In this document: positions 1 through 30,267 of the stretch, piece by piece
Layout of the letters: every line of letters starts with the position of its first letter
Position numbering within the stretch: the stretch's first letter is position 1
Virus genome (UHGV): UHGV-0229465
DNA length: 30,267 nucleotides
DNA from: a virus
Reading direction: 5' to 3' (one strand)
Position numbers and translations under genes: made by a program
The notes under the pieces: generated by a model
What the model was told of the DNA's origin: nothing
Database searches by the model: none
What the model saw: the letters and a program-made list of their open reading frames with translations, nothing else

Positions 1-1
1 A

Positions 2-256
2 AAGTACACGCGCTGGGTTAAGACACAGCCGTGTGCATGTTGTGGAAAGCCCGCTGATGATCCCCACCACCTGATAGGTCACGGTCAGGGTGGAATGGGA
101 ACAAAAGCGCATGACCTTTTTGTGTTGCCTTTGTGCAGAAAGCATCACGACGAGCTGCATGCGGATACCGTGGCATTTGAAGAGAAGTATGGCTCCCAGC
201 TGGAGCTGATATTTCGTTTTATCGATCGTGCGCTGGCAATTGGCGTATTGGCGTAA
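2..256 (+). CDS. Phage protein, C-terminal fragment with Cys/His motif (CxCC...HH...C..HH..H); possibly DUF968-like
   Basis: ORF open from window edge to TAA at 254-256; sits immediately upstream of Q as in lambdoid nin regions. Family assignment is from memory only. Confidence 0.45.
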   Translation, partial: KYTRWVKTQPCACCGKPADDPHHLIGHGQGGMGTKAHDLFVLPLCRKHHDELHADTVAFEEKYGSQLELIFRFIDRALAIGVLA

Positions 257-269
257 GTGGAGAACGAGC

Positions 270-1022
270 ATGAACCTTGAAGCCTTACCAAAATATTACT
301 CCCCAAAATCTCCAAAATTGAGCGATGACGCACCGGCGACAGGCTCTGGTGGTTTAACAATTACGGATGTAATGGCTGCGCAGGGGATGGTGCAGTCGAA
401 AGCACCGCTTGGGTTTGCCTTATTCCTGGCAAAAGTTGGTGTTCAGGATCCTCAGTTTGCGATTGAAGGTCTGCTCAATTACGCGATGGCACTGGATAAC
501 CCGACATTGAACAAATTGAGTGAAGAAACCCGGCTACAGATCATTCCTTACCTTGTGAATTTTGCCTTTGCTGATTATTCCAGGTCTGCGGCAAGTAAGG
601 CTCGCTGTGAGCATTGTGCTGGTACTGGATTTCATGATGTATTGCGCGAGGTGGTGAAACACTCCAGAAGCGGGGAATCTGTTATCAAGGAAGAGTGGGG
701 GAAGGAACTATGTCAGCATTGTCATGGTAAGGGAGAAGTCAGCACAGCGTGCAGAGGGTGTAAGGGTAAAGGTATTGTCCTGGATGAAAAAAGAACCCGG
801 CTTCATGGCACGCCTGTTTATAAGATTTGTGGGCGTTGCAATGGAAACCGGTTTAGCCGTTTACCAACCACACTGGCGCGGAATCATGTCCAGAAGCTGG
901 TAGCGGACCTGACTGATTATCAGTGGTACAAAGGATATGCAAATGTCATTGATAAACTGGTGACAAAGTGCTGGCAGGAGGAATCTTACGCTGAAGCACA
1001 ATTGAGAAAGGTGACGAGATAA
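270..1022 (+). CDS. Q: Late-gene antitermination protein Q (phage 21 / 933W type)
   Basis: ATG at 270 with GGAG 8 nt upstream; translation MNLEALPKYYSPKSPKLSDDAPATG... with CxxC...CxxC zinc motifs closely matches recalled Q21-family sequence; positioned just upstream of late promoter and lysis genes. Confidence 0.85.
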   Translation: MNLEALPKYYSPKSPKLSDDAPATGSGGLTITDVMAAQGMVQSKAPLGFALFLAKVGVQDPQFAIEGLLNYAMALDNPTLNKLSEETRLQIIPYLVNFAFADYSRSAASKARCEHCAGTGFHDVLREVVKHSRSGESVIKEEWGKELCQHCHGKGEVSTACRGCKGKGIVLDEKRTRLHGTPVYKICGRCNGNRFSRLPTTLARNHVQKLVADLTDYQWYKGYANVIDKLVTKCWQEESYAEAQLRKVTR

Positions 1023-1053
1023 GTAATTTTCGCCGAAGATGGCGACATGATGC

Positions 1054-1082
1054 TTGCATTTTTCAAAAAATATGGTTAGGAT
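1054..1082 (+). promoter_or_regulatory. Candidate late promoter (pR' analogue): -35 TTGCAT 1054-1059, 17-bp spacer, -10 TAGGAT 1077-1082
   Basis: Sigma70-like hexamers with correct spacing directly downstream of Q; expected Q-utilisation region. Not verified. Confidence 0.35.
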
Positions 1083-1128
1083 TTCCCTAACGATGGGCTT
1101 TGTGTGTCTACCGTTGATAATCTTCAAG

Positions 1129-1152
1129 AAACCGCCACCGAGCGGTTTTTTA
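1129..1152 (+). terminator. Intrinsic terminator (tR' analogue) downstream of candidate late promoter
   Basis: Hairpin aaccgc/gcggtt followed by a T-run (1148-1151). Confidence 0.5.
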
Positions 1153-1310
1153 TTGATGTCAATTGTGTTTTTAAGGCTCTCCTTCCTTAAAGTGTGTTGT
1201 ACAAAAAACTGGCAGCCAGCTACGCTCATTTTGAAAAAGTGACACCCTTCAATGTTTCTTTTGAATGGAATTGCTACCCATAAATCTCTATCAAAAACAG
1301 GAGAGCATAT

Positions 1311-1553
1311 ATGGTGGAGCGTTGTTCTGTTTGTGAGCAGTCATTAAGTTATTCACGAGAAGTTGAACAAGATGGCGTTGAATATAAATCTTGCCCAAAA
1401 TGTTCTGCTGATGCCGGAGTGCACGTTTTTTATAAAACAATAGACTTTGGTTATAGGGATATGGGAGACGGCAGACATATCGTTCAGTCATGGTGTCCGG
1501 CTTGCCGTTCTGGTGAAAAACCTTCTATACCACCAGCATTTAAATGTTGTTAA
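1311..1553 (+). CDS. Small zinc-ribbon-like protein, function unknown
   Basis: 80-aa ORF with AGGAG RBS; three CxxC pairs plus terminal CC; first ORF of the late operon. Confidence 0.6.
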   Translation: MVERCSVCEQSLSYSREVEQDGVEYKSCPKCSADAGVHVFYKTIDFGYRDMGDGRHIVQSWCPACRSGEKPSIPPAFKCC

Positions 1554-1572
1554 CTCAATGAATTATAAAAAG

Positions 1573-1598
1573 AGGCTGCCTGTGGGCGGCCTTTTTTG
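1573..1598 (+). terminator. Putative intrinsic terminator/attenuator after the zinc-ribbon ORF
   Basis: Hairpin aggctgcc-tgtg-ggcggcct (one mismatch) followed by TTTTTT. Confidence 0.4.
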
Positions 1599-1684
1599 TG
1601 CACTACGCATCTTTTGCGACTCAACGCTATAACCAGCTTCTTCCCCTTCACTCGTTGCACTTCCGATAACCGGAGGTGGGAATT

Positions 1685-2026
1685 ATGAAAATGCATAACG
1701 ATCCTCATTCTTGGTCTGACTTACTTGAATTGTTACAGAGCTGGTGGCGTGGAGACACACCGCTGGGCGCAGTAATTATGTCGATCGTTATGGCTGGCTT
1801 GCGCATTGCCTATTTTGGCGGTGGTGGTGGCTGGAAGCGAAAAACGCTCGAGATTTTGCTCTGTGGCGCTCTGACTCTGACTTTTGCATCCGCTCTTGAG
1901 TATGTCGGATGGCCTAAATCTCTTTCTGTTGCCATTGGTGGCGGCGTTGGGCTGATCGGGGTCGATGCTATTCGTGGGGCTGCAATGCGAGTAATCGGTA
2001 ACAAATTTGGTAGCTCGAAGGAGTAA
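1685..2026 (+). CDS. Holin, class I-like (three predicted TM segments), dual-start motif
   Basis: GGAGG RBS then ATG AAA ATG (Met-Lys-Met, as in lambda S105/S107); three hydrophobic segments; immediately upstream of endolysin. Confidence 0.75.
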   Translation: MKMHNDPHSWSDLLELLQSWWRGDTPLGAVIMSIVMAGLRIAYFGGGGGWKRKTLEILLCGALTLTFASALEYVGWPKSLSVAIGGGVGLIGVDAIRGAAMRVIGNKFGSSKE

Positions 2027-2029
2027 TTT

Positions 2030-2506
2030 ATGCAGGAACTAAATCCTCAGCGTAAAGCTTTCCTTGATATGGTGGCCTGGTCAGAAGGAACGGATAACGG
2101 ACGACAACCGACACGTAACCACGGTTATGACGTTATTGTCGGTGGCGAACTGTTCACTGATTACTCCGATCACCCTCGCAAACTTGTCACGCTAAACCCC
2201 AAACTCAAATCAACAGCCGCCGGACGTTACCAGCTTCTTTCACGCTGGTGGGATGCTTACCGTAAACAGCTTGGCCTGAAAGACTTCTCCCCCAAAAGTC
2301 AGGACGCTGTTGCACTGCAGCAGATTAAAGAGCGCGGCGCTTTACCGATGATTGATCGCGGTGATATCCGTCAGGCTATCGACCGCTGCAGCAATATCTG
2401 GGCTTCACTGCCGGGCGCTGGTTATGGTCAGTTCGAGCATAAAGTTGACAGACTGATTGCAAAATTCAAAGACGCAGGCGGAACGGTTAGAGAGATTGAG
2501 GTATGA
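2030..2506 (+). CDS. R: Endolysin, lambda R-type lytic transglycosylase
   Basis: Translation (..[54 protein letters not shown]..) is near-identical to recalled lambda R. Confidence 0.9.
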
Positions 2507-2970
2507 GCAGAGTAACCGCGATTATCTCCGCTCTGGTTATCTGCATCATCGTCTGCCTGTCATGGGCAGTTAATCATTACCGTGATAATGCAATCGCCTA
2601 CAAAGAACAGCGCGATAAAAAAGTCAGTGAGCTGAAGCAGGCGACTGCCACCATTACTGACATGCAGCAGCGTCAGCGTACTGCTGATGCACTCGATGCT
2701 AAATACACGAAGGAGTTAGCTGATGCGAAAGCTGAAAATGATGCTCTTCGGCGCAAGCTTGATGATGGTGGCAGGGTGCTCGTCAAAGGAAAATCCCCTG
2801 TGCCATCCTCAGCCGAAACCTCCAGCGCCTCCGGCATGGGCAATGATGCCACCGTCGAACTCTCTCCAAGTGCTGGACGAAACGTTCTCGGTATCCGGGA
2901 CGGAATTATCCGCGACCAAACAGCACTGAGAGCGCTTCAGGAATACATTAGGACGCAATGCCTTCGATGA
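2503..2970 (+). CDS. Rz: Rz i-spanin (inner-membrane spanin)
   Basis: N-terminal TM segment [31 protein letters not shown] matches recalled lambda Rz; start overlaps endolysin stop. Confidence 0.85.
2723..2929 (+). CDS. Rz1: Rz1 o-spanin lipoprotein, embedded in the +1 frame of Rz
   Basis: [19 protein letters not shown] lipobox and proline-rich PPAPPAW; lies entirely inside Rz as in lambda. Confidence 0.8.
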
Positions 2971-3110
2971 TAGCGATAATTTTACTCATCATCCTTCACA
3001 TCTGGCTCTGTAGACAGGGTGGTGCTCACTTCTGGAGTGAATCCAGATTAAATATCTCATTGCTGATGCTTGAAGTTGAGCATATGGCGCGCGGTAAGGG
3101 GCTGCGTTGA
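2967..3110 (+). CDS. Possible small hydrophobic peptide (47 aa), translationally coupled to Rz
   Basis: ATG overlaps the Rz stop (ATGA); N-terminal hydrophobic helix [14 protein letters not shown]. Below the ORF-track cutoff; weak evidence. Confidence 0.25.
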
Positions 3111-3145
3111 GATAAGATCCAGTTCATTACAAATACCAGGATTTA

Positions 3146-3170
3146 GCCTCGCATTCGCGGGGCTTTTTTA
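3146..3170 (+). terminator. Putative intrinsic terminator after the lysis cassette
   Basis: Hairpin gcctcgc-attc-gcggggc followed by TTTTTT. Confidence 0.45.
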
Positions 3171-3312
3171 TATCTGAATTCACAGCGCATCTCACGCGCA
3201 TATAAACGAGAGCCTTTCAGTAAGCGAGCCTGAGAAATGCCGTTATAGGTGGCGACCTCTCTCGGGCGGCTTTTCTGTGAGACAGGCTCACTTTCTAAAA
3301 GGTAAAGACGCT

Positions 3313-3810
3313 ATGAAAGCAATCACGCTTTTTAATACACCGATCCGTGTTGATGAATCAGGAATGATCTGCCTCACTGATATGTGGAAAGCCAGTGGTA
3401 AAAGTGAATCTGAATCTCCGTACCACTACCTGCGAAACAAGCAGACCAAAGAGTTCTTAGCCGAGCTGGAGAAAAACCACGAATCTGTGGTTTTTACTGA
3501 GCGCGGTGTACACGGTGGAACATATGGCGGGAAGTTTGTTGCTTACGATTATGCGGCTTGGTTAAACCCCGGGTTCAAGTACGCGGCCTATAAAGTCCTC
3601 GATGACTACTTCACCGGAGAGCTTCATCATCGGAACAGCTTAAGTGCGCAGCTCAACATGAAATGTCATGAGTTTGACCAGAAGAAAGACATGGCGAGCT
3701 TCTGCGGACAAGGGCTGGCGGCATGGCGCTATACGAAGCCAGTGTTGGTCGCTGAGATTAACTCCCTGGCTAACCAGCTGCAGATTACGATCCCCGGGCT
3801 TCCGGGATGA
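3313..3810 (+). CDS. KilA-N domain protein (antirepressor-like N-terminal DNA-binding domain)
   Basis: Start MKAITLFNTPIRV...; the ...AYDYAAWLNPGFKYAAYKVLDDYF segment resembles the KilA-N signature; start at 3313 chosen over the track start at 3277. Confidence 0.55.
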   Translation: MKAITLFNTPIRVDESGMICLTDMWKASGKSESESPYHYLRNKQTKEFLAELEKNHESVVFTERGVHGGTYGGKFVAYDYAAWLNPGFKYAAYKVLDDYFTGELHHRNSLSAQLNMKCHEFDQKKDMASFCGQGLAAWRYTKPVLVAEINSLANQLQITIPGLPG

Positions 3811-4226
3811 GTGATCGTGTCATTGAATGCGCCTCCAGAGTGGGGCGCGACTTCTCAGAGTTCATGAAAGGCGAGAAGGGCATGATGGAAGCATTGGCCT
3901 CGGTGGATGAGTTTGGCGAGCAGCTGCGTCTCAACGGCTGTGTCAATCATCACTTTGTTAGCTACATGATGCGGAACTCGATCATGCAGGCATTCATGGA
4001 CATGGCAAAAGCCGAGAGGAAAGAAGAGCGCCGGCGTAAGCGAGCGGAAGCAAAAGCGGACCAGCAGCGTACTGAAGAACATGCCGCAGCAACTGAAGCG
4101 GTTGCAGAACGCCGGGTAGAAACAACGAAAGAGGCCAGCAATGTACAGCAGAGTGTTAACCATATGCTTGGCGACGATGTTGATCGTGAGCTGCGCAACA
4201 ACTGGACCCGCCCCGGTAGTCGTTGA
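3807..4226 (+). CDS. Hypothetical protein, charged/helical, no TM segment
   Basis: ATG overlaps KilA-N stop (ATGA); 139 aa, Glu/Arg/Lys-rich C-terminal half; weak RBS. Confidence 0.4.
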   Translation: MSDRVIECASRVGRDFSEFMKGEKGMMEALASVDEFGEQLRLNGCVNHHFVSYMMRNSIMQAFMDMAKAERKEERRRKRAEAKADQQRTEEHAAATEAVAERRVETTKEASNVQQSVNHMLGDDVDRELRNNWTRPGSR

Positions 4227-4371
4227 TACCGCGTGCGATTGGGTTAAGCCTATCTATCTTACTGACCACGATATTTCCGCTATGGATAAACAGATGAAGC
4301 GCGACATCCTGACGCATAACAAAACATGGCAGTCGAACTGTTTGAAGGGAGAAACTGAAATGAAGCAGTAA
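4141..4371 (+). CDS. Predicted lipoprotein (lipobox LIVSC), function unknown
   Basis: AAAGAGG RBS 7 nt upstream of ATG; signal peptide MYSRVLTICLATMLIVSC, two further Cys; gene begins inside the 3' end of 3807-4226 in another frame. Confidence 0.6.
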   Translation: MYSRVLTICLATMLIVSCATTGPAPVVVDTACDWVKPIYLTDHDISAMDKQMKRDILTHNKTWQSNCLKGETEMKQ

Positions 4372-4652
4372 AGCGGACAGACCGCCCTTATAAGCCGCAG
4401 TCATGATGCTGCCCCGAGTCTCAATGAGAGCCAGATGCAGGTCCAAACTGCAATACGCGCTGGTGAGGGTTAACGAAGAAAAAGGCGTACCGGTACTCCA
4501 GAGCGATCGCCAGTCGCTCACCGGTTAGAGGTGAGGGATTCATGAGATACCCCTGACTACAGACTCAAGGGCATGAGCGCGGCCACTGCGAGAGTGTGGT
4601 TTATAACCGCTAAAAAATTTATACTCCATGGGCATTGAGCATGGAGGGTTGA

Positions 4653-5060
4653 ATGAAACTAAATATCGATTATTTAAAGTCGTTCTTAGCTTTATTTTTA
4701 GAATCTGAAAATCCATTTGTTTCGACAGATGAGTTGGCTAAAGCCGGTTACGATATTTCAGATGCTGTTGGATATTTTCACTACACCCAGCTAATTGAAA
4801 AAGGATTCGTGAGTACCTTGGATCTCAGGACGGGCAACCCAAAAGAGTTGGGATTAGTATTTTCTACAAATAGCATCACAAGCTGGTCTACTAACATCAG
4901 GCTAACTTCAAGCGGATATGATTTTGCATTGTCATTAAGTAAGCCGGATGTTTTTGAAAGATTGAAAGAGTTGAGCAATGAACCCATCGGGGTTTTGAAG
5001 GATGTTGGTGTTGAATTGCTTAAGTCTTATGCCAAGAAGAAGCTTGGTTTATCTGATTAG
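4653..5060 (+). CDS. Hypothetical protein encoded by an AT-rich moron
   Basis: 135-aa ORF with GGAGGG RBS, much lower GC than flanks, own terminator downstream; no family recognised. Confidence 0.6.
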   Translation: MKLNIDYLKSFLALFLESENPFVSTDELAKAGYDISDAVGYFHYTQLIEKGFVSTLDLRTGNPKELGLVFSTNSITSWSTNIRLTSSGYDFALSLSKPDVFERLKELSNEPIGVLKDVGVELLKSYAKKKLGLSD

Positions 5061-5088
5061 TATTACTTTCAAATAAAATGAAGTAGGA

Positions 5089-5119
5089 AGCCACAGGCAT
5101 GTGCCGGTGGCTTTTTTTT
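5089..5119 (+). terminator. Intrinsic terminator after the moron ORF
   Basis: Near-perfect hairpin agccacaggc/gccggtggct followed by TTTTTTTT. Confidence 0.65.
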
Positions 5120-5131
5120 ATTGGAGCAAAT

Positions 5132-5482
5132 ATGCCACCCCGGACACCTAAAGCTTGCCGTGTTCGCGGCTGCCGCTCTACAACAACAGACCCATCAGGT
5201 TACTGCGAGTCCCACAAAGGCGAAGGCTGGAAATCCTACAAATCGGGACAATCCCGGCATCAGCGCGGCTACGGTTCGAAGTGGGATGTTATCCGTGAAC
5301 GAGTGCTGAAGCGTGACAAAGGCCTGTGTCAGTTGTGTTTGCGTGCTGGTGTGGTGCGCGAGGCGAAAACCGTTGACCACATCATCCCTAAAGCGCATGG
5401 CGGCACTGATGCCGAAAGTAATCTGCAGAGCCTGTGCTGGCCGTGTCATAAGGCGAAGACGGCCCGTGAATGGTTGAAGTAA
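5132..5482 (+). CDS. HNH endonuclease, packaging-associated
   Basis: Zn-finger Cys pairs and ...VDHIIPKAHGGTDAESNLQSLCWPCHKAKT HNH motif; directly upstream of terS/terL as in HK97-like phages; GGAG RBS. Confidence 0.8.
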   Translation: MPPRTPKACRVRGCRSTTTDPSGYCESHKGEGWKSYKSGQSRHQRGYGSKWDVIRERVLKRDKGLCQLCLRAGVVREAKTVDHIIPKAHGGTDAESNLQSLCWPCHKAKTAREWLK

Positions 5483-5607
5483 GAACCAGTTCCCACTGCC
5501 AGAGGGGAGGGGCGGGTCAAATCCCTGTGACCTGACGTCTTCCGGACTGCCCGCCCCATCGTTTTTTTATACCCGCGAAAAATGAAATTTAACCAGGAGT
5601 GCCGCAT

Positions 5608-6102
5608 ATGGCTGGAACGGCGGGGCGTTCCGGGCGTCGCCCCAAGCCAACGGCGCGCAAGGCGCTGGCCGGAAACCCCGGCAAGCGAGCCCTGAACAAA
5701 GATGAACCTGTTTTTACGCCCATCAAAGGCGTTGAGCCACCGGAGTGGTTCGCAGAAGAAAATCTCCCTCTCGCCACGATCATGTGGCAACTGACAACCA
5801 AAGAACTCTGCGGTCAGGGCCTGCTGTGCGTGACTGACCTCGCGGTGCTTGAGCGGTGGTGCGTAGCCTATGAGTTCTGGCGACGTGCCGTGAAAAATAT
5901 TGCCAGCCAGGGCAACACCATCACCGGTGCAATGGGCGGTATGGTCAAAAATCCGGAGCTGACCGCCAAGAAAGAACAGGAGTCCGAGATGAGCAGCACG
6001 GGGGCAATGCTCGGACTCGACCCCAGCAGCCGCCAGCGTCTGATTGGCCTGGCGGGGCAGAAGAAAGCCACTAACCCGTTTCTGAAAATTATCGAATCAT
6101 GA
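5608..6102 (+). CDS. Terminase small subunit (P27-like family)
   Basis: AGGAG RBS, ATG at 5608; basic N-terminus [27 protein letters not shown] typical of this family; stop overlaps terL start. Confidence 0.8.
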
Positions 6103-7832
6103 GCCGGAAATCTTACCCCAACGTAAATGCTGCCAATCAGTATGCCCGGGATGTCGTGCGCGGAAAGATTGTGGCCTGCCAGTTTGTGATTCAGGCCTGC
6201 CAGCGCCATCTTGATGACCTGATGGCGGAAAAAAGTAAGTCGTTTCGTTACCGCTTCGACAAGGACCTGGCTGAACGGGCCGCCAAATTTATTCAGCTGT
6301 TGCCGCACACCAAGGGTGAGTGGGCATTTAAGAGGATGCCCATCACGCTGGAGCCGTGGCAGCTCTTTGTGATCTGCTGCGCGTTTGGCTGGGTCAATAA
6401 AGGCTCCCGGCTGCGTCGCTTCCGTGAGGTGTATACCGAAATCCCCCGTAAGAACGGCAAATCGGCAATCTCTGCCGGTGTCGCCCTGTATTGTTTTGCC
6501 TGTGATAACGAGTTCGGCGCGGAAGTGTATTCCGGTGCCACGACGGAGAAACAGGCATGGGAAGTCTTTCGTCCGGCAAGACTGATGTGTAAACGCACAC
6601 CCATGCTGACGGAAGCGTTCGGGATTGAGGTTAACGCCTCAAACATGAACCGTCCGGAGGATGGTGCGCGTTTTGAACCGCTGATCGGTAACCCCGGTGA
6701 TGGTTCATCACCCCACTGTGCGGTGGTGGATGAATATCACGAGCACGCCACAGATGCGCTTTACACCACGATGCTTACCGGGATGGGGGCGCGACGTCAG
6801 CCACTGATGTGGGCTATCACTACCGCCGGGTACAACATTGAGGGGCCGTGCTACGACAAACGGCGGGAAGTCATCGAGATGCTCAACGGCTCGGTGCCTA
6901 ACGATGAACTGTTCGGGATCATCTATACCGTTGATGAAGGTGACGACTGGACCGACCCGCAGGTGCTGGAAAAAGCCAATCCAAATATTGGCGTGTCGGT
7001 TTATCGCGAATTTTTGTTAAGTCAGCAGCAGCGTGCGAAAAATAACGCCCGTCTGGCAAACGTCTTTAAAACAAAACACCTCAATATCTGGGTGTCGGCG
7101 CGTTCGGCGTATTTCAATCTGGTGAGCTGGCAGAGCTGCGAGGATAAATCATTGACCATTGAGCAGTTCGAGGGGCAACCGTGCATTCTGGCCTTTGACC
7201 TGGCGCGTAAGCTGGATATGAACAGTATGGCGCGACTTTATACCCGCGAGATTGACGGTAAAACGCATTACTACAGTGTGGCTCCGCGCTTCTGGGTACC
7301 GTATGACACGGTGTACAGCGTCGAGAAAAATGAAGATCGCCGGACAGCCGAACGCTTTCAGAAATGGGTGGAAATGGGCGTTCTGACCGTTACCGCTGGT
7401 GCGGAGGTGGATTATCGCTACATCCTCGAGGAGGCCAAAGCGGCGAACAAAATCAGTCCGGTCAGTGAGTCACCCATCGACCCCTTCGGGGCGACCGGGT
7501 TGTCACATGACCTTGCTGATGAAGACCTGAACCCCATCACTATCATTCAGAACTACACCAACATGTCCGACCCGATGAAAGAGCTGGAAGCGGCAATTGA
7601 ATCGGGGCGCTTTCATCATGATGGCAATCCCATCATGACCTGGTGTATCGGCAACGTGGTCGGCAAAACCATTCCGGGTAACGATGATGTGGTGAAGCCC
7701 GTCAAAGAGCAGGCGGAAAACAAAATTGACGGTGCAGTTGCGCTGATTATGGCGGTTGGCAGAGCCATGCTGTACGAGAAAGAAGACACGCTGCCTGACC
7801 ACATTGAGTCCTATGGGATCCGCTCGCTTTAA
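6099..7832 (+). CDS. Terminase large subunit
   Basis: 577-aa ORF between terS and portal; ATPase and nuclease-domain character; position and size. Confidence 0.85.
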
Positions 7833-7843
7833 CTGAGGTAATT

Positions 7844-8026
7844 ATGATCATGCTGATTCTCGCGCCTCTGGTGGGCGTGCTGGGGGCGCTTTTGCTGGCG
7901 TATGGTGCCTGGCTGATTTATCCCCCGGCGGGGTTTGTTGTTGCCGGGGCGTTGTGCCTGTTCTGGTCGTGGCTGGTGGCGCGATATCTCGACCGTACAC
8001 AGCTGTCTGTTGGTGGAGGTAAATAG
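7844..8026 (+). CDS. Small two-TM membrane protein, hypothetical
   Basis: 60-aa ORF with GAGGT RBS; two hydrophobic helices; lies between terL and portal. Confidence 0.4.
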
Positions 8027-9266
8027 TGTTCTTTTCGGGATTATTTCAACGAAAAAGTGACGCACCGGTGACCACGCCAGCAGAGCTGGCGGATGCCATC
8101 GGGTTGTCCTACGACACCTATACCGGAAAGCAGATCAGCAGTCAGCGGGCCATGCGACTGACGGCGGTTTTTTCCTGCGTCAGAGTGCTGGCAGAGTCGG
8201 TCGGGATGTTGCCCTGCAATCTGTATCACCTGAACGGCAGCCTGAAGCAGAGAGCCACCGGCGAACGTCTGCATAAACTGATCTCCACGCATCCCAATGG
8301 CTATATGACGCCGCAGGAGTTCTGGGAGCTGGTGGTCACCTGTCTGTGCCTGAGGGGAAATTTTTACGCCTACAAAGTGAAAGCATTTGGCGAAGTGGCT
8401 GAACTGCTGCCCGTCGACCCCGGTTGTGTGGTACCGAAGCTTAACAGTAGCTGGGAACCGGTTTACCAGGTCACATTCCCGGACGGCTCCACGGATGTAC
8501 TGAGCCAGGAAGATATCTGGCATGTGCGCACGCTGACGCTGGACGGACTGGTGGGGCTGAATCCCATCGCCTATGCCCGCGAGGCAATATCGCTGGCGGC
8601 AGCGACCGAAGAGCACGGGCCAGACTGTTCAGCAATGGCGCGGTGACGTCGGGTGTGTTGCGTACAGAGCAGACGCTGTCAGATCAGGCTTACGAGCGCC
8701 TGAAGAAAGATTTTGAGGAGCGTCACACCGGGCTTGGTAATGCTCACCGCCCGATGATCCTTGAGATGGGGCTGGACTGGAAGTCGATGGCGCTGAACGC
8801 CGAGGACAGCCAGTTCCTGGAAACCCGCAAGTTTCAGCTTGAAGAAATCTGTCGTCTGTTCCGGGTGCCGTTGCACATGGTGCAGAACACCGATCGCGCC
8901 ACCTTCAACAATATTGAAGAGCTGGGGCTGGGATTTATCAACTATTCACTGGTGCCGTATCTGACCCGCATCGAGCAGCGGATCAACACCGGACTGGTTC
9001 GAAAAAGTAAGCAGGGCGTTTATTACGCCAAATTTAACGCCGGGGCGTTACTGCGCGGGGATATGAAGTCCCGTTTTGAAGCCTACGCCACCGGGATTAA
9101 CTGGGGAATTTACTCTCCCAATGACTGCCGCGACCTGGAAGATATGAATCCGCGTCCCGGTGGGGATGTCTATCTCACACCGATGAACATGACCACGAAA
9201 CCCTCCGATGGCAGTAAAGCCGGTAAGCAGAAGGATAACGCCAATGCAGACGAAACAACGTCTTGA
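8026..9266 (+). pseudogene. Portal protein (HK97 family) interrupted by a frameshift near 8617-8620
   Basis: Two adjacent ORFs (8026-8646 and 8643-9266, different frames) together give a ~413-aa portal; frames overlap across 8451-8646, and the join ..AATEEHG | ARLFSNGAVTSGVL falls at a GGG run (8617-8619). Confidence 0.7.
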
Positions 9267-9894
9267 TGTACCGCTGAGTCTGAAATCTGTCAGTGACTCC
9301 GGTGAGTTTGAAGGGTATGGCTCCGTCTTTGGTGTAAAGGACAGCCACGATGATGTGGTGATGTCCGGGGCATTTGCTGCTTCCCTGCGGGCGTGGAGTG
9401 ACAGAAAAGCGTTACCAGCGCTGCTCTGGCAGCACCGCATGGATGAGCCCATCGGTGTTTATACCGAAATGAAGGAAGACGATGTCGGGCTTTACGTCAG
9501 GGGGCGGTTGCTCATTGATGATGATCCCCTGGCAAAACGCGCACATGCACACATGAAGGCCGGTTCGTTAACCGGCCTTTCTATTGGGTACGTCCTGAAG
9601 GACTGGGAATACGACCGGACGAAAGAAGCCTTTCTGCTGAAAGAAATCGACCTCTGGGAAGTCAGTCTGGTGACGTTTCCGTCTAACGACGAGGCGCGGA
9701 TCAGCGACGTCAAGAACGCGCTGGCCCGCGGGGAAATCCCCGAACAGAAAAAAATCGAAAGAGTCCTGCGTGATGTCGGACTCTCCCGTACCCAGGCCAA
9801 AGCATTCATGGCCGGGGGCTATGGCGCACTGTCCCTGCGCGACGCTGAGGATGTGGGCTCTGCACTGAATGCACTGAAAAATCTGAACTTCTAA
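9244..9894 (+). CDS. Prohead protease (HK97 / S78 family)
   Basis: Between portal and major capsid; translation consistent with HK97-type protease; alternative start at 9208. Confidence 0.8.
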   Translation: MQTKQRLDVPLSLKSVSDSGEFEGYGSVFGVKDSHDDVVMSGAFAASLRAWSDRKALPALLWQHRMDEPIGVYTEMKEDDVGLYVRGRLLIDDDPLAKRAHAHMKAGSLTGLSIGYVLKDWEYDRTKEAFLLKEIDLWEVSLVTFPSNDEARISDVKNALARGEIPEQKKIERVLRDVGLSRTQAKAFMAGGYGALSLRDAEDVGSALNALKNLNF

Positions 9895-9908
9895 TCAGGA
9901 GAAATACG

Positions 9909-11114
9909 ATGGCGGTAGATATTAAAGATGTCGAACAGGTCGCGCAGGAGCTGCAGCAGAAGTTTGACGACTTCAAAGCAAAGAACGACAAGCGCGTGGA
10001 TGCGATTGAGCAGGAAAAAGGCAAACTTGCCGGGCAGGTGGAAACCCTGAACGGGAAACTCAGCGAGCTGGAAAACCTCAAAAGCGATCTTGAAAAAGAG
10101 CTTCTTGAGCTGAAACGTCCGGCAGGTGGTGCGCAAAATAAACTGGCCACCGAGCATAAAGAAGCGTTTGTGGGCTTCCTGCGTAAAGGCCGTGAAGATG
10201 GTCTGCGCGATCTGGAGCGCAAGGCATTACAGGTGGGCACCGATGAAGACGGCGGCTATGCCGTGCCGGAAGCACTGGATCGCAACATTCTTACCCTGCT
10301 GAAAGATGAAGTGGTGATGCGCCAGGAAGCCACGGTGATCACCGTTGGCGGTTCCGACTACAAAAAACTGGTGAATCTGGGCGGCACGGCTTCCGGATGG
10401 GTTGGCGAGACTGACACGCGCTCCCAGACTGCCACCTCAAAACTGGGACTGATTGAACCTTTCATGGGGGAAATCTACGGTAACCCGCAGGCCACCCAGA
10501 AAATGCTGGATGATGCCTTTTTCAACGTGGAGGCCTGGATCAACAGCGAGCTGGCAACCGAATTTGCCGAACAGGAAGAAATTGCCTTTACCACCGGCGA
10601 TGGTACCAAGAAGCCGAAAGGGTTCCTGGCGTATGAATCCACGGATGAAACCGATAAGGTCCGGGCGTTCGGCAAACTTCAGCATATTGTATCCGGCGAC
10701 GCGACTGCGGTGACCGCAGACGCCATTATCAAACTGATTTACACGCTGCGAAAGGCACACCGCACTGGCGCGAAGTTCATGATGAATAACAACAGCCTGT
10801 TTGCCATCCGTCTGCTGAAAGACACCGAGGGTAACTATCTGTGGCGTCCGGGGCTGGAACTGGGGCAGCCGTCCTCTCTGGCGGGTTACGGTATCGCTGA
10901 AAACGAACAGATGCCGGATATCGCCGCTGATGCGAAAGCCCTTGCATTTGGTAACTTCAAACGGGGTTACACCATCGTTGACCGTATCGGCACCCGCATT
11001 CTGCGTGACCCGTACACCAATAAACCGTTTGTCGGTTTTTATACCACCAAGCGCACCGGCGGGATGCTGGTCGATTCGCAGGCCATCAAACTGCTGAAGA
11101 TTGCAGCGGCGTAA
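9909..11114 (+). CDS. Major capsid protein (HK97 fold) with N-terminal coiled-coil delta domain
   Basis: AGGAGA RBS; 401 aa; coiled-coil first ~100 aa then capsid-like domain; GC-rich hairpin directly downstream. Confidence 0.9.
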   Translation: MAVDIKDVEQVAQELQQKFDDFKAKNDKRVDAIEQEKGKLAGQVETLNGKLSELENLKSDLEKELLELKRPAGGAQNKLATEHKEAFVGFLRKGREDGLRDLERKALQVGTDEDGGYAVPEALDRNILTLLKDEVVMRQEATVITVGGSDYKKLVNLGGTASGWVGETDTRSQTATSKLGLIEPFMGEIYGNPQATQKMLDDAFFNVEAWINSELATEFAEQEEIAFTTGDGTKKPKGFLAYESTDETDKVRAFGKLQHIVSGDATAVTADAIIKLIYTLRKAHRTGAKFMMNNNSLFAIRLLKDTEGNYLWRPGLELGQPSSLAGYGIAENEQMPDIAADAKALAFGNFKRGYTIVDRIGTRILRDPYTNKPFVGFYTTKRTGGMLVDSQAIKLLKIAAA

Positions 11115-11120
11115 TCACTC

Positions 11121-11142
11121 AGGGGCGCGGAACCGCGCCCCT
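11121..11142 (+). terminator. GC-rich hairpin after capsid gene (possible attenuator)
   Basis: aggggcgcgg-aac-cgcgcccct perfect 10-bp stem; no clean T-run follows. Confidence 0.3.
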
Positions 11143-11162
11143 GTTCTGACGGGTGAAGAATC

Positions 11163-11363
11163 ATGATCCTGAAACAAGATCTGAAATGGTCACCGGACGG
11201 TATGCGTGTTGAGGTCATTCGGGCCGGTGAGTATGACGACGGGGCGCTTCCTGCCCGGGTGCAGGAGATTGCACTTCAGGCCGGGTTAGCAGAGCGCGGA
11301 ACCAGTGCAAAAAGCAGTAAAGCGGCAAAAGAGAAAAAAGCCACGACCAGTAAAGAGGGCTGA
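11163..11363 (+). CDS. Small hypothetical protein with Lys-rich C-terminus
   Basis: 66-aa ORF between capsid and connector genes; weak RBS. Confidence 0.35.
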   Translation: MILKQDLKWSPDGMRVEVIRAGEYDDGALPARVQEIALQAGLAERGTSAKSSKAAKEKKATTSKEG

Positions 11364-11365
11364 GT

Positions 11366-11689
11366 ATGCTTCTGACAATGGAAGAGATTAAAGCCCAACT
11401 CCGGCTGGATGAGGATTTCGATGCTGATGACCGCCATCTGCAACTGCTGGCCTGTGCGGCGCAAAAGCGGACGGAAACGTATCTGAACCGGAAGCTCTAT
11501 GCACCGGATGAAACCATTCCGGACAGCGATCCGGACGGGCTGCACCTGTCGGATGATATTCGTCTGGGGATGCTGATGCTTATCAGCCATTTTTACGAAA
11601 ACCGCTCTTCGGTTACGGAAGTGGAGAAACTCGACATGCCGCAGAGTTTTGGCTGGCTTGTCGGCCCGTACAGGTACTTTCCGCAATGA
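11366..11689 (+). CDS. Head-tail connector protein (gp6-like)
   Basis: AGAGGG RBS; 107 aa; position and size typical of HK97-type head completion genes. Confidence 0.65.
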   Translation: MLLTMEEIKAQLRLDEDFDADDRHLQLLACAAQKRTETYLNRKLYAPDETIPDSDPDGLHLSDDIRLGMLMLISHFYENRSSVTEVEKLDMPQSFGWLVGPYRYFPQ

Positions 11690-12096
11690 AAATTCGTCAG
11701 GCGCAGACCAGCGCAACCTACATTCTGCCGGACCCCGGCGAACTGAATAAACGCGTCCTGATCCGCCAGCGGGTGGATATGCCTGTGGATAACTTTGGCG
11801 TGGAGCCTCAATACCCGGTTGCGTTCCGGGCATGGGCGAAGGTTGTCCAGACCAGTGCCACCACCTGGCAGGAAACCGCGCAGACCGGGGACGCCATCAC
11901 CCATTACATCACCATTCGTTACCGCCGGGGGATCACTGCTGATTATGAGGTGGTCTGTGATGACAGTGTGTACCGGGTGAAACGTCAGCGTGATCTGAAC
12001 GGGGCGCGGCGCTTTCTGCTGCTGGAGTGTACGGAGCTGGGCGAATGTAGGCAGAGTCACGGAGGCAGCAATGGCGACTCCCTTTTTTCACGTTGA
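11686..12096 (+). CDS. Head-tail joining / head closure protein
   Basis: Overlapping start-stop with previous gene; 136 aa; position. Confidence 0.6.
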   Translation: MKIRQAQTSATYILPDPGELNKRVLIRQRVDMPVDNFGVEPQYPVAFRAWAKVVQTSATTWQETAQTGDAITHYITIRYRRGITADYEVVCDDSVYRVKRQRDLNGARRFLLLECTELGECRQSHGGSNGDSLFSR

Positions 12097-12577
12097 TGTT
12101 CAGCAGCCCGCCGAGATGCGCTTTAACCGCGCCCGTGTCCGGCGGGCGTTTGTCACGATTGGGCAGCGTCATATGCGTGATGCCCGTCGGCTGGTGATGC
12201 GCCGTGCGCGGTCGGCACCGGGTGAAAACCCCGGTTATCAGACCGGACGCCTGGCTCGTTCGATTGGTTATATGGTGCCGAGAGCCAGTAAAAAGCGAGC
12301 CGGTTTTATGACACGCATTGCCCCTAACCAGCGCAACGGGAAGGGGAACCGGATGATCTCTGGTGACTTCTATCCGGCGTTTCTGTTTTTTGGTGTCCGG
12401 GGAGGAGCAAAACGTCGTCGCAGTCATCATCGTGGTGCATCCGGTGGCAGCGGCTGGCGACTGGCTCCACGTAATAACTTCATGGTGGAAACTCTTGAAA
12501 AGAACCGCAGCTGGACACGCTATTTTCTGGCGCGGGAATTGCGTAAATCACTGAAGCCGGAGCGACGACACAGATGA
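12071..12577 (+). CDS. HK97 gp10-family neck/tail completion protein
   Basis: GGAGG RBS; ...GDFYPAFLFFG... motif recalled from the gp10 family. Confidence 0.65.
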   Translation: MATPFFHVDVQQPAEMRFNRARVRRAFVTIGQRHMRDARRLVMRRARSAPGENPGYQTGRLARSIGYMVPRASKKRAGFMTRIAPNQRNGKGNRMISGDFYPAFLFFGVRGGAKRRRSHHRGASGGSGWRLAPRNNFMVETLEKNRSWTRYFLARELRKSLKPERRHR

Positions 12578-13134
12578 AACTGACGCCTGTTATTGCTGCG
12601 CTGCGTGCCCGCTGCCCGTATTTTGAAAACCGGGTGGCAGGCGCGGCACAGTTCAAAAATCTGCCGGAGGTCGGAAAGCTGAGACTCCCGGCGGCGTATG
12701 TGGTACCGGGTGATGACTCTCCGGGAGAAAACAAAAGCCAGACCGACTACTGGCAGGAGCTGAAAGAGGGCTTCTCCGTGGTTGTCATACTGAGTAACGG
12801 GCGTGATGAGCGCGGTCAGTTTGCCTCGTATGATGTGGTGGACGATGTCCGGCAGATGTTCTTTAAGGCCCTGCTGGGCTGGAACCCGGAAGCGTGCGGT
12901 AACCCGATTACCTATGACGGCGGCACGCTGCTGGATCTGAATCGTCATGAGCTGATTTATCAGTTCGATTTTTCGGTCATCAGCGAGCTGACTGAAGACG
13001 ATACCCGCCAGCAGGATGATCTGAACAGTCTGGATGAACTGCAAACGCTGGCGATTGATGTTGATTATCTCGAGCCCGGTAACGGGCCTGACGGCGATAT
13101 CGAACATCACACCGAAATAACCCTTCCTTCCTGA
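12574..13134 (+). CDS. Tail-associated protein (possibly Mu gp37-like)
   Basis: 186-aa ORF preceding the sheath gene; family uncertain. Confidence 0.5.
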   Translation: MKLTPVIAALRARCPYFENRVAGAAQFKNLPEVGKLRLPAAYVVPGDDSPGENKSQTDYWQELKEGFSVVVILSNGRDERGQFASYDVVDDVRQMFFKALLGWNPEACGNPITYDGGTLLDLNRHELIYQFDFSVISELTEDDTRQQDDLNSLDELQTLAIDVDYLEPGNGPDGDIEHHTEITLPS

Positions 13135-13142
13135 GGATCCTC

Positions 13143-13310
13143 ATGTTTGTGAAACCTGTTAAAGGGCGGTCAGTTCCTGACCCTGCCCGCGGCGACCTTT
13201 TGCCCGCCGAAGGGCGAAATGTTGACGAGAACAACTACTGGCTGCGCCGTGAAGCAGCGGGTGATATCCGGCGCGTGAATAAAAAGGTGAACACCGATGA
13301 CGATAAGCTT
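13143..13310 (+). CDS. Small protein preceding tail sheath (DUF2635-like)
   Basis: 55-aa ORF MFVKPVKGRSVPDPARGDLLPAEGRNVDENNYWLRREAAGDIRRVNKKVNTDDDKL, not in the ORF track; a conserved small gene occupies this position in Mu-like tail modules. Confidence 0.4.
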
Positions 13311-14793
13311 TAACACCATTCCGTCGAATACGCTGGTTCCGTTGTTTTATGCGGAAATGGATAACCAGGCGGCGAATACTGCACAGGACAGCGGGGCATC
13401 GTTGCTGATTGGTCATGCCAGTAACGGTGCAGAGATTGTTGCCAACAGTCTGGTACTGATGCCGTCGGCAGACTATGCACGCCAGATTTGTGGTGCGGGA
13501 AGTCAGCTGGCGCGTATGGTCGAGGCTTATCGCCAGACCGACCCGTTTGGTGAGCTGTATGTGATTGCCGTTCCTGAATCCACGGGCGCGGCGGCAACGG
13601 TTACGCTGACGGTGACCGGGGAGGCAACCGAAACCGGCACGGTGAATGTGTATGTGGGACGTACCCGCGTGCAGGCTCCGGTGACCAACGGCGATAACGT
13701 CGCGACGATTGCCAGCAGTATTAAAGATGCCATCAATGCCGTTCCGACCCTGCCGTTTACTGCCTCATCTTCGGCAGGCGTGGTCACACTGACCGCGCGT
13801 CATAAGGGGCTTTGCGGGAATGAAATTCCTGTCAGCCTCAATTACTACGGCTTTGGTGGGGGCGAAGTGCTGCCAGCGGGCGTACAGATTGCCGTGGCGA
13901 CGGGGACCGCCGGAACGGGCGCTCCGGTTCTCACCGGCGCGGTGGCTGCAATGGCGGATGAGCCGTTTGATTATATCGGCCTGCCGTTCAACGACACGGC
14001 CTCCGTTAACACGCTGGTGACCGAGATGAACGATACCAGCGGTCGCTGGAGCTATGCGCGTCAGCTGTATGGTCATGTGTATACGGCAAAGATCGGCACG
14101 CTGTCAGAACTGGTGACCGCAGGTGACCAGTTTAACCAGCAGCACATTACCCTGGCGGGGTACGAAAAAGAGACCCAGACGCCTGCCGACGAGCTGGCGG
14201 CAAGCCGTACCGCCCGCGCAGCGGTGTTTATCCGCAACGATCCGGCTCGTCCCACGCAGACCGGTGAGCTGGTGGGTATGCTGCCTGCGCCGAAGGGGAA
14301 ACGGTTCACGATGACCGAGCAGCAGACCCTGCTGTCTCATGGCGTGGCAACGGCGTATGTCGAAAGCGGGGTGCTGCGCATTCAGCGTGATGTCACCACG
14401 TACAGGAAAAACGCTTACGGTGTTGCGGATAACAGCTACCTCGACAGCGAGACGCTGCATACCAGCGCGTATGTGCTGCGCAAACTGAAATCCGTCATTA
14501 CCAGTAAGTACGGGCGTCACAAGCTTGCCAGCGACGGTACCCGCTTTGGTCCCGGTCAGGCGATTGTCACCCCGGCGGTGATCAAAGGGGAACTGCTGGC
14601 AACCTACCGTCAGCTCGAGCGTGCGGGGATCGTGGAAAACTACGAACTGTTCAAGCAGTACCTGGTTGTGGAGCGTGATGCCAGCGATCCGAACCGCCTG
14701 AACACGCTGTTCCCGCCTGACTATGTTAACCAGTTGCGTGTCTTTGCCGTGGTTAACCAGTTCCGTCTTCAGTATTCAGAGGAGTCTGCATAA
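13297..14793 (+). CDS. Tail sheath protein (Mu gpL-like)
   Basis: 498 aa; AAGGTGA RBS; followed directly by the tube gene. Confidence 0.85.
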   Translation: MTISFNTIPSNTLVPLFYAEMDNQAANTAQDSGASLLIGHASNGAEIVANSLVLMPSADYARQICGAGSQLARMVEAYRQTDPFGELYVIAVPESTGAAATVTLTVTGEATETGTVNVYVGRTRVQAPVTNGDNVATIASSIKDAINAVPTLPFTASSSAGVVTLTARHKGLCGNEIPVSLNYYGFGGGEVLPAGVQIAVATGTAGTGAPVLTGAVAAMADEPFDYIGLPFNDTASVNTLVTEMNDTSGRWSYARQLYGHVYTAKIGTLSELVTAGDQFNQQHITLAGYEKETQTPADELAASRTARAAVFIRNDPARPTQTGELVGMLPAPKGKRFTMTEQQTLLSHGVATAYVESGVLRIQRDVTTYRKNAYGVADNSYLDSETLHTSAYVLRKLKSVITSKYGRHKLASDGTRFGPGQAIVTPAVIKGELLATYRQLERAGIVENYELFKQYLVVERDASDPNRLNTLFPPDYVNQLRVFAVVNQFRLQYSEESA

Positions 14794-15149
14794 TGGCCCG
14801 TATCGGGGGAACCTGTTATTTCAAAATTGACGGTCAGCAGCTATCGCTGACCGGCGGCATTGAGGTGCCCATGAACAGGACGGTCAATGATGACATCATC
14901 AGCCTGGACGGTTCAGTGGACCGCAAGGAAACTCACCGTGCGCCTTATGTCAAAGGGACCTTCAAGGTGCCGAAGAATTTTCCGGTGAACAAAATCACCT
15001 CGTCTGATGAGATGACTATCACTGCCGAGCTGGCGAACGGTCAGGTCTATGTACTGTCGTCTGCCTGGCTGCACGGCGAAGCGAACCATAATGCCGAAGA
15101 AGGCACGGTTGATCTTGAGTTCCACGGTGAAGAAGGGGATTACCAGTAA
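14793..15149 (+). CDS. Tail tube protein (Mu gpM-like)
   Basis: 118 aa directly after sheath; GAGGAG RBS. Confidence 0.8.
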   Translation: MARIGGTCYFKIDGQQLSLTGGIEVPMNRTVNDDIISLDGSVDRKETHRAPYVKGTFKVPKNFPVNKITSSDEMTITAELANGQVYVLSSAWLHGEANHNAEEGTVDLEFHGEEGDYQ

Positions 15150-15418
15150 TGAAAGAGCTTGAGTTAAAGAAACCGATTACTGCTCATGGCGAGACACTCT
15201 CCGTACTGGAGTTTGATGAGCCCACCGGGAAGGATGTCCGCGAGCTGGGGTATCCCTACCAGATGAATCAGGATGAGTCAGTCAAACTTCTGGCGCATGT
15301 GGTGTCGAAATACATTGTGCGGCTGGCGAAAGTGCCGCAAAGCTCTGTCGACCAGATGTCTCCGGCAGACCTGAATGCAGCGGCGTGGCTTGTGGCTGGT
15401 TTTTTCCTCCAGGCCTGA
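15149..15418 (+). CDS. Tail assembly chaperone, short (G-like) form
   Basis: 89-aa ORF between tube and tape measure; ends just after slippery T TTT TTC (15400-15406). Confidence 0.7.
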   Translation: MKELELKKPITAHGETLSVLEFDEPTGKDVRELGYPYQMNQDESVKLLAHVVSKYIVRLAKVPQSSVDQMSPADLNAAAWLVAGFFLQA

Positions 15419-15567
15419 CGGCTGAATACCTCACTGATCGCTTCTTTGACTGCGCCAGCTACTGGCGCATTAATCCTTTCGAATTGCTGAATATGCCGAT
15501 CAGTGAAATTCCCTTACTGGTCAGTCAGGCAAACAGGATAGAGCAGGAGAAACGCACACATGGCTGA
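15149..15567 (+). CDS. Tail assembly chaperone, -1 frameshift-extended (GT-like) form
   Basis: -1 frame ORF 15385-15567 has no RBS of its own, overlaps the 3' end of the chaperone and ends overlapping the tape-measure start (ATGGCTGA). Confidence 0.6.
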
Positions 15568-17392
15568 ATTTGAGCTTAAGGCGTTGATCACCGGTGTCGA
15601 CAGGCTTTCTCCCGCGCTGTCGAAAATGCAAAAGAAAATCCGGGGATTTAAACGCCAGGCGGAAGAAGCGTCACAGGGTGGGCTGGCGCTTGGTGGCGGA
15701 CTGGCAGCGGGTCTGACGCTTTCCCTGAAATCTTATGCCGATCAGGAAAACGCCGCCACCGGGCTGAAAGTCGCCATGATGGATGCGAACGGCGAGGTTG
15801 GAAAGAGCTTTCAGGACATCAATAAACTGGCTATTGGCCTGGGTAACCAGCTACCCGGTACAACGGCTGATTTCCAGAACATGATGCAGATGCTGGTGCG
15901 TCAGGGGATCCCGGCAGAAAACATTCTGGGTTGTGTGGGTAAAGCGACAGCTTATCTTGCGGTACAACTGAAAAAAACACCGGAAGCGGCTGCCGAGTTT
16001 GCCGCAAAGATGCAGGATGCTACCGGAACGGCGTCAGAAGACATGATGGGGCTGTTCGACACTATCCAGAAGGCGTTTTATCTGGGCGTTGACGATACCA
16101 ACATGTTGTCCTTCTTCACTAAAACCAGTTCTGTTCTGAAGATGGTGAACAAGGATGGTCTTCAGGCTGCACAGAGCCTTGCCCCCATCAGCGTCATGAT
16201 GGATCAGATGGGGATGAACGGGGAGGCGGCAGGTAATGCCCTGCGAAAAGTTATCCAGTCAGGATTAAGTGTTAAGAAAATCAGGGACGTCAATAAAGTC
16301 ATGGCCCGCCAGAAACTCGGGGTACAGCTCGATTTTACTGACGGCAAAGGAAGTTTTGGCGGTCTTGATAACATGTTTAAGCAACTGGCAAAGTTGCGAA
16401 AACTGACTGACGTTAAGCGAACTAATGTACTTAAGGCAATATTTGGTGATGATGCCGAAACCATTCAGGTGGTCAATGCGCTGATCGATAAAGGAAAGGA
16501 TGGTTACGATCAGATCCAGCAGAAGATGAATAAACAGGCCAGCCTGAATAAACGTGTTCAGGCACAGCTTGGTACGTTGTCCAACCTGTGGGAGGCAATG
16601 ACGGGGACCGCAACTAACGGCCTTGCAGCTATTGGCGGCGCATTTTCTGGTGACGCTAAAAATATCACGCAATGGCTGGGGGAGTTGGGGGAGAAATTCA
16701 CGAAGTTTGCGGATCAAAATCCCCGGGTTATTCGCGGCGTCGTCGGGCTTGCTGCCGGTCTTGCGATTCTGAAACTGGGATTGATGGGCGTGGGCAGTGC
16801 CATCAGTATCGTCAGCAGGATCATGTCGATGACGCCGATTGGCATGATTGCGACGGCGATTGCCCTGGCTGCGGGATTAATTATCACTAACTGGGATGTT
16901 GTTGGACCTTATTTCAAGAAGCTCTGGGAAACCATTGGTCCTTATTTTGAGGTTGGCTGGGAACTCCTTAAGAAAGTTTTTGCCTGGTCGCCGCTGGGGA
17001 TGGTGATCAATAACTGGGGACCGGTTGTTAAGTGGTTTCAGGATATGTGGGACAAGCTGAAGCCAATTATTGAGTGGTTTACTGACAGTTCCGGTGACAC
17101 GGTCGATGCCATTAACTCTGCGCAGTGGGGCGCAGGTGCCTATGATGCTTATGGGACGGGAATACCGGCGTGGGGATACACACCTTATCCGGCGGTGGAT
17201 CCGGCTCAGTCAAACAACGCCTCCGGTGCCACAGGTCCGAATCCCTTCATGATTAACAAAGCTTCTGCGCCAAAAGTTGATGGTGAGATCAAGGTATCTT
17301 TTGTGAATATGCCACCAGGTATGCGGGTTATGGAAACGCGATCCAGCGGTATTGATGTCAGCCATGATGTTGGCTATACGCGGTTCAGGTAG
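15560..17392 (+). CDS. Tail tape measure protein
   Basis: 610 aa, Ala/Gly-rich helical protein with C-terminal hydrophobic segments; follows the chaperone frameshift pair. Confidence 0.85.
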   Translation: MAEFELKALITGVDRLSPALSKMQKKIRGFKRQAEEASQGGLALGGGLAAGLTLSLKSYADQENAATGLKVAMMDANGEVGKSFQDINKLAIGLGNQLPGTTADFQNMMQMLVRQGIPAENILGCVGKATAYLAVQLKKTPEAAAEFAAKMQDATGTASEDMMGLFDTIQKAFYLGVDDTNMLSFFTKTSSVLKMVNKDGLQAAQSLAPISVMMDQMGMNGEAAGNALRKVIQSGLSVKKIRDVNKVMARQKLGVQLDFTDGKGSFGGLDNMFKQLAKLRKLTDVKRTNVLKAIFGDDAETIQVVNALIDKGKDGYDQIQQKMNKQASLNKRVQAQLGTLSNLWEAMTGTATNGLAAIGGAFSGDAKNITQWLGELGEKFTKFADQNPRVIRGVVGLAAGLAILKLGLMGVGSAISIVSRIMSMTPIGMIATAIALAAGLIITNWDVVGPYFKKLWETIGPYFEVGWELLKKVFAWSPLGMVINNWGPVVKWFQDMWDKLKPIIEWFTDSSGDTVDAINSAQWGAGAYDAYGTGIPAWGYTPYPAVDPAQSNNASGATGPNPFMINKASAPKVDGEIKVSFVNMPPGMRVMETRSSGIDVSHDVGYTRFR

Positions 17393-17491
17393 TGTACAAA
17401 ATGATTAATGTGTTTTTGTCTGGCATAATTTGGGTTTTCAACTTTAAGTAGTTAATATAATCACTCCTTACAAATGATTGAAGGGATGATT

Positions 17492-17986
17492 ATGCGTATC
17501 TTTGTGTTTTTTATATCTGCACTTTTATCTTTTAACTTGGCAGCGGAAGAGTGTAAGTTCAGCTTTAATGAGTCAGAATTAATCTCTTCTATAGGTATTG
17601 CACCAGTTAAGCAAGAGATAGTAAAGGATGAAGGAATAACTAAGCGTCAATATGAATTCAGGAGAGAATTGTCTTTTGAAGAAATGCTTGGCGATGATGC
17701 TGATGAAAAATATGAGCCGCAGTTTTATATATCTGTTTATAATCCATCATGTCCACAAAAGGTTATTATTTGGTTTTTCAAAGACAATAAAAACACACAA
17801 GCTTTAAGTAATGAGGTCCTTGCTGGTAGAGCATTCAAGTATTTAACTGGTGTTAATGAAAGTATTTTTGAAAATAAAATGAAAAAGTTTTCAAAGGTAC
17901 AGTCATTTGAATCCTTTGATGAAAGGACGGACTCTAAATTTATAAAGAGTGGTAATGTTTATTCCATTGATGTTCAACTCAGATAG
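17492..17986 (+). CDS. Secreted hypothetical protein (signal peptide), AT-rich moron inside the tail cluster
   Basis: AAGGGA RBS 6 nt upstream of ATG at 17492 (track start 17474); signal peptide MRIFVFFISALLSFNLA; very low GC; TATAAT -10 element upstream; T-rich hairpin region downstream. Confidence 0.55.
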   Translation: MRIFVFFISALLSFNLAAEECKFSFNESELISSIGIAPVKQEIVKDEGITKRQYEFRRELSFEEMLGDDADEKYEPQFYISVYNPSCPQKVIIWFFKDNKNTQALSNEVLAGRAFKYLTGVNESIFENKMKKFSKVQSFESFDERTDSKFIKSGNVYSIDVQLR

Positions 17987-18076
17987 TAATTGAAAATATT
18001 AGAACCCCGCTACATCTTCTGCGATGTAAATAACTGACAAAGCAGATTTGGCGGGTTTTTTGTATCCGGAGTTTAT

Positions 18077-19405
18077 ATGACGTGGAAAGACAGGCTTCAG
18101 GATGCGTCATTTCGCGGCGTACCGTTTAAGGTTGAAGAAGAAAGTGCGGGAACCGGTCGCCGTGTGGAAACACACGAATATCCGAACCGCGACAAGCCCT
18201 ATACCGAAGATCTGGGAAAAGTCACTTTCCGCCCGTCCATCACAGCTTATGTGGTGGGAGATGACTGCTTTGACCAGCGCGATCGCCTGATTGACGCGCT
18301 GAATAAACCCGGTCCCGGCACGCTTGTCCACCCGACATATGGTGAGCTGAAAGTCTGTGTTGACGGGGAAGTTCGGGTCAGCACATCGAAGAGTGAAGGG
18401 CGTATTGTCCGCTTTGACCTGAAGTTTGTCGAAGCAGGAGAACTCTCTTACCCCACATCAGGTGCGGCGACGGCGCAGACGCTGATGTCATCCTGTTCTG
18501 CACTGGATGACTGCATCAGTGACAGCTTCAGCGGTTTCAGTATCGATGGTGTGGCGGATTTCGTGCAGAACGACGTTATCGGTAATGCCAGCATAATGCT
18601 GGGGTATGTTTCTGATGCGATGAAAGTGGTGGATTCTGCCGTATCGGATGCCGCCAGGCTGTTGCAGGGGGATATCTCGGTACTTCTGCCGCCGCCATCG
18701 TCAGGCAAAAATTTCGTTGAGCAGGTGCAGAAAATGTGGCGTACCGGGAAACGCCTTTATGGTAACGCCAGCGACCTGGTCACCATGATCAAAACGCTTT
18801 CCGGTGTCAGCCTCGGCAGCGATCTGCAACCGCGCGGCGTCTGGAAAACGGACAGTAAAACCACCGCCACGGCGACGCAGCAGCGTAACGTGGTTGCCAG
18901 CACCCTTCGTACGACCGCAATCAGCGAAGCGGCGTATGCCGTCACCCGATTGCCTGCGCCAACAACTTCCGCGGTGATGCAGAATGCCGCAGTGGGGCAG
19001 GCAACAACACCCGTGCAGAGCACTGGCTGGCCTTCCGTCACGCATCCGGCACTGAACAATGCACCGGCGGTGAAAAACACGGTTGACCTGCCGACGTGGG
19101 AAGAACTGACCGACATTCGCGACACACTGAATACGGCAATTGATAAGGAGTTGTCCCGTACAACCAGCGATGCGCTGTTTCTGGCGCTGCGCCGGGTGAA
19201 AGCAGATCTGAATGCGGATATCAACACGCGCCTTGAACAGTCTGCACGGATCATTCAGCGCACACCGGATGAGGTTTTACCCGCGCTGGTGCTGGCGGCG
19301 ACCTGGTTTGATAACGCGGCGCGTGACGCGGACATTATCCGGCGTAATGCCATTACGCATCCCGGCTTTGTGCCGGTGATCCCTCTGAAGGTGCCAGTGC
19401 AATGA
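18077..19405 (+). CDS. DNA circulation protein (Mu gpN-like)
   Basis: 442 aa; N-terminus MTWKDRLQDASFRGVPFKVEEES... matches the DNA-circulation N-terminal signature. Confidence 0.8.
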   Translation: MTWKDRLQDASFRGVPFKVEEESAGTGRRVETHEYPNRDKPYTEDLGKVTFRPSITAYVVGDDCFDQRDRLIDALNKPGPGTLVHPTYGELKVCVDGEVRVSTSKSEGRIVRFDLKFVEAGELSYPTSGAATAQTLMSSCSALDDCISDSFSGFSIDGVADFVQNDVIGNASIMLGYVSDAMKVVDSAVSDAARLLQGDISVLLPPPSSGKNFVEQVQKMWRTGKRLYGNASDLVTMIKTLSGVSLGSDLQPRGVWKTDSKTTATATQQRNVVASTLRTTAISEAAYAVTRLPAPTTSAVMQNAAVGQATTPVQSTGWPSVTHPALNNAPAVKNTVDLPTWEELTDIRDTLNTAIDKELSRTTSDALFLALRRVKADLNADINTRLEQSARIIQRTPDEVLPALVLAATWFDNAARDADIIRRNAITHPGFVPVIPLKVPVQ

Positions 19406-20481
19406 ACGACAATGTCACGCTACGGGTAAATGGCCGGGAGTGGAATGGCTGGACATCGGTGCGCATCGGTGCCGGTATTGAACGGCTGGCGCGGGATTTC
19501 AGTGTGGAGATCACCCGCCAGTGGCCGGGAGATGAGGGTATTACCACGCTTCAGCCGCGCATTAAAAACGGTTCAAAAGTGGAGGTGCTGATTGGTGATG
19601 AGCTGGTGATCACCGGCTGGGTGGAGGCGACGCCCGTTCGTTACGATGCCCGTTCGGTCAGCACCGGTATTGCCGGACGCAGTCTGACCGCTGACCTGAT
19701 TGACTGTGCAGCCGAACCGACACAGTTTAACGGACGATCGCTGGTACAGATTGCGCAGGCGCTTGCTGCGCCTTTCGGCATTGAGGTGGTGAACAGCGGT
19801 GCGCCGTCGGGTGTTATTCCTGACGTCCAGCCTGATCACGGTGAAACGGTGATTGAGGTAATCAACAAAATACTCGGTCAGCAGCAGGCACTGGCTTACG
19901 ACGACCCGCACGGCAGGCTGGTGATTGGCGGTATTGGCTCAACGCGGGCACATACTGCGCTGGTACTCGGGGAAAACATCCTTTCCTGCGATACGGAGAA
20001 GAGTATCCGGGAGCGGTTTTCTGTTTACCAGGTGGCGGGGCAGCGTGCCGGAAACGACGATGATTTCGGTGAGGCCACCACCACCGCGCTGCGGGCCCGC
20101 ACAGAGGACGCATTTATTGCCCGTTACCGTCCGATGTATATCAGGCAGACAGGGCAGGCCACGGGGGCAGGCTGTATTGCGCGTGCTGACTTTGAAGCCC
20201 GACAACGGGCGGCGCGGACGGATGAAACCACCTATGTGGTGCAGGGCTGGCGACAGGGTAACGGTACGCTGTGGCAGCCCAACCAGCGGGTGATTGTCTT
20301 CGATCCGGTCTGTGGTTTCGACAATACCGAACTGCTTGTTTCGGAAGTCACGTTTACTCAGGACCAGAACGGCACCCTGACGGAAGTCCGTGTCGGCCCA
20401 CCTGATGCTTATCTGCCTGAACCCGAAGCCCCCGGCGCGCGGAAAAAGAAAAAAGCCAGAGTACAGGAGGACCCGTTCTGA
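19402..20481 (+). CDS. Baseplate hub / tail protein (Mu gpP-like)
   Basis: 359 aa; conserved order after the DNA circulation gene; overlapping start-stop. Confidence 0.75.
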   Translation: MNDNVTLRVNGREWNGWTSVRIGAGIERLARDFSVEITRQWPGDEGITTLQPRIKNGSKVEVLIGDELVITGWVEATPVRYDARSVSTGIAGRSLTADLIDCAAEPTQFNGRSLVQIAQALAAPFGIEVVNSGAPSGVIPDVQPDHGETVIEVINKILGQQQALAYDDPHGRLVIGGIGSTRAHTALVLGENILSCDTEKSIRERFSVYQVAGQRAGNDDDFGEATTTALRARTEDAFIARYRPMYIRQTGQATGAGCIARADFEARQRAARTDETTYVVQGWRQGNGTLWQPNQRVIVFDPVCGFDNTELLVSEVTFTQDQNGTLTEVRVGPPDAYLPEPEAPGARKKKKARVQEDPF

Positions 20482-21029
20482 TGAGGACGATTGAAGCCAT
20501 GCAGCGACAACTCCTCGGCCTGATTGGGCGGGCCGTGGTGAAAAGCATCAGTGCCGCCACGAAATGTCAGACCGTGGATGTGTCCCTGATTGCCGGTGAA
20601 CCCAAAGCCGGGGTTGAACATCTTGAACCCTACGGTTTTACCGCAAGGGCAAACAGCGGTGCGGAAGCGGTGGTGTTGTTTCCGGATGGCGACCGTTCTC
20701 ATGCGGTGGTTGTTACGGTGTCGGACCGTCGCTACCGCCTGAAAGGGCTGCAAACGGGGGAGGTGGCTGTCTATGACGATCAGGGGCAGTCCGTGACGCT
20801 GACCCGGGAGGGGATCGTGGTGGACGGTGCAGGTAAAACGATCACGTTTCGCAATGCGCCTAAGGCACGTTTTGAAATGGACCTGGAAGTGACAGGACAG
20901 GTGAAAGACCTGTGCGACTCCGGCGGCACCACCATGTCAGCGATGCGGCTTGCCTATAACGGCCATCGTCACAGAGAGAACGGTCAGGGCAGTAACACCG
21001 ACAAACCTGATAAAGCGATGGAGGCATGA
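20481..21029 (+). CDS. Baseplate spike protein (gpV-like)
   Basis: 182 aa; AGGAGG RBS; position in Mu-type baseplate module. Confidence 0.75.
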   Translation: MRTIEAMQRQLLGLIGRAVVKSISAATKCQTVDVSLIAGEPKAGVEHLEPYGFTARANSGAEAVVLFPDGDRSHAVVVTVSDRRYRLKGLQTGEVAVYDDQGQSVTLTREGIVVDGAGKTITFRNAPKARFEMDLEVTGQVKDLCDSGGTTMSAMRLAYNGHRHRENGQGSNTDKPDKAMEA

Positions 21030-21454
21030 TGGAACTGTGGCTGACGGTGAACGGTAAACGCACCTGCGCCAGCGCACCGCTGGATCCGCTGACCCGCGCC
21101 GTTGTGATTTCCCTGTTTACCTGGCGGCGGGCGGAGCCTGATGATAATGCCGACGTCCCGATGGGATGGTGGGGGGATACCTGGCCTGCGGTACAGAATG
21201 ACCGTTACGGCTCCCGACTGTGGCTGCTTCAGCGCAGCAAACTGACCAATCAGCTGGTGCAGACGGTAAGGGGGTATATCCGCGAATGCCTGCAATGGAT
21301 GATTGATGACGGCGTGGTGTCCCGTATTGATTTGGATATCCGCCGTACCGGGATTAATGAACTGGGTAACAGTATCACTCTCTGGCGTCGTGACGGACCG
21401 GTAATGATTTCTTTTGATGATCTGTGGAGTGCGATAACGCATGGCGGACAGTGA
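21026..21454 (+). CDS. Baseplate protein (GP46 family)
   Basis: 142 aa; position between spike and J-like genes. Confidence 0.75.
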   Translation: MMELWLTVNGKRTCASAPLDPLTRAVVISLFTWRRAEPDDNADVPMGWWGDTWPAVQNDRYGSRLWLLQRSKLTNQLVQTVRGYIRECLQWMIDDGVVSRIDLDIRRTGINELGNSITLWRRDGPVMISFDDLWSAITHGGQ

Positions 21455-22499
21455 ATTTCAGCGCCCGACGCTGGCAGAAAATATCAGTATGCTCCGTAAC
21501 GATTTATTCGCCAGGCTGGACGTCAGCGACACGCTCCGGCGCATGGATGAAGACGTGCGGGCAAAGGTGTATGCGGCGGCGCTGCATACGGTTTACGGTT
21601 ACATCGATTATCTGGCAATGAACATGCTGCCTGACCTGTGCGATGAGTCCTGGCTGGCGCGACATGCTGCGATGAAACGGTGTCCGCGCAAGGGGGCCAC
21701 GGCTGCCAGCGGGTATATGCGCTGGGAAGGTGTCAGCGATGGCCTGAAGGTGACTGCCGGGAGCGTGATTCAGCGCGATGACCTGGTTCAGTACACGGCA
21801 ACTGCTGATGCAACCAGCTCCGGTGGTGTCCTGCGCGTGCCGATCACCTGCTCAACTACAGGCGCGGTCGGTAACGCTGACGACGGTACGGCATTAATCC
21901 TGGTCACGCCGGTGAATGGTCTGCCGTCTTCCGGTGTGGCTGACACCCTGACAGGCGGATTTGATACTGAAGAGCTGGAAACGTGGCGCGCCCGCGTCAT
22001 TGAGCGGTATTACTGGACGCCGCAGGGCGGGGCTGACGGGGACTATGTCGTCTGGGCTAAAGAAGTGCCCGGCATTACCCGCGCATGGACATACCGTCAC
22101 TGGATGGGAACGGGAACTGTCGGTGTGATGATTGCCAGCAGTGACCTGATTAATCCCATTCCGGAAGAATCAACGGAAACGGCGGCAAGACAACATATCG
22201 GGCCACTGGCCCCGGTGGCAGGCTCTGATTTGTATGTGTTCAGGCCGGTGGCACATACGGTGGATTTTCATATCCGCGTGACGCCGGACACACCGGAAAT
22301 ACGGGCTGCCATCACCGCCGAGTTGCGTTCGTTCCTGCTGCGTGATGGTTATCCGCAGGGAGAACTGAAGGTGTCACGTATCAGTGAGGCGATTTCCGGT
22401 GCGAACGGGGAATACAGCCATCAGTTGCTTGCACCGGCGGACAATATCACCATTGCGAAAAATGAACTGGCGGTTCTGGGGACGATTTCATGGACGTGA
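21441..22499 (+). CDS. Baseplate J-like protein (Mu gp47-like)
   Basis: 352 aa; position and size. Confidence 0.8.
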
Positions 22500-23074
22500 C
22501 AAACGATGATTACATCCGTCTGTTGTCGGCACTGCTGCCCCCTGGTCCGGCGTGGTCAGCCAGCGATCCGGCGATTGCCGGTGCAGCACCGTCATTAACC
22601 CGCGTTCATCAGCGTGCGGATGCCCTGATGCGGGAGCTGGATCCGCGCACCACCACTGAACTGATAAACCGCTGGGAGCGTCTGTGCGGCCTGCCGGATG
22701 AATGTATTCCGGCGGGAACGCAGACCCTTCGCCAGCGTCAGCAACGGCTGGATGCGAAGGTTAATCTGGCGGGCGGCATCAATGAGGATTTTTACCTTGC
22801 ACAGCTTGCTGCCCTGGGCAGACCAGACGCCACCATCACGCGATACGATAAAAGCACGTTCACCTGCTCATCGGCCTGTACTGACGCAGTGAATGCGCCG
22901 GAATGGCGGTATTACTGGCAGGTCAACATGCCAGCCGCCACCAACACCACCTGGATGACATGTGGCGATCCCTGTGATTCCGCACTGCGTATCTGGGGCG
23001 ACACCGTTGTCGAGTGTGTGCTTAACAAACTCTGCCCGTCGCATACCTACGTAATTTTTAAATATCCGGAGTAA
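22490..23074 (+). CDS. Tail protein (Mu gp48 / e14 YmfQ-like)
   Basis: 194 aa; directly precedes the tail-fibre gene as in e14 and Mu-like tails. Confidence 0.75.
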
Positions 23075-23077
23075 TCC

Positions 23078-23725
23078 ATGCATCGTATAGACACGAAAAC
23101 CGCGCAGAAGGATAAGTTCGGCGCGGGTAAGAACGGTTTTACCCGTGGTAACCCCCAGACCGGCACGCCAGCCACCGATCTGGATGATGACTACTTTGAC
23201 ATGTTGCAGGAGGAGCTTTGCAGCGTGGTGGAGGCATCCGGTGCCAGCCTGGAGAAGGGGCGGCACGACCAGTTGCTTACCGCGCTTCGTGCGCTGCTGT
23301 TAAGTCGCAAGAATCCGTTTGGCGATATCAAATCGGATGGCACGGTGAAAACAGCTCTCGAAAACCTTGGTTTGGGAGAAGCGGCAAAGAGGAATGTGGG
23401 GACAGGAGAAAATCAGGTACCGGATATGAACAGCTTTGGTAACTCATTGACCGCCAATGGATACCAGAAATTACCTGGGGGGATGATTATTCAATGGGGG
23501 AGTTTTTCTGTCTCACCAACCGGAGGAAGTGTTGGAACAGTTGATATAACATTACCTGTAGCTTTCCCTGCTGCTTGTCGTTCGGTAAACGCTCTTATTT
23601 CAACTAATGATCCTTCTGCCCGTTCTGTGGGCTTTGATATTGGAAGTACCAACAGAACTAAAATCAGATTTACTTACACTTCTGCTACAACAAATTCAAT
23701 TTACTGGATTGCTGTGGGGTATTAA
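23078..23725 (+). CDS. Tail fibre protein: constant N-terminus fused to the currently expressed variable C-terminus (Sv)
   Basis: GGAG RBS; crossover site lies inside the gene at codons ..LENLGLGE..; downstream part is AT-richer than the constant part. Confidence 0.8.
23355..23380. repeat. Invertase crossover site (gix/pix/hix-like), left
   Basis: ctctcgaaaaccttggtttgggagaa is an imperfect 26-bp palindrome resembling the recalled hix/gix consensus; inverted copy at 25213-25238 shares the 14-bp ttggtttgggagaa. Confidence 0.7.
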
Positions 23726-23727
23726 CT

Positions 23728-24159
23728 ATGGAAAAGACATATTATTTTAATCCCTCTGATTCGGGATTTTATATTTCACCAGATAGCCAAACCATTCCTG
23801 AGAACGCTACGAAAATAAACTTTACTATTTATTCTGAGTTCGCAGGAGTTGCATGGCCTGATGGTAAAATACTTGGTTCAGATAAAAATGGTTTTCCAGC
23901 ATGGCAGGATGCGCCACCACTTACCAGCGAAGAATTAATCTCAATCGCTGAATCAAATAAACAGCGATTAGTTAATCAGGCCAACGAATACATGAACAGT
24001 AAACAATGGCCTGGTAAAGCGGCGATTGGTCGTCTGAAAGGTGAGGAACTGGCGCAATATAATTTGTGGCTGGATTATCTGGACGCACTGGAACTGGTCG
24101 ATACTTCCAGTGCGCCAGATATTGAATGGCCTACTCCTCCGGCAGTTCAGGCCAGATGA
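23728..24159 (+). CDS. Tail fibre assembly protein (paired with the expressed fibre tip)
   Basis: 143 aa immediately after the fibre gene; C-terminus ..LWLDYLDALELVDTSSAPDIEWP typical of tail-fibre assembly proteins. Confidence 0.75.
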   Translation: MEKTYYFNPSDSGFYISPDSQTIPENATKINFTIYSEFAGVAWPDGKILGSDKNGFPAWQDAPPLTSEELISIAESNKQRLVNQANEYMNSKQWPGKAAIGRLKGEELAQYNLWLDYLDALELVDTSSAPDIEWPTPPAVQAR

Positions 24160-24733
24160 CATCCGGCGCGGTACTGGTATCTGTTGCCGTCACCGCGTCA
24201 ATGTAATCCAGCACAGTGTTAAGTCGGGTGGTCTCTGCCTGCATCAGCTTCCGCCCGGCCTGCAATTTCAGTTGAATCAGACTAATGGAAGCCATTGCAG
24301 TATCAATCAGTGACTGACGTTGTGCTTCTGCCGCGTCTACTGCGGCGCTATGCTGTGTCTCAGTATCCGTCACCCATTTCTCACCATCCCATTTATCGTA
24401 TGGCGTTAACGGGGCGATAGTGGTTGTTTTTTCGGGGTAATCACCCGGAGTTGTGATTTCTTTGGCGTCTCCCGTTTCGGTGTTATAGACGATTTCACCG
24501 CGATGGTCTGGTACATATTCCCATGAGTTAAAATCTGCAGAGCGGCAGATTGCATAACCAGCTTTGTAGGTGCCTGGAGCATCTAAACAGGAATATGCCG
24601 GAATGCCGACACCAACAGCAAGATATTCAGTTGAAGCTGAAATATACTCCCGACTCATGACGTCAAAGTTATAAACAGTGATTTCTCCTGCCATAGTGGC
24701 AATTAATTCACTGTTTAATTCTGCGTTATTCAT
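24131..24733 (-). CDS. Tail fibre assembly protein, alternative copy (inverted orientation)
   Basis: 200 aa on - strand converging on the + strand copy; C-terminus ..LDYIDAVTATDTSTAPDVIWPELP parallels it. Confidence 0.75.
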   Translation of the reverse strand: MNNAELNSELIATMAGEITVYNFDVMSREYISASTEYLAVGVGIPAYSCLDAPGTYKAGYAICRSADFNSWEYVPDHRGEIVYNTETGDAKEITTPGDYPEKTTTIAPLTPYDKWDGEKWVTDTETQHSAAVDAAEAQRQSLIDTAMASISLIQLKLQAGRKLMQAETTRLNTVLDYIDAVTATDTSTAPDVIWPELPEE

Positions 24734-25266
24734 TATGCAGCCCTCACAATATAGTTAAAAGCGACATTTCGTGGGCGTGTTTCATTCGCACCTGCAGGTT
24801 TAGTCGTTGCCGCAACAACACCACCCTCTGTAATAGCCGGGTTGGGAATTGGGTAATTATCGAAGTCAATGGCTGGAGACAGGGGCGTGATTTGTTTTAA
24901 AATCGTGGTGCCTGTAAAACTTCCCAGAGTCTGGTCGTTAGTTCGTGAAGTCCAGATTCCCCAATAGTGGTTATGACTGACAATCGCACCGTCCTGAAGC
25001 GTTAATAATCCCCTTCCGTTATCCACTCCACGTCCGTCATCCCAGCCACGAATAAACTCACCGCGTAAATCAGGTAATTTATTTGTCGGATAAGCCTTTG
25101 CCAGTTCCGGGTATTCTTCAGCAGAAAAAGCTGCTCCGTTGCATTTCAGCCAGCCTGTTGGCGGAGTGGCTGAAGGCCACGGAACAGGCACACCAACGGG
25201 TAATGCTGAGCCTTCTCCCAAACCAACGTTTATGAAAATGTAGAAATAACGAGCAAATGGCATCAT
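24733..25266 (-). CDS. Alternative tail-fibre variable C-terminal cassette (Sv'), silent in current orientation
   Basis: - strand ORF with receptor-binding-tip motifs (..LPDLRGEFIRGWDDGRGVDNGRG..); its 5' end contains the right crossover site encoding ..INVGLGEG.., in frame with the constant fibre part after inversion. Confidence 0.7.
   Translation of the reverse strand: MMPFARYFYIFINVGLGEGSALPVGVPVPWPSATPPTGWLKCNGAAFSAEEYPELAKAYPTNKLPDLRGEFIRGWDDGRGVDNGRGLLTLQDGAIVSHNHYWGIWTSRTNDQTLGSFTGTTILKQITPLSPAIDFDNYPIPNPAITEGGVVAATTKPAGANETRPRNVAFNYIVRAA
25213..25238. repeat. Invertase crossover site, right
   Basis: ttctcccaaaccaacgtttatgaaaa; reverse complement matches the left site over its right half; 55 bp upstream of the invertase start. 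Confidence 0.7.
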
Positions 25267-25292
25267 TCCTGCTTTTGTCAGGGAGATCTACC

Positions 25293-25631
25293 ATGCTTAT
25301 TGGCTATGTACGTGTGTCAACAAATGACCAGAACACAGATCTACAACGTAATGCGCTGAACTGTGCAGGATGCGAGCTGATTTTTGAAGACAAGATAAGC
25401 GGTACAAAGTCCGAAAGGCCTGGACTGAAAAAACTGCTCAGGACATTATCGGCAGGTGATACGCTGGTGGTCTGGAAACTGGACCGACTGGGGCGCAGTA
25501 TGCGGCATCTTGTCGTGCTGGTGGACGAAGATTTAGAGCATGAGTTAATTAATGGCGGTTTGTCCCACTATTGTGGTTGGTATCCCCATAGAACAGGGCA
25601 AGATATAGTTGTTCATCATGTTCACTCATAA
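25293..25631 (+). pseudogene. Serine DNA invertase (Pin/Gin/Hin/Cin family), truncated: catalytic N-terminus only
   Basis: GGGAG RBS; MLIGYVRVSTNDQNTDLQRNAL...LVVWKLDRLGRSM matches recalled Gin/Pin N-terminus with catalytic Ser; similarity is lost after ~residue 85 and the ORF stops at 112 aa (family ~185-190 aa), where AT-rich DNA begins. Confidence 0.7.
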
Positions 25632-26031
25632 GCAGAACTTCGGTGCTTGGCGTTATATTGAACCTTCTGAGGGATTCTGAGGATGAGTGGAATGTCGCGT
25701 TCTGATTCATCAGTAAGTAGGGAAAGATAGACTTTATGCGTCATTGACGGTGAAAGCGGCTATACATAGAAACTACCGACCAGCATCAGCCTGAAAATAT
25801 AGGCAGATAGAAAAAGTGGTCCGCACTTGCAACTAATGTTAAACCGTTTGTAGATATTGTGCTTCGGGTACAATTCTGTCCTATCGTTGCACTTAGCTAA
25901 CTACTCTATATTTAATGCATTGTAATAAAGATATAAAAGTTGTAGTGTTGAGGGTCCAATTGCACATAAGAGTGCAAATTTGAGTTTGGCCGTAGGCTAA
26001 TGATGAGAGTATAAGTTGGATTGGGTGCACT

Positions 26032-27129
26032 ATGAAGAAAAAAATAGCAGATCTACTAGCCGTTAAAACAAATATATTCGAAGTGTTCATTGTTGCGGTA
26101 TTAATTGCCTTGGGCGTAAATATACTGTCATCAGGCGTTGTTGGTTATTTTAACTTGTCATTTTTGAAAATGATTGTTGTTGGTGCGCTACTAATAATTT
26201 TAGGTGCCACAATCTTTCTGCGTAACGCCTATCCTATGAATAATGGGAAATATGATTTTGAGGGGGTTGTGTGTTTAGACAATGAAAAAAAAGAGTTGAT
26301 ATCAATTGAAGGCTACGATTTTTCCGAAGAGGTTAGCCGTTACCTAAAAGGATTATGCGCGGAAAATAAGGCTATTCATAAATCATGGACTGAGGGGCCA
26401 ATTGGTTATGCTTTTGATTTTAAAGGGAAGGGGATAAATAGCAAAAAAATGAAAGCAAATGCACTATTTATCGAGGCGATTGAGTATTATGTTTTAAGAA
26501 AACTTGCTCTTCATTTAAGTAGCTATTTTAATGATGATGAATCTTTTTCCGATGATTATTTGGTTAAACTAGATAGGAAAAGTATTCCTGATGTTCTTAT
26601 GGGGAATAGATTTATTGATACTTTTTCTAGAGCTATGGATGAACGTGAGCAATTTATGGATTATAGTTCTTTACCATCTATAGGTAAAGTTGTATATGCA
26701 TATGGCAATGGAGGCGCAATTTTTGACCATTTTGAAATAGTTCTTCCCAAAAGTAGTTCGCTCACAAGAGAGAGCGACTCTAGTATAAGTATTGTTACTA
26801 AAAGATTTAAGATTAATTATCGCCCTGTGTTCGAGGGATTCGGGGCTAATCTACCAATGAAATTTGGAAATCTTTATTTGGGTAGAGAGTTTAATTCATT
26901 TTCAACTTATTCAGTAGGTTTGGTAGTTACAGTGGATTTTAATGCCAAGTCTTTATTAACAACTAAGGGATGGGAATATTATTGGTGGCTTGATTCGTTT
27001 TTGGGAGAATTGGAACAATCATTTTCTAAAAAAATGTTTTTATCTAAAATATCTTGGGAGCAAAATGCAGCAATGTTTCTTATGCTTGAAAATAAGAGTA
27101 AAATGCAGCACAAGAGAGAGAATTTTTAG
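26032..27129 (+). CDS. Membrane-anchored hypothetical protein (two N-terminal TM helices, ~300-aa cytoplasmic domain)
   Basis: 365-aa ORF in very AT-rich DNA; promoter-like TTGGCC-18 bp-TATAAG upstream; Lys-rich N-terminus then two hydrophobic helices; no recognisable catalytic motif. Confidence 0.6.
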   Translation: MKKKIADLLAVKTNIFEVFIVAVLIALGVNILSSGVVGYFNLSFLKMIVVGALLIILGATIFLRNAYPMNNGKYDFEGVVCLDNEKKELISIEGYDFSEEVSRYLKGLCAENKAIHKSWTEGPIGYAFDFKGKGINSKKMKANALFIEAIEYYVLRKLALHLSSYFNDDESFSDDYLVKLDRKSIPDVLMGNRFIDTFSRAMDEREQFMDYSSLPSIGKVVYAYGNGGAIFDHFEIVLPKSSSLTRESDSSISIVTKRFKINYRPVFEGFGANLPMKFGNLYLGREFNSFSTYSVGLVVTVDFNAKSLLTTKGWEYYWWLDSFLGELEQSFSKKMFLSKISWEQNAAMFLMLENKSKMQHKRENF

Positions 27130-28074
27130 ACAAATAAAAGCAGTCTAAATATCTACATACAGGAAAATGTTCGCATCTGTCTAATGGTGAACAATAGTGG
27201 CTGTAAAAGCTGTAATTTGGGTTCGCTATGTGCTGCATGCATCGGTTGGGCTCACTGCTTATAACAGACATTAATTTTATGACAGAAAGACATTCATGCT
27301 AGTTGGAATATGCATAAAACTCCCTCTACACTGTGTTTGTATACAGTATTATTTTACTGTGCAAATAAGCAGCATTATTGTTTTCTCTGTTCAAGTAAAA
27401 AGAAATGGATACACTCACAAAGATTTTGATGGTGGCACGATAAGTGTCTTCGTTTTTATGAGAGCAGTTGTTGTGGCTTCATCACTAGTACTTAGCATCA
27501 AGACTGATTTCTTGCTGTTGGTTCAAGTACTTTATCCCATAAAAGCCCACATCTGTGGGCTTTCAAGTCACTAGGGCACCGCGGCTCCTTTGCGTATCTT
27601 TTTTTGTATCCTCACCGTCTGGTCGGTGTCCTGCTTTGGCTGCTAACTTGCTGTTTTTGTTGGAATTATCCTTACGCCACCCAATCATGATTGGTGGAGC
27701 TGGCGGGAGTTGAAACCGCAGGCACGTCGTATGCAAGAACGTGCTGCGGTTGGCTGGTGAACTTCCAATAGTGCGAGTATTGAATGATTTCCAGCTGTTA
27801 TAGATTTTACGTATTTTTTGTATGAGAGGATTTGCATCTCCTCCCACCGATCCTCCATGACTTTACTCCACTGTCTATAGGGCTGCTGTGTGCTAGAAAC
27901 GGACATTTTGGTCAACTGAGGGCATGGAAACTTGTTCAATAAATAACGTATAATCAATTGAAAATAAAATGAAATAATTGTAATATCAAAATTCAAAGCC
28001 CGTAGTGAGTATGATTATCTATTCTTAATTTCAACCTCTTAATTCTAAATAAGTTAGACAAATCGGAATGGCAG

Positions 28075-28716
28075 ATGAAAATTAAGTTAACACCAATCTG
28101 GTTATGGATAAAACAATATCAACATCCCCTTAGAGTATTGGGGGGGATTTTTTTCGGGGCCGCTTTGATAGCAGCTTTTTTTTGGATATCAGGATTTGAT
28201 ATAGAACCTATCGCATTCGCTCTGGGAATGCTTAGTTCATTGTTCTTAGCCAGCCCATCGGTAGCAGAATATTTTTTACCAGAACGTAAACCTGTCAGAG
28301 ATATGACATATGAGGAAATCTTAAATTTCATACCCAAAACTGAACCATCTCAAGATTGGCATGGGATTTCAAGGGAATGGGCTAGCGAACGATTCCTTAA
28401 AGAAGACCCACGTCTTCGTTTTCGAGCCAAGTTCATTGATGAAGGAATTCAATGTGAAAATTTTATAGAAGATTGGGCTAACAATCATCCAGATCCCAGA
28501 GCAACTGGATATTGGTATGAGCTTTATTACGACGGAGCATTCCTAGACAGGTTTTTATTGGTATCTGTGGATGGCGGTAGAGCGGATATTCCTCCACCAA
28601 AATTACAAACTAAAGAAATTAGCTTACTCAATTATCATGTTGCGAAAATACATGACACCTCTGGCACGTTAGATGAGTATATTAAACGATCTGGTTTAAC
28701 TATTGCAAAAACATAA
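28075..28716 (+). CDS. Membrane-anchored hypothetical protein (two TM helices, ~150-aa C-terminal domain)
   Basis: 213-aa ORF, AT-rich; helices at ~20-40 and ~45-63; convergent with the next gene. Confidence 0.55.
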   Translation: MKIKLTPIWLWIKQYQHPLRVLGGIFFGAALIAAFFWISGFDIEPIAFALGMLSSLFLASPSVAEYFLPERKPVRDMTYEEILNFIPKTEPSQDWHGISREWASERFLKEDPRLRFRAKFIDEGIQCENFIEDWANNHPDPRATGYWYELYYDGAFLDRFLLVSVDGGRADIPPPKLQTKEISLLNYHVAKIHDTSGTLDEYIKRSGLTIAKT

Positions 28717-28788
28717 TAAGTAACTATTCATTTTTGTCCTGAGCGGGAGGATTAAAACCTCCGCTCTCCGATTCATCACTACAGAGTA

Positions 28789-29547
28789 TTAACATTCATG
28801 ATGCTTAATTTCCAGATCGGAAATTGCAATCATTCTTATTTCTTTCAATGCACTATCAATTGCTAATCTTATTCTTTGCCCATAATCATCTGGTTCTTCA
28901 TAATCCAGTGGAGACGGTTCTAAGCCAATATTTTCGACTAACTCCTCTAATTTTATAGTTACATCAGTATTCAAAAGAATTGCTTTTGTTATTAATATTT
29001 CAGTTAACGATATCATTGCAATGCTTAATTTTTGTTGTAATTCTTTGTTTTTAGTTTGGACGTCTTTATCATTCATTGAGTTCTCAATATCTGCTTGAGC
29101 CTGCTGAATTTCTTGGTAAAATTGTTTTTCTTGCTCTTCATTAAAATATGGCTGGTAACTGCTTGCAATCCATCCTGGAATCATATGAAGTTCAATTATA
29201 TGAAATTCATTGTCTGCCCATTTTTTAATTGCTAGCAATTGTGCATAGATGAATTCATACATATCATATTTTTTTTGCCAAATTTGTTGAGAGATCCATA
29301 TCTCAGATGTTATTTTTTTCTCTATATCTTTAATAGTAACTGTGTTTATAGATAATTGTTCCCGTAGGGTTTCGAAGTTAGAATTGGTTGCAGAAATTTT
29401 AGCCCATTCTGTAATTATTGAAACTAGGAAACTCATTGCTAGGGCTGCGATAACTACGGCGAGACTTAACCAGATAATTTCTGCTGTCGAGAAATTTGAT
29501 GACTGTAATGCCTTAATAAGATCAAGCAATTGCTTTTCTGTAAGCAC
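28789..29547 (-). CDS. Membrane-anchored hypothetical protein (one TM helix, helical/coiled-coil C-terminal domain)
   Basis: 252-aa ORF on - strand; GTG start with GGGGAG RBS; one hydrophobic helix near residues 22-46 then Glu/Gln/Lys-rich helical region. Confidence 0.55.
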   Translation of the reverse strand: MLTEKQLLDLIKALQSSNFSTAEIIWLSLAVVIAALAMSFLVSIITEWAKISATNSNFETLREQLSINTVTIKDIEKKITSEIWISQQIWQKKYDMYEFIYAQLLAIKKWADNEFHIIELHMIPGWIASSYQPYFNEEQEKQFYQEIQQAQADIENSMNDKDVQTKNKELQQKLSIAMISLTEILITKAILLNTDVTIKLEELVENIGLEPSPLDYEEPDDYGQRIRLAIDSALKEIRMIAISDLEIKHHEC

Positions 29548-29949
29548 AGGTTACTCCCCAAAAAATATTTGTTATGATTCAATTGATTACGCTAGGTTTT
29601 CTATTGTTCAAACAAAAAATAAAACACCACTGTACACCCATCAAAATTATATGGATAGATTCTTTATAGCAAAATTATGATCTGACAACATGATATGGTT
29701 CGAAGATGTTTTTATGGTAGAAAGGTATGCATGTAGGGTATAGGAGGTCGTGAAAGAAAAGAAGACTTCTGTACAGTTTGTCATCACGTTTATCTTCATC
29801 GGCTATGCAAGTCGTAATACAAGGTGGGACAAAACTGAGACACATAAGGCCTCACAATGGCTTGCAAGGCTTTACATGTTTTGATGTGGTGGGACGTGTG
29901 AGCGCAGTGTTGATGGGGTAATTCTTTGAATTAGAAACGGATTCTTATA

Positions 29950-29995
29950 ATTCGTAATGCGAAGGTCGTAGGTTCGACTCCTATTATCGGCACCA
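29950..29995 (+). other. Partial tRNA-Thr(CGU) (anticodon loop to CCA end) = prophage attachment core, attR
   Basis: attcgtaatgcgaaggtcgtaggttcgactcctattatcggcacca matches the recalled 3' portion of enterobacterial tRNA-Thr (T-arm GGTTCGACTCC, acceptor TATCGGCACCA); the 5' half is absent upstream and GC composition changes here. Confidence 0.75.
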
Positions 29996-30121
29996 TTAAA
30001 ATCAAAGAGTTACCCCATATTTAAATACACCACGTTTCCTCCTGTGCCGCATTTGTGCCATTGTAACCTTGGCAATTCATCAAAATACTGTTCTGACATC
30101 AGGCAGTGCAGGTGCAGCTAT

Positions 30122-30265
30122 TTAAACCAATTGCTGCCGCCATTCTTTGACGTAGTCAATCAGGGCGCGGAGCTTTGGTGCAATATTGCGACGCTGTGGG
30201 AAATACAGATAGAAGCCCGGAAATTGTGGAAGAAAGTCATCAAGCAGCGATACAAGCTTACCGCT
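30122..30265 (-). CDS. LysR-type transcriptional regulator, C-terminal fragment (chromosomal flank)
   Basis: - strand ORF open to the window edge, ending ...IAPKLRALIDYVKEWRQQLV*; typical LysR C-terminal character; outside the prophage. Confidence 0.45.
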   Translation of the reverse strand, partial: SGKLVSLLDDFLPQFPGFYLYFPQRRNIAPKLRALIDYVKEWRQQLV

Positions 30266-30267
30266 TT

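Follow-up and report, generated by a model that had tools for sequence, protein, structure and literature searches.

A DUF2513-like cargo gene and an adjoining structured RNA at the lysis-to-packaging junction of a lambdoid-type phage genome

Introduction

Lambdoid phages such as lambda (bor, lom), HK97 and HK022 can carry a single extra gene between conserved late modules at the lysis/packaging junction. Such genes are called morons, a concept reportedly due to Juhala and Hendrix, and are annotated as such in the HK022 record; they deviate from their surroundings in base composition, have their own terminator and are missing from close relatives. The stretch of viral DNA analysed here (UHGV-0229465, 30,267 nucleotides; hereafter the window) has at 4653–5060 an open reading frame (ORF) that resembles the lambdoid morons in all these respects. 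It differs from them in that its cassette is without a recognisable promoter and in that its family is unrelated to bor, lom and cor.

A second comparison concerns expression. In phage T4, gene e (lysozyme), I-TevI and gene 49 have a hairpin that masks the Shine-Dalgarno (SD) sequence on long upstream transcripts, while a promoter firing inside the hairpin yields a shorter, translatable mRNA. As in T4, a -10-like hexamer of the window, TATACT (4620–4625), shares two bases with the start of the 5' arm of an inverted repeat that reaches into the SD of the ORF. Unlike in T4, the promoter and the two transcript classes are putative in the window, and the SD-masking statistics are modest across the family.

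The ORF is preceded by a structured RNA element (4373–4599), for which the closest described systems are the N-leader/nutL region of lambda and the put RNAs of HK022, the latter being cis-acting antiterminator RNAs (PMC9378689). An earlier note on this DNA had read the ORF as an AT-rich moron behind a possible operator and had not seen the RNA element directly upstream of the cassette. Here, we describe the cargo gene, the borders of the slot that it occupies, its leader and the RNA, and weigh the explanations that these features allow.

Results

Late region and genomic contexts

The late region of the window is of the lambdoid/HK97 type. A Q-type antiterminator gene (228–1022) is followed by holin, lysozyme and Rz/Rz1 genes (1676–2970, with an intact Rz/Rz1 pair at 2503–2970), a KilA-N/ORF11CD3 gene (3277–3810) and the remnants of a second spanin pair (3807–4371). 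The left flank of the cargo gene is formed by the remnant of an Rz1-like lipoprotein (o-spanin) gene on the plus strand (4141–4371; phrog_1275 at 1.9e-32). Its right flank is the first gene of the packaging module, which encodes an HNH endonuclease on the plus strand (5132–5482; PF01844 at 9.8e-17) and shares 86–90% DNA identity with SfI, SfII, SfIV, SfV and about 1,000 E. coli prophages; genes for a P27-type small terminase, large terminase, portal, protease and capsid come after it.

Homologs of the ORF recur at this same lysis-to-terminase position across phages with unrelated lysis and terminase types, in several genera. The contexts include those of E. coli C691-71 (L005; GCA_000818965.1), whose copy is 99% identical to that of the window, and S. 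bongori (L021), each with a GH19 lysin and a P27 terminase, Enterobacter with a GH108 lysin (L007–L009), another E. coli with a lambda-type holin and Terminase_2 (L014), Citrobacter with Terminase_6 or Terminase_3 (L016–L018), Aeromonas with a P22-type portal (L019), and Pectobacterium (L024, L025). The gene is co-directional with the late operon in all contexts recovered, and in all except Pantoea it lies between the lysis genes, after the spanins, and the terminase module; the Pantoea copy sits at a prophage end beside DUF2441 and Abi_2 genes. From L014 to L025 the start codon is 50–75 nt past the preceding lysis-module gene, and the Aeromonas copy is 15 nt ahead of a probable large terminase gene. 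The recurrence of one ORF family at this junction among phages that otherwise differ widely suggests that the position itself matters.

The cargo gene and its composition

The ORF at 4653–5060, which encodes 135 residues from an ATG on the plus strand, is a real gene under purifying selection. A word-indexed search returned 30 full-length homologs with 47–99% identity in Enterobacterales and Aeromonas, an exhaustive profile search gave a family of 291 clusters at 50% identity, and dN/dS against an 87%-identical Enterobacter copy is 0.16. The composition is as deviant as the earlier note had claimed. Thus, the GC content is 0.37, compared with 0.51 in the 2 kb upstream and 0.56 in the 2 kb downstream, and GC3 is 0.38, against 0.59–0.68 in the HNH, TerS and TerL genes. 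Furthermore, all homologs are AT-rich (GC 0.35–0.40) whatever the host, even with Aeromonas flanks of 0.57–0.59. DNA searches of 50,697 phage records and of 5,426 complete E. coli genomes gave no match to the ORF of the window, whereas its two flanks have matches there in phages and in about 1,000 E. coli prophages. No member of the family was found in isolated, studied phages.

The product, a distant relative of DUF2513

The product comprises a winged-helix domain (residues 1–100) and a C-terminal helical tail (residues 100–135). Its sole library match is phrog_585, a family with no function assigned; Pfam and NCBIfam gave nothing at normal thresholds. No PADLOC-DB v2 defence model matched at E ≤ 1, on which ground a known defence protein was rejected. 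The profile of DUF2513 (PF10711) matches weakly over residues 2–110 in 23 of the 27 relatives scanned, the lowest E being 5.8e-5. The protein of the window itself scores 13 bits (E = 0.14) against PF10711, where the curated gathering cut-off is 29.6 bits; curated membership is rejected, and the product is therefore a distant DUF2513 relative. It has the winged-helix fold over about 100 residues that is expected of DUF2513, and some databases already give this name to homologs of the ORF, while the literature searched yielded no mention of DUF2513. With DUF2513 and YjcQ (PF09639), which are phage and prophage proteins, the product has in common the length class and the winged-helix topology. 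In contrast to both, the window subfamily adds the helical tail, which is more strongly conserved than the domain.

Indeed, the tail (VFERLK..S.QP.SVLKDVGVELLKSYAKKKFGLSD) is the best-conserved part of the product, its non-synonymous divergence being 0.11–0.17 against 0.40 for the domain, and most probably serves for dimerisation or for binding a partner. In 25 of 25 homologs the winged-helix domain is acidic (pI 4.3–6.1, net charge -1 to -11). This acidity, together with the better conservation of the tail, argues against a classical DNA-binding repressor. Within the domain, two residues do not vary among homologs, namely R83 in the wing and H43 in helix 3; helix 3 is mostly hydrophobic.

The earlier note had proposed a remote-homology search and had held that kinship with packaging or structural proteins would speak against its moron reading. 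The search led to the distant DUF2513-like winged helix just described and to no such kinship: sequence and fold similarity to terminase, portal, capsid or similar proteins are absent. A terminase or packaging role was rejected for this reason, and also because canonical TerS and TerL are present. The product is likewise without similarity to any lysis protein.

The terminator and the borders of the slot

The strong terminator that the earlier note had placed after the ORF is borne out by folding. It is an intrinsic terminator on the plus strand (5088–5119) that closes the cargo slot, with a stem GCCAC...GTGGC at 5090–5111 and a run of eight T at 5112–5119; it has a folding energy of -16.9 to -20.5 kcal/mol and a z of -3.5, and ends 12 nt ahead of the HNH start region. 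A consensus scanner overlooked it because of an internal mismatch in the stem. A strong terminator lies within 30 nt past the stop codon in seven of ten distinct homolog loci, and L014 has a weakened one. These terminators are of several unrelated sequences.

Related prophages were compared at the junction, as had also been proposed, and close relatives of the flanks were found that are without the ORF or hold other cargo. E. coli PSS-11 has the terminator-HNH junction in common with the window and a different cargo (phrog_25580) in the slot, and in Enterobacter a homologous terminator follows the ORF homolog. In RM9088, which has no cargo, just the 3' half of the terminator hairpin is left and the T-run is broken; in a7, the slot holds a cargo gene on the reverse strand and the terminator is absent. 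A working terminator accompanies forward-pointing cargo. On the left, homology with three other phages stops sharply after ...GAGAGTGTGG (4599), where different cargo follows in each. From these two conserved junctions, the cassette proper is placed at about 4602–5087.

The leader of the cargo gene

The inverted repeat reported by the earlier note at 4624–4646, overlapping the ribosome-binding site of the ORF, is present on the plus strand as CTCCATG-N9-CATGGAG, with arms at 4624–4630 and 4640–4646 and a 9-nt loop. The GGAG of the SD (GGAGGG, 4643–4648) falls within its 3' arm. Perfect 7-bp inverted repeats with loops of 3–12 nt are common in the window (43, against 21.7 ± 6 in block shuffles), and the chance of one such repeat within a given 30-nt leader is about 0.02–0.04. 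As RNA, the repeat folds with -12.4 kcal/mol and a z of -2.6.

The 53-nt leaders of the window and the Enterobacter copy agree in blocks. No differences fall in the 31 positions of TTTATA, AAAAATTTATACTCCATG and the 3' arm, while 13 of the remaining 22 positions differ, including five of the nine loop bases, the partition into 31 and 22 positions having been chosen after seeing the data. Set against a synonymous divergence (pS) of 0.35 for the ORF in the same pair, the block pattern still appears striking. The run AAAAATTTATACTCCATG (4613–4630, plus strand), which is the same in the window and in Enterobacter L007, comprises the -10-like TATACT and the 5' arm, and is a candidate weak promoter. 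TATACT has no acceptable -35. A consensus scan detected no sigma-70 promoter in the window, and in a relaxed scan of leaders across the family, which included extended -10 sites, promoter-like matches were no commoner than in shuffles.

The leaders of distant homologs (L014, L016, L024 and L002) are of unrelated sequence and fold stably into hairpins whose 3' arm holds the SD (z of -3.0 to -4.0). The stems of L014 and L016 contain four and two G·U pairs, respectively. Since G·U pairs work in RNA, and on the sense strand only, a DNA operator accounts for these stems less well than does an RNA hairpin over the SD. In the window, the pairing probability of the SD is 0.82, against 0.56 in shuffled leaders, with 19 of 150 shuffles as high; the corresponding counts are 0/150 for L014, 6/150 for L024 and 11/150 for L010. 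When only the leader was shuffled, SD masking was individually significant in three to four of ten loci, and family-wide SD occlusion, which in minimum-free-energy folds had looked like a strong signal, was weakened accordingly. Some ordinary genes of the window (capsid, TerS) have SDs that are similarly well paired.

A structured RNA upstream of the cassette

What is conserved upstream of the cassette is an RNA element and not a gene remnant. It lies at 4373–4599 on the plus strand and ends in an invariant block, GGCATGAGCGCGGCCACTGCGAGAGTGTGG (4570–4599). The left border of the cargo slot is marked by a break in homology with other phages directly after the element, and the cassette of the window starts where the element ends. 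Measured from its first helix up to the invariant 3' block, the element has a length of 192–242 nt (median 211), with at least eight helices.

RNAalifold predicted 43 pairs from 12 diverse copies, of which 19 keep pairing through changes on both sides. Standard pairs are formed in 97.1% of cells, against 86.1% with shuffled partners (0/500 reach the observed value) and 27–47% when the partners are slid by 1–3 columns. The number of double-sided pair changes, 19, compares with 9.2 in the shuffles (0/500) and 2–7 after sliding. In a set of 58 copies after de-replication, individual positions in the helices have four or five types of pair and 15–27 double substitutions.

A start-stop mini-ORF adjoins the element. 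In the window it reads ATG AAG CAG TAA (MKQ*; 4360–4371, plus strand), has an SD-like GGGAGA at 4347–4352, and doubles as the 3' end, in frame, of the Rz1-like ORF at 4141–4371; its stop codon is 1 nt ahead of the first helix, which is the commonest distance among copies. Such a mini-ORF (start codon, 0–2 codons, stop) precedes the RNA in 107 of 111 copies, with an SD-like motif upstream of it in 104 of the 107, and its commonest peptides are MKH, MVH, M and MKQ.

The neighbourhood of the RNA was surveyed in 119 distinct viral loci among the matches listed, and it was co-directional with the operon in all cases. It occupies three slots. In the pL leader slot, cI is upstream in 45 of these loci, and N (25) or other early-left genes (19) are downstream; the cI-to-N arrangement, with 18 of the loci, is the commonest context. 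In the pR' leader slot, Q is upstream and holin downstream (8 of the 119). In the lysis-to-packaging slot, a spanin or lysin gene is upstream in 16 of the 119, eight of them with terminase or HNH downstream. The ORF family is downstream in one of the 119 viral copies listed. A physical link between the two was rejected, both occurring together in the window and the Enterobacter lineage only; the RNA element and the ORF family are independent modules.

Discussion

One of the main questions is how the cargo gene is expressed and whom it serves. We regard as an even prospect that 4602–5119 forms a moron-type cassette, self-contained and horizontally mobile, in a lambdoid/HK97-like cargo-exchange slot, with its expression controlled at the RNA level. 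It is inserted between conserved modules, is absent from close relatives, deviates in composition and has its own terminator; because the homologs are all AT-rich and mostly have a terminator of their own, the cassette behaves like a moron. The moron proposed by the earlier note at this junction therefore stands as regards architecture, mobility, composition and terminator, and the gene is not a packaging or structural one. In the mechanism that we propose, expression would be set by the leader hairpin, whose 3' arm holds the SD. Long read-through transcripts of the late operon would be poorly translated at the ORF, whereas transcripts from TATACT would start immediately downstream of the 5' arm and could be translated since, if the hexamer fires, such an mRNA could not mask its own SD. 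The terminator would halt short, unmodified transcripts ahead of the HNH and terminase genes, and Q-modified late transcription would read through it.

Several facts sit less well with a moron as the best explanation. The -10-like hexamer is without a usable -35 and no promoter stands above chance; a co-directional gene 50–75 nt after the last spanin fits plain late-operon co-transcription equally well; and SD occlusion is significant in just three to four of ten loci, with the capsid and TerS genes pairing similarly. These same facts, namely the promoter matches at chance level and the co-directional placement 50–75 nt past the spanins in most loci, favour a late-operon passenger with no promoter of its own, made lytically by read-through from the lysis genes and serving the phage late, for example in modulating lysis timing or packaging or in excluding a competitor from the dying cell. 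The Aeromonas copy, just before its probable large terminase gene, also suits such a passenger, as does the occurrence of the same terminator behind a different cargo gene in PSS-11, where it would be the insulator of the slot and not of the gene. Yet close relatives of both flanks do without the gene, the product resembles no lysis or packaging protein, and an SD-hiding hairpin would oppose expression from read-through transcripts. Furthermore, the working terminator is confined to forward cargo and has unrelated replacements in distant homologs, a pattern that is hard to explain unless transcripts that are not antiterminated need stopping. We therefore consider a late passenger possible, if doubtful.

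The palindrome and the product raise two further alternatives. Were the palindrome a DNA operator overlapping the promoter or start, it would be bound by a dimer of the winged-helix protein, in PadR/MarR-like autoregulation, or by another repressor. The perfect conservation of both arms in the Enterobacter copy, where the loop drifts, and the invariant R83 and H43 would suit such a site. Against it stand the acidity of the domain throughout the 25 homologs, the largely hydrophobic helix 3, and the lack of a half-site common to the upstream regions of distant homologs despite the conserved helix 3. The stems of L014 and L016 need two to four G·U pairs, which are mismatches in duplex DNA, and the centres of the half-sites are 16 bp apart, an awkward spacing for a winged-helix dimer. 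An autoregulator of the PadR/MarR type is disfavoured by the acidic domain, the lack of a shared half-site and the G·U-dependent stems. On the same grounds the operator reading of the earlier note, now improbable, gives way to an RNA hairpin over the SD, which would appear the better supported of the two, short of proof. The second alternative starts from two fusion proteins. In the relative P0094 the full 135-residue module, tail included and 36% identical, is joined to a TIR domain of the CAP12/Pycsar type (E = 7.7e-21), and in P0150 the module is fused to a domain with a weak DUF4062 match. The product might accordingly be the effector-less sensor or oligomerisation module of a TIR-type abortive-infection protein of the host, poisoning or titrating the system through its C-terminal helices, with which the strong constraint on the tail would agree. 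We hold this to be improbable, however, as there are two such fusions among 150 relatives listed, the one genomic context recovered for them is an uninformative 2-kb contig, and the product has no PADLOC match. In addition, counter-defence genes are normally expressed early, and a late-operon position is unusual for them. Returning to the moron-type cassette, for which the TIR fusion also counts, we hold it most probable that the product works by binding protein or nucleic acid, as a factor that benefits the lysogen or takes part in phage conflict.

On its own, the ORF is one more clearly selected cargo family at the lysis/packaging hotspot, and as such fairly ordinary. RNA-level gating of its translation is a tractable hypothesis, and the link to TIR-type immunity makes it a reasonable candidate for screens of phage-host conflict. 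The adjacent structured RNA is the more surprising of the two, and carries the larger value, being abundant, strongly covarying and without an annotation in the records examined or an Rfam family.

The positions of the RNA, which are exactly those where lambdoid phages control the processivity of transcription, suggest a role in cis on transcription or translation complexes in long operons. Like the put RNAs of HK022, it is a structured RNA, co-directional with transcription, in the leaders of long phage operons that cross terminators, and it is most often found just downstream of pL. It differs from put, which is about 70 nt with two stems, in its size of about 215–230 nt and its number of helices, in occurring as one copy per locus with no putL/putR pair, in being preceded by a start-stop mini-ORF, and in being often followed by an N gene, which HK022 is without. 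The core sequence of the RNA is absent from HK022, and identity with put was rejected, as the extracted putL and putR show no convincing similarity. With the N-leader/nutL region of lambda it shares its commonest context, between a cI-side promoter and an N-type gene. Unlike nutL, it is also found after Q and after lysis genes, and no boxA/boxB-like motif was noticed on reading its sequence; nutL/nutR was rejected, a terminal hairpin on the opposite strand being seen in none of the 119 loci listed. A riboswitch of the terminator type was rejected as well, since no terminator follows the RNA within 200 nt except in phiKO2. Nor is it a known Rfam family: covariance models of Rfam 15 gave no match at E ≤ 1 over 4000–5300 and none that was credible at E ≤ 10 over 4340–4625. 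The core sequence was not found in any relevant context in the literature searched.

We tentatively propose, while holding it rather unlikely as a whole, that the RNA is an undescribed class acting in cis so that transcription passes the terminators of the cargo, the DUF2513-like cassette being one interchangeable payload. The platform for this would be a strong SD and start-stop mini-ORF adjoining a multi-helix RNA with an invariant 3' block, placed in three leaders, and its action might be, for example, put-like processive antitermination or protection from Rho. If complexes of transcription or translation are indeed modified by the RNA, a textbook group of phages would prove to have a new regulatory device, and the action of the RNA would also explain why cargo genes are exchanged at its 3' end.

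The element is widely distributed. Copies with 68–99% identity are present in 91 of 5,426 complete E. coli genomes, the element being unannotated in nearly all of the 40 E. coli records listed, and it is also found in 15 phage records and at least 120 IMG/VR viral contigs. A further set of 34 species-representative genomes containing it is nearly all Enterobacterales, with many Xenorhabdus.

A structured RNA upstream of the ORF

Immediately upstream of the AT-rich cargo gene (ORF, window 4653-5060), a start-stop mini-ORF is followed by a structured RNA of ~215-230 nt with strong covariation, the two together occupying window 4360-4599 on the plus strand. No Rfam family was found for this element, and of the 40 E. 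coli records listed, nearly all leave it unannotated. It is widespread: at least 120 viral contigs carry it, as do 91 E. coli genomes and 34 species-representative genomes, the last nearly all Enterobacterales. Three positions are taken by the element, namely the pL-leader, post-Q and post-lysis slots.

The pL operon of phage mEp213 (L031, 1304-3061) has two N-type genes, at 1304-1636 and 2789-3061, and the RNA element (2447-2681) lies directly upstream of the second; this arrangement may reflect the capture of a ‘leader RNA + N’ module. Klebsiella phage RothC (L036, 2363-2841) is a further case of cargo variety downstream of the element. Here, the gene order is Q, RNA element, tRNA-Ile and tRNA-Arg, homing endonuclease and holin, with the tRNA genes starting within ~85 nt of the element.

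Other accessory regions in the window

Downstream of the intact Rz/Rz1 genes (2503-2970), a second, partial spanin pair is found on the plus strand (3807-4371). It consists of an ORF at 3807-4226, in which phrog_875 is fused to an Rz-like C-terminus, and an Rz1-like lipoprotein ORF at 4141-4371. The pair looks like a scar left by an earlier module exchange. The stretch separating the lysis genes from the packaging module holds one more accessory insertion, window 3145-3810 (+), where a terminator-like hairpin (3145-3164) precedes a KilA-N/ORF11CD3 gene (3277-3810; antirepressor/Bro-like) with a weak PADLOC match to PDC-S22 (8.1e-9). A second low-GC trough (GC 0.39-0.43) spans ~900-1650 (+), after the Q-type gene and before the holin. 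With its zinc-ribbon ORF (1311-1553, +; phrog_7682), it is a candidate moron-like region in the late-promoter leader.

An Rfam match to the SAM/SAH riboswitch at window 5085-5128 (+) scored 24.6 bits (E=0.0065), below the gathering score of 40 bits, and coincides exactly with the terminator hairpin that closes the cargo slot. It is almost certainly a chance likeness of a GC-rich hairpin and U-run.

Relatives of the ORF

In two metagenomic relatives, the whole 135-residue module, corresponding to the full-length ORF product, is joined to a further domain: a CAP12/Pycsar-type TIR domain in P0094 (L038, 355-1191), and one with a weak DUF4062 match in P0150. Both domain architectures are defence-like.

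The homolog in the Salmonella bongori prophage (L021-L023) has a perfect extended -10 (TGATATAAT), and has neither the terminator nor the leader hairpin. A DUF2514 spanin gene lies just upstream of it, with IS605-type TnpB (OrfB) genes inserted in and around that spanin gene, and a pertussis-toxin-S1-like (ArtA-type) gene is located upstream of the holin in the same prophage.

Follow-up and report, generated by a model that had tools for sequence, protein, structure and literature searches.

The window analyzed here, a stretch of 30,267 nucleotides from the UHGV virus genome UHGV-0229465, carries a portal gene that is split into two reading frames by the loss of a single G from a run of four. 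We consider it highly probable (roughly 0.87) that this is a genuine, recent and lineage-specific one-base deletion that inactivated the portal of an otherwise intact prophage, and hence routine pseudogenization caught at an early stage. The result is an ordinary pseudogene in a well-known portal family.

The split is a direct property of the DNA sequence and involves no statistical pattern. On the plus strand, an ORF of 206 aa (8026–8646) encodes the native portal residues 1–198; beyond a GGG run (8617–8619), which reads GGGG in intact relatives and is the site of the one-base deletion, it continues into an out-of-frame segment (8620–8646) of eight wrong residues (PDCSAMAR) and a premature TGA stop codon at 8644–8646. 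Adjoining it on the same strand is a second ORF of 207 aa (8643–9266), the translatable part of a C-terminal portal coding sequence (8619–9266; native residues 199–413) that lies in the −1 frame. The initial annotation had described two frames that overlap across 8451–8646, and these boundaries are exact: the downstream frame is closed by a TAG codon at 8448–8450 and is open from 8451 onward, and the upstream frame ends at the TGA, so that both frames are open for 196 nt. The first possible start codon of the C-terminal frame, GTG at 8643, overlaps the upstream stop codon as GTGA and would give the 207-aa product; inspection by eye of the 15 preceding bases (TTCAGCAATGGCGCG) revealed no Shine-Dalgarno sequence. 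The native residues replaced through the frameshift are ARLFSNGA, a segment with an F-x-N-G motif that both HK97 gp3 and the 9LBN portal have conserved.

When the gene is aligned to the intact portal genes of phage SfI (JX509734) and E. coli M7424, the sole indel is the one G missing from the GGGG run, and a tblastn search with the intact RX24 portal as the query assigns residues 1–198 to frame 1 (8026–8619) and residues 199–413 to frame 3 (8619–9263). Both comparisons put the junction at the GGG run, where the initial annotation had proposed it. The peptide that it had predicted for the addition of one G is recovered as well, since this change creates an unbroken ORF of 413 aa whose junction reads ...EEHGARLFSNGAVTSGVL....

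Both pieces match the same protein family over complementary segments. The 206-aa ORF covers positions 2–150 of the 321 positions of the Pfam model Phage_portal (PF04860) with an E-value of 4e-37, and the 207-aa ORF covers positions 160–321 of the same 321 (E-value 5.5e-60). After repair, the 413-aa protein scores 260.2 bits over positions 3–343 of the 343-position NCBIfam model TIGR01537 (portal_HK97), the curated cutoff of which is 112.05 bits; the N-terminal fragment alone reaches 89 bits and stays under this cutoff. Comparison of the repaired protein with experimentally solved structures gave E-values of 8.7e-52 for the HK97 portal 8CEZ_A and 7.8e-50 for 9LBN_H. The half-matches to PF04860, together with the TIGR01537 match obtained on repair, bear out the earlier description of the gene as a HK97-type portal divided between two frames, and its position between the gene for the large terminase subunit and those for the protease and the capsid is the one expected for a portal of the HK97 family. 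To judge from these matches, the gene is a HK97-family portal gene, yet it reads as a pseudogene, since a split at 8617–8619 is found where a single continuous ORF of ~400 aa should be.

The genes on either side of the portal are encoded on the plus strand. Upstream lie the intact gene for the large terminase subunit (6099–7832; 577 aa) and that for a ymfR-like small membrane protein (7844–8026; 60 aa), which directly precedes the portal as it does in e14, SfI and RX24; downstream follow the intact genes for a HK97-family prohead protease of the S78 type (9244–9894; 216 aa), the start of which overlaps the 3' end of the portal gene, and for a HK97-family major capsid protein (9909–11114; 401 aa). 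Overall, the gene order runs from the Q antiterminator through holin, endolysin, Rz, HNH endonuclease, terS, terL and ymfR to the portal, the S78 protease, the HK97-type capsid and the connectors, and then to sheath, tube, tape measure, baseplate and an invertible tail-fibre segment. The window represents the late part of a prophage that belongs with the temperate myoviruses of the SfI/SfII/SfIV/ST64B/e14 type and has a HK97-type head module. When the late proteins of the RX24 prophage were aligned to the window, 32 of the 33 matched from end to end within one frame; the portal alone was split. At its right end, the window enters a LysR fragment, and the matching sequence of E. coli RX24 (99.4% identical) runs into paoD. 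Since the whole RX24 prophage lies between paoD and tRNA-Thr/proA, the comparison places the prophage of the window at the corresponding site of the E. coli chromosome, between tRNA-Thr/proA and paoD.

Several features of the late region deserve to be recorded in their own right. A pinE-like DNA invertase gene that adjoins the invertible tail-fibre segment is truncated (25257–25631): its ORF comprises 124 aa, and the match to the Resolvase N-terminal domain ends at position 88 of 145. E. coli RX24 has this truncation too, and its annotation there is that of a pseudogene. Next to the truncated gene comes an AT-rich block (26032–29547; GC content 0.34–0.39) encoding hypothetical proteins of 365, 213 and 252 aa, for which no convincing match was found in Pfam, PHROG or PADLOC; the 213-aa protein has a marginal PADLOC match to PDC-S50 (E-value 6e-4). 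The block has the appearance of a cargo insertion that interrupted pinE and thereby fixed the orientation of the tail fibre. Between the genes for the tape measure and for DNA circularization, there is another AT-rich ORF (17474–17986; GC content 0.39; 164–170 aa) that the RX24 prophage, although collinear in other respects, does not have. This ORF matches phrog_8976, a group of unknown function, and is without a match in Pfam, NCBIfam and PADLOC; it is probably a moron. The endolysin (2030–2506; 158 aa) is 90% identical to a protein of RX24 that carries the annotation glycoside hydrolase family 24 and matches phrog_90 (endolysin) with an E-value of 8e-64, and a Pfam search returned zero matches for it even at E-values of up to 1.

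The state of the gene before the deletion can be read from very close relatives. The E. coli isolate GCA_002467725.1 and the metagenome sample SAMN17773347 both possess four Gs and hence an unbroken portal ORF of 413 aa, and their portal genes are the same as that of the window at all other 1241 bases; over 9,206 bp, the contig from SAMN17773347 departs from the window by two mismatches and the one-G gap. Contigs that encode the exact capsid protein of the window carry the intact 413-aa portal as well. The three-G state is derived and recent, since these relatives are identical elsewhere and retain four Gs. Moreover, the repaired portal gene differs from those of M7424, SfI and RX24 at 15–18 nucleotides and the encoded proteins at only one or two amino acids, a ratio indicating that purifying selection acted on the portal until very recently. 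The three-G allele is a derived, very recent and heritable one-base deletion.

The deletion is reproducible in independent data. An exact-protein look-up detected the 206-aa frameshift product, with its tail ...GPDCSAMAR, on five other public contigs: SRR28159144, ERR2789506 and ERR11491481 (Logan), and ERZ21883324 and ERZ28578236 (ENA metagenome assemblies). All five have three Gs at the site. The SRR28159144 and ERR2789506 contigs show 100% identity with the window across 15,034 and 4,765 bp, respectively; those of ERR11491481, ERZ21883324 and ERZ28578236 are 99.9% identical to it and have SNPs at 7500 and 9098 in common. The five contigs derive from at least three sequencing runs and stem from different archives and assemblers. 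ERZ21883324, ERZ28578236 and ERR11491481 are possibly assemblies of one sample or study, and the window may derive from the sample behind one of the 100%-identical contigs, so that there would be fewer independent observations; even then, a minimum of two or three sequencing experiments concur. A literature search on the run and sample accessions returned no paper. Among complete E. coli genomes, a megablast search with a 63-bp query found the three-G allele in none of 746 matching records (~740 genomes), all of which have four Gs, with the proviso that megablast needs an exact word of 28 bases and may have missed copies with nearby SNPs. Exact 37-mer scans for the allele were likewise negative in one-genome-per-species, viral and JGI metagenome contigs. 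As a separate observation, the ERZ21883324 contig carries a G>T substitution at the window-equivalent position 16223 that turns codon 222 of the tape measure gene into a stop codon (E222*). This site lies near the contig end and not far from another substitution, and the change reflects either further decay or an assembly error at low coverage (7.5x).

The initial annotation had left the choice between a homopolymer error and a real inactivating mutation, and the five assemblies, the four-G relatives and the finding that no other late gene is frame-broken favor the latter. That the true DNA contains four Gs and encodes an intact 413-aa portal is improbable in our view. The loss of one base from a homopolymer is admittedly the classic form of a sequencing or assembly error, the allele is missing from the complete E. 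coli genomes and from the three contig collections scanned, and some other assemblies with a split portal are clearly noisy (CP121673.1; ECZU29). However, such an error would have had to recur in five other assemblies, some of them a few SNPs away from the window, at a run of three to four Gs that is no hotspot for short-read errors. A systematic error of the sequence context is contradicted by more than 740 genomes that read four Gs in that same context, and the window shows no other frame break in ~24 kb of conserved coding sequence. Less probable still, and the weakest of the alternatives, is a regulated split in which the two frames are joined, and some full-length portal is made, through −1 ribosomal frameshifting or through slippage of transcription on the G run. 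The shift required is indeed −1 and is located at a G run within a frame overlap of 196 nt, but a slippery heptamer of the type X XXY YYZ is absent throughout 8451–8646, and the known cases of transcriptional slippage require runs much longer than three Gs. The longest homopolymers in the overlap are a GGGG (8553) and the GGG run itself, with none exceeding four bases. A programmed event should also be conserved, but the relatives have single ORFs, even those identical elsewhere in the gene.

It is likewise very doubtful that the two fragments form a functional portal, with an N-terminal piece and a C-terminal piece (native residues 207–413) that are translationally coupled at the GTGA and co-assemble. 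In favor of such an arrangement, one can cite the stop/start overlap, which could permit the C-terminal piece to be translated to some extent by coupling, the fact that the fragments jointly miss only eight native residues, the persistence of the allele in several samples, and the absence of additional lesions from both halves; the first two of these points could also argue against inactivation of the portal. Against it stand the failure to discern a Shine-Dalgarno sequence by eye in front of the GTG and the loss of a motif that is conserved across distant HK97-type portals; furthermore, we know of no natural split portal. The undecayed state of both halves is equally well explained by a very recent mutation, given just two SNPs in 9.2 kb. 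We attach similarly little weight to the broader notion that the three-G allele is not a dead end, either because a two-piece portal works or because toggling between three and four Gs serves as a crude reversible switch of virion production; the coexistence of near-identical three-G and four-G prophages, two SNPs apart in 9.2 kb, lends some support to such a toggle. The reading that we prefer remains the genuine one-G deletion with inactivation of the portal gene.

Broken portal genes recur in this prophage family. Other contigs that encode the same 207-aa C-terminal fragment have different one-base deletions, at the window-equivalent positions 8553, 8563 and 8595. The deletion at 8595 is shared by four contigs (L011, L013, L016, L019) in which terL is shortened too, which identifies this group as a more decayed lineage. 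The deletion at 8553 was found in one contig (L015), and that at 8563 in CP121673.1, where terL, the protease and the capsid genes are all split as well and which looks like a noisy assembly. In two further contigs (L012, L014), the split of the portal consists of scaffold gaps filled with Ns. ECZU29 combines deletions at 8168 and 8617 and thus has the three-G run on a 97.4%-identical background; it was not counted as independent evidence for the three-G allele because of the second homopolymer deletion in the same portal gene, in a T run, and a short terS call. A mutational hotspot at 8451–8643 was considered and rejected owing to ascertainment bias: only frameshifts in this interval make the gene caller use GTG 8643, and the clustering of the deletions is an artefact of the search route.

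Two further observations concern the same part of the gene. Many 'partial' portal proteins in draft genomes of E. coli, Salmonella and E. albertii end at codons 195–209, which implies that contigs often break there (~8610–8650 in the window). In one contig (L018, 2988–3624), a N6_N4 methyltransferase ORF is fused directly to the portal gene from nucleotide 606 onward, a junction that suggests a repeat or a mosaic boundary between prophage variants near the frameshift site.

What the deletion would mean for the prophage follows from the role of the portal, a dodecamer that is required for DNA packaging and for head–tail joining. This dodecamer is the docking point for the terminase and for the head–tail connector (PMC10359639). 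Translation from the normal start codon would produce 198 portal residues and eight wrong ones before it halts at 8644–8646, and the C-terminal part of the portal, for which no ribosome-binding site of its own was seen by eye, would at best be made through inefficient re-initiation at GTG 8643. The gene structure thus predicts a loss of portal function. Since the portal is essential for packaging and head–tail joining, the prophage by itself should yield no infectious, DNA-filled tailed virions, with its lysis, head-shell and tail genes remaining intact. Rescue could occur by reversion (+1 G), by recombination, or by complementation in trans from a relative in the same host. Some E. coli genomes contain the portal gene in as many as four copies, and a co-resident related prophage that provides the portal in trans could count against inactivation in a given host.

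For annotation purposes, the two ORFs should be merged into one portal pseudogene with a frameshift, and the prophage is best listed as probably non-infectious in spite of its nearly complete appearance. It illustrates cleanly how prophage decay begins, with one lesion in a late operon that is otherwise intact and with an identical relative in public databases that has remained intact. As a lineage marker, the three-G allele could help to track its host clone. In a wider context, exact-protein look-ups in public assemblies can distinguish a real frameshift from a sequencing error even when no reads are at hand.

The closest known systems are phages SfI (AFR52512.1), SfII, SfIV and ST64B and the prophages of E. 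coli M7424 (WP_000466261.1) and RX24 (WP_000466250.1), which are 97–99% identical to the window at the nucleotide level over the whole portal gene. For the phages alone, the identity of the portal is 97–98.5%, with 97.3% for ST64B. SfI, SfII, SfIV, ST64B and the E. coli prophages share the order terS-terL-ymfR-portal-S78 protease-HK97 capsid with the window; their portals are encoded by single 1242-nt ORFs with a GGGG run, whereas the window has GGG and two ORFs.

Two of the known relatives are themselves defective. ST64B of Salmonella Typhimurium is described in PMC5322425 and PMC7067206, with reference to Figueroa-Bossi and Bossi 2004, as non-infectious due to a frameshift that splits a tail assembly gene into sb21 and sb22 and that is conserved across ST313 isolates; reversion has been reported for ST64B. 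The parallel is close, as both cases concern the same phage group and an essential virion gene that is frameshifted in an otherwise intact prophage, with the mutation inherited within a host lineage. The two differ in that ST64B is affected in a tail assembly gene and its defect has been proven experimentally, whereas the window is affected in the portal and its defect is deduced from the sequence. The parallel with e14 of E. coli K-12, drawn in the initial annotation, stands only in part. A portal remnant of the same family is indeed present there, with ymfR upstream, and BeeE and the portal of the window are identical over the first 136 residues, after which they diverge. BeeE is, however, an N-terminal remnant of 157 aa that owes its state not to a frameshift but to a large internal deletion that joins beeE to jayE. 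The C-terminal half of the portal and the head genes are gone from e14, whereas the window retains both halves and the whole late region and carries a lesion of one base.

A more distant relative is HK97 itself. The portal of the window is homologous to HK97 gp3 (PDB 8CEZ/8FQL; PMC10359639) over residues 27–385, the region that underlies the E-value of 8.7e-52 given above for 8CEZ_A. The two elements also share the partners of the portal in head formation, namely a S78 protease, a capsid protein with the HK97 fold and a HNH endonuclease gene beside the terminase. HK97 is, however, a siphovirus, whereas the prophage of the window has the sheath, tube and baseplate genes of a contractile tail.

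Follow-up and report, generated by a model that had tools for sequence, protein, structure and literature searches.

[quoted passage not shown] The shift would occur at the slippery heptamer T_TTT_TTC by the tandem slip of two tRNAs at a site resembling that of phage P2, and two chaperones of 89 and 139 residues would be made from the one gene. The DNA analyzed was a stretch of 30,267 nucleotides (UHGV virus genome UHGV-0229465), the whole of which is referred to here as the window.

Results

The prophage and its tail genes

The DNA in the window is that of a prophage belonging to the SfV group, whose members are serotype-converting myoviruses of Shigella flexneri and E. coli. The 908 bp around the frameshift site are 99.0% identical to the corresponding sequence of phage SfV and 98-99% identical to those of SfI and SfII, and the serotype-converting Shigella phages SfV, SfI, SfII and SfIV also carry the frameshift element. 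The locus was present in 1086 of the 5426 complete E. coli genomes in RefSeq.

The features of the tail region are listed in Table 1. The SfV counterpart of the sheath gene, orf11, is annotated 'similar to Mu GpL'. The sheath stop and the tube start overlap by 1 nt, and the TAA of the tube gene and the ATG of the chaperone gene share one base (TAATG). The chaperone matched PF10109 Phage_TAC_7 with an E value of 1e-16 and a score of 61.1 bits (cut-off 25) over profile positions 2-78 of 79. The title of this family is 'Phage tail assembly chaperone proteins, E, or 41 or 14', which refers to P2 gpE, Mu gp41 and gp14, and the RefSeq product name for the chaperone is 'phage tail assembly protein'. 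The 89-residue protein is the equivalent of P2 gpE and lambda gpG. Its gene sits between the tube and tape-measure genes, as is characteristic of the G/GT class (Xu, Hendrix & Duda 2004), and the interval from the chaperone to the tape-measure gene contains no promoter-like or terminator-like site separating the two. The Shine-Dalgarno sequence of the tape-measure gene is kept across the alignment of relatives as AGGAG, GGGAG or GGGAA, and is AAGAG in a single locus (L012).

Table 1. Features of the tail region, in window positions
Feature	Position	Strand	Evidence and remarks
Tail sheath gene, 498 aa	13297..14793	+	Pfam Phage_sheath_1, Phage_sheath_1C, Phage_sheath_domII
Tail tube gene, 118 aa	14793..15149	+	Pfam Tail_tube PF10618, E=2.7e-32; directly 5' of the chaperone gene
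Zero-frame tail assembly chaperone, 89 aa (short product)	15149..15418	+	PF10109 Phage_TAC_7; phrog_166 'tail protein'
Slippery heptamer T_TTT_TTC	15400..15406	+	X_XXY_YYZ phase; zero-frame codons GGT TTT TTC
-1 extension, 53 codons + TGA, PPGLTAEYLTDRFFDCASYWRINPFELLNMPISEIPLLVSQANRIEQEKRTHG*	15406..15567	+	E'/T-like part
8-bp hairpin UGCGCCAG-CUA-CUGGCGCA	15451..15469	+	Folding; starts 44 nt 3' of the heptamer
AGGAG Shine-Dalgarno of the tape-measure gene	15545..15549	+	Sequence; inside the coding sequence of the extension
Tape-measure protein gene, 610 aa	15560..17392	+	Pfam PhageMin_Tail PF10145, E=1.6e-26; RefSeq 'phage tail tape measure protein'
DNA-circulation protein gene	18077-19405		Tail module, Pfam support

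A 170-residue ORF (17474-17986) with a hydrophobic, signal-peptide-like N-terminus was observed between the tape-measure and DNA-circulation genes. It is AT-rich, with a GC content of 0.31 as compared to about 0.50-0.59 in its flanks, and is followed on its 3' side by a terminator-like hairpin at 18052-18068. Its only match was phrog_8976, 'unknown function', and there was none in Pfam or PADLOC. This ORF looks like an acquired cargo gene ('moron') within the tail operon.

Reading frames at the end of the chaperone gene

The chaperone gene ends in the zero-frame codons GCT GGT TTT TTC CTC CAG GCC TGA (...LVAGFFLQA*). Because the codons around the T run are GCT GGT TTT TTC CTC, the sequence T_TTT_TTC has the X_XXY_YYZ phase that a -1 tandem slip requires, and it is the sole in-phase heptamer in the chaperone gene. 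The zero-frame stop follows 9 nt after the heptamer. From position 15406 (CCT CCA GGC...) the -1 frame is open for 53 codons and is then closed by a TGA at 15565-15567, such that the end of the extension and the tape-measure start (ATG 15560) overlap (ATGGCTGA). The predicted long product, join(15149..15406,15406..15567), has 86 + 53 = 139 residues, and the tryptic peptide spanning the junction of the predicted fusion is VPQSSVDQMSPADLNAAAWLVAGFFPPGLTAEYLTDR. A sequence-only reading of the window had proposed that the chaperone ORF ends just past the heptamer, that the -1 frame is open from the heptamer to 15567 and terminates over the tape-measure ATG, and that a fusion of ~139 residues is made; the phase, the positions and the predicted length found here are in full agreement. 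Past the chaperone stop, the +1 frame is closed after 7 nt and the -1 frame after 149 nt.

The sequence TTTTTTY was observed 32 times in the window, where 17 +/- 6 occurrences are expected, and there are 16 in-phase X_XXY_YYZ heptamers across the 22 kb of + strand ORFs. A long open -1 frame follows only the heptamer at 15400-15406 (53 codons as compared to 1-21 for the other 15), and only this one stands at the end of a gene between the tube and the tape measure. A lone heptamer is weak evidence, therefore, support was drawn from the comparison with related loci.

Conservation of the slip site

Relatives were collected from GTDB and IMG/VR. The GTDB set consisted of 23 loci on contigs representing one genome per species, with chaperone identities from 99% down to 40%; its members include Shigella, Edwardsiella, Buttiauxella, Citrobacter, Kosakonia, Pantoea, Erwinia and the betaproteobacterium Derxia, and 20 of the loci were analyzed. 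The viral set consisted of 160 IMG/VR contigs from two scans, with 43 distinct sequences in the second set.

An in-phase TTTTTT[C/T] was found at the homologous Gly-Phe-Phe codons in 20 of the 20 GTDB loci, and the arrangement of slip site and -1 extension was likewise present in the 43 distinct sequences of the second IMG/VR set. When the slip site was located by the protein motif alone, GGTTTTTT[C/T] was found in 103 of 103 related loci at chaperone identities down to 40%. The slip codons were GGT TTT TTC in 62 of these loci and GGT TTT TTT in 41, with no exception, and the T run was 6-7 nucleotides long in all of them and never longer. The codon on the 5' side of the slip site and the codons on its 3' side vary freely at synonymous positions, and the two other conserved glycine codons of the chaperone gene are mixtures of GGC, GGT, GGG and GGA. 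That GGT TTT TT[C/T] is fixed while the other glycine codons mix indicates that the constraint acts on the nucleotides and not on the amino acids alone. The check suggested by the sequence-only reading, conservation of the heptamer and of the -1 frame in relatives, thus turned out in its favor, since the length and motif of the extension are kept as well (see below).

Among 80 near-identical IMG/VR loci, GGG replaces GGT in four (L033, L094, L100 and L063). These variants read GGG TTT TTC, or, in L063, GGG TTT TTT CTC (homologous to window positions 15398-15409), so that the first T of the heptamer is lost while both reading frames are intact. The four copies indicate either some tolerance for a change in the first heptamer base or that the prophages in question are decaying. 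In locus L061, the extension is broken after 'ELLN' and joined to unrelated sequence.

Comparison with P2, lambda and Mu

The closest known system is P2 E/E+E' (GGTTTTTTG), the slip site of which matches by position and, distantly, by sequence. The annotation of P2 places the -1 shift that yields E+E' at GGT TTT TTG, within the FETUD tail operon. Both the P2 and the SfV-type chaperones belong to PF10109, both are encoded between the tube (FII in P2) and the tape measure (T), and the product sizes are 91 and 142 residues in P2 and 89 and 139 residues in the SfV type. The two slip sites occupy the same Gly-Phe codons and have a common GGTTTTTT core. Furthermore, both extensions lie in the -1 frame and overlap the tape-measure start. 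When the alignment of the fusion was compared with P2 E+E' by hhalign, the two were collinear over 118 columns across the junction, with an E value of 8.4e-5 and a probability of 60%.

The two systems are not identical, however. The last base of the heptamer is G in P2 and C (or T) in the SfV type, the pairwise identity of the chaperones is about 21% (BLASTP E=0.42), and the SfV-type tail genes (sheath, Mu Gp48-like baseplate, DNA circulation protein) are Mu-like, unlike those of P2. The extensions also differ. While P2 E', used as a control, matched PF06528 (Phage_P2_GpE) at E=2.1e-22, five clade peptides of the SfV-type extension gave no match to this model even at E<=10. No Pfam model matched the extension, also at E<=10, and a sequence-profile search of solved structures returned nothing below E=0.1. 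PHROGs lists the extension as phrog_32181, a family of 63 positions of 'unknown function'.

The arrangement had been described from the window as the conserved G/GT type. The gene order, the protein family, the phase and the overlap are consistent with that description, but the closest homologue is P2 E/E+E' and not lambda. In both lambda G/GT and the SfV type the chaperone gene lies just 5' of the tape-measure gene with the -1 shift placed near its 3' end, and in lambda two products with a common N-terminus are made in a fixed ratio (PMC5009743). Lambda differs from the SfV type in having a non-contractile tail, the heptamer G_GGA_AAG and other protein families, and no sequence similarity was detected between lambda G/GT and the SfV-type proteins. 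Lambda G/GT is a functional analogue and not a demonstrated homologue.

The nearest lineage is that of the Mu tail module. The sheath, tube and baseplate genes of SfV are annotated as Mu-like, and Mu gp41 (Mup41) is named as a member of PF10109, to which the SfV-type chaperone also belongs. A -2 frameshift has been reported for Mu gp41 (PMC2628397; PMC5009743). With respect to the chaperone, the Mu extension occupies the +1 frame and the SfV-type extension the -1 frame; moreover, Mu has no T run and a gp41 of 144 residues, while the SfV type has a T run and a chaperone of 89 residues. The P-E-x-x-L...P-L-S pattern of the Mu extension resembles that of the SfV type, although not significantly. 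Homology of the fusion to the Mu gp41 fusion was considered and rejected, as the hhalign comparison (E=0.029, probability 1.7%) was not significant. The presence of a P2-type -1 T-run site in a Mu-like contractile-tail module indicates that the mode of recoding is not fixed within a tail lineage.

A separate observation concerns Mu itself (L111, NC_000929; locus 4553-5131), where an E'/T-like peptide, …AIGVILKSGPEWALSLPLSRFFRHCQQAKTL…, can be read in the +1 frame beyond gp41. The RefSeq record NC_000929 carries no annotation of this peptide.

Search for a stimulator and the nature of the shift

Heptamers of the form H_HHU_UUY are among the most shift-prone in E. coli (PMC4066793). The bare U_UUU_UUC gave 0.12% frameshifting in an E. 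coli reporter, which is about background, and 7.6% with a strong stimulator, the IS3 pseudoknot (PMC4066793, Table S3). Neither element of a dnaX, IS3 or IS911-type site was found at the SfV-type site, namely an SD-like sequence 6-17 nt 5' of the heptamer and a stable hairpin or pseudoknot 5-9 nt 3' of it. An upstream SD-like stimulator was rejected, as the positions 6-17 nt 5' of the heptamer vary synonymously and hold no conserved SD-like sequence. The 60 nt on the 3' side of the heptamer fold no better than shuffled sequences in the window (z = 0.15), the 60-nt downstream folds of five relatives gave z values from -1.9 to +0.4, and the covariation term of RNAalifold was close to zero (-0.08). 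The fold of the 100 nt downstream had a z value of -3.75, which came from a long-range helix, 15431-15439/15498-15506. This helix was rejected as a stimulator: it was 67% paired in 17 relatives and the departures were mostly breaks. A downstream structure is likewise not reported for P2 (PMC3091744).

Two RNA elements near the site are conserved. The hairpin at 15451-15469 was paired in 92% of the cells of the alignment of 17 relatives; it hardly varies and has a single compensatory change. Its paired wobble positions (TGC, GCC, TAC, CGC) are kept and the wobble position in the loop varies. The hairpin overlaps the conserved CA[SR]YWR codons and is too distant for a classical stimulator. It is doubtful that it takes part in the frameshift, and its conservation may simply reflect the CA[SR]YWR codons. 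Additionally, RNAalifold paired the UUCCU at 15404-15408, where the slip site ends, with the tape-measure AGGAG that lies 140 nt further 3'. Nearly all of the 17 relatives retain this pairing, two of the five pairs having a single mismatch each. However, it comprises only 5 bp, both sides of which are constrained for other reasons, and is probably coincidental. If UUCCU/AGGAG did act as a stimulator, frameshifting would be tied to the translation of the tape-measure gene.

Since the bare U_UUU_UUC shifts at only ~0.1% and nothing canonical lies at the usual distance, a variant of the proposal was considered in which a stimulator of an unrecognized kind, with the hairpin and the UUCCU/AGGAG pairing as candidates, acts on the heptamer and the extension constitutes a distinct E'/T-like family. 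This combination is unlikely. If the extension were such a domain family, it would be one that is missing from Pfam and listed as 'unknown' in PHROGs.

The same fusion would be obtained by transcriptional slippage, in which RNA polymerase adds one U on the T6 run and GGU UUU UUU CCU... is translated normally. The insertion of one U leads to an identical G-F-F-P-P fusion, so that the sequence and mass spectrometry cannot separate the mechanisms. The site is a homopolymer of 6 T, and 7 T in many relatives, and the invariant wobble T of GGT, by lengthening the run, suits transcriptional slippage equally well. The poor performance of the bare heptamer as a ribosomal shifter (0.12%, PMC4066793 Table S3), the failure to find a ribosomal stimulator and the report that UUUUUUU runs can give rise to indels in mRNA (PMC4066793) all point in the same direction. 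However, the run is 6-7 T in all 103 loci and never longer, and in every case it is phased such that tandem tRNA re-pairing is possible. In bacteria, transcriptional slippage that is both programmed and efficient generally involves runs of about 8-9 or more. Furthermore, the homologous P2 site is said to have been characterized as translational by Christie et al. in 2002 (cited in PMC3091744). In view of the short run (6-7 T) and of the description of the P2 site as translational, transcriptional slippage was judged to be decidedly improbable, and a slip of the ribosome is the preferred explanation of the -1 shift.

Selection on the extension and its initiation

The -1 extension is 49-59 residues long in the 20 GTDB loci and the 43 viral sequences wherever the contig is long enough; in the GTDB loci it has 50-59 residues and ends at or just 5' of the tape-measure start. 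The relatives have in common the motif YFDCAxYWRINPxELL...QANRI. In nine close relatives that could be compared free of gaps, pN/pS was 0.15 in the -1 frame as compared to 1.47 and 1.59 in the other two frames, which also contain 2-6 stops. The variable columns were distributed 18/10/38 over positions 1/2/3 of the -1-frame codons. The pN/pS value of 0.15 indicates that the 146 nt separating the end of the chaperone ORF from the tape-measure start are translated in the -1 frame and are under purifying selection.

These values bear on the notion that there is no recoding at all, in other words, that the -1 frame is open by chance, that the T run is equally fortuitous and that the 89-residue protein alone is made. 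In-phase heptamers are indeed common (16 in the window), TTTTTTY is not rare, and an open stretch of 53 codons is unremarkable in isolation. However, an untranslated spacer would not give a pN/pS of 0.15 in one frame only, and an incidental T run would not hold synonymous positions invariant. Moreover, the peptide motif persists in different bacterial classes and at chaperone identities as low as 40%. The comparative sequence data thus already contradict the absence of recoding, which is very improbable.

In most of the related loci the -1 frame opens only 21-54 nt 5' of the slip site. From the upstream stop in this frame to 15 codons into the extension, 12 of the 21 loci have no ATG, GTG or TTG, and the start-like codons that are present elsewhere overlap a conserved Trp codon and lack an SD sequence. 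In the window, the -1 frame contains a GTG at 15385, also devoid of a Shine-Dalgarno sequence, which is replaced by CTG, TTG or ATG in relatives. The assertion that the -1 frame lacks its own start signals is therefore not literally true, since 15385-15567 is a mechanical ORF that begins with this GTG; its substance, the lack of a usable start, is borne out by the relatives. With 12 of 21 loci lacking a start codon and the rest lacking an SD sequence, the extension can be reached from the chaperone frame only. A separate small gene, encoding a 60-residue protein initiated at GTG 15385, accords with an ORF listing that gives a GTG-started ORF at exactly these positions, with the annotation of the -1 ORF as 'hypothetical protein' in ON470584 and with the existence of the PHROGs family phrog_32181, but is scarcely credible given the poorly kept GTG and the purifying selection on an extension that in 12 loci has no start codon to serve it.

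Across the relatives, the stretch over which both the chaperone frame and the -1 frame are open is reduced to about 33 nt surrounding the T run. This stretch, in which the shift from the chaperone frame would take place, holds no slippery motif other than the T run.

Other regions of the window

A 20-nt inverted repeat, AAACCTTGGTTTGGGAGAAG, was found at 23362-23381 and 25212-25231, the two copies being 95% complementary. We take its core to resemble the hix/gix sites that are bound by the Hin/Gin invertases. The repeat (ORFs 23078-25266) brackets the C-terminus of a tail fibre and a tail-fibre assembly gene on the + strand, and also a second assembly gene and a Collar-domain fibre end on the - strand. 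The adjoining ORF, 25257-25631, encodes a serine-recombinase N-terminal domain of 124 residues that appears to be truncated. The region looks like an invertible host-range switch of the Mu G-segment kind, and its invertase may be defective.

The end of the window, 25800-30267, is AT-rich, with a GC content of 0.31-0.39 and many T runs. The ORFs 26032-27129, 27296-27574, 28075-28716 and 28789-29547 (- strand) had no Pfam match, and the only match of the ORFs in this region in PADLOC was a marginal one (PDC-S50, E=6e-4). This segment may be the end at which the prophage carries accessory or lysogenic-conversion genes, or may be island DNA that flanks it.

Discussion

In the mechanism proposed for the SfV-type site, the majority of ribosomes would translate 15149-15418 and release the 89-residue chaperone. 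In a minority, the tRNA-Phe on UUU in the P site and the tRNA-Phe on UUC in the A site would slip back by one base on U_UUU_UUC, after which both would re-pair with UUU. The shifted ribosomes would then read CCU CCA GGC... as far as the UGA at 15565-15567, and the resulting 139-residue protein would have the same first 86 residues followed by a C-terminal domain of 53 residues.

The roles of the two proteins can be proposed by analogy with lambda G/GT, the mechanism of which has been described, with a product ratio of roughly 30:1 (PMC5009743). The shared N-terminal part would coat the tape-measure protein that is encoded just downstream, and the extra C-terminal domain of the long form would recruit tube subunits. 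The rate of slipping would set the ratio of the two forms, neither of which would be present in the virion.

A search of a set of 5.8 billion proteins found no genuine equal of the fusion. There were only three matches, of 137-139 residues, and these were rejected as examples of it: the frame switches at differing places and each comes from a single noisy assembly ridden with indels.

It had also been claimed that the fusion is missed by standard ORF calling, and no public record examined annotates it. The annotation is absent in SfV, SfIV, Pantoea phage AH07, Salmonella phage F1055 and a RefSeq E. coli chromosome. In the full-text literature no SfV-specific description was found; an earlier mention is possible (Xu et al. 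2004, SfV genome paper). The list of 28 phages of Xu et al. 2004, as reused in the PRFect supplement, contains no SfV name or accessions. Sharma et al. 2014 surveyed heptamers across E. coli; of the five prophage clusters in their list, none has U_UUU_UUC, and the two that are labeled tail chaperone/tail protein (ECs1801, gpG) have other heptamers.

A -1 frameshift in a tail chaperone gene is a textbook kind of feature, and the value of the present example lies mainly in annotation. The understanding of frameshifting or of tail assembly is unchanged by the SfV-type site. Entering the long product as join(15149..15406,15406..15567) would add a likely essential tail protein to the annotations.

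Follow-up and report, generated by a model that had tools for sequence, protein, structure and literature searches.

The window, the whole 30,267-nucleotide stretch of virus genome UHGV-0229465 that we analysed, belongs to a myovirus-type prophage, and the segment described here sits at the end of its tail module. The tail-fibre ORF spans 23078-23725 on the plus strand, and the fibre as expressed has 215 aa. Its constant 5' part (codons 1-96; 23078-23366, plus strand), which joins either tip, is 97-98% identical to K-12 stfP and to other e14-type prophages up to 23381-23388, and PHROG tail-fibre N-terminal matches cover residues 1-102. The expressed variable tip (23381-23725, plus strand) is a Gp53-like C-terminal domain (Pfam Gp53-like_C, E = 2.2e-18) with a putative tail fibre in the PDB as a relative (4MTM, E = 7e-9). 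The tail-fibre assembly gene of this tip begins 2 nt past the fibre stop (23728-24159, plus strand) and encodes 143 aa (Pfam Caudo_TAP, E = 4.7e-30; PHROG 188).

On the minus strand lie an alternative assembly gene of the TfaE type, silent here (24131-24733, 200 aa; Caudo_TAP, E = 4.8e-30; PHROG 105), and another variable tip, characterised by a phage tail Collar domain (24733-25212; Pfam Collar, E = 9.3e-16), which is not joined to the constant part in the orientation of the window. In the PDB, this second tip is related to that of T4 gp37 (2XGF, E = 1e-16) and to short tail fibres. An earlier, sequence-only reading of this DNA had described the expressed tip as AT-richer than the silent one and had taken this to suggest separate origins. 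The GC content is indeed 42.9% for the expressed tip against 49.4% for the silent one (42.8% and 48.4% for their assembly genes, 56% for the constant part). Moreover, the sequences of the two tips are unrelated (E = 0.73), their domains differ (Gp53-like_C and Collar) and so do their solved relatives, which fits separate origins.

A short fixed leader (25227-25266, minus strand; MMPFARYFYIFINV) adjoins pin. It consists of 14 codons with their own ATG at 25266 on the minus strand and turns the minus-strand tip into a 177-aa ORF of the StfE type (24733-25266). Upon inversion, the leader would instead precede the Gp53-like tip in a chimera of 132 aa and of the StfE2 type, and the equivalent chimera in the flipped strain E. 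coli 00-3076 is annotated as a 132-aa gp53-like protein.

The segment is bounded by two 26-bp imperfect palindromes: a left, pix-type crossover site at 23355-23380 (CTCTCGAAAACC-TT-GGTTTGGGAGAA, central TT at 23367-23368) and a right crossover site at 25213-25238 (TTCTCCCAAACC-AA-CGTTTATGAAAA, central AA at 25225-25226). Each has a 12-2-12 layout, with half-sites that agree at 9/12 and 8/12 positions, and the central dinucleotides are mutually complementary. In inverted orientation the sites are identical at 21 of 26 positions. The sequence-only reading had proposed both of them, with a shared inverted 14-bp core and GLGE encoded in frame at each; we located both, found the core TTGGTTTGGGAGAA to be exact (plus strand at 23367-23380, minus strand at 25213-25226), and placed GLGE at residues 98-101 of the plus-strand fibre and 15-18 of the minus-strand ORF. 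It had also put the end of the constant N-terminus at about codon 100, which is correct, since the crossover dinucleotide falls in codon 97.

Allowing up to two mismatches, the 14-mer occurs twice in the whole window, both times exactly, against 0.18 occurrences expected by chance. Within the fibre region, a looser core (AAACCNNGGTTT, up to one mismatch) matched the two sites only; with just two matches in the region, a multiple-inversion system with extra crossover sites was rejected. Alignment to known crossover sites, a check that the sequence-only reading had suggested, showed both sites to be 26/26 identical to their counterparts in the P segment of e14 from E. coli K-12. With Mu gix (sequence taken from the Mu record), which has the same 12-2-12 architecture, 18/26 positions agree. 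Against what we take to be the sequence of hixL, the identity is 19-20/26.

The stretch between the crossover points, including both central dinucleotides, measures 1,860 bp (23367-25226). When it was inverted in silico at the central TT/AA, the constant part ran in frame into the alternative tip to give a fibre of 260 aa; its stop and the ATG of tfaE, the alternative assembly gene, overlap (ATAATGA). This fusion is identical at 260/260 residues to the annotated fibre of E. coli 00-3076, in which the segment is flipped. All elements of the sequence-only reading held up when tested: the proposal that inversion switches the constant part to the alternative tip and assembly gene has a natural counterpart, and neither of the outcomes that would have told against it, sites that fail to align with known ones or a minus-strand cassette out of frame, was found.

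Both orientations, with breakpoints at the sites, are present in relatives. Among 5,426 complete E. coli genomes, the cassette pair was found in the orientation of the window in 8 and inverted in 20. Where prophages have different cassettes or the opposite orientation, homology stops at 23381 on the left; on the right, homology to relatives breaks at 25212. Strains RM10466 and 00-3076 carry the segment in opposite orientations at 99.9% identity, with flanks identical at 100% over 3,520 bp on each side and breakpoints inside a 20-bp repeat. Similarly, GPEC1210 and GPEC1035 differ from GPEC1209 by inversion of a 1,851-bp segment (99.9% identity) between flanks that are 100% identical over 1,171 and 3,617 bp. 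Finally, FDAARGOS_1337 and RX24 encode the same cassette proteins in opposite orientation, with flanks of 97.5% (left) and 99.8% (right) identity; the lower value on the left means that recombinational replacement is possible for that pair. The three GPEC strains, RX24 and FDAARGOS_1337 all have a truncated invertase gene, as does the window.

The truncation of this gene, pinE, is a point that the sequence-only reading missed. To the right of the segment, a pinE remnant (25293-25528, plus strand) retains codons 1-79 of 184 and then reads into unrelated sequence up to a stop at 25631. It is identical at 78 of 79 residues to an intact PinE from another e14 allele, and the match stops at residue 79. 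Intact PinE comprises Resolvase (3-135) and HTH_7 (138-181) domains and matches Gin (3UJ3, E = 5.5e-95) along residues 1-181, whereas the remnant covers positions 2-88 of the 145 of the Pfam Resolvase profile and shows no HTH_7 by Pfam. As judged from sequence, it keeps the catalytic serine region and is without helix E and the helix-turn-helix DNA-binding domain, and with both gone the remnant cannot be the enzyme. The 3' part of pinE, as would be left after a simple insertion, is absent anywhere in the window, and no second invertase was found in these 30 kb. Since its invertase gene is truncated, the switch is not self-sufficient within the window. Din-family systems have a complete adjacent invertase (Resolvase plus HTH_7), which was not found here; with pinE incomplete, the locus is a substrate of that family and not a complete autonomous member.

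The same break in pinE is present in 12 of the 5,426 complete genomes of E. coli, where it lies at three sites in the chromosome, and the RefSeq annotation of 12 genomes has the remnant as a partial pseudogene. Similarity to intact e14 ends at 25525-25528. From there, an AT-rich module (25529-27812, plus strand) replaces the 3' two-thirds of pinE together with the mcrA of e14, and accompanies the truncated pinE at all three chromosomal sites. The GC content from 25530 to the end of the window is 37%. The module includes an ORF of 365 aa (26032-27129) with no family match in Pfam, PHROG, PADLOC or NCBIfam, and the three ORFs in the AT-rich DNA had no Pfam, PHROG or NCBIfam match. The sole PADLOC match for the AT-rich ORFs, PDC-S50 (E = 6e-4), is weak and we do not trust it.

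The retained 5' end of pinE holds a candidate recombinational enhancer (25314-25377) with two Fis-type G-N13-C 15-mers, at 25314-25328 and 25363-25377, whose centres are 95.5 and 144.5 bp away from that of the crossover. The Gin enhancer lies inside gin, and Mu gin has 15-mers at the same offsets within a surrounding block that is well conserved between the two. In our locus the enhancer-like block is retained and identical to that of the intact allele. From its position and conservation, 25314-25377 is probably the Fis enhancer, and its layout fits that of the Hin enhancer, which is 65 bp long, begins and ends with a Fis site, and is separated from a hix site by about 100 bp (PMC3798978). Promoter and terminator signals scanned over 22400-26100 were no more numerous than by chance, and no tRNA genes or Rfam families were found in the window.

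Altogether, we consider with a probability of about 0.9 that we are dealing with a P segment of the e14 type, which places the region among the host-range switches of the serine DNA invertases known as the Gin/Cin/Hin/Pin family. As a switch it is nothing new, being a textbook Din-family inversion system with the K-12 e14 sites. It is already known as the Pin/e14 P segment, and its RefSeq annotation is already present in many genomes. The e14 P segment and PinE were reportedly treated by Plasterk and van de Putte in 1985. More recent accounts are those of Goldberg et al. 2014 (PMC4272514) and Kirigo et al. 2025 (PMC12529663); inversion of the e14 segment was shown experimentally in K-12 (PMC4272514; PMC12529663), and the second of these quotes the e14 repeats as TTGGTTTGGGAGAAGG.

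Besides the identical 26-bp sites, the locus resembles e14 in its gene order (ymfQ, fibre, tfa, tfaE in reverse, tip in reverse, pinE), and its constant fibre part and pinE 5' part are 97% and 94% identical to K-12 DNA, respectively. However, it differs from e14 in the truncation of pinE at codon 79, in the replacement of mcrA by AT-rich DNA bearing the 365-aa gene without family match, and in the length of the segment (1,860 bp vs. 1,797 bp in e14). The Gp53-like tip is another allele without a megablast match, and tfaE is 88% identical. The prophage also keeps a complete-looking late region and adjoins the yagP/pao region instead of lying in icd; at its right end the window runs colinear with loci adjoining a yagP fragment and paoD, and mcrA is absent. 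We therefore rejected prophage e14 itself, which has icd integration and mcrA downstream of pinE: only the P region is of the e14 type.

In the mechanism that we propose, the fixed, promoter-proximal start of the fibre (codons 1-96) would run into the 26-bp crossover site. Invertase dimers at both inverted sites, 1.86 kb apart, would cut at the central TT/AA and then, acting with an enhancer that Fis binds within the 5' end of the invertase gene, rotate the DNA and rejoin it. Inversion would put the Collar tip and the 200-aa assembly protein in place of the Gp53-like tip and its assembly protein of 143 aa, and the fibre would go from 215 to 260 aa. The enzyme might come in trans, possibly from the pin gene of another prophage. 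We give even odds to the view that sites and enhancer stay usable and that any flipping here depends on a Din-family invertase encoded elsewhere; otherwise, the switch would be frozen in the state with the Gp53-like tip.

Some explanations of the inverted repeat or of the orientation differences do without an invertase. That the repeat is a chance match, or an RNA or DNA hairpin with no role in recombination, has in its favour just that short inverted repeats are frequent in general (19 pairs listed), and its probability is negligible. Set against it are the 0.18 occurrences expected, the full identity of both sites to proven crossover sites and the natural inversions that terminate exactly at them, and the last two refute it. 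We also find it very improbable that the orientation differences arose by RecA-dependent recombination between the 20-bp repeats, or by replacement of the whole region from another prophage. A median of 2 places per E. coli genome match a fibre/P-segment/pinE query, and the unequal flanks of RX24 and FDAARGOS_1337 indicate some recombination nearby. However, the repeats are only 20 bp long (95% identity), below the length established for efficient RecA recombination; the breakpoints lie exactly inside the 26-bp sites in every pair; and in the GPEC and RM10466/00-3076 pairs both flanks match at 100%. Furthermore, site-specific inversion at these very repeats was shown in K-12 (PMC4272514; PMC12529663). 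A further reading accepts the inversion and places its role not, or not only, in the host range of the virion, with the StfE2-type chimera defending the host by blocking adsorption of other phages. The architecture is the same, down to a leader of 14 codons that brings an ATG; flipped strains have the 132-aa chimera among their annotated proteins, and K-12 StfE2 was reported to block adsorption of phage T2 (PMC12529663). Nevertheless, we judge this role unlikely: the Gp53-like tip has no match to the K-12 tip at megablast level (about 85% nucleotide identity), a Shine-Dalgarno-like AGGA lies just 0-3 nt from the ATGs, and promoter-like signals do not exceed chance. Unlike in cryptic e14, the late region looks complete in this prophage (with terminase, capsid, sheath, tape measure and baseplate genes), which makes a role in virion host range plausible.

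The strongest alternative, to which we leave a substantial minority of our belief, is a frozen relic: no inversion would occur in this genome, the minus-strand tip and tfaE would be silent leftovers, and the orientation differences would predate the truncated background or lie outside it. PinE residues 80-184, DNA-binding domain included, are gone, and the 30-kb window has no second invertase. In addition, K-12 delta-pinE was reported locked in the non-inverted state though pinQ and pinR are present (PMC12529663), so flipping in trans at native expression can be very inefficient. Against a relic, GPEC1209 and GPEC1210/GPEC1035 share the truncation and 100% identical flanks and are separated by a clean inversion, RX24 and FDAARGOS_1337 form a second such pair, and the 26-bp sites, silent ORFs and enhancer block are all intact, without decay. 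Because the GPEC strains differ by inversion only, despite the break in pinE, the sites and the probable enhancer appear to remain usable.

For the lineage with truncated pinE, the invertase is presumably supplied in trans. Pin and Gin are known to cross-complement. DNA similar to the 3' half of pinE is present in 64% of complete E. coli genomes, and the GPEC genomes have a second pinE-like place, the one hint of another invertase in the truncated genomes that differ in orientation, from searches that list the best place per record; no second place was found in RX24 and FDAARGOS_1337 at megablast sensitivity. PinQ of prophage Qin inverts the e14 segment, as shown with PinQ overproduced and the cognate pinE intact (PMC12529663). 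There too the invertase of one prophage flips the segment of another, as we infer for the truncated lineage, but K-12 retains its cognate enzyme, which is missing altogether here. Tentatively, and with somewhat less than even confidence, we suggest an orphan switch: a lineage in 12 of 5,426 genomes, at three integration sites and without two-thirds of pinE, that has kept both crossover sites and the enhancer and still flips through the invertase of another resident prophage. If this is true, the enzyme of one prophage would control the choice of tail fibre, or the output of decoy protein, of another.

The interest is modest and lies in the fact that the invertase is truncated, yet near-isogenic strains with the truncation differ by a clean inversion. 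If confirmed, a substrate would have outlived its enzyme and come to depend on cross-talk between prophages, in line with the report that flipping of the e14 segment by PinQ of Qin alters sensitivity to phage T2 (PMC12529663). Such dependence would be relevant wherever host range and phage-defence phenotypes are predicted purely from a genome sequence.

Other inversion systems share parts of this arrangement. The G segment of Mu, flipped by Gin, likewise has a constant N-terminus (of S), 26-bp gix sites inside the fibre gene, an alternative tip with its chaperone encoded on the other strand, and directly to the right the gene for the invertase. The sites, 18/26 identical, share the encoded NLGL motif, PinE has 80% identity to Gin, and the 5' invertase block has candidate Fis sites at identical offsets. 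On the other hand, the Mu segment is about 3 kb long and has a constant part of 170 codons, unrelated tips and an intact gin. Hin/hix of Salmonella likewise has 26-bp sites and a serine invertase, and its Fis enhancer of 65 bp sits within the invertase gene, some 100 bp away from one of the sites, but Hin flips a promoter and not the 3' end of a coding sequence, and serves as a flagellar phase switch with no phage fibre. Min of plasmid p15B and the shufflons produce alternative C-termini of fibres or pili by site-specific inversion as well, with six or more crossover sites against the two found here.

In e14-type E. coli prophages this region is known as the P segment, the invertible tail-fibre cassette served by PinE, a serine invertase of the Din family (Gin/Cin/Hin/Pin). 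Window 21000-25525 is 98.4% identical to, and colinear with, RM10466, whose e14 is integrated in icd and has both pinE and mcrA intact. In K-12 the segment was shown to invert by whole-genome sequencing and PCR (PMC4272514) and by qPCR (PMC12529663), the latter giving the repeats as TTGGTTTGGGAGAAGG. Intact PinE is 80% identical to Mu Gin and aligns end to end with the Gin structure 3UJ3 (E = 5.5e-95). The system is already known, even to identical crossover sites.

The sequence-only reading placed 26-bp inverted sites at 23355-23380 (site L, CTCTCGAAAACC-TT-GGTTTGGGAGAA) and 25213-25238 (site R, TTCTCCCAAACC-AA-CGTTTATGAAAA), and these positions are correct. Both sites are imperfect palindromes of two 12-bp half-sites flanking a 2-bp centre. 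They share the proposed inverted 14-bp core, TTGGTTTGGGAGAA, exactly, with 21/26 identity over the full sites. With up to two mismatches allowed, 0.18 copies of this 14-mer were expected in the window and two were observed, both exact; a looser core pattern search returned no further sites in the fibre region. The GLGE motif is indeed encoded in frame at both sites, in the + strand fibre ORF (23078-23725) and the - strand ORF (24733-25266). Alignment to known crossover sites gave 26/26 identical positions with K-12 e14 at both sites, and 18/26 between site L and Mu gix (sequence taken from the Mu record), which encodes an NLGL motif as at the window site, at the same kind of fibre position.

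The fibre gene, of 215 aa, lies downstream of ymfQ, a Mu gp48-type baseplate gene (22490-23074), and ends in a Gp53-like domain (last 85 residues). It is followed by a 143-aa tail-fibre assembly gene (23728-24159, +), while the silent cassette comprises a 200-aa assembly gene (24131-24733, -) and the 177-aa - strand ORF with a tail Collar domain. The expressed cassette is AT-richer, as had been noted (42.9% and 42.8% vs 49.4% and 48.4% GC). The two tips are unrelated by sequence (E = 0.73): the solved relatives of one are 4MTM, a putative tail fibre, and an R-type pyocin fibre, and those of the other are short tail fibres and the tip of T4 gp37. Similarity between the assembly proteins is confined to their last ~68 residues (35% identity). 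Their genes are convergent and overlap by 29 nt (24131-24159). An 18-nt inverted repeat around this overlap (24069-24086 / 24195-24212) is no element of its own but the homologous C-terminal coding sequence of the two genes (LDYLDA / LDYIDA).

We inverted the segment in silico (23367-25226, cut at the central TT/AA). As predicted, the Collar tip came into frame behind the fibre's constant N-terminus, giving a 260-aa product identical to the 215-aa form up to residue 101; its stop codon and the ATG of the 200-aa assembly gene overlap, in agreement with the proposed switch of assembly genes. Since the - strand cassette joins the constant region in frame, the proposal held; the overall observation is confirmed and its interpretation as an invertible fibre switch supported. 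The same inversion occurs in nature: between 00-3076 and RM10466 the flanks are 100% identical over 3,520 bp per side, and a 1,870-bp segment is inverted at 99.9% identity, the alignments overlapping within a 20-bp repeat. The annotated 260-aa fibre of 00-3076 equals the in-silico fusion (260/260). In a census of 5,426 complete E. coli genomes, the exact cassette pair had the window orientation in 8 and the inverted one in 20, a place being counted if it spanned 80% or more of the query.

Where a prophage carries other cassettes, its match to the window stops precisely at the inner edge of each site (23381 and 25212): similarity falls from 97-99% to 87-95% or none (L002, L004 and L013). Each cassette thus behaves as an exchangeable unit with the sites as its limits, and prophages swap whole cassettes. 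RefSeq labels the fused fibre protein 'integrase' (WP_264117929.1, WP_310995103.1) in GPEC1035, GPEC1210 and TUM12357 (868-1614, 868-1614 and 962-1708 of L011, L012 and L013, respectively), which looks like a naming error.

The sequence-only reading overlooked a truncation of the invertase gene, which starts at 25293 (+). The match to pinE runs as far as 25528, codon 79 of 184, and the frame continues through 33 unrelated codons. Full-length PinE comprises a Resolvase (3-135) and an HTH_7 (138-181) domain; the window copy matches Resolvase profile positions 2-88 only, and lacks the remainder of the catalytic domain and the entire helix-turn-helix DNA-binding domain. No pinE 3' fragment was found anywhere in the window. 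The identical break occurs in 12 of the 5,426 genomes, at three chromosomal sites (by a yagP fragment and pao genes, by prfC and by torT), always with the same 365-aa gene downstream (12/12), so the truncation is a feature of the phage lineage and not a local accident. The locus falls short of a complete Din system in one defining feature, yet it is a substrate of that family.

In SCU-301, the copy by torT has this P segment, with the shortened pinE and the 365-aa gene, behind a different baseplate set, with a DUF2612 protein in place of YmfQ; therefore, the module has moved between phage backbones. Its right site carries one substitution, in the outer half-site. The lineage includes decayed versions: in H1827/12 the left site is gone, as is the constant part of the fibre, and terminase-region genes abut half of the segment, while in Eco_23-2667 the fused fibre gene is disrupted.

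Does the segment still flip? GPEC1209, GPEC1210 and GPEC1035 all carry the truncated pinE; the latter two share with GPEC1209 100% identical flanks over 1,171 bp and 3,617 bp, and differ by inversion of a 1,851-bp segment at 99.9% identity. FDAARGOS_1337 and RX24, both truncated, have the same assembly-protein accessions in opposite orientation. The simplest reading of these comparisons is that inversion post-dated truncation, through an invertase supplied in trans. Such flipping is plausible because the sites are intact in all of these genomes and because what is left of pinE, its 5' end, differs little from the intact allele. That end includes two Fis-type 15-mers centred at the Mu gin offsets, 95.5 and 144.5 bp away from the centre of the crossover; as a candidate enhancer, they fit the arrangement of the 65-bp Hin enhancer, ~100 bp from a hix site (PMC3798978). 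It is plausible, too, because the e14 segment is inverted by PinQ, the enzyme of another prophage (PMC12529663), and because sequence resembling the pinE 3' half is present in 64% of complete E. coli genomes. Against this, a K-12 delta-pinE mutant is reported to be locked (PMC12529663), and no trans enzyme was identified in the relevant truncated-pinE genomes among the matches listed. With evidence on both sides, we therefore give about even odds to a live switch in the window genome. This putative flipping by another resident prophage's enzyme is the sole part of this account with any novelty.

Classically, such switches set virion host range (Mu G, P1 C), and by analogy this would be the role here. 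The prophage has structural genes for virion production: 1-23000 is an apparently whole myovirus late region, with a Q antiterminator, KilA-N protein, large terminase, capsid, sheath, tape measure, DNA circularisation protein and Mu-like baseplate, kept here but not in the cryptic e14 of K-12. A second role is possible. In K-12, StfE2, a short chimera formed beside pin upon inversion, is reported to block T2 adsorption (PMC12529663), and the same leader ORF is present in the window (25227-25266, -); however, its translation signals look poor, and between the window tip and that of K-12 there is no megablast-level similarity.

Beyond the pinE break, the DNA falls to 37% GC. Three ORFs of this AT-rich block (25529-29700), at 26032-27129 (+), 28075-28716 (+) and 28789-29547 (-), had no family match in Pfam, PHROGs or NCBIfam; a weak PADLOC match of the 213-aa ORF (E = 6e-4) was not trusted. 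The 365-aa protein has N-terminal membrane helices, and its gene, a candidate moron or defence gene, occupies the place held by mcrA in e14. At 27450-27996 (-), GC rises locally to ~48% and the AT skew is strongly negative; two - strand ORFs there, 27563-27847 and 27685-27996, overlap and resemble the remnant of a gene broken by a frameshift. The phage module shared with the other genomes stops near 27812, and the window ends in the yagP/pao neighbourhood.

Follow-up and report, generated by a model that had tools for sequence, protein, structure and literature searches.

Invertible tail-fibre segments of the Din family, invertases that act on one another's segments, cargo slots at prophage ends, and the automatic flagging of pseudogenes are all well known. 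Din-family invertases complement one another. The closest described system is the P segment of the e14 prophage of Escherichia coli K-12, whose inversion has a recently described role in blocking phage T2 (PMC12529663). PinQ, when produced, inverts this segment in trans, and T2 infection induces PinQ; in a K-12 pinE deletion mutant, the P segment is locked even though native pinQ and pinR are present (PMC12529663). In the Hin system, the recombinational enhancer is 65 bp long and lies approximately 100 bp from a hix site (PMC3798978).

Here we describe a switch of this kind in a 30,267-nucleotide stretch of DNA (virus genome UHGV-0229465; hereafter the window) in which the adjacent invertase gene is truncated. 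We consider it probable that the locus carries a dead pinE stub left by one replacement with a cargo cassette (cassette 1), that the orphan switch is serviced in trans, and that the replacement junction has spread by recombination. The stub sits in an e14/SfIV-like prophage at thrW, in which a single old event would have swapped codons 78-184 and about 34 nt for a 2.2-kb cassette carrying an open reading frame of 365 codons (ORF365); other Pin-family invertases of the same cell would turn over the orphan switch, and the pin'::ORF365 junction would move among related prophages, with homology provided by the stub on the left and by dinI/att-proximal DNA on the right. An annotated 'pinE pseudogene' is thus not to be equated with a dead host-range switch, which is relevant to reading prophage tail-fibre variation, and we offer the locus as a clean worked example rather than as a discovery. 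What is new is modest, namely (i) the exact anatomy of the replacement, (ii) its spread over three attachment sites via the stub, and (iii) comparative evidence of continued flipping.

Materials and methods

Rfam (E <= 0.01) and ARAGORN searches of the whole window found no RNA; the ssrA and tRNA-Thr pieces described below are too short and were seen only by BLAST and by eye, and the ssrA copy was identified by direct comparison with the ssrA genes of CFT073 and NCTC11151. Potential partner enzymes were sought with chimeric queries, composed of unique ORF365 DNA joined either to the 3' half of pinE that is missing from the window or to K-12 pinQ. A chimeric query of this type puts carriers of the junction first, and the number of places matched in a record gives the number of extra invertase loci.

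Results and discussion

A truncated pinE-type gene beside the switch

The ORF at 25293..25631 (plus strand; 112 aa and a stop codon), here termed pin', joins pinE codons 1-77 and 2 nt of codon 78 (25293-25525) to a read-through tail in foreign DNA (25526-25631, plus strand). An in-frame ATG further upstream, at 25257, gives a 124-aa product. In Pfam, stub residues 3-79 match positions 2-88 of the 145-position Resolvase profile (E 2.6e-26), its N-terminal part only. Among solved structures, Mu Gin (4m6f, 3uj3; E ~1e-38) is the closest relative; the stub aligns with it over residues 1-82 of 193 and is near-identical across residues 1-77. The Ser nucleophile and the DRLGR motif are kept; VRVSTNDQ occupies stub residues 6-13, and its Ser position is Ala in the 3uj3 chain.

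DNA homology to the intact 184-aa pinE of strain RM10466 stops at 25525/25526, corresponding to codon 77/78. When full-length PinE is used in tblastn, residues 1-79 alone match in the window, and the C-terminal 106 residues (79-184) have no match in any frame of the 30-kb window (best E 1.6); no second invertase gene was found within it. GC content changes at the same point, from 0.494 in the pin-homologous part to 0.37 in 25526-27708.

An earlier, sequence-only reading of this DNA had proposed a 112-aa ORF with a VRVSTNDQ catalytic N-terminus, clipped at its 3' end where AT-rich cargo begins. Its coordinates and length are confirmed, the Pfam and Gin matches bear out the catalytic motif, and the end of homology coincides with the fall in GC content. 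That a cargo replacement removed the 3' end agrees with the arrangement in relatives, in which an intact pinE is followed by mcrA (RM10466) or dinI (SKA5). The loss of similarity had been placed after about residue 85, some seven residues later than the DNA alignment to RM10466 puts it, and the alignment to Gin proposed as a check matches only the N-terminal residues given above. The extent of the loss had been underestimated: while the C-terminal helix-turn-helix (HTH) is indeed absent by Pfam and tblastn, with a PGAP label of 'missing C-terminus', the loss, judged by resolvase and invertase structures, also takes in the last part of the catalytic domain and the long E helix. Dimer and active tetramer of invertases are built by the E helix, and the HTH reads the pix sites. 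Without these parts, the stub is unable to bind or recombine DNA. The feature at 25293-25631 is, on this evidence, the 5' remnant of a pinE-type serine DNA invertase and cannot act as a recombinase.

Cassettes and attachment end to the right of the junction

Cassette 1 (25526..27708, plus strand; GC 0.37) consists of about 2.2 kb of AT-rich replacement DNA with one gene, ORF365, and stands in place of 107 pinE codons (78-184) and of some 34 nt beyond the gene. Its right edge lies at about 27709-27719 and bears a 23-nt, att-core-like copy of the ssrA 3' end (27693..27715, minus strand), and the DNA preceding this copy resembles the ends of ssrA-integrated prophages. What follows is a remnant of normal invertase-dinI intergenic DNA (27709..27817, plus strand; 89.5% identity to positions 7369-7473 of SKA5, L022). 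The SKA5 invertase ends at 7335, and the window resumes about 34 nt past the equivalent stop codon; the ssrA copy and the SKA5-type homology, which starts at 27709, overlap in GTTG.AA.CCGC. A plausible arrival route is that an ssrA-targeting element may have inserted at a look-alike site just downstream of pin, and that a deletion would then have run from pin codon 78 into this element.

Two repeats were noted in the same DNA. The stretch 27447-27893 belongs to a widespread repeat: a 25526-27900 query is matched over part of its length in approximately 4,770 of 5,426 complete E. coli genomes, and among the matches listed outside the 12 complete carrier genomes described below, all fall here, at 85-90% identity. 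Copies of this repeat lie at prophage ends beside ssrA, dinI-like or AbiTii genes, and the ssrA 3'-end copy of the window (27693-27715) falls within it. A 49-bp sequence (27307-27355) occurs as two direct copies in prfC-context prophages (6776-6824 and 7527-7575 in L007/L008), one after ORF365 and the other beside dinI next to prfC. In L016-L020, homology stops exactly at the first copy and dinI is absent, as if the DNA between the copies had been deleted; the 49-bp repeat could be att-like, or the pattern could reflect simple repeat-mediated deletion.

Cassette 2 (27818..29824; GC 0.35) is a second AT-rich block restricted to carriers in the thrW context. It holds two convergent genes, ORF213 (28075-28716, plus strand) and ORF252 (28789-29547, minus strand), whose products are predicted to be membrane-anchored; in L033, genes for a LysR protein and an alcohol dehydrogenase are found in its place. 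The window then continues into an SfIV-like attP arm and attR (29825..30013), which is 97.4% identical to SfIV between gtrA and int and 96.9% identical to the thrW end of the RX24 prophage, and of which 29950-30013 is a 64-bp duplicate of the tRNA-Thr (thrW) 3' end. Given this duplicate and the SfIV-like attP arm, the DNA from 25526 to about 29824 lies inside the prophage. The matching RX24 prophage is about 41 kb long, with its integrase beside thrW and its right end, which is formed by this 64-bp duplicate, beside yagP-paoD.

Variable, compositionally foreign genes fill this cargo slot, between fibre switch and attR, in syntenic prophages. GC content of the cargo is 0.35-0.37, against 0.53 for the remaining prophage, and the slot holds mcrA in RM10466, dinI in SKA5, an IS and gtrABC in SfIV, and ORF365 with or without ORF213/ORF252 in the carriers discussed here. 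Elsewhere in the window, the tape-measure gene (15560-17392) is separated from the DNA-circularisation gene (18077-19405) by a sharply AT-rich pocket (17474-17986; GC 0.31) that encodes a 170-aa ORF without a Pfam match. At this point, only about 60 bp are present in RX24 and the majority of relatives, and a 164-aa ORF in L028 and L032; the pocket resembles a small moron within the tail module.

Cis components of the tail-fibre switch

The switch is built around a crossover within the fibre gene, such that one constant N-terminus can be joined to two C-terminal cassettes, each with its own chaperone. As assembled, the fibre gene (23078..23725, plus strand; 215 aa) comprises the constant N-terminal part and a gp53-like C-terminal cassette (Pfam Gp53-like_C on residues 131-215, E 2.2e-18), with the crossover at 23367/23368, at the end of the constant part. 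It is followed by the tail-fibre assembly chaperone of the expressed cassette (23728..24159, plus strand; 143 aa; Pfam Caudo_TAP, E 4.7e-30). On the minus strand lie the chaperone of the silent cassette (24131..24733; 200 aa; Caudo_TAP, E 4.8e-30) and the silent alternative fibre C-terminus (24733..25266; Pfam Collar, E 9.3e-16), the open frame of which continues across the right-hand crossover site. The Collar cassette is found fused to the constant part in SC407 (24007-25231 inverted, 95% identity) and in L026-L028.

The two 26-bp crossover sites are pixL (23355..23380), CTCTCGAAAACC-TT-GGTTTGGGAGAA, and pixR (25213..25238), TTCTCCCAAACC-AA-CGTTTATGAAAA, whose central dinucleotides (TT and AA) match in inverted orientation. 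They are associated with a 20-nt inverted repeat (23362-23381 and 25212-25231, 95% complementary), the sole long inverted repeat of the region, and contain the e14 repeats published by Kirigo et al. (PMC12529663). The pixL sequence is identical across the carriers examined, and pix sites and both cassettes are intact in nearly all of these; in three degraded loci (L004, L033, L035), no pixL was detectable. The 1856-bp invertible segment is 99.84% identical to that of the RM10466 prophage, in which pinE is intact, and the cognate invertase beside the segment is represented in the window by the stub alone.

The stub itself includes a stretch homologous to the recombinational (Fis) enhancer (25311..25382; pin' nt 19-90). 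The Cin enhancer is annotated at nt 19-90 of cin in the P1 record AF234172, and pin' nt 19-90 are identical to intact pinE by alignment. With the pixR centre at 25225/6, the candidate enhancer is about 100 bp away, the distance expected from Hin, and two 15-bp G-N13-C windows (25314-25328 and 25363-25377) lie near its ends. The retained stretch may work as an enhancer. A promoter and terminator scan of 25150-27400 returned no more sites than shuffled sequence. All cis components of the switch (pix sites, two open fibre cassettes with a chaperone each, and the enhancer-homologous stretch) survive, and, since the stub is dead, the switch would be an orphan substrate for other Pin-family invertases.

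A different arrangement was seen in L034 (GCA_907172415.1, 4226-10339). Just outside the left pix site lies another Resolvase gene, on the minus strand, whose 162-aa product has 88% identity to the 5' part of the stub, and the yagP-paoD flank is on the opposite side, reversed, beside an AIDA-type autotransporter, apparently as the result of a more extensive rearrangement bordered by a pix site.

Distribution and spread of the junction

Twelve complete E. coli genomes have, at this junction, a pseudogene that PGAP (the annotation pipeline of NCBI) labels 'pinE, incomplete, missing C-terminus', and 203 blocks of a public assembly collection list a product identical to the 112-aa one. A frameshift or mis-join mimicking truncation has a negligible probability, given that these 12 genomes, which come from unrelated projects, and numerous draft and metagenome assemblies all have the same junction, and that the C-terminal coding sequence is found in no frame. 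The junction is identical in e14/SfIV-like prophages at three attachment sites: thrW/yagP (RX24, three SC407-series isolates, FDAARGOS_1337, and H1827/12), torT (SCU-301, with a different baseplate module), and prfC (Eco_23-2667, TUM12357, three GPEC strains, and L016-L020). No ORF365 DNA without the pin' junction was found among complete E. coli genomes. The lesion is evidently old and shared, and not private to this strain.

An alignment of 11 copies has zero variable positions from 25499 to 25628. Carriers diverge by up to 10% to the left of the junction and are more than 99% identical to its right, where, over 575 bp, the full set of aligned carriers varies only by substitutions at four sites and a single 6-bp indel. 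The contrast between the divergent left and the conserved right side points to spread of the module by homologous recombination through the stub. Left crossovers would fall within the stub, and right crossovers within dinI/att-proximal DNA; homology on the right ends at 27355, 27812 or 27817, depending on context. The simplest reading of this pattern is one replacement event followed by spread by homologous recombination, in which a cargo cassette would have travelled among prophages at three attachment sites, with crossovers in what was left of the gene that it had destroyed.

Window positions 22001-25525 are 98.4% identical to the icd-integrated prophage of RM10466 (L002), and the two are unrelated from 25526 on. 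The fibre switch and stub are 98.4-99.8% identical to RM10466 but 87-97% identical to the prophage of RX24 (L001), with which the window has its thrW site and its cargo in common (over 99%). Mosaicism is evidently strong in the neighbourhood of the switch. Among the assemblies examined, none exceeds 99% identity to the window over switch and cargo alike.

The SCU-301 stub differs at 23 nucleotides in 233 bp, of which 21 are silent and two change an amino acid. Its 5' part is 98.5% identical to intact 'recombinase family' alleles until about 16 nt before the junction. Selection on the stub was considered as the source of this silent-rich divergence and rejected, as the divergence ends before the junction and matches intact alleles elsewhere; it was, by the same match, inherited by recombination from working genes rather than accumulated in the stub. 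This bears on the proposal that the stub still yields, or has come to yield, a functional protein (112 or 122 aa), for instance a modulator of other invertases. Its frame is open in all carriers checked and persists open in hundreds of assemblies, the exact product recurs in the 203 blocks, and the ratio of 21 silent to two replacement differences would fit a constrained protein, had the divergence arisen in the stub. Against it also stand the absent E helix and HTH, a tail length that shifts between 112 and 122 aa with a change of stop codon (the stop at 25629 is GAA in other carriers), and the substitutions T10I and G67E, which hit conserved motifs in one lineage (L016-L020). We therefore regard a functional stub protein as very improbable; the variable stop, T10I and G67E are signs of decay consistent with a pseudogene.

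Evidence for continued inversion

Both orientations occur among stub carriers in comparable numbers, neither being rare. Because the region left of pixR is largely mosaic, most orientation differences between carriers are not decisive, and some could have been imported rather than made in place. Two pairs of loci are of a different kind. L027 and L029 share a left flank of about 8 kb with 0 mismatches and one gap, and a right flank that is 99.8% identical, with the segment between the pix sites (7961-9939) inverted end to end at 99.85% identity; L028 and L032 display a clean pix-to-pix inversion of like pattern. In each pair, the two loci resemble one another more than either resembles loci that share its orientation, and hence at least two independent inversions have taken place in a stub background. 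Between SCU-301 and Eco_23-2667, the entire 1884-bp segment is inverted (97.6% identity).

The chimeric-query search found one to three PinE-type 3' halves in six of the 12 carrier chromosomes and none in the chromosomes of RX24, SCU-301, FDAARGOS_1337, and the three SC407-series isolates. PinQ-type genes, whose product is 37% identical to PinE, were found once or twice in ten of the 12, with the exception of the RX24 and Eco_23-2667 chromosomes. Counted over chromosomes alone, and for these two types of gene, 11 of 12 carriers have at least one further PinE-type or PinQ-type gene. On the RX24 chromosome, counted in the same way, no other such gene was detected; RX24 has the window's orientation, and is the only complete genome listed in which a thrW-site prophage matches the window across pixR.

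At the level of the population, the switch does not seem to be frozen. The sequence-only reading had expected it to be, unless a paralogous invertase acted in trans; the clean pix-to-pix inversions between near-identical stub-bearing prophages contradict the first part, and the Pin-family genes in 11 of 12 carrier chromosomes, together with the PinQ precedent (PMC12529663), make the second the better reading. The opposing view is that of a frozen relic: this strain would have no compatible invertase, the gp53-like fibre orientation would be locked, and sites and silent cassette would simply have yet to decay. While the window's lack of a second invertase, the RX24 chromosome without another PinE-type or PinQ-type gene, and the locked K-12 pinE mutant (PMC12529663) are all in keeping with it, the two or more independent clean flips between near-identical stub-bearing prophages, the comparable carrier numbers in either orientation, the intact pix sites and cassettes in nearly all carriers examined, and a further Pin-family gene in 11 of 12 chromosomes lead us to consider a frozen relic unlikely. 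Given the locked state of the K-12 mutant, flipping in trans may be rare or conditional. In that mutant the enhancer was probably lost along with the gene, whereas it is kept in the natural stub.

Inversion without a site-specific invertase, by RecA-dependent homologous recombination across the 20-bp inverted repeats, would yield the same end points, which lie within the repeat under either mechanism, and would suit RX24-like strains in which a partner enzyme is possibly absent. A length of 20 bp is at or below the usual minimum for efficient RecA recombination, however, and this route sits poorly with independent recurrence in very close prophages (including the pair with a mismatch-free left flank of about 8 kb) and with the Pin-family genes of 11 of 12 carriers; we give it very little credence. 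The observed inversions were most likely made by a trans-acting invertase.

ORF365 and other cargo genes

ORF365 (26032..27129, plus strand) encodes two N-terminal hydrophobic helices followed by an alpha/beta domain that is modelled confidently (pLDDT 82.6). Searches of ORF365, ORF213, and ORF252 against Pfam, PHROGs, PADLOC, and NCBIfam gave no usable matches, the only PADLOC match to ORF213 being weak (PDC-S50, E 6e-4, 17 bits), and ORF365 had no family match and no fold match to solved structures or known defence systems. Among 33 ORF365 homologues scanned, one member had a weak Saf_2TM match (E 0.001).

Homologues of ORF365 form 47 clusters in 5.8 billion proteins and are scattered over Enterobacterales, Pseudomonas, Photobacterium, and one Stahlbacteria metagenome-assembled genome. 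A search for a donor returned one 65%-identical homologue in a scan of species-representative genomes, and neither the junction nor ORF365 was found among the sequenced phages of INPHARED. The Citrobacter homologue lies at the end of a degraded e14-like prophage, beside a putative AbiC, and the Serratia homologue in an isolated islet; at most about 11 nt of upstream DNA is shared with these two. Position and patchiness suggest, as a guess, a role in exclusion or defence. ORF365 is a rare, patchy membrane protein and a candidate for functional testing.

A more speculative view, which we entertain as possible though doubtful, is that the stub is a retained cis element, acting both as an enhancer for 'master' Pin invertases and as a homology arm for ORF365 hopping, such that its first approximately 230 bp would be under selection and ORF365 would be an exclusion or defence gene offsetting the loss of the invertase.

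Comparison with known systems

The tail and baseplate module of the window and its thrW attP arm are those of Shigella phage SfIV, which carries gtrABC cargo in the same slot, between fibre switch and attP, and is likewise without its invertase. In that phage, an IS element took out the pin-proximal cassette and site along with the invertase gene, and its switch is therefore really dead, whereas both sites and both cassettes survive in the window. SfIV represents an independent invertase loss at the same position. One reverse-strand chaperone gene of the former invertible segment remains in SfIV (L021, 6625-8303), with the IS beside gtrABC. Phage SKA5 has the order invertase-dinI-int, while the window has cassette 1 after the stub.

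The G segment of Mu and the C segment of P1 have intact, cis-encoded invertases (Gin and Cin, respectively), whereas the window has a stub only; the stretch homologous to the P1 Cin enhancer (nt 19-90 of cin) is nevertheless kept in it. The e14 P segment and PinE (K-12, RM10466) are most similar in layout, sharing with the window the same pix repeats, the design of a constant and an alternative fibre part, two chaperones, and, in e14-like RM10466, an invertase gene immediately right of pixR. They differ in that RM10466 has an intact pinE followed by mcrA and icd', whereas in the window pinE stops at codon 77 and other cargo replaces mcrA, and in that e14-like prophages are integrated at icd and the window prophage has an SfIV-like int/attP at thrW. 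The action of PinQ on the e14 P segment (Kirigo et al. 2025, PMC12529663) shows that an enzyme from another prophage can flip such segments and is the precedent for inversion in trans. In K-12 the cognate pinE is intact and PinQ is additional; in the window the cognate gene is dead, and any flipping must therefore be in trans.

Follow-up and report, generated by a model that had tools for sequence, protein, structure and literature searches.

The window analyzed here, the whole stretch of 30,267 nucleotides, carries an Escherichia coli prophage of the e14/SfV-like type, with an HK97-type head, a contractile tail, and pin-invertible tail fibers. At its AT-rich end, an island lies between a truncated pin invertase gene and the thrW-derived attR. 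The GC content is 0.32-0.43 over positions 25501-30000 and 0.52-0.61 in most of the prophage structural region, confirming the sharp drop noticed in a sequence-only reading of this DNA. The truncated frame of pin, a resolvase-type invertase (25257..25631, + strand), was delimited by Pfam, RefSeq, and alignment to sibling prophages. Its residues 15-91 match the Pfam Resolvase domain (E=3.5e-26), and RefSeq labels the frame a pinE pseudogene with a missing C-terminus. Homology to intact sibling pin genes ends at 25528, and the remainder of the frame is read-through into cassette DNA. At the other border, the attR core (29950..29995, + strand) is the duplicated 3' part of the tRNA-Thr gene thrW. 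The thrW 3' end is an exact 23-nt match at 29973-29995 (0 expected by chance), and the identity to thrW probably begins at 29950. No intact tRNA is present within the whole window. The chromosomal flank beyond attR is the side that carries yagP, a LysR pseudogene, and paoD in E. coli. The island is the att-proximal cargo of a thrW-integrated prophage, as had been proposed.

Three ORFs are found intact in this interval, exactly where they were first read: ORF1 (26032..27129, + strand, 365 aa), ORF2 (28075..28716, + strand, 213 aa), and ORF3 (28789..29547, - strand, 252 aa, GTG start). They are real genes, because pN is far below pS in every pair compared. With dN/dS values of 0.14-0.18 (ORF1) and 0.04-0.13 (ORF3), these two genes evolve under purifying selection; for ORF2, pN is 0.22-0.26 and pS is saturated. 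The sequence-only reading described all three proteins as uncharacterized and membrane-anchored, and this description stands, with two N-terminal TM helices in ORF1, two in ORF2, and one in ORF3 (from AlphaFold2 helices for ORF1 and ORF2, and from hydropathy). All three are predicted to be anchored in the inner membrane with the soluble domain toward the cytoplasm, weakly so for ORF3. Literature on the genes of the island was searched and nothing was found.

The AT-rich end of the prophage is a two-bay swap site, composed of pin, bay A, a conserved spacer, bay B, and attR. Bay A (25529..27540, + strand) is the ORF1 cassette, which took the place of the ~240 bp at the 3' end of pin. Bay B (27904..29711) holds ORF2 and ORF3, which are convergent. 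It is followed by a conserved att-proximal phage flank (29712..29949) common to all sibling thrW prophages. The spacer between the bays (27541..27903, ~360 bp), defined by local blastn against five sibling slots, separates the two bays in all sibling thrW prophages compared. Sequences from prophage ends make up this spacer as a patchwork, pieces of which recur at lambdoid prophage ends, and it matches no Rfam family. Within the spacer is an ssrA-like fragment (27560..27719, - strand; 85-88% identity) that comprises roughly the final 28 nt of the gene for tmRNA and ~130 nt of its downstream flank, and that was probably left behind by an attachment junction at an ssrA site. Cargo exchange would occur through recombination between prophage ends.

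Comparison of this slot across thrW-integrated prophages, the check suggested at the outset, revealed that the pin-to-attR interval carries defense cargo in siblings. Five siblings have the same spacer, and the same flanks up to 25528 and from 29712 onward, with different cargo. In these siblings, bay A holds PD-T4-3 (E=2.4e-140), a type IV methyl-directed restriction enzyme (full-length match, E=0), a 502-aa hypothetical protein, or nothing. Bay B holds a hypothetical protein with an OLD/AriA-like ATPase (NsnB/AriA/OLD/GajA-like, E=3.8e-31), a 208-aa protein with a DUF4365 protein, or small hypothetical proteins. With conserved flanks and alternative cargo that includes known defense systems, the thrW slot is a defense hotspot. 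The e14 mcrA slot and the P2/P4-like and lambdoid hotspots are likewise att-proximal, AT-rich, rapidly exchanged, and located beside pin and the tail-fiber genes, and McrA of e14 belongs to the same class as the type IV restriction enzyme of the siblings. The thrW slot differs from these hotspots in having two bays and a conserved spacer with an ssrA-junction relic, an arrangement of which we know of no earlier description.

The sequence-only reading had taken the three genes for lysogen-benefit cargo and for one candidate system. It was half right: the hotspot is real, but the cargo is a mosaic of independent single-gene cassettes. Among 5426 complete E. coli genomes, ORF1 occurs in 12, ORF2 in 7, and ORF3 in 7 (with divergent copies in 28 more); the laboratory strain UTI89 carries an allele of ORF3. 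None of the three occurs in 50,697 deposited phage genomes. All three genes are adjacent in 6 of the complete E. coli genomes and all three products are membrane-anchored, as would be expected if they acted together as a three-gene defense system. Against this, 6 other genomes have ORF1 without ORF2 and ORF3, and one has ORF2 and ORF3 without ORF1. The block 25212-27812 moves in one piece and brings ORF1 and the same truncated pin, without ORF2 or ORF3, to a prfC-site prophage, while the block 27624-29997 is common to a lambdoid prophage that has ORF2 and ORF3 and lacks ORF1. Outside E. coli, each gene occurs alone among unrelated neighbors and retains neither partner. Furthermore, the spacer that separates the two bays is retained by siblings carrying different cargo, ORF2 is convergent with ORF3, and no profile similarity connects the three mutually unrelated proteins. 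The distribution largely refutes a three-gene system, which we consider extremely improbable.

The neighborhoods of homologs vary. ORF1 and ORF3 sit as lone cargo where mobile elements end, and homologs are found beside the integrase of a Marinomonas prophage, flanked by transposases in Desulfobacter, and adjoining Schlafen/AlbA_2 and YoeB-YefM genes. An ORF1 homolog adjoins putAbiC in a Citrobacter prophage remnant. Yet one Serratia ORF1 homolog lies between LacI- and LysR-type regulators and an Aeromonas ORF2 homolog lies between chemoreceptor and cys genes, neither context being clearly defensive. The genes could also be cargo for lysogenic conversion or fitness (surface modification, virulence, or stress) or selfish addiction genes, and SfV carries its gtr genes in the equivalent slot. 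However, no Gtr, glycosyltransferase, adhesin, or signal-peptide features are found in the three proteins, the gene families reach free-living marine and anaerobic bacteria, and the alternative cargo of the exact same slot consists of defense genes. No antitoxin-like partner is conserved next to the genes, which argues against addiction. Serotype conversion by gtrABV, which involves the GtrA flippase, the GtrB bactoprenol glucosyltransferase, and a polytopic Gtr(type) transferase, was rejected, with no Pfam or NCBIfam matches and just 1-2 TM helices per protein. Non-defense cargo is a very improbable reading of the island.

ORF1 is composed of a two-TM hairpin in the N-in/C-in orientation (residues ~14-37 and 45-64; nt 26071-26142 and 26164-26223) and a ~300-aa cytoplasmic alpha/beta domain. 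Its AlphaFold2 model has a pLDDT of 83.9, and a Foldseek search against the PDB returned nothing better than E=0.09. All 42 members of the ORF1 family are without a Pfam or PADLOC match. Some homologs bear the UniRef name DUF3137, but the corresponding Pfam model, PF11335, is matched by 0 of the 42 at E<=1. In ORF3, a 22-aa N-terminus that is conserved leads into a single TM helix (residues ~24-46; nt 29410-29478), and the soluble region of ~200 aa is conserved as well. The PADLOC model for LeoBC, the dynamin-like GTPase protein of Eleos, gives weak partial matches in 14 of 26 ORF3-family members (best E=8e-4); none is full length, the window protein has no match, and there is no GTPase domain. 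For the soluble domain of ORF1 and for ORF3, relatives of known function were not detected, and neither protein has a sequence or structure link to any defense family. Their position, rarity, and architecture suggest that both are probably further single-gene proteins that protect the lysogen by abortive infection or exclusion.

ORF2 has a predicted membrane-effector hairpin of two TM helices (28132..28275, + strand; residues ~20-38 and 46-67) followed by a ~135-aa alpha+beta module that is not in Pfam, here called the X domain (28303..28713, + strand; residues 77-213). The AlphaFold2 model (pLDDT 93.4) has helices at residues 16-38 and 44-67. X starts at Met77, a residue that is near-invariant in the 2TM-X family only, and the invariant residues of the domain are W95, D111, R115, W134, D166, and P175. 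By positive-inside analysis, the protein is N-in/C-in: the N-terminal tail has 3.6 K+R, the loop of 7 aa is acidic, and a basic segment follows TM2. X is therefore predicted to be cytoplasmic, as in its TIR- and SIR2-fused relatives. A profile search with X against 1.84e9 representatives gave 894 matches (representative clusters) at E<=1e-3. The best 150 of the 894 include 63 X-alone proteins, at least 29 2TM-X, ~10-14 1TM-X, ~19 TIR-like-X, 1 SIR2-X, and 1 X-X. Among X relatives, Pfam detects a CAP12/Pycsar-type TIR in 14, TIR_2 in 3, SEFIR in 2, and SIR2_2 in 1. By these sequence matches, X is a widespread module across bacteria, occurring alone, behind one or two TM helices, or behind a CAP12-type TIR, TIR/SEFIR, or SIR2 domain. 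The initial reading that the proteins hold no recognizable motif is correct in that none has a meaningful Pfam, NCBIfam, or PHROG family match, but the soluble domain of ORF2 can be placed.

Two PADLOC families, one a defense candidate and the other a validated defense, are connected to X. PDC-S50 is a PADLOC single-gene candidate, one of 145 defense candidates (Payne et al., bioRxiv 10.1101/2024.01.29.577857). Positions ~184-272 of its 387-position model are homologous to the X domain of ORF2, and this core is matched by all 53 ORF2-family members (best E=2.6e-8) and by TIR-X relatives too. The match is confined to model positions 184-272 and ORF2 residues 92-183, so that ORF2 shares the domain and is not a member of PDC-S50. 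Moreover, the two-TM hairpin of ORF2 stands where PDC-S50-like proteins carry an N-terminal region of ~180 aa, which is TIR-like in the scanned relatives. The second is bSEFIR, an experimentally validated single-gene defense (Millman et al. 2022, preprint 10.1101/2022.05.11.491447). One protein, P0361, matches the PADLOC bSEFIR model at E=1.8e-76, and its C-terminal end is a clear X domain alignable with ORF2 ('LVSVDGGRADIPLP...LDEYIKRSKL'); this alignment is with P0361, a family relative of the validated Bacillus bSEFIR. ORF2 has no SEFIR or TIR match and is not a bSEFIR, the C-terminal domain alone being in common.

ORF2 also resembles a class of TM effectors made up of Cap15 (CBASS), PycTM (Pycsar), the TM-Macro ThsA (type II Thoeris), and MisC (type II Metis). 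These proteins have an N-terminal TM effector and a small cytoplasmic sensor, which is the presumed logic of ORF2, and in this class the TM part is interchanged with TIR/SIR2-type effectors on the same sensor, as for X. MisC has 3 TM helices and no Pfam domain, combines a TM effector with a cytoplasmic ligand pocket, and protects alone (bioRxiv 10.1101/2025.11.05.686725). ORF2 has no sequence or structure match to Cap15, PycTM, or ThsA by PADLOC or by Foldseek against the PDB, and no cyclase, ThsB, or MisB-type partner lies beside ORF2 or the eight homologs examined. Cap15/S-2TM-beta was discarded with no PADLOC Cap15 or CBASS-effector match at E<=1 and no significant Foldseek PDB match that would point to the Cap15 beta-barrel, and a Cap15 CBASS operon with no CD-NTase cyclase in the slot or next to homologs. 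For PycTM of Pycsar, ORF2 has neither a Pfam cNMP_binding nor a PADLOC PycTM match, and no cyclase is a neighbor. For ThsA of type II Thoeris, there is no Macro or ThsA match and no TIR gene in the island, and for type II Metis, no HAD phosphatase (MisB) gene adjoins ORF2 or its homologs.

We propose, with a probability of roughly 60%, that the island is a two-bay defense hotspot with three independent single-gene cassettes, in which ORF2 is a one-protein abortive-infection defense and ORF1 and ORF3 are further lysogen-protecting proteins. ORF2 is probably a new membrane-acting phage-defense gene, because its soluble domain is common to TIR, SEFIR, and SIR2 immune proteins. The swapping of effectors on X suggests that ORF2 is most likely an abortive-infection protein, with X as the sensor or regulator and the two-TM hairpin as the membrane effector. 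The cytoplasmic X domain would serve as an infection sensor or regulatory module. When X is triggered, the N-terminal hairpin would oligomerize, and the inner membrane would be breached or depolarized. In relatives, X is coupled instead to NAD+-destroying TIR, SEFIR, or SIR2 effectors. Of the three proteins, ORF2 is the only one for which the early guess of abortive infection gains strength; for the other two, the guess comes from context.

An alternative is that the proteins block entry in the manner of P22 SieA, T4 Imm, or HK97 gp15, stopping phage DNA at the inner membrane without cell death. Att-proximal moron slots are the classical location of small inner-membrane exclusion proteins, and no domain in ORF1 or ORF3 speaks against such a role. 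Exclusion is nonetheless unlikely, given that the predicted topology is nearly all cytoplasmic, with a periplasmic loop of just 7 aa in ORF1 and ORF2, that the soluble domain of ORF2 is common to cytoplasmic TIR and SIR2 enzymes, that no PHROG exclusion family is matched, and that ORF2-family members in Planctomycetota and Desulfobacterota lie outside prophages. The roles of the domains could also be reversed: X itself might be active, as an enzyme or toxin, with the TM, TIR, or SIR2 part as an accessory, which would make ORF2 a membrane-tethered enzyme or a toxin/immunity-type protein. X-alone is the commonest architecture (63 of the 150 best matches), and X may therefore be a self-sufficient unit, such as an enzyme, toxin, immunity protein, or adaptor, and not a sensor. 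On MOBP plasmids of 4.8 kb from Enterobacter and Klebsiella, the only cargo-type gene outside the mobilization genes encodes an X-alone protein, and many of the invariant residues are polar or aromatic (W95, D111, R115, W134, and D166). However, ORF2 has no catalytic-family match by Pfam, PDB sequence, or Foldseek. To our knowledge, TIR, SEFIR, and SIR2 are complete effectors in every characterized system, and a second killing domain on such proteins would therefore be less economical than a sensor. We regard an active X as quite improbable.

The abortive-infection reading of ORF2 can be extended, tentatively and with considerable doubt. X may be an undescribed, widespread infection-sensor domain that works with at least four killing modules, each exchangeable for another (a 2-TM/1-TM membrane breaker, CAP12-type TIR, TIR/SEFIR, and SIR2). 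It would then found a new single-protein defense superfamily with one common trigger, which could be a phage protein or a small molecule arising from infection. Built-in regulators or decoys might be provided by stand-alone X proteins or by a soluble Met77-started isoform of 2TM-X genes, and ORF1 and ORF3 might be two wholly new single-gene membrane defenses.

The thrW hotspot, with its defined flanks (25528 and 29712) and spacer (27541-27903), provides a simple way to harvest candidate defense genes from E. coli. ORF1 and ORF3 are single-gene candidates, both clean and rare, and are directly testable. If ORF2 acts as proposed, X would be a handle on a large unnamed family that is not in Pfam (894 clusters at E<=1e-3). 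Because X is coupled to membrane, TIR, SEFIR, and SIR2 effectors, identifying what it recognizes would account in one step for how many proteins are activated, among them relatives of bSEFIR, which is validated, and of the candidate PDC-S50.

The AT-rich island at the attachment-site end of this Escherichia coli thrW-integrated prophage was found as the sequence-only reading had described it. GC content is 0.32-0.43 over 25501-30000 versus 0.52-0.61 in most of the structural region. The three membrane-anchored proteins are encoded at 26032-27129 on the plus strand (ORF1, 365 aa), 28075-28716 on the plus strand (ORF2, 213 aa), and 28789-29547 on the minus strand (ORF3, 252 aa). The left neighbor at 25257-25631 is indeed a truncated resolvase-type invertase gene, pin, in which Pfam Resolvase matches residues 15-91 and which RefSeq annotates as a pinE pseudogene. 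The attR placed at the right border is thrW-derived: 29973-29995 reproduces the final 23 nt of tRNA-Thr, where 0 chance matches are expected, and the repeat would start at 29950. No complete tRNA is found within the window, and the chromosomal flank beyond attR is yagP/paoD. The prophage is of the e14/SfV-like type, with an HK97-type head, a contractile tail, and pin-invertible tail fibers. ORF1, ORF2, and ORF3 are genuine genes under purifying selection, with dN/dS of 0.14-0.18 for ORF1 and 0.04-0.13 for ORF3; ORF2 has a pN of 0.22-0.26 with saturated pS.

The elements of the slot were defined by aligning the window locally to five sibling thrW prophages. The conserved left flank ends at 25528, inside pin, and the conserved right flank begins at 29712. 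Between them lies a spacer of ~190-360 bp (27541/27711-27903) that is present in every sibling and splits the slot into bay A, from pin to the spacer, and bay B, from the spacer to 29712. Here, ORF1 occupies bay A, where its arrival deleted the 3' ~240 bp of pin, and both ORF2 and ORF3 lie in bay B. The siblings share the same flanks and carry alternative cargo, including defense genes. Their bay A contains PD-T4-3 (PADLOC E=2.4e-140), a type IV methyl-directed restriction enzyme (full-length match, E=0), or a 502-aa hypothetical protein, or is empty. Bay B contains a small protein with an NsnB/AriA/OLD/GajA-like ATPase, a 208-aa protein with a DUF4365 protein, or small hypothetical proteins. 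Because known defense cargo occupies these bays in the siblings, the thrW slot is a bona fide defense hotspot. The original observation of three ORFs in a cargo slot is real.

The spacer is a patchwork of sequences from prophage ends. On the minus strand, 27560-27719 has 85-88% identity to the last ~28 nt of ssrA, the tmRNA gene, plus ~130 nt of its downstream flank. This fragment, in the non-coding gap between ORF1 and ORF2, may be what is left of a prophage junction at an ssrA site. The adjoining 27713-27820 is also found beside the ybhB/att-lambda end of lambdoid prophages, and parts of 27541-27903 occur at lambdoid prophage ends at other integration sites. This make-up fits cargo exchange through recombination between prophage ends. 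A search for non-coding RNA in the 945-bp ORF1-ORF2 gap returned only a sub-threshold CssrB match; the gap is explained by the spacer and the ssrA-junction relic.

Only 6 of 5426 complete E. coli genomes carry the entire island. Among the 5426, ORF1 is found in 12, ORF2 in 7, and ORF3 in 7, with a 71%-identical ORF3 allele in 28 others, UTI89 among them. A block matching 25212-27812, with the truncated pin and ORF1, is found at a prfC-site prophage without ORF2 and ORF3, and a block matching 27624-29997, with ORF2, ORF3, and attR, ends a lambdoid prophage without ORF1. Bays A and B have separate histories. In the laboratory strain UTI89, the ORF3 allele (WP_000954672.1, 68% identical; 5001-5759 of locus L038) lies immediately 3' of a 344-aa hypothetical gene to which it is unrelated (5858-6892), both at the end of a lambdoid prophage marked by prfC/DinI.

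Outside E. coli, the three families each occur alone. ORF1 homologues form 47 clusters. The gene is solo in Serratia, a prophage remnant of Citrobacter has it beside putAbiC, and in Pseudomonas it borders an integrative element. ORF2 homologues form 139 clusters at >45% identity in Gammaproteobacteria, Desulfobacterota, and Planctomycetota. Their neighbors are unrelated across eight loci in six genomes, and no conserved partner was found: the genes downstream in the six genomes resemble neither one another nor ORF3. The homologues often lie at the edges of mobile elements, near an integrase fragment in Scalindua, transposases in Desulfobacter, the integrase of a Marinomonas prophage, or a Schlafen/AlbA_2 gene with YoeB-YefM. 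ORF3 homologues form 54 clusters in Enterobacterales and Aeromonas and are also solo. One lies with SRAP, SNIPE/T5orf172, and umuC-like genes where a Klebsiella prophage ends at icd-att, another is a single-gene insertion within an fdh cluster of Aeromonas, and a third, in E. coli, follows a 350-aa gene unrelated to it. Profile comparison found no kinship among the three proteins (hhalign probabilities <0.2%). A look-alike motif, 'DGAxFDxFxLV', is shared by ORF1 residues ~218-240 (VVYAYGNGGAIFDHFEIVLPK) and ORF2 residues ~146-168 (YWYELYYDGAFLDRFLLVSVDG). Common ancestry on the strength of this motif was rejected at an insignificant hhalign probability of 0.17%, and the resemblance is probably due to chance. 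The island had been proposed as the best candidate for an undescribed system. On the strength of solo occurrence outside E. coli and unrelated profiles, a one-system reading is rejected, and the island consists of three unrelated single-gene cassettes.

For all three proteins, no usable match came from Pfam, NCBIfam, or PHROGs, and PDB sequence profiles gave none. Foldseek against the PDB was insignificant (best E of 0.09 for ORF1 and 0.74 for ORF2), with weak leads to START/helix-grip-like folds for ORF1 and NTF2/cystatin-like folds for ORF2. None of the three was found in 50,697 deposited phage genomes, and none matched the literature or the DefensePredictor supplements by accession. Profile searches linked the soluble domain of ORF2 to PDC-S50, TIR, SEFIR, and SIR2 proteins; ORF1 and ORF3 were left unplaced.

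The AF2 model of ORF2 (pLDDT 93.4) has long N-terminal helices at 16-38 and 44-67, followed by an alpha+beta domain at ~77-213, here called X. Charge distribution over the family indicates that both termini face inward (N-in/C-in) and that an acidic loop of 7 residues faces the periplasm, and X is therefore predicted to be cytoplasmic. X is absent from Pfam. The central part of the PADLOC candidate PDC-S50 (positions ~184-272 of 387) is matched in 53/53 ORF2-family members, with a best E of 2.6e-8. An X profile search of 1.84 billion representatives returned 894 relatives. Among the best 150 of these, X stands alone (125-145 aa) in 63, follows two transmembrane helices (2TM-X) in at least 29 and one helix in ~10-14, and is joined to a TIR-like domain in ~19, to SIR2 in 1, and to a second X in 1. 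Pfam identified CAP12/Pycsar-type TIR in 14 X relatives, TIR_2 in 3, SEFIR in 2, and SIR2_2 in 1 (E=3.5e-23). One relative, P0361, is a bSEFIR-family protein (PADLOC, 1.8e-76) whose C-terminus is plainly alignable with ORF2. PADLOC places the TIR domain of another, P0362, as SAVED-TIR-like and the SIR2 domain of P0268 as LmuA/ThsA-like. The tandem protein, P0255, has 300 aa, and P0118 (356 aa) is a 2TM-X protein with an extra C-terminal hydrophobic region.

Cap15, PycTM/PycTIR, and ThsA variants are examples of sensor-effector immune proteins. By analogy, a small cytoplasmic domain joined to interchangeable transmembrane, TIR, or SIR2 modules reads as a sensor-effector immune signature. From this module-swapping pattern, X is proposed to sense or gate, and the 2-TM hairpin of ORF2 to kill through membrane disruption. 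X could instead be a self-sufficient unit, since X alone is the commonest form in the best 150 relatives and is also carried by 4.8-kb MOBP plasmids of Enterobacter and Klebsiella. Met77 (28303-28305), the first residue of X, is Met in ~36/40 divergent 2TM-X representatives and in 53/53 close homologues, whereas TIR- and SIR2-fused proteins carry A, P, L, F, I, T, or N there. Stand-alone X proteins have their start codon at this position. An internal start at Met77 might yield soluble X, but the three loci examined show no conserved Shine-Dalgarno sequence ahead of it. The mobilizable plasmids range over 4.8-5.1 kb, and 47 plasmid records match. On the Enterobacter hormaechei plasmid NZ_CP030346.1 (locus L016), the X gene lies at 339-830, convergent with an HTH gene, and its annotated start is probably too far upstream.

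As a proposed sensor-effector protein, ORF2 can be compared with several systems. bSEFIR is a validated defense protein (10.1101/2022.05.11.491447). MisC of type II Metis combines a transmembrane effector with a cytoplasmic nucleotide pocket and is protective by itself (10.1101/2025.11.05.686725). PDC-S50 belongs to a set of 145 untested candidates located within BREX, DISARM, or type I RM loci (10.1101/2024.01.29.577857). ORF2 differs from Cap15, PycTM, ThsA, MisC, and bSEFIR in their defining features (for MisC, the partner gene), and it has only one domain in common with PDC-S50. ORF2 is best viewed, by analogy, as a relative of the former group in mechanism, outside those families. It adds a new, putative membrane-effector form to a domain family that had been singled out before as candidate defense.

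ORF1 and ORF3 are also defense candidates. The AF2 model of ORF1 (pLDDT 83.9) has a 2-TM hairpin, in which Asn30 of TM1 is invariant, followed by a predicted ~300-aa alpha/beta cytoplasmic domain. Its invariant charged residues are E111, E148, E151, R182, R193, R205, R246, and D321. No relative of known function was found for ORF1 by Foldseek against the PDB, PDB sequence profiles, Pfam (42 members), or PADLOC. The UniRef label 'DUF3137' on ORF1 relatives is disproved by Pfam (0/42 members). ORF3 has a strictly conserved 22-aa N-terminus, one transmembrane helix, and a ~200-aa conserved soluble region, with a tentative N-out/C-in topology. PADLOC LeoBC gave only marginal partial matches in 14/26 family members (best E=8e-4). 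Slot, rarity, mobility, and architecture suggest that both proteins may protect the lysogen. Superinfection exclusion is a live alternative for both.

Variable cargo is not confined to the thrW end. A ~680-bp AT-rich insert (17393-18076, GC 0.31) lies between the tape-measure and DNA-circularization genes and is a second moron, within the tail module. Its ORF at 17474-17986 on the plus strand encodes a 170-aa protein annotated as hypothetical, with a signal-peptide-like N-terminus. The insert occurs in 85/5426 E. coli genomes and is missing from the otherwise similar sibling prophage of strain RX24. That prophage (locus L037) carries a DUF262 gene, a HEPN-like nuclease, and a Dcm methyltransferase at 27450-30311, between the Q antiterminator and holin. 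Collinearity of the window with RX24 over its full length was ruled out in the left part, where the ORF pattern differs at 1-3300, and this locus is therefore not ascribed to the window. This phage group therefore has a further variable slot in the Q antiterminator-holin region. Candidate defense genes are abundant; the effector-swapping X domain and the cleanly bounded two-bay hotspot make this a directly testable case.

What the first reader, a model, noticed from the sequence alone, without database searches (positions are those of the whole stretch)
28075..29547. Convergent pair of membrane-anchored proteins sharing a hairpin
A 213-aa 2TM protein (+) and a 252-aa 1TM helical protein (-) converge on a 26-nt hairpin (28741-28766, gagcgggagg-attaaaa-cctccgctc) with no T-run on either side. 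This is a compact two-gene unit beside the att site. Convergent membrane pairs could be toxin/immunity or sensor/effector modules, but I cannot assign either protein to a family.
Basis: inference. Interest (0 to 1): 0.65.

Follow-up and report, generated by a model that had tools for sequence, protein, structure and literature searches.

The report
Two separate prophage membrane cargo genes
The two converging membrane-protein genes are real and travel together as a small mobile DNA unit at the end of an E. coli prophage. Each is also found alone in many other genomes, so they look like two independent, probably anti-phage, cargo genes rather than a toxin/immunity pair, and the hairpin between them is a decayed scrap of a tRNA gene.

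Summary

The window is the right end of an e14-like E. coli prophage. A 1.83-kb AT-rich unit (27880-29708) fills the slot between pin and att, where E. coli K-12 e14 carries mcrA.

The unit recurs at about 91% nucleotide identity in three further, unrelated contexts. Both genes are under purifying selection.

Beyond that one clade the genes never co-occur:
- Gene A relatives (45-75% identity, seven phyla) are solo, and several are single-gene integron cassettes.
- Gene B relatives (63-85% identity, Enterobacterales and Aeromonas) are solo or have other neighbours.

Gene A encodes a membrane hairpin plus a cytoplasmic domain of about 135 aa. That domain matches no Pfam or PDB entry. Elsewhere it is fused to TIR, SEFIR or SIR2 effectors, and it forms the core of the PADLOC candidate PDC-S50. 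A is most likely a single-protein abortive-infection-type defence gene.

Gene B is an orphan membrane-anchored helical protein of unknown function, found in cargo hotspots.

The hairpin is the decayed T-arm of a tRNA-Pro (proL) 3' fragment that always follows B.

The toxin/immunity or sensor/effector reading is not supported. Nothing here is experimentally tested.

The parts
27880..29708 (.). The A-B cargo unit: an AT-rich (31-41% GC) block that moves as one piece
   Evidence: About 91.4% nucleotide identity over 1825-1835 bp to L044, L045/L046 and L060, each with different flanks. GC profile. Sister E. coli prophages match only outside it, at 27713-27898 and 29712-29950.
27925..27954 (+). Promoter-like site upstream of gene A (TGGAAA-18-TATAAT, 10 of 12 matches)
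   Evidence: Consensus scan. It lies inside the conserved unit. Function not tested.
28075..28716 (+). Gene A, 213 aa: membrane hairpin plus cytoplasmic alpha/beta domain
   Evidence: ORF. 139 homologues at 45-93% identity. AlphaFold pLDDT 92.7. No hit in Pfam, NCBIfam or PDB.
28135..28266 (+). Codons 21-64 of A: two transmembrane helices, predicted N-in/C-in
   Evidence: Kyte-Doolittle peaks at 21-39 and 46-64. K+R count is 4 in the N-tail, 0 in the loop and 3 after TM2. Helices 16-38 and 44-67 in the model.
28303..28713 (+). Codons 77-213 of A: the shared domain of about 135 aa (signature LVSVDGGRAxLPxP, WAN, DPRLR)
   Evidence: 904 representative proteins at E<1e-3. The domain occurs alone or C-terminal to TIR, SEFIR, SIR2 or TM modules. 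It matches PADLOC PDC-S50 profile positions about 182-272.
28717..28788 (-). 72-bp spacer: decayed 3' part of tRNA-Pro (proL) following the stop codon of B
   Evidence: In B-sense it aligns to proL positions 40-82 with 30 of 42 identical. Score 29 against shuffles with mean 12.3, sd 2.0 and maximum 23 of 2000. It is in the same register after the B stop as the 98%-identical proL fragment in Klebsiella and Citrobacter.
28741..28766 (.). The hairpin: relic of the proL T-arm (GGAGG-TTCAAAT-CCTCT has become GGAGG-TTTTAAT-CCTCC)
   Evidence: Retained in the other copies of the unit with changes at the bulge and one G-C to G-U change.
28789..29547 (-). Gene B, 252 aa: N-terminally membrane-anchored, all-helical orphan protein
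   Evidence: ORF. 69 homologues, all in Enterobacterales or Aeromonas and all unnamed. No consistent Pfam hit. Model pLDDT 65.
29659..29688 (-). Promoter-like site upstream of gene B (TTGTCA-18-AAGAAT, 9 of 12 matches)
   Evidence: Consensus scan. It lies inside the conserved unit. Function not tested.
29709..29949 (.). att-proximal sequence of the prophage backbone, not part of the unit
   Evidence: Shared with 3563 of 5426 E. coli genomes and with lambdoid and SfIV-type phages near their att regions.
29950..30000 (+). 3' fragment of tRNA-Thr: the att repeat at the prophage right end
   Evidence: 100% identity to annotated tRNA-Thr genes. ARAGORN finds no full tRNA. The chromosomal yagP' and pao genes follow.

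Best explanation
SETTING (shown). The segment is a small horizontally mobile cargo unit. It sits in the variable slot between the pin invertase and the att site of an e14-like prophage integrated at thrW. It holds two genes that each work on their own.

GENE A. It encodes an inner-membrane helical hairpin with both ends in the cytoplasm, fused to a cytoplasmic domain of about 135 aa.
- Shown: in relatives, this domain is the common C-terminal module behind interchangeable effector domains (CAP12/Pycsar-type TIR, SEFIR/TIR_2, SIR2, one or two TM helices), and it also exists alone.
- Inferred: A is a single-protein abortive-infection-type defence. The C-terminal domain detects an infection cue in the cytoplasm. 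Detection drives oligomerisation of the membrane hairpins. The inner membrane is then permeabilised or depolarised, which stops the infected cell from producing phage.

GENE B. It encodes an orphan membrane-anchored helical protein.
- Shown: it is a recurrent occupant of cargo and defence hotspots of prophages, P4-like satellites and ICEs in Enterobacterales and Aeromonas.
- Inferred, weakly: it is a second, independent membrane-level exclusion or defence factor. Its mechanism is unknown.

HAIRPIN. It was not built as a device shared by the two genes. It is the decayed T-arm of a tRNA-Pro (proL) 3' fragment, an old attachment-site scar, which sits directly after the stop codon of B wherever B is found (shown). 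By position it probably ends or stabilises the B transcript and incidentally the A transcript (inferred).
For: CONTEXT
- The baseplate, YmfQ, invertible tail-fibre and pinE genes precede the unit; a thrW fragment and the pao genes follow it.
- In E. coli K-12 e14 the same pinE-to-att slot holds mcrA. In a sister prophage it holds a TrlF-family ATPase.

THE UNIT MOVES
- About 91% identity over 1.83 kb in four contexts.
- dN/dS is 0.18 for A and 0.19 for B.

THE GENES ARE INDEPENDENT
- None of 26 GTDB loci with A has B, and no neighbour is conserved across them.
- A is solo in a Proteus P4-like satellite, in Aeromonas veronii and in a phage-like contig.
- A relatives lie between attC repeats next to IntI (TIGR02249, 428-495 bits) with cassette spacings of 724-774 bp.
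- B is solo or with other neighbours in nine further contexts.
- One E. coli genome has a frameshifted B with an intact A.

ARCHITECTURE OF A
- pLDDT 92.7; topology by the positive-inside rule.
- 904 representative relatives. Of the best 150: 65 are the domain alone, 45 have a TM N-terminus and 29 have a soluble N-terminus.
- 14 of 20 soluble-N-terminus members hit the CAP12/Pycsar TIR family and 2 hit SEFIR/TIR_2.
- One relative matches PADLOC bSEFIR at 1.8e-76, and one carries SIR2 with LmuA/ThsA-like matches.
- PDC-S50 matches the domain in A (6e-4) and in relatives (down to 4e-10).
- Integron cassettes are a documented reservoir of defence genes (bioRxiv 10.64898/2026.03.17.712381, read).

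HAIRPIN
-.
Against: - No experiment, and no match to a validated defence protein for A itself. PDC-S50 is only a candidate, and the hit covers only about 90 residues.
- The fold of the domain has no significant match in the PDB or among viral models, so 'sensor' is inferred only from domain architecture.
- The commonest relatives are the domain alone, which a simple sensor-plus-effector picture does not explain.
- The repeated co-transfer of A with B, the conserved 72-bp spacing and the equal dS values are also what a functional pair would show at shallow depth.
- B has no informative homology at all, and its model is poor.
- The frameshift in B lies in an A8 run and could be a sequencing error.
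Confidence: 0.55

Rival explanations
1. A and B are a two-component system in this lineage, either toxin/immunity or sensor/effector. One membrane protein controls or neutralises the other, and the convergent arrangement with a shared stem-loop couples their expression.
For: The 1.83-1.92 kb unit with both genes, both upstream regions and an exactly 72-bp spacer is kept in four unrelated contexts. dS is similar (0.17-0.21) and both genes are under purifying selection. Both proteins are membrane-anchored.
Against: All copies of the pair are one shallow clade. All A homologues at 75% identity or less, and all B homologues at 85% or less, are unpaired. A is a single-gene integron cassette elsewhere. 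B is a solo insertion in Aeromonas. No analogous membrane partner sits next to solo copies. An intact A sits beside a frameshifted B in one complete genome. The spacer belongs to the B flank in every context, with or without A.
Confidence: 0.15
2. One or both proteins are classical prophage superinfection-exclusion or lysogenic-conversion factors. They would act at the inner membrane to block DNA entry of incoming phages without killing the cell, rather than act as abortive-infection effectors.
For: Both are inner-membrane proteins encoded next to att in the position where thrW-integrating Shigella phages carry conversion genes and e14 carries mcrA. B is restricted to Enterobacterales and Aeromonas and is nearly always on prophages, satellites or ICEs. 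That fits a host-range-specific exclusion function.
Against: For A: the same C-terminal domain is fused to the cytoplasmic cell-killing enzymes TIR, SEFIR and SIR2. The family spans seven phyla at 45-70% identity, which argues against a receptor-specific or injection-specific block. For B there is no evidence against this reading.
Confidence: 0.17
3. The genes are cargo unrelated to phage defence, for example membrane stress, colonisation or an inter-bacterial competition function, or are selfish passengers with no benefit to the host.
For: No validated defence homologue for either full-length protein. Guilt by association with hotspots is indirect.
Against: The A domain is fused to TIR, SEFIR and SIR2. 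B neighbours are repeatedly defence-type genes: SNIPE/T5orf172, RnlAB, AbiH, a faint HEPN_AbiU2 match and DUF262. A occurs in the integrase-proximal cargo region of a P4-like satellite. Both genes are under purifying selection.
Confidence: 0.1

Closest known systems
PADLOC phage-defence candidate PDC-S50 (single-gene candidate; not validated, to my knowledge)
   Same: The C-terminal domain of A and of its relatives matches profile positions about 182-272 of the 387-position PDC-S50 model. E is 6e-4 for A and down to 4e-10 for relatives.
   Different: Only about 90 residues match. The N-terminal 180 and C-terminal 110 profile positions are not matched. A has a membrane hairpin instead. No paper in the library mentions PDC-S50.
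Membrane-spanning effectors of signalling defence systems (Pycsar PycTM, CBASS 2TM effectors; own knowledge of these families)
   Same: Same logic: N-terminal TM helices as the killing module, joined to a C-terminal cytoplasmic ligand-binding or sensor module. The same sensor is also found on TIR-type effectors of the CAP12/Pycsar kind.
   Different: No cyclase, and no conserved neighbour of any kind, accompanies A. The C-terminal domain is not a cNMP-binding, SAVED or STING domain (no Pfam hit). A would have to sense the infection directly.
bSEFIR single-gene defence (PADLOC model PDLC03957)
   Same: A relative (P0307) matches bSEFIR at 1.8e-76 over residues 1-327 and carries the A-type domain at residues 332-460.
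   Different: A itself has no SEFIR/TIR domain. The A-type domain lies beyond the part of P0307 that matches the bSEFIR profile.
The pinE-mcrA-icd' end of the E. coli K-12 e14 element
   Same: Same tail and invertase module (ymfQ, tail fibre, tfaE, pinE), followed by one cargo slot and then the att fragment. In e14 the slot holds the restriction gene mcrA.
   Different: This prophage is at thrW, not icd. The slot holds the A-B unit, and pinE is truncated by another insertion.
Defence genes carried as integron cassettes (Kieffer et al. 2025 and Darracq et al. 2025, as cited in bioRxiv 10.64898/2026.03.17.712381)
   Same: A homologues in Pseudomonas mangrovi and Vibrio jasicida are single ORFs between attC repeats, and IntI lies near A in L005, L019, L021 and L025.
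   Different: The window copy is not in an integron. No published cassette could be matched to this family with the tools at hand.

Membership tests
Toxin/immunity or toxin-antitoxin gene pair | The two genes co-occur across homologues and evolutionary depth | tested here: not met
   The pair is seen only in one clade (A at least 93%, B at least 91% identical). About 30 A-only and about 30 B-only loci lie outside that clade.
Toxin/immunity or toxin-antitoxin gene pair | Loss of the protective partner is not tolerated while the toxin is intact | tested here: inconclusive
   FDAARGOS_1337 has an A8-to-A7 frameshift in B with A 100% intact. This is a single case in a homopolymer and could be a sequencing error.
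PADLOC PDC-S50 | Full-length match to the PDC-S50 profile | tested here: not met
   Only residues 92-183 of A match profile positions 184-272 of 387, at E = 6e-4. The domain is shared; the family architecture is not.
CBASS/Pycsar-type TM effector | An adjacent nucleotide cyclase or CD-NTase gene | tested here: not met
   All-against-all clustering of ORFs in 26 loci found no conserved neighbour apart from IntI in six loci.
CBASS/Pycsar-type TM effector | A recognised nucleotide-binding sensor domain (cNMP-binding, SAVED, STING) | tested here: not met
   No Pfam family at E up to 1 for A, and none shared by the 69 family members.
SLATT-type 2TM effector domains (Pfam SLATT_1-6) | Match to a SLATT profile | tested here: not met
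   No SLATT hit for A or for any of 69 relatives.
Integron gene cassette | A single ORF bounded by attC sites in an array next to intI | tested here: not met
   Met for homologues: L019 has attC repeats at 7913-7985 and 8637-8709 with IntI at 3875-4879, and L007 has flanking attC-type repeats. Not met for the window copy, which has no attC and no intI.
Rho-independent (intrinsic) terminator | A GC-rich stem-loop followed by a T-run | tested here: not met
   The stem is present, but there is no T-run on either strand and the terminator scan does not list it.
tRNA gene (tRNA-Pro) | A complete cloverleaf | tested here: not met
   ARAGORN finds nothing. Only the T-arm, acceptor 3' strand and trailing A-run are recognisable, with 30 of 42 identical to proL.
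Abortive-infection single-protein defence (effector plus sensor) | Protection against phage with death or growth arrest of the infected cell | not testable with these tools
   Needs plaque and liquid-infection assays. Only domain architecture and genomic context support it.

The most novel reading that the evidence does not exclude
The C-terminal domain of A (about 135 aa, signature VDGGRAxLPxP) is an unnamed, very widespread infection-sensing module: 904 clusters at 50% identity, across at least seven phyla. Bacteria attach it to interchangeable killing modules (TIR, SEFIR, SIR2, membrane hairpins). Gene A would be its minimal membrane-disrupting form, spread by integrons, satellites, prophages and small plasmids. 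In addition, the A-B block would be a non-autonomous mobile cassette bounded by 72-nt palindromic repeats that shuttles defence genes between chromosomes and prophages.
Probability: 0.35. Interest if true: 0.6.

Novelty: new member of a known kind. Interest (0 to 1): 0.42.

Why it matters
If A protects against phage on its own, it would turn a computational candidate domain (PDC-S50-like, absent from Pfam) into a defined sensor module shared by TIR, SEFIR, SIR2 and membrane effectors. It would also provide a small, 213-aa model for asking what that module recognises.

The case is also a useful caution. A tight convergent gene pair that moves as one unit need not be one system. Here, comparison at greater evolutionary depth separates the two genes.

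The tRNA-Pro scar after B, and the tmRNA-like fragment after the neighbouring gene C, illustrate how prophage ends collect 'gene plus att scar' cargo.

Tried and rejected
SEARCHES THAT FOUND NOTHING USEFUL
- Pfam, NCBIfam and PHROGs for A, B and C gave nothing usable. Family-wide Pfam scans gave only scattered noise. That noise includes weak Acb2/Tad1-hairpin hits in 5 of 35 B homologues (best E 0.0036), which I do not trust.
- Rfam on 25200-30267 gave only a sub-threshold CssrB hit.
- tblastn of A and B against 50,697 phage genomes gave no match.
- A PDB sequence-profile search gave nothing.
- Literature searches for PDC-S50, the two WP accessions, and bSEFIR with a C-terminal sensor domain found no paper. 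A search on the term 'phage defence candidate' returned papers, but none specific to PDC-S50.

STRUCTURE COMPARISONS
- Foldseek against the PDB and BFVD gave nothing below E = 0.05.
- The afdb50 library was unavailable.
- The B model was too poor (pLDDT 65) to search.
- A co-fold of A with B could not be run.

IDEAS CONSIDERED AND DROPPED
- A and C are paralogues: BLASTP E = 1.3.
- The 251-aa gene before Proteus A, or the 212-aa and 373-aa genes after Proteus B, are analogues of the missing partner: they are unrelated soluble proteins.
- The sequence after B is a type II tRNA variable arm: it is the anticodon arm of proL.
- The hairpin is significant by folding energy: it is not.
Full report
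WHAT IS THERE

Gene A runs 28075-28716 on the plus strand (213 aa). Gene B runs 28789-29547 on the minus strand (252 aa, GTG start). They converge on a 72-bp spacer. That spacer holds the stem-loop gagcg-g-gagg / attaaaa / cctc-cgctc at 28741-28766, with no T-run on either side.

By folding energy the spacer is unremarkable, with z = -0.9 and -1.2 against dinucleotide shuffles.

A has two hydrophobic segments, at residues 21-39 and 46-64. It has four K/R in the N-tail, none in the short loop and three after the second segment, so both ends should be cytoplasmic. B has one strong TM segment at 27-45.

WHERE IT IS

The window is the right end of an E. coli prophage. Baseplate genes, ymfQ, an invertible tail-fibre segment and a truncated pinE precede the region. 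The chromosomal yagP' and paoDCBA genes follow it.

Window 29950-30000 is 100% identical to the 3' end of tRNA-Thr, and no complete tRNA is present.

Only 7 of 5426 complete E. coli genomes carry the A-B segment. By contrast, 3563 genomes carry the att-proximal 240 bp next to it.

In E. coli K-12 e14, the same module order is ymfQ, tail fibre, tfaE, pinE, then mcrA, then the icd' att fragment. A sister prophage has a TrlF-family AAA ATPase in that position. The pin-to-att interval is thus a variable cargo slot that elsewhere holds defence genes. The A-B segment is AT-rich, at 31-41% GC against about 50% for the tail genes.

THE PAIR MOVES AS A UNIT, BUT ONLY IN ONE SHALLOW CLADE

Looking up close relatives gave a result I did not expect after the first neighbourhood survey. 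A 93%-identical A sits 72 bp from a convergent 252-aa gene among ordinary chromosomal genes in L044. A 91%-identical B sits 72 bp from a convergent 213-aa gene inside a hyc/hyp region in L045 and L046. A 56-kb IMG/VR viral contig, L060/L072, carries both genes again.

The shared DNA is window 27880-29708 at about 91.4% identity, and the flanks are unrelated in all four contexts. Between the window and these copies, dN/dS is 0.18 for A and 0.19 for B. dS is similar for the two genes, at 0.17-0.21. Both genes are therefore functional and share a history.

OUTSIDE THAT CLADE THE GENES ARE INDEPENDENT

A profile scan of one genome per GTDB species found 26 loci with A (45-72% identity). They lie in Gammaproteobacteria, Planctomycetota, Acidobacteriota, Bacteroidota, Chloroflexota, Nitrospirales and Verrucomicrobiota. 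None contains B or C. All-against-all clustering of their ORFs found no conserved neighbour.

The one recurrent neighbour is an integron integrase (TIGR02249, 428-495 bits for the full-length copies). In Pseudomonas mangrovi and Vibrio jasicida, A lies alone between attC-type repeats spaced 724 and 774 bp apart. This means A is a single-gene integron cassette there.

A is also solo in three further places:
- next to the integrase of a P4-like satellite in Proteus terrae;
- in a phage-like contig;
- in a small Aeromonas veronii islet.

B homologues number 69 in all. Every one is in Enterobacterales or Aeromonas, and every one is unnamed. They occur as follows:
- at prophage ends in Klebsiella and Citrobacter, followed by SRAP, SNIPE/T5orf172, RnlAB or EMARD-type genes and umuDC-like genes;
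- with a 373-aa gene in a Proteus prophage and in a P4-like satellite, the latter next to AbiH;
- in a Yersinia ICE-like island;
- next to a DUF262 gene on a Pantoea megaplasmid;
- alone between chromosomal genes in Aeromonas bestiarum;
- on eight further IMG/VR contigs.

None of these loci has A. The genes next to the solo copies are unrelated soluble proteins, not analogues of the missing partner. One complete E. coli genome has a frameshift in an A8 run of B with A intact.

WHAT A IS

The family is highly conserved. There are 139 homologues at 45-93% identity, with invariant W95, D111, P112, R115, W134, D166, P173, P175, D194 and Y202. It has no Pfam, NCBIfam or PDB match.

The AlphaFold model is confident (pLDDT 92.7). 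It shows a TM helical hairpin followed by an alpha/beta domain spanning residues 79-205.

A profile search of 1.84 billion representative proteins found 904 relatives. It showed that residues 77-213 form a separable domain. Of the best 150 relatives:
- 65 are the domain alone;
- 45 have one or two N-terminal TM helices;
- 29 have a soluble N-terminal domain.

The soluble N-terminal domains are CAP12/Pycsar-type TIR in 14 of the 20 scanned, and SEFIR/TIR_2 in 2 of 20. One relative matches PADLOC bSEFIR at 1.8e-76. Another carries SIR2 with LmuA/ThsA-like matches. There is also a tandem duplicate of the domain.

HOW A MOST LIKELY WORKS

Shown:
- a membrane hairpin plus a cytoplasmic domain;
- the same domain sits behind interchangeable NAD-degrading or membrane effector modules;
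- the gene is self-sufficient enough to be an integron cassette;
- it lives in cargo slots of prophages, satellites and small plasmids.

Inferred: the C-terminal domain senses an infection cue directly, since no signalling enzyme accompanies it. Sensing then triggers oligomerisation of the hairpins and loss of membrane integrity. This is the abortive-infection logic known from Pycsar and CBASS TM effectors (my own knowledge of those systems).

The abundance of domain-alone relatives is not explained by this picture.

WHAT B IS

B is an orphan. It has an N-terminal amphipathic helix and one TM helix, followed by long helices. The conserved motifs are WISQQxWQKKYDMYE and YEEPDDYG. The model is poor, at pLDDT 65, and family searches give only noise.

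Its constant features are its position and its 3' flank. It sits in cargo hotspots, often as the first gene inside a prophage end.

THE HAIRPIN

In Klebsiella and Citrobacter, the B stop codon is followed within a few bases by 54 nt that are 98% identical to the 3' part of E. coli tRNA-Pro proL. This covers the anticodon arm, T-arm, acceptor strand and CCA, and in Citrobacter the sequence after the tRNA also matches.

In the same register, the window spacer read in B-sense aligns to proL positions 40-82 with 30 of 42 identical. The score is 29 against 12.3 +/- 2.0 for shuffles, with a maximum of 23 in 2000.

The stem-loop is the former T-arm: GGAGG-TTCAAAT-CCTCT has become GGAGG-TTTTAAT-CCTCC, extended by flanking pairs. 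More decayed versions follow B in Proteus, in the P4-like satellite (L054) and in Pantoea. The hairpin is therefore an old att scar that belongs to the B flank. Everything beyond it varies: A here, and other genes elsewhere.

VERDICT

The 'compact two-gene unit' is real as a mobile piece of DNA. The toxin/immunity or sensor/effector interpretation is not supported by co-occurrence at any depth beyond one recent clade.

The best reading is two independent accessory genes. A is a new, untested member of the single-protein effector-plus-sensor class of defence genes. B is an uncharacterised hotspot gene.

Confidence is moderate, because no function was tested and the domain has no structural or experimental anchor.

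Noticed in passing
window 25294-27898: pinE is cut after about 79 codons (annotated as partial). A segment of about 2.2 kb replaces its 3' part. That segment carries gene C (26032-27129, 365 aa, two TM helices, no family hit in Pfam, NCBIfam, PHROGs or PADLOC) and ends in a stretch (27541-27719) that is 85-89% identical to the ssrA (tmRNA) gene. The normal pinE-downstream sequence resumes at 27713-27898. This looks like a second 'gene plus tRNA-type att scar' cargo.
   Followed up: partly
L044:5033-5104 and 6955-7026; L045:5760-5790 and 7640-7677; L060:4760-4790 and 6640-6677; window 27877-27902: Outside E. coli, the A-B unit is bounded by copies or halves of a repeat of about 72 nt. The repeat has two internal palindromes (GTCCGCT-N10-AGCGGAC). 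There are two full direct copies 1922 bp apart in L044. The unit contains no recombinase. The window keeps only a decayed left half. How the unit moves is unknown.
   Followed up: partly
window 28303-28305 (codon M77 of gene A): M77 is invariant in 69 homologues and coincides with residue 1 of the stand-alone-domain relatives (profile position 80). This raises the possibility of an internal start that also produces a soluble C-terminal domain. No clear Shine-Dalgarno sequence lies upstream.
   Followed up: no
window 29268-29275 (A8 run in B-sense, codons 91-93 of B); L002:9372-9375: E. coli FDAARGOS_1337 has A7 instead of A8 here, which frameshifts B while A is 100% identical. This is either a natural loss of B or a homopolymer sequencing error.
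   Followed up: yes
L001:3162-5365 versus L002:3163-5365 (window about 23060-25270): The invertible tail-fibre segment is in opposite orientations in strains RX24 and FDAARGOS_1337, even though the adjacent pinE is truncated in both. Inversion must either predate the truncation or be catalysed in trans by another Pin-type invertase.
   Followed up: no
window 29712-29950: The att-proximal 240 bp occur in 3563 of 5426 E. coli genomes. Parts of it (29750-29884) match phage 21 and lambda-like phages near their int/att regions, and SfIV-type Shigella phages. It is a backbone sequence shared by prophages with different integration sites.
   Followed up: no
L029:6001-8144; L054:5001-7139: B at 82-83% identity is followed in the same direction by the same-sized 373-aa gene, which has no Pfam hit, in two unrelated elements: a Proteus lambdoid prophage end and a P4-like satellite. 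In the satellite a convergent AbiH gene follows. This may be another recurring B-plus-neighbour combination.
   Followed up: no
L047 (NZ_CP030346.1, 4858 bp), gene 339-830: About 45 small mobilizable plasmids of Enterobacter and Klebsiella, most of those listed being 4.8-5.1 kb, carry a 164-aa protein that is essentially the A-type domain alone (34% identity to A residues 56-210). On this plasmid it sits next to an HTH protein gene.
   Followed up: no
L006:579-827: The Marinomonas locus carries a second, partial A-type domain copy (37% identity to A residues 129-210) about 7 kb from the full-length A homologue.
   Followed up: no
L035:5701-5883 and L036:4454-5883: In Klebsiella, B is bracketed by an icd-like 60-aa fragment upstream and the proL fragment downstream. 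In one genome an integrase and excisionase lie directly before the icd fragment. So B sits between two different att-type scars.
   Followed up: no

Follow-up and report, generated by a model that had tools for sequence, protein, structure and literature searches.

A lone tRNA-Thr(CGU) 3' fragment as the very probable attR of an SfV/SfI-like temperate phage integrated at thrW

Near the right end of a 30,267-nt stretch of UHGV virus genome UHGV-0229465 (this whole stretch is referred to as the window), the 3' part of a tRNA-Thr gene lies at positions 29950 to 29995. This raises the question of whether the fragment is the attachment site of an integrated phage, the scar of an earlier element, or the remnant of a tRNA gene. 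The fragment (ATTCGTAATGCGAAGGTCGTAGGTTCGACTCCTATTATCGGCACCA, + strand) is identical at all 46 positions to the 3' end of thrW, the 76-nt tRNA-Thr(CGU) gene of Escherichia coli RX24, in which ARAGORN places the anticodon (cgt) at position 34. It covers tRNA positions 31 to 76, beginning with the last base of the 5' strand of the anticodon stem, taking in the anticodon loop, the variable loop, the T arm, and the 3' strand of the acceptor stem, and ending with CCA. The gene thrW, located beside proA in E. coli, is a textbook integration hotspot. We conclude with high confidence that the fragment is the common core of attR, that is, the displaced bacterial copy without its 5' half, of an SfV/SfI-like temperate phage integrated in this gene.

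The identical 46-base core has been printed for SfI and is common to SfII, SfV, SfX, and P22, with DLP12 also listed, and the integration target of the SfI type is tRNA-thrW adjoining proA (PMC3636060). In the SfI record, the 46 bp that are homologous to the fragment are labeled "attP core"; gtrA-gtrB-gtrI flank this core on one side, and int (at a distance of 14 bp) and xis flank it on the other. The homologous stretch is annotated as attP in the P22, phage L, and HK542 records, and the note in HK542 describes it as [quoted passage not shown] The preliminary description of this DNA, made from the sequence alone, had read the fragment as the attR core of a phage in a thrW-type gene, as in P22 and SfV, and the shared core bears this out. 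With the core already published for SfI, SfII, SfV, SfX, and P22, an attR at thrW is a known kind of site.

The same description had predicted an integrase and a complete tRNA-Thr at the far end of the prophage, which the window excludes. Both were found in related lysogens. The region from 29400 to 30267 is present end to end in six complete E. coli genomes at 98 to 99.9% identity, and the best megablast matches of the whole window showed approximately 97% identity over 83 to 87% of its length. The junction is also present, at 99.4 to 99.9% identity, in two lysogens, RX24 and FDAARGOS_1337. At the far end of the RX24 prophage, a tyrosine integrase gene is followed leftward by the intact tRNA-Thr gene 14 bp away and then by proA and proB. 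FDAARGOS_1337 shows the same layout and an identical integrase protein (WP_001132557.1), which is 99% identical to SfI Int. The two copies of the core are 38.4 kb apart in FDAARGOS_1337 and approximately 41.3 kb apart in RX24, and the direct repeats measure 48 bp and 56 bp, respectively. Thus, the repeat and the tRNA-Thr expected at the far end are present in both lysogens. Because the far end is not part of the window and the source genome is absent from the collections searched, the direct repeat and attL are demonstrated in these relatives only. In addition, species-representative genomes were scanned for the exact pattern; the only matches were in S. flexneri, one E. coli genome, and one MAG contig, each of which had an Sf-type arm but not the cargo of the window.

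To compare the products and substrates of integration directly, we aligned attR of the window, attL of RX24, attP of SfI, and the unoccupied attB of strain 600468. In this four-way alignment, attR consists of the left arm of attP, the core, and the right flank of attB, and attL consists of the left flank of attB, the core, and the right arm of attP. The arrangement fits the Campbell model exactly. An artificial attB, in which proA-thrW was joined to positions 29996 to 30267 of the window, was also searched in 5426 complete E. coli genomes. At least 80% of it was covered in one place in 948 of the 5426 genomes, and the matches listed were all 100% identical over 549 nt. Homology to K-12 begins exactly at 29950, at the right end of the cryptic prophage CP4-6, and continues from there at 98.7% identity. 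Together with the artificial attB, this places the right prophage boundary at the fragment, as had been proposed. Comparison with an uninfected thrW locus, which had been suggested as a check, gave a consistent picture: the unoccupied strain 600468, which supplied attB for the alignment, is annotated contiguously with proA, tRNA-Thr, a truncated LysR gene, and paoD. The bacterial-side flank of attR is therefore the DNA found 3' of intact thrW in unoccupied genomes.

This flank begins with TTAAAATCAA (29996 to 30005, + strand), the 10 nt after CCA, which are also present in attB and in attP of SfI and RX24. It continues with chromosomal intergenic DNA 3' of thrW (30006 to 30121), the B' side of attB, which in empty-site genomes directly adjoins an intact thrW, at 100% identity. 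The last feature, cut by the window end, is the 3' part of a truncated LysR-family gene (30122 to 30267, - strand), a yagP-like pseudogene according to the RefSeq annotation of RX24, EC93, 600468, and K-12; its coordinates were transferred from L002 (offset 9399). In related genomes paoDCBA comes next after this gene, and the right flank in RX24 reads truncated yagP-like LysR gene, paoDCBA, yagU, and ecp operon. The yagP-like gene beside thrW is N-terminally truncated in every occupied genome examined and also in the unoccupied 600468, so the truncation seems older than the prophage and the "empty" attB is itself scarred.

A change of composition across the fragment had also been noted and was confirmed. 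The GC content is 36.4% at 25632 to 29949 and 44.5% in the 272 nt to the right of the fragment (29996 to 30267). The contrast is starker in RX24, in which the GC content of the matching right flank is 53.7% for 1 kb and 58.3% for 5 kb, compared with 33.6 to 36.3% on the left. The shift is thus genuine, but the window, which includes 272 nt on the right, shows it only weakly.

On the other side of the core, positions 29712 to 29949 (+ strand) are the phage P arm of attP kept at attR, as judged by homology to Sf phages, P22, thrW prophages, and lambda-like phages. The part from 29825 to 29949 is 96 to 98% identical to attP of SfI, SfII, SfIV, and SfV and approximately 80% identical to that of P22. 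In the phage collection, the match of SfIV, SfI, SfII, and SfV spans 29825 to 30005 at 96 to 98% identity and is limited to the last 181 nt of the prophage side. The preceding part, 29712 to 29824, is common to many other E. coli thrW prophages and is 77 to 84% identical to phage 21 and lambda-like phages. Within it, positions 29712 to 29816 are 77% identical to b-region DNA of lambda at approximately 27.36 to 27.47 kb of the lambda record, which we take to be just upstream of lambda attP. The record of phi458 was considered as a free-phage attP covering 29712 to 29824 and was rejected; its match continues to window position 30267 and thus includes the chromosomal yagP flank, so the record is prophage derived and is no proof that 29712 to 29824 is phage borne. 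These homologies also modify the earlier assignment of the whole interval from 25632 to 29949 to att-adjacent cargo. The assignment stands for 25632 to 29711 and fails for 29712 to 29949, since the last approximately 125 to 240 bp are the attP arm; the right edge of the cargo is therefore near 29711 (29824 in comparison with the Sf phages) and not at 29949.

Several motifs in the P arm may be functional. The hexamer TGGGAC occurs at 29825 to 29830 (+ strand), where it is kept at the aligned position of P22 attP, and at 29890 to 29895 (+ strand) within GGTGGGACGTGTGAGCGCAG, of which the part TGGGACGTGTGAGCGCAG is identical in the window, SfI, and P22. Of the nine copies of TGGGAC in the 30 kb, these two fall within the 130-nt P arm (Poisson P of approximately 7e-4), and two tandem copies are present in the P' arm of attL and of SfI attP. 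On this pattern, the copies at 29825 and 29890 are candidate arm-type integrase sites; no usable source for the P22 arm-type consensus was found in the open-access literature. A terminator scan also found a terminator-like hairpin, GCCTTGCAAGCCATTGTGAGGC, at 29849 to 29870 (- strand). Its palindrome is present in the window and in SfI, and the records of SfII and phage L annotate a "terminator" under the homologous stretch. By analogy with lambda, the hairpin in the free phage would lie 3' of int across attP, in the position of a tI/sib-type element.

The alternative that survives best, to which we give only a small chance, is that the fragment is the older scar of a previous thrW element, with the present phage located beside it or having replaced that element by homologous recombination. 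K-12 provides a model for such a scar. Its displaced thrW fragment, known as ptwF (a name that appears in the HK542 annotation and is absent from the K-12 feature table examined), shares the 46-mer and also the right flank of yagP and paoD. However, the left element there is CP4-6, with intF adjoining the fragment, and no SfV-like phage is present. In the window, in contrast, the DNA to the left of the core is the Sf-type P arm at 96 to 98% identity, contiguous with the core as in free-phage attP, and in the matching lysogens the cognate integrase, 99% identical to SfI Int, is located at attL. The window also holds no second copy of the thrW core, which a tandem array would leave; a tandem array or bounded insertion was rejected on this ground. 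Even if modules had been exchanged, the site would still be a functional attR for an SfI-type integrase.

Much less probable is a complete tRNA gene, or one decayed by mutation into a pseudogene, with no recombination involved. A tRNA-like signal does exist: with a lax E value in Rfam, the T-arm/acceptor end alone aligned weakly, in a subthreshold match to the tmRNA model. However, Rfam gave no match for the fragment at the gathering threshold, and ARAGORN called no tRNA across the whole window. Identity to thrW is 100% over the 46 nt and extends leftward by 0 nt, and the 30 nt 5' of the core (AATTCTTTGAATTAGAAACGGATTCTTATA) are unlike the 5' half of the tRNA; decay would give no such sharp edge, and the DNA upstream is the phage attP arm. 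The reading as a complete tRNA or a tRNA pseudogene was ruled out on these grounds. The fragment thus stands alone with its 5' half absent, as the preliminary description had observed, and closer alignment does not make it part of a complete tRNA. Chance or low-complexity similarity is negligible, because the 46-of-46 match occurs once in the 30,267-nt window and in none of 100 dinucleotide-preserving shuffles with up to 3 mismatches allowed.

The preferred reading as an attR implies a simple sequence of events. The attP of the phage would carry a copy of the 3' 46 nt of thrW, and a tyrosine integrase of the P22/SfI type would exchange strands within the common core. Upon integration, the bacterial 5' half and the phage-borne 3' copy would together restore a complete thrW gene at attL, 14 bp from int, while the original bacterial 3' copy would be displaced by approximately 38 to 41 kb to attR, where it would now lie 3' of the phage P arm as positions 29950 to 29995. 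The displaced copy would be a recombination scar and putative excision substrate and not an expressed RNA gene.

The position of the crossover can be narrowed further. In RX24, the exact attL/attR repeat is the 56 bp corresponding to 29950 to 30005, extending 10 nt beyond CCA. In FDAARGOS_1337, the repeat extends 2 nt beyond CCA, and its attL reads TTTAAATCAA / CCATTTAAATCAA. This mismatch after 48 bp indicates that the crossover occurred to its left, inside the tRNA-derived core. The probable strand-exchange site of the window phage is 29957 to 29979 (+ strand), which we infer from the aligned annotation of P22 (NC_002371.2, misc_feature 21300 to 21322) as the equivalent of its 23-bp attP core, ATGCGAAGGTCGTAGGTTCGACT.

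Comparison with known systems places the site closest to the Sf phages (SfI, SfII, SfIV, SfV, and SfX), with which it shares the 46-bp core and the near-identical P arm at 29825 to 29949. The gene order of tail fibre, att-proximal cargo, attP, int, and xis, the HK97-type head and contractile tail modules, and the integrase of the matching lysogens are likewise shared. The cargo differs, with gtrA-gtrB-gtr(type) in the Sf phages and, in the window, three uncharacterized membrane-protein genes after a truncated pin gene and an invertible tail-fibre segment. The right flank differs as well, being E. coli yagP'-paoD here and the yaiC flank in the S. flexneri study, whose primers target that flank (PMC3636060). 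P22 has the same tRNA-derived core, the homologous arm with conserved TGGGAC motifs, and the same layout of cargo, attP, int, and xis; however, it is a podovirus with gtrABC cargo, and the sequence after CCA is GTTAAATCAA in P22 as opposed to TTAAAATCAA here.

Lambda is a more distant parallel. In its Campbell model, attR is arranged as P-O-B', the P arm carries arm-type, IHF, and Xis sites, and sib/tI lies beyond attP. Both systems follow the logic of a heterobivalent tyrosine integrase. In both, attR retains a long P arm in which arm motifs recur, and a terminator-like hairpin lies distal to int; the roles of arm sites and hairpin in the window are putative. The core of lambda is a 15-bp intergenic sequence, whereas here it is the 3' half of a tRNA gene with 46 to 56 bp of identity.

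The body of the prophage was also compared with that of the lysogens. Positions 8797 to 23428 are 97% identical to the RX24 prophage, whose RefSeq annotation includes genes for an HK97-type head, the sheath and tube of the tail, a tape measure, the baseplate, and tail fibres, as well as a truncated pinE. The RX24 counterpart holds the SfV-like body set of terminase, portal, HK97 protease and capsid, sheath and tube, tape measure, baseplate J/gp46/V, and invertible tail fibre. Positions 22253 to 23429 are 96% identical to SfI tail genes. By these similarities, the element is very probably an SfV/SfI-like temperate phage with an HK97-type head and a contractile Mu-like tail. At the left edge of the cargo is a truncated DNA invertase gene of the Pin/Hin type (25257 to 25631, + strand), which keeps the resolvase N-terminal domain only (Pfam PF00239 over residues 15 to 91) and is labeled by RefSeq in both RX24 and FDAARGOS_1337 as "pinE, incomplete, missing C-terminus." Frameshifted genes are present in these two relatives. 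Given the truncated pin and the frameshifts, the prophage may be defective, and its attR may be a fossil instead of an active excision substrate.

Three segments of the body deserve separate description. Positions 23362 to 25231 form an invertible tail-fibre segment, delimited by the 20-nt inverted repeats AAACCTTGGTTTGGGAGAAG / CTTCTCCCAAACCAACGTTT, in which both strands encode alternative tail-fibre and assembly genes. Its orientation in FDAARGOS_1337 is opposite to that in the window and RX24, despite the truncated invertase. Second, a 31%-GC insert (17383 to 18049) lies between the tape-measure and DNA-circularization genes. The prophages of RX24 and FDAARGOS_1337 lack it, and 85 E. coli genomes have it, annotated as "hypothetical protein." Its open reading frame (17474 to 17986) encodes a 170-aa protein with an N-terminal hydrophobic stretch that looks signal-peptide-like by eye and with no Pfam or PADLOC match, and the insert is a moron inside the tail module. 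Third, positions 1115 to 5141, upstream of the terminase genes and encoding a Q antiterminator, lysis functions, and KilA-N, differ from both close lysogens as a mosaic replacement. Two open reading frames in this region (3807 to 4226 and 4653 to 5060) belong to no Pfam family.

For annotation, which is its main use, the attR fixes the boundary between prophage and chromosome to within the core of 46 to 56 bp, indicates the integrase type expected upstream (the SfI/P22 family), and marks 25632 to 29711 as an accessory-gene locus. Knowledge of tRNA-targeted integration is unchanged by it. Further value lies in the uncharacterized cargo genes that occupy the place of gtrABC.

The cargo (25632 to 29711) has a low GC content of 36% and lies between the truncated pin invertase gene and the P arm. 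SfI and P22 have gtrABC at this position. No gtrA-gtrB-gtr(type) cluster upstream of attP was found in the window by Pfam, PHROG, or NCBIfam searches or by DNA comparison with the gtr genes of the Sf phages. Since the cargo stands in place of gtrABC, the element integrates like an SfV-type phage and is not a gtr serotype converter. In its place are three genes, encoding proteins of 365 aa (26032 to 27129, + strand), 213 aa (28075 to 28716, + strand), and 252 aa (28789 to 29547, - strand), and a conserved spacer (27541 to 27903) separates two variable slots. Of 5426 E. coli genomes, only 6 have the complete cargo, and the cargo DNA matched none of 50,697 phage records, those with the Sf gtr genes included.

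Translations and structure models predict N-terminal membrane helices in all three proteins, none of which belongs to a Pfam, PHROG, or NCBIfam family. The only PADLOC match was a marginal one of the 213-aa protein to PDC-S50 (E = 6e-4), and a PDB profile search with the cargo proteins gave no significant match. The model of the 365-aa protein is confident, with two transmembrane helices and an alpha/beta domain without a clear structural neighbor; that of the 252-aa protein is all helical with a low pTM of 0.36. Homologues of the 365-aa protein are labeled DUF3137 by some sources. Those of the 365-aa and 252-aa proteins are "hypothetical" and scattered in Enterobacterales, Aeromonas, and Pseudomonas, located at prophage ends and in variable islands, and a homologue of the 365-aa protein in Citrobacter adjoins a putative AbiC gene. 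A conserved partnership of the 213-aa and 252-aa genes was considered and is not supported, because the 252-aa family stands alone in Klebsiella islands and forms a single-gene insertion in Aeromonas. Related (sister) prophages have Avs2 or RnlAB after pin, indicating that the interval is an accessory or defence hotspot. We tentatively raise the possibility, rather unlikely in our judgment, that the three proteins are new single-gene antiphage or superinfection-exclusion determinants and that a scar derived from ssrA records capture of the cargo from an ssrA-linked island.

The spacer contains the sequence to which this idea refers. A stretch of approximately 180 bp at 27541 to 27719 matches, with 87% identity, the intergenic flank between ypjA and ssrA in E. 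coli together with the last approximately 28 nt of ssrA (tmRNA). The ssrA 3' end is in reverse complement at approximately 27692 to 27719, and the homology stops sharply inside ssrA. By its sequence, this stretch resembles a second att-type scar, of foreign origin. The ssrA core was found only once in the window. The stretch is joined at the microhomology TGAA(A/C)CCG to a sequence found after the stop codon of intact pinE in other prophages. Positions 27679 to 27748 (+ strand) gave a weak Rfam match to CssrB (Shigella sRNA B), at 24.6 bits against a gathering score of 76. The match is essentially a GC-rich hairpin, GCAGGCACGTCGTATGCAAGAACGTGCTGCG, which is located directly downstream of pinE in other prophages and is thus probably a terminator.
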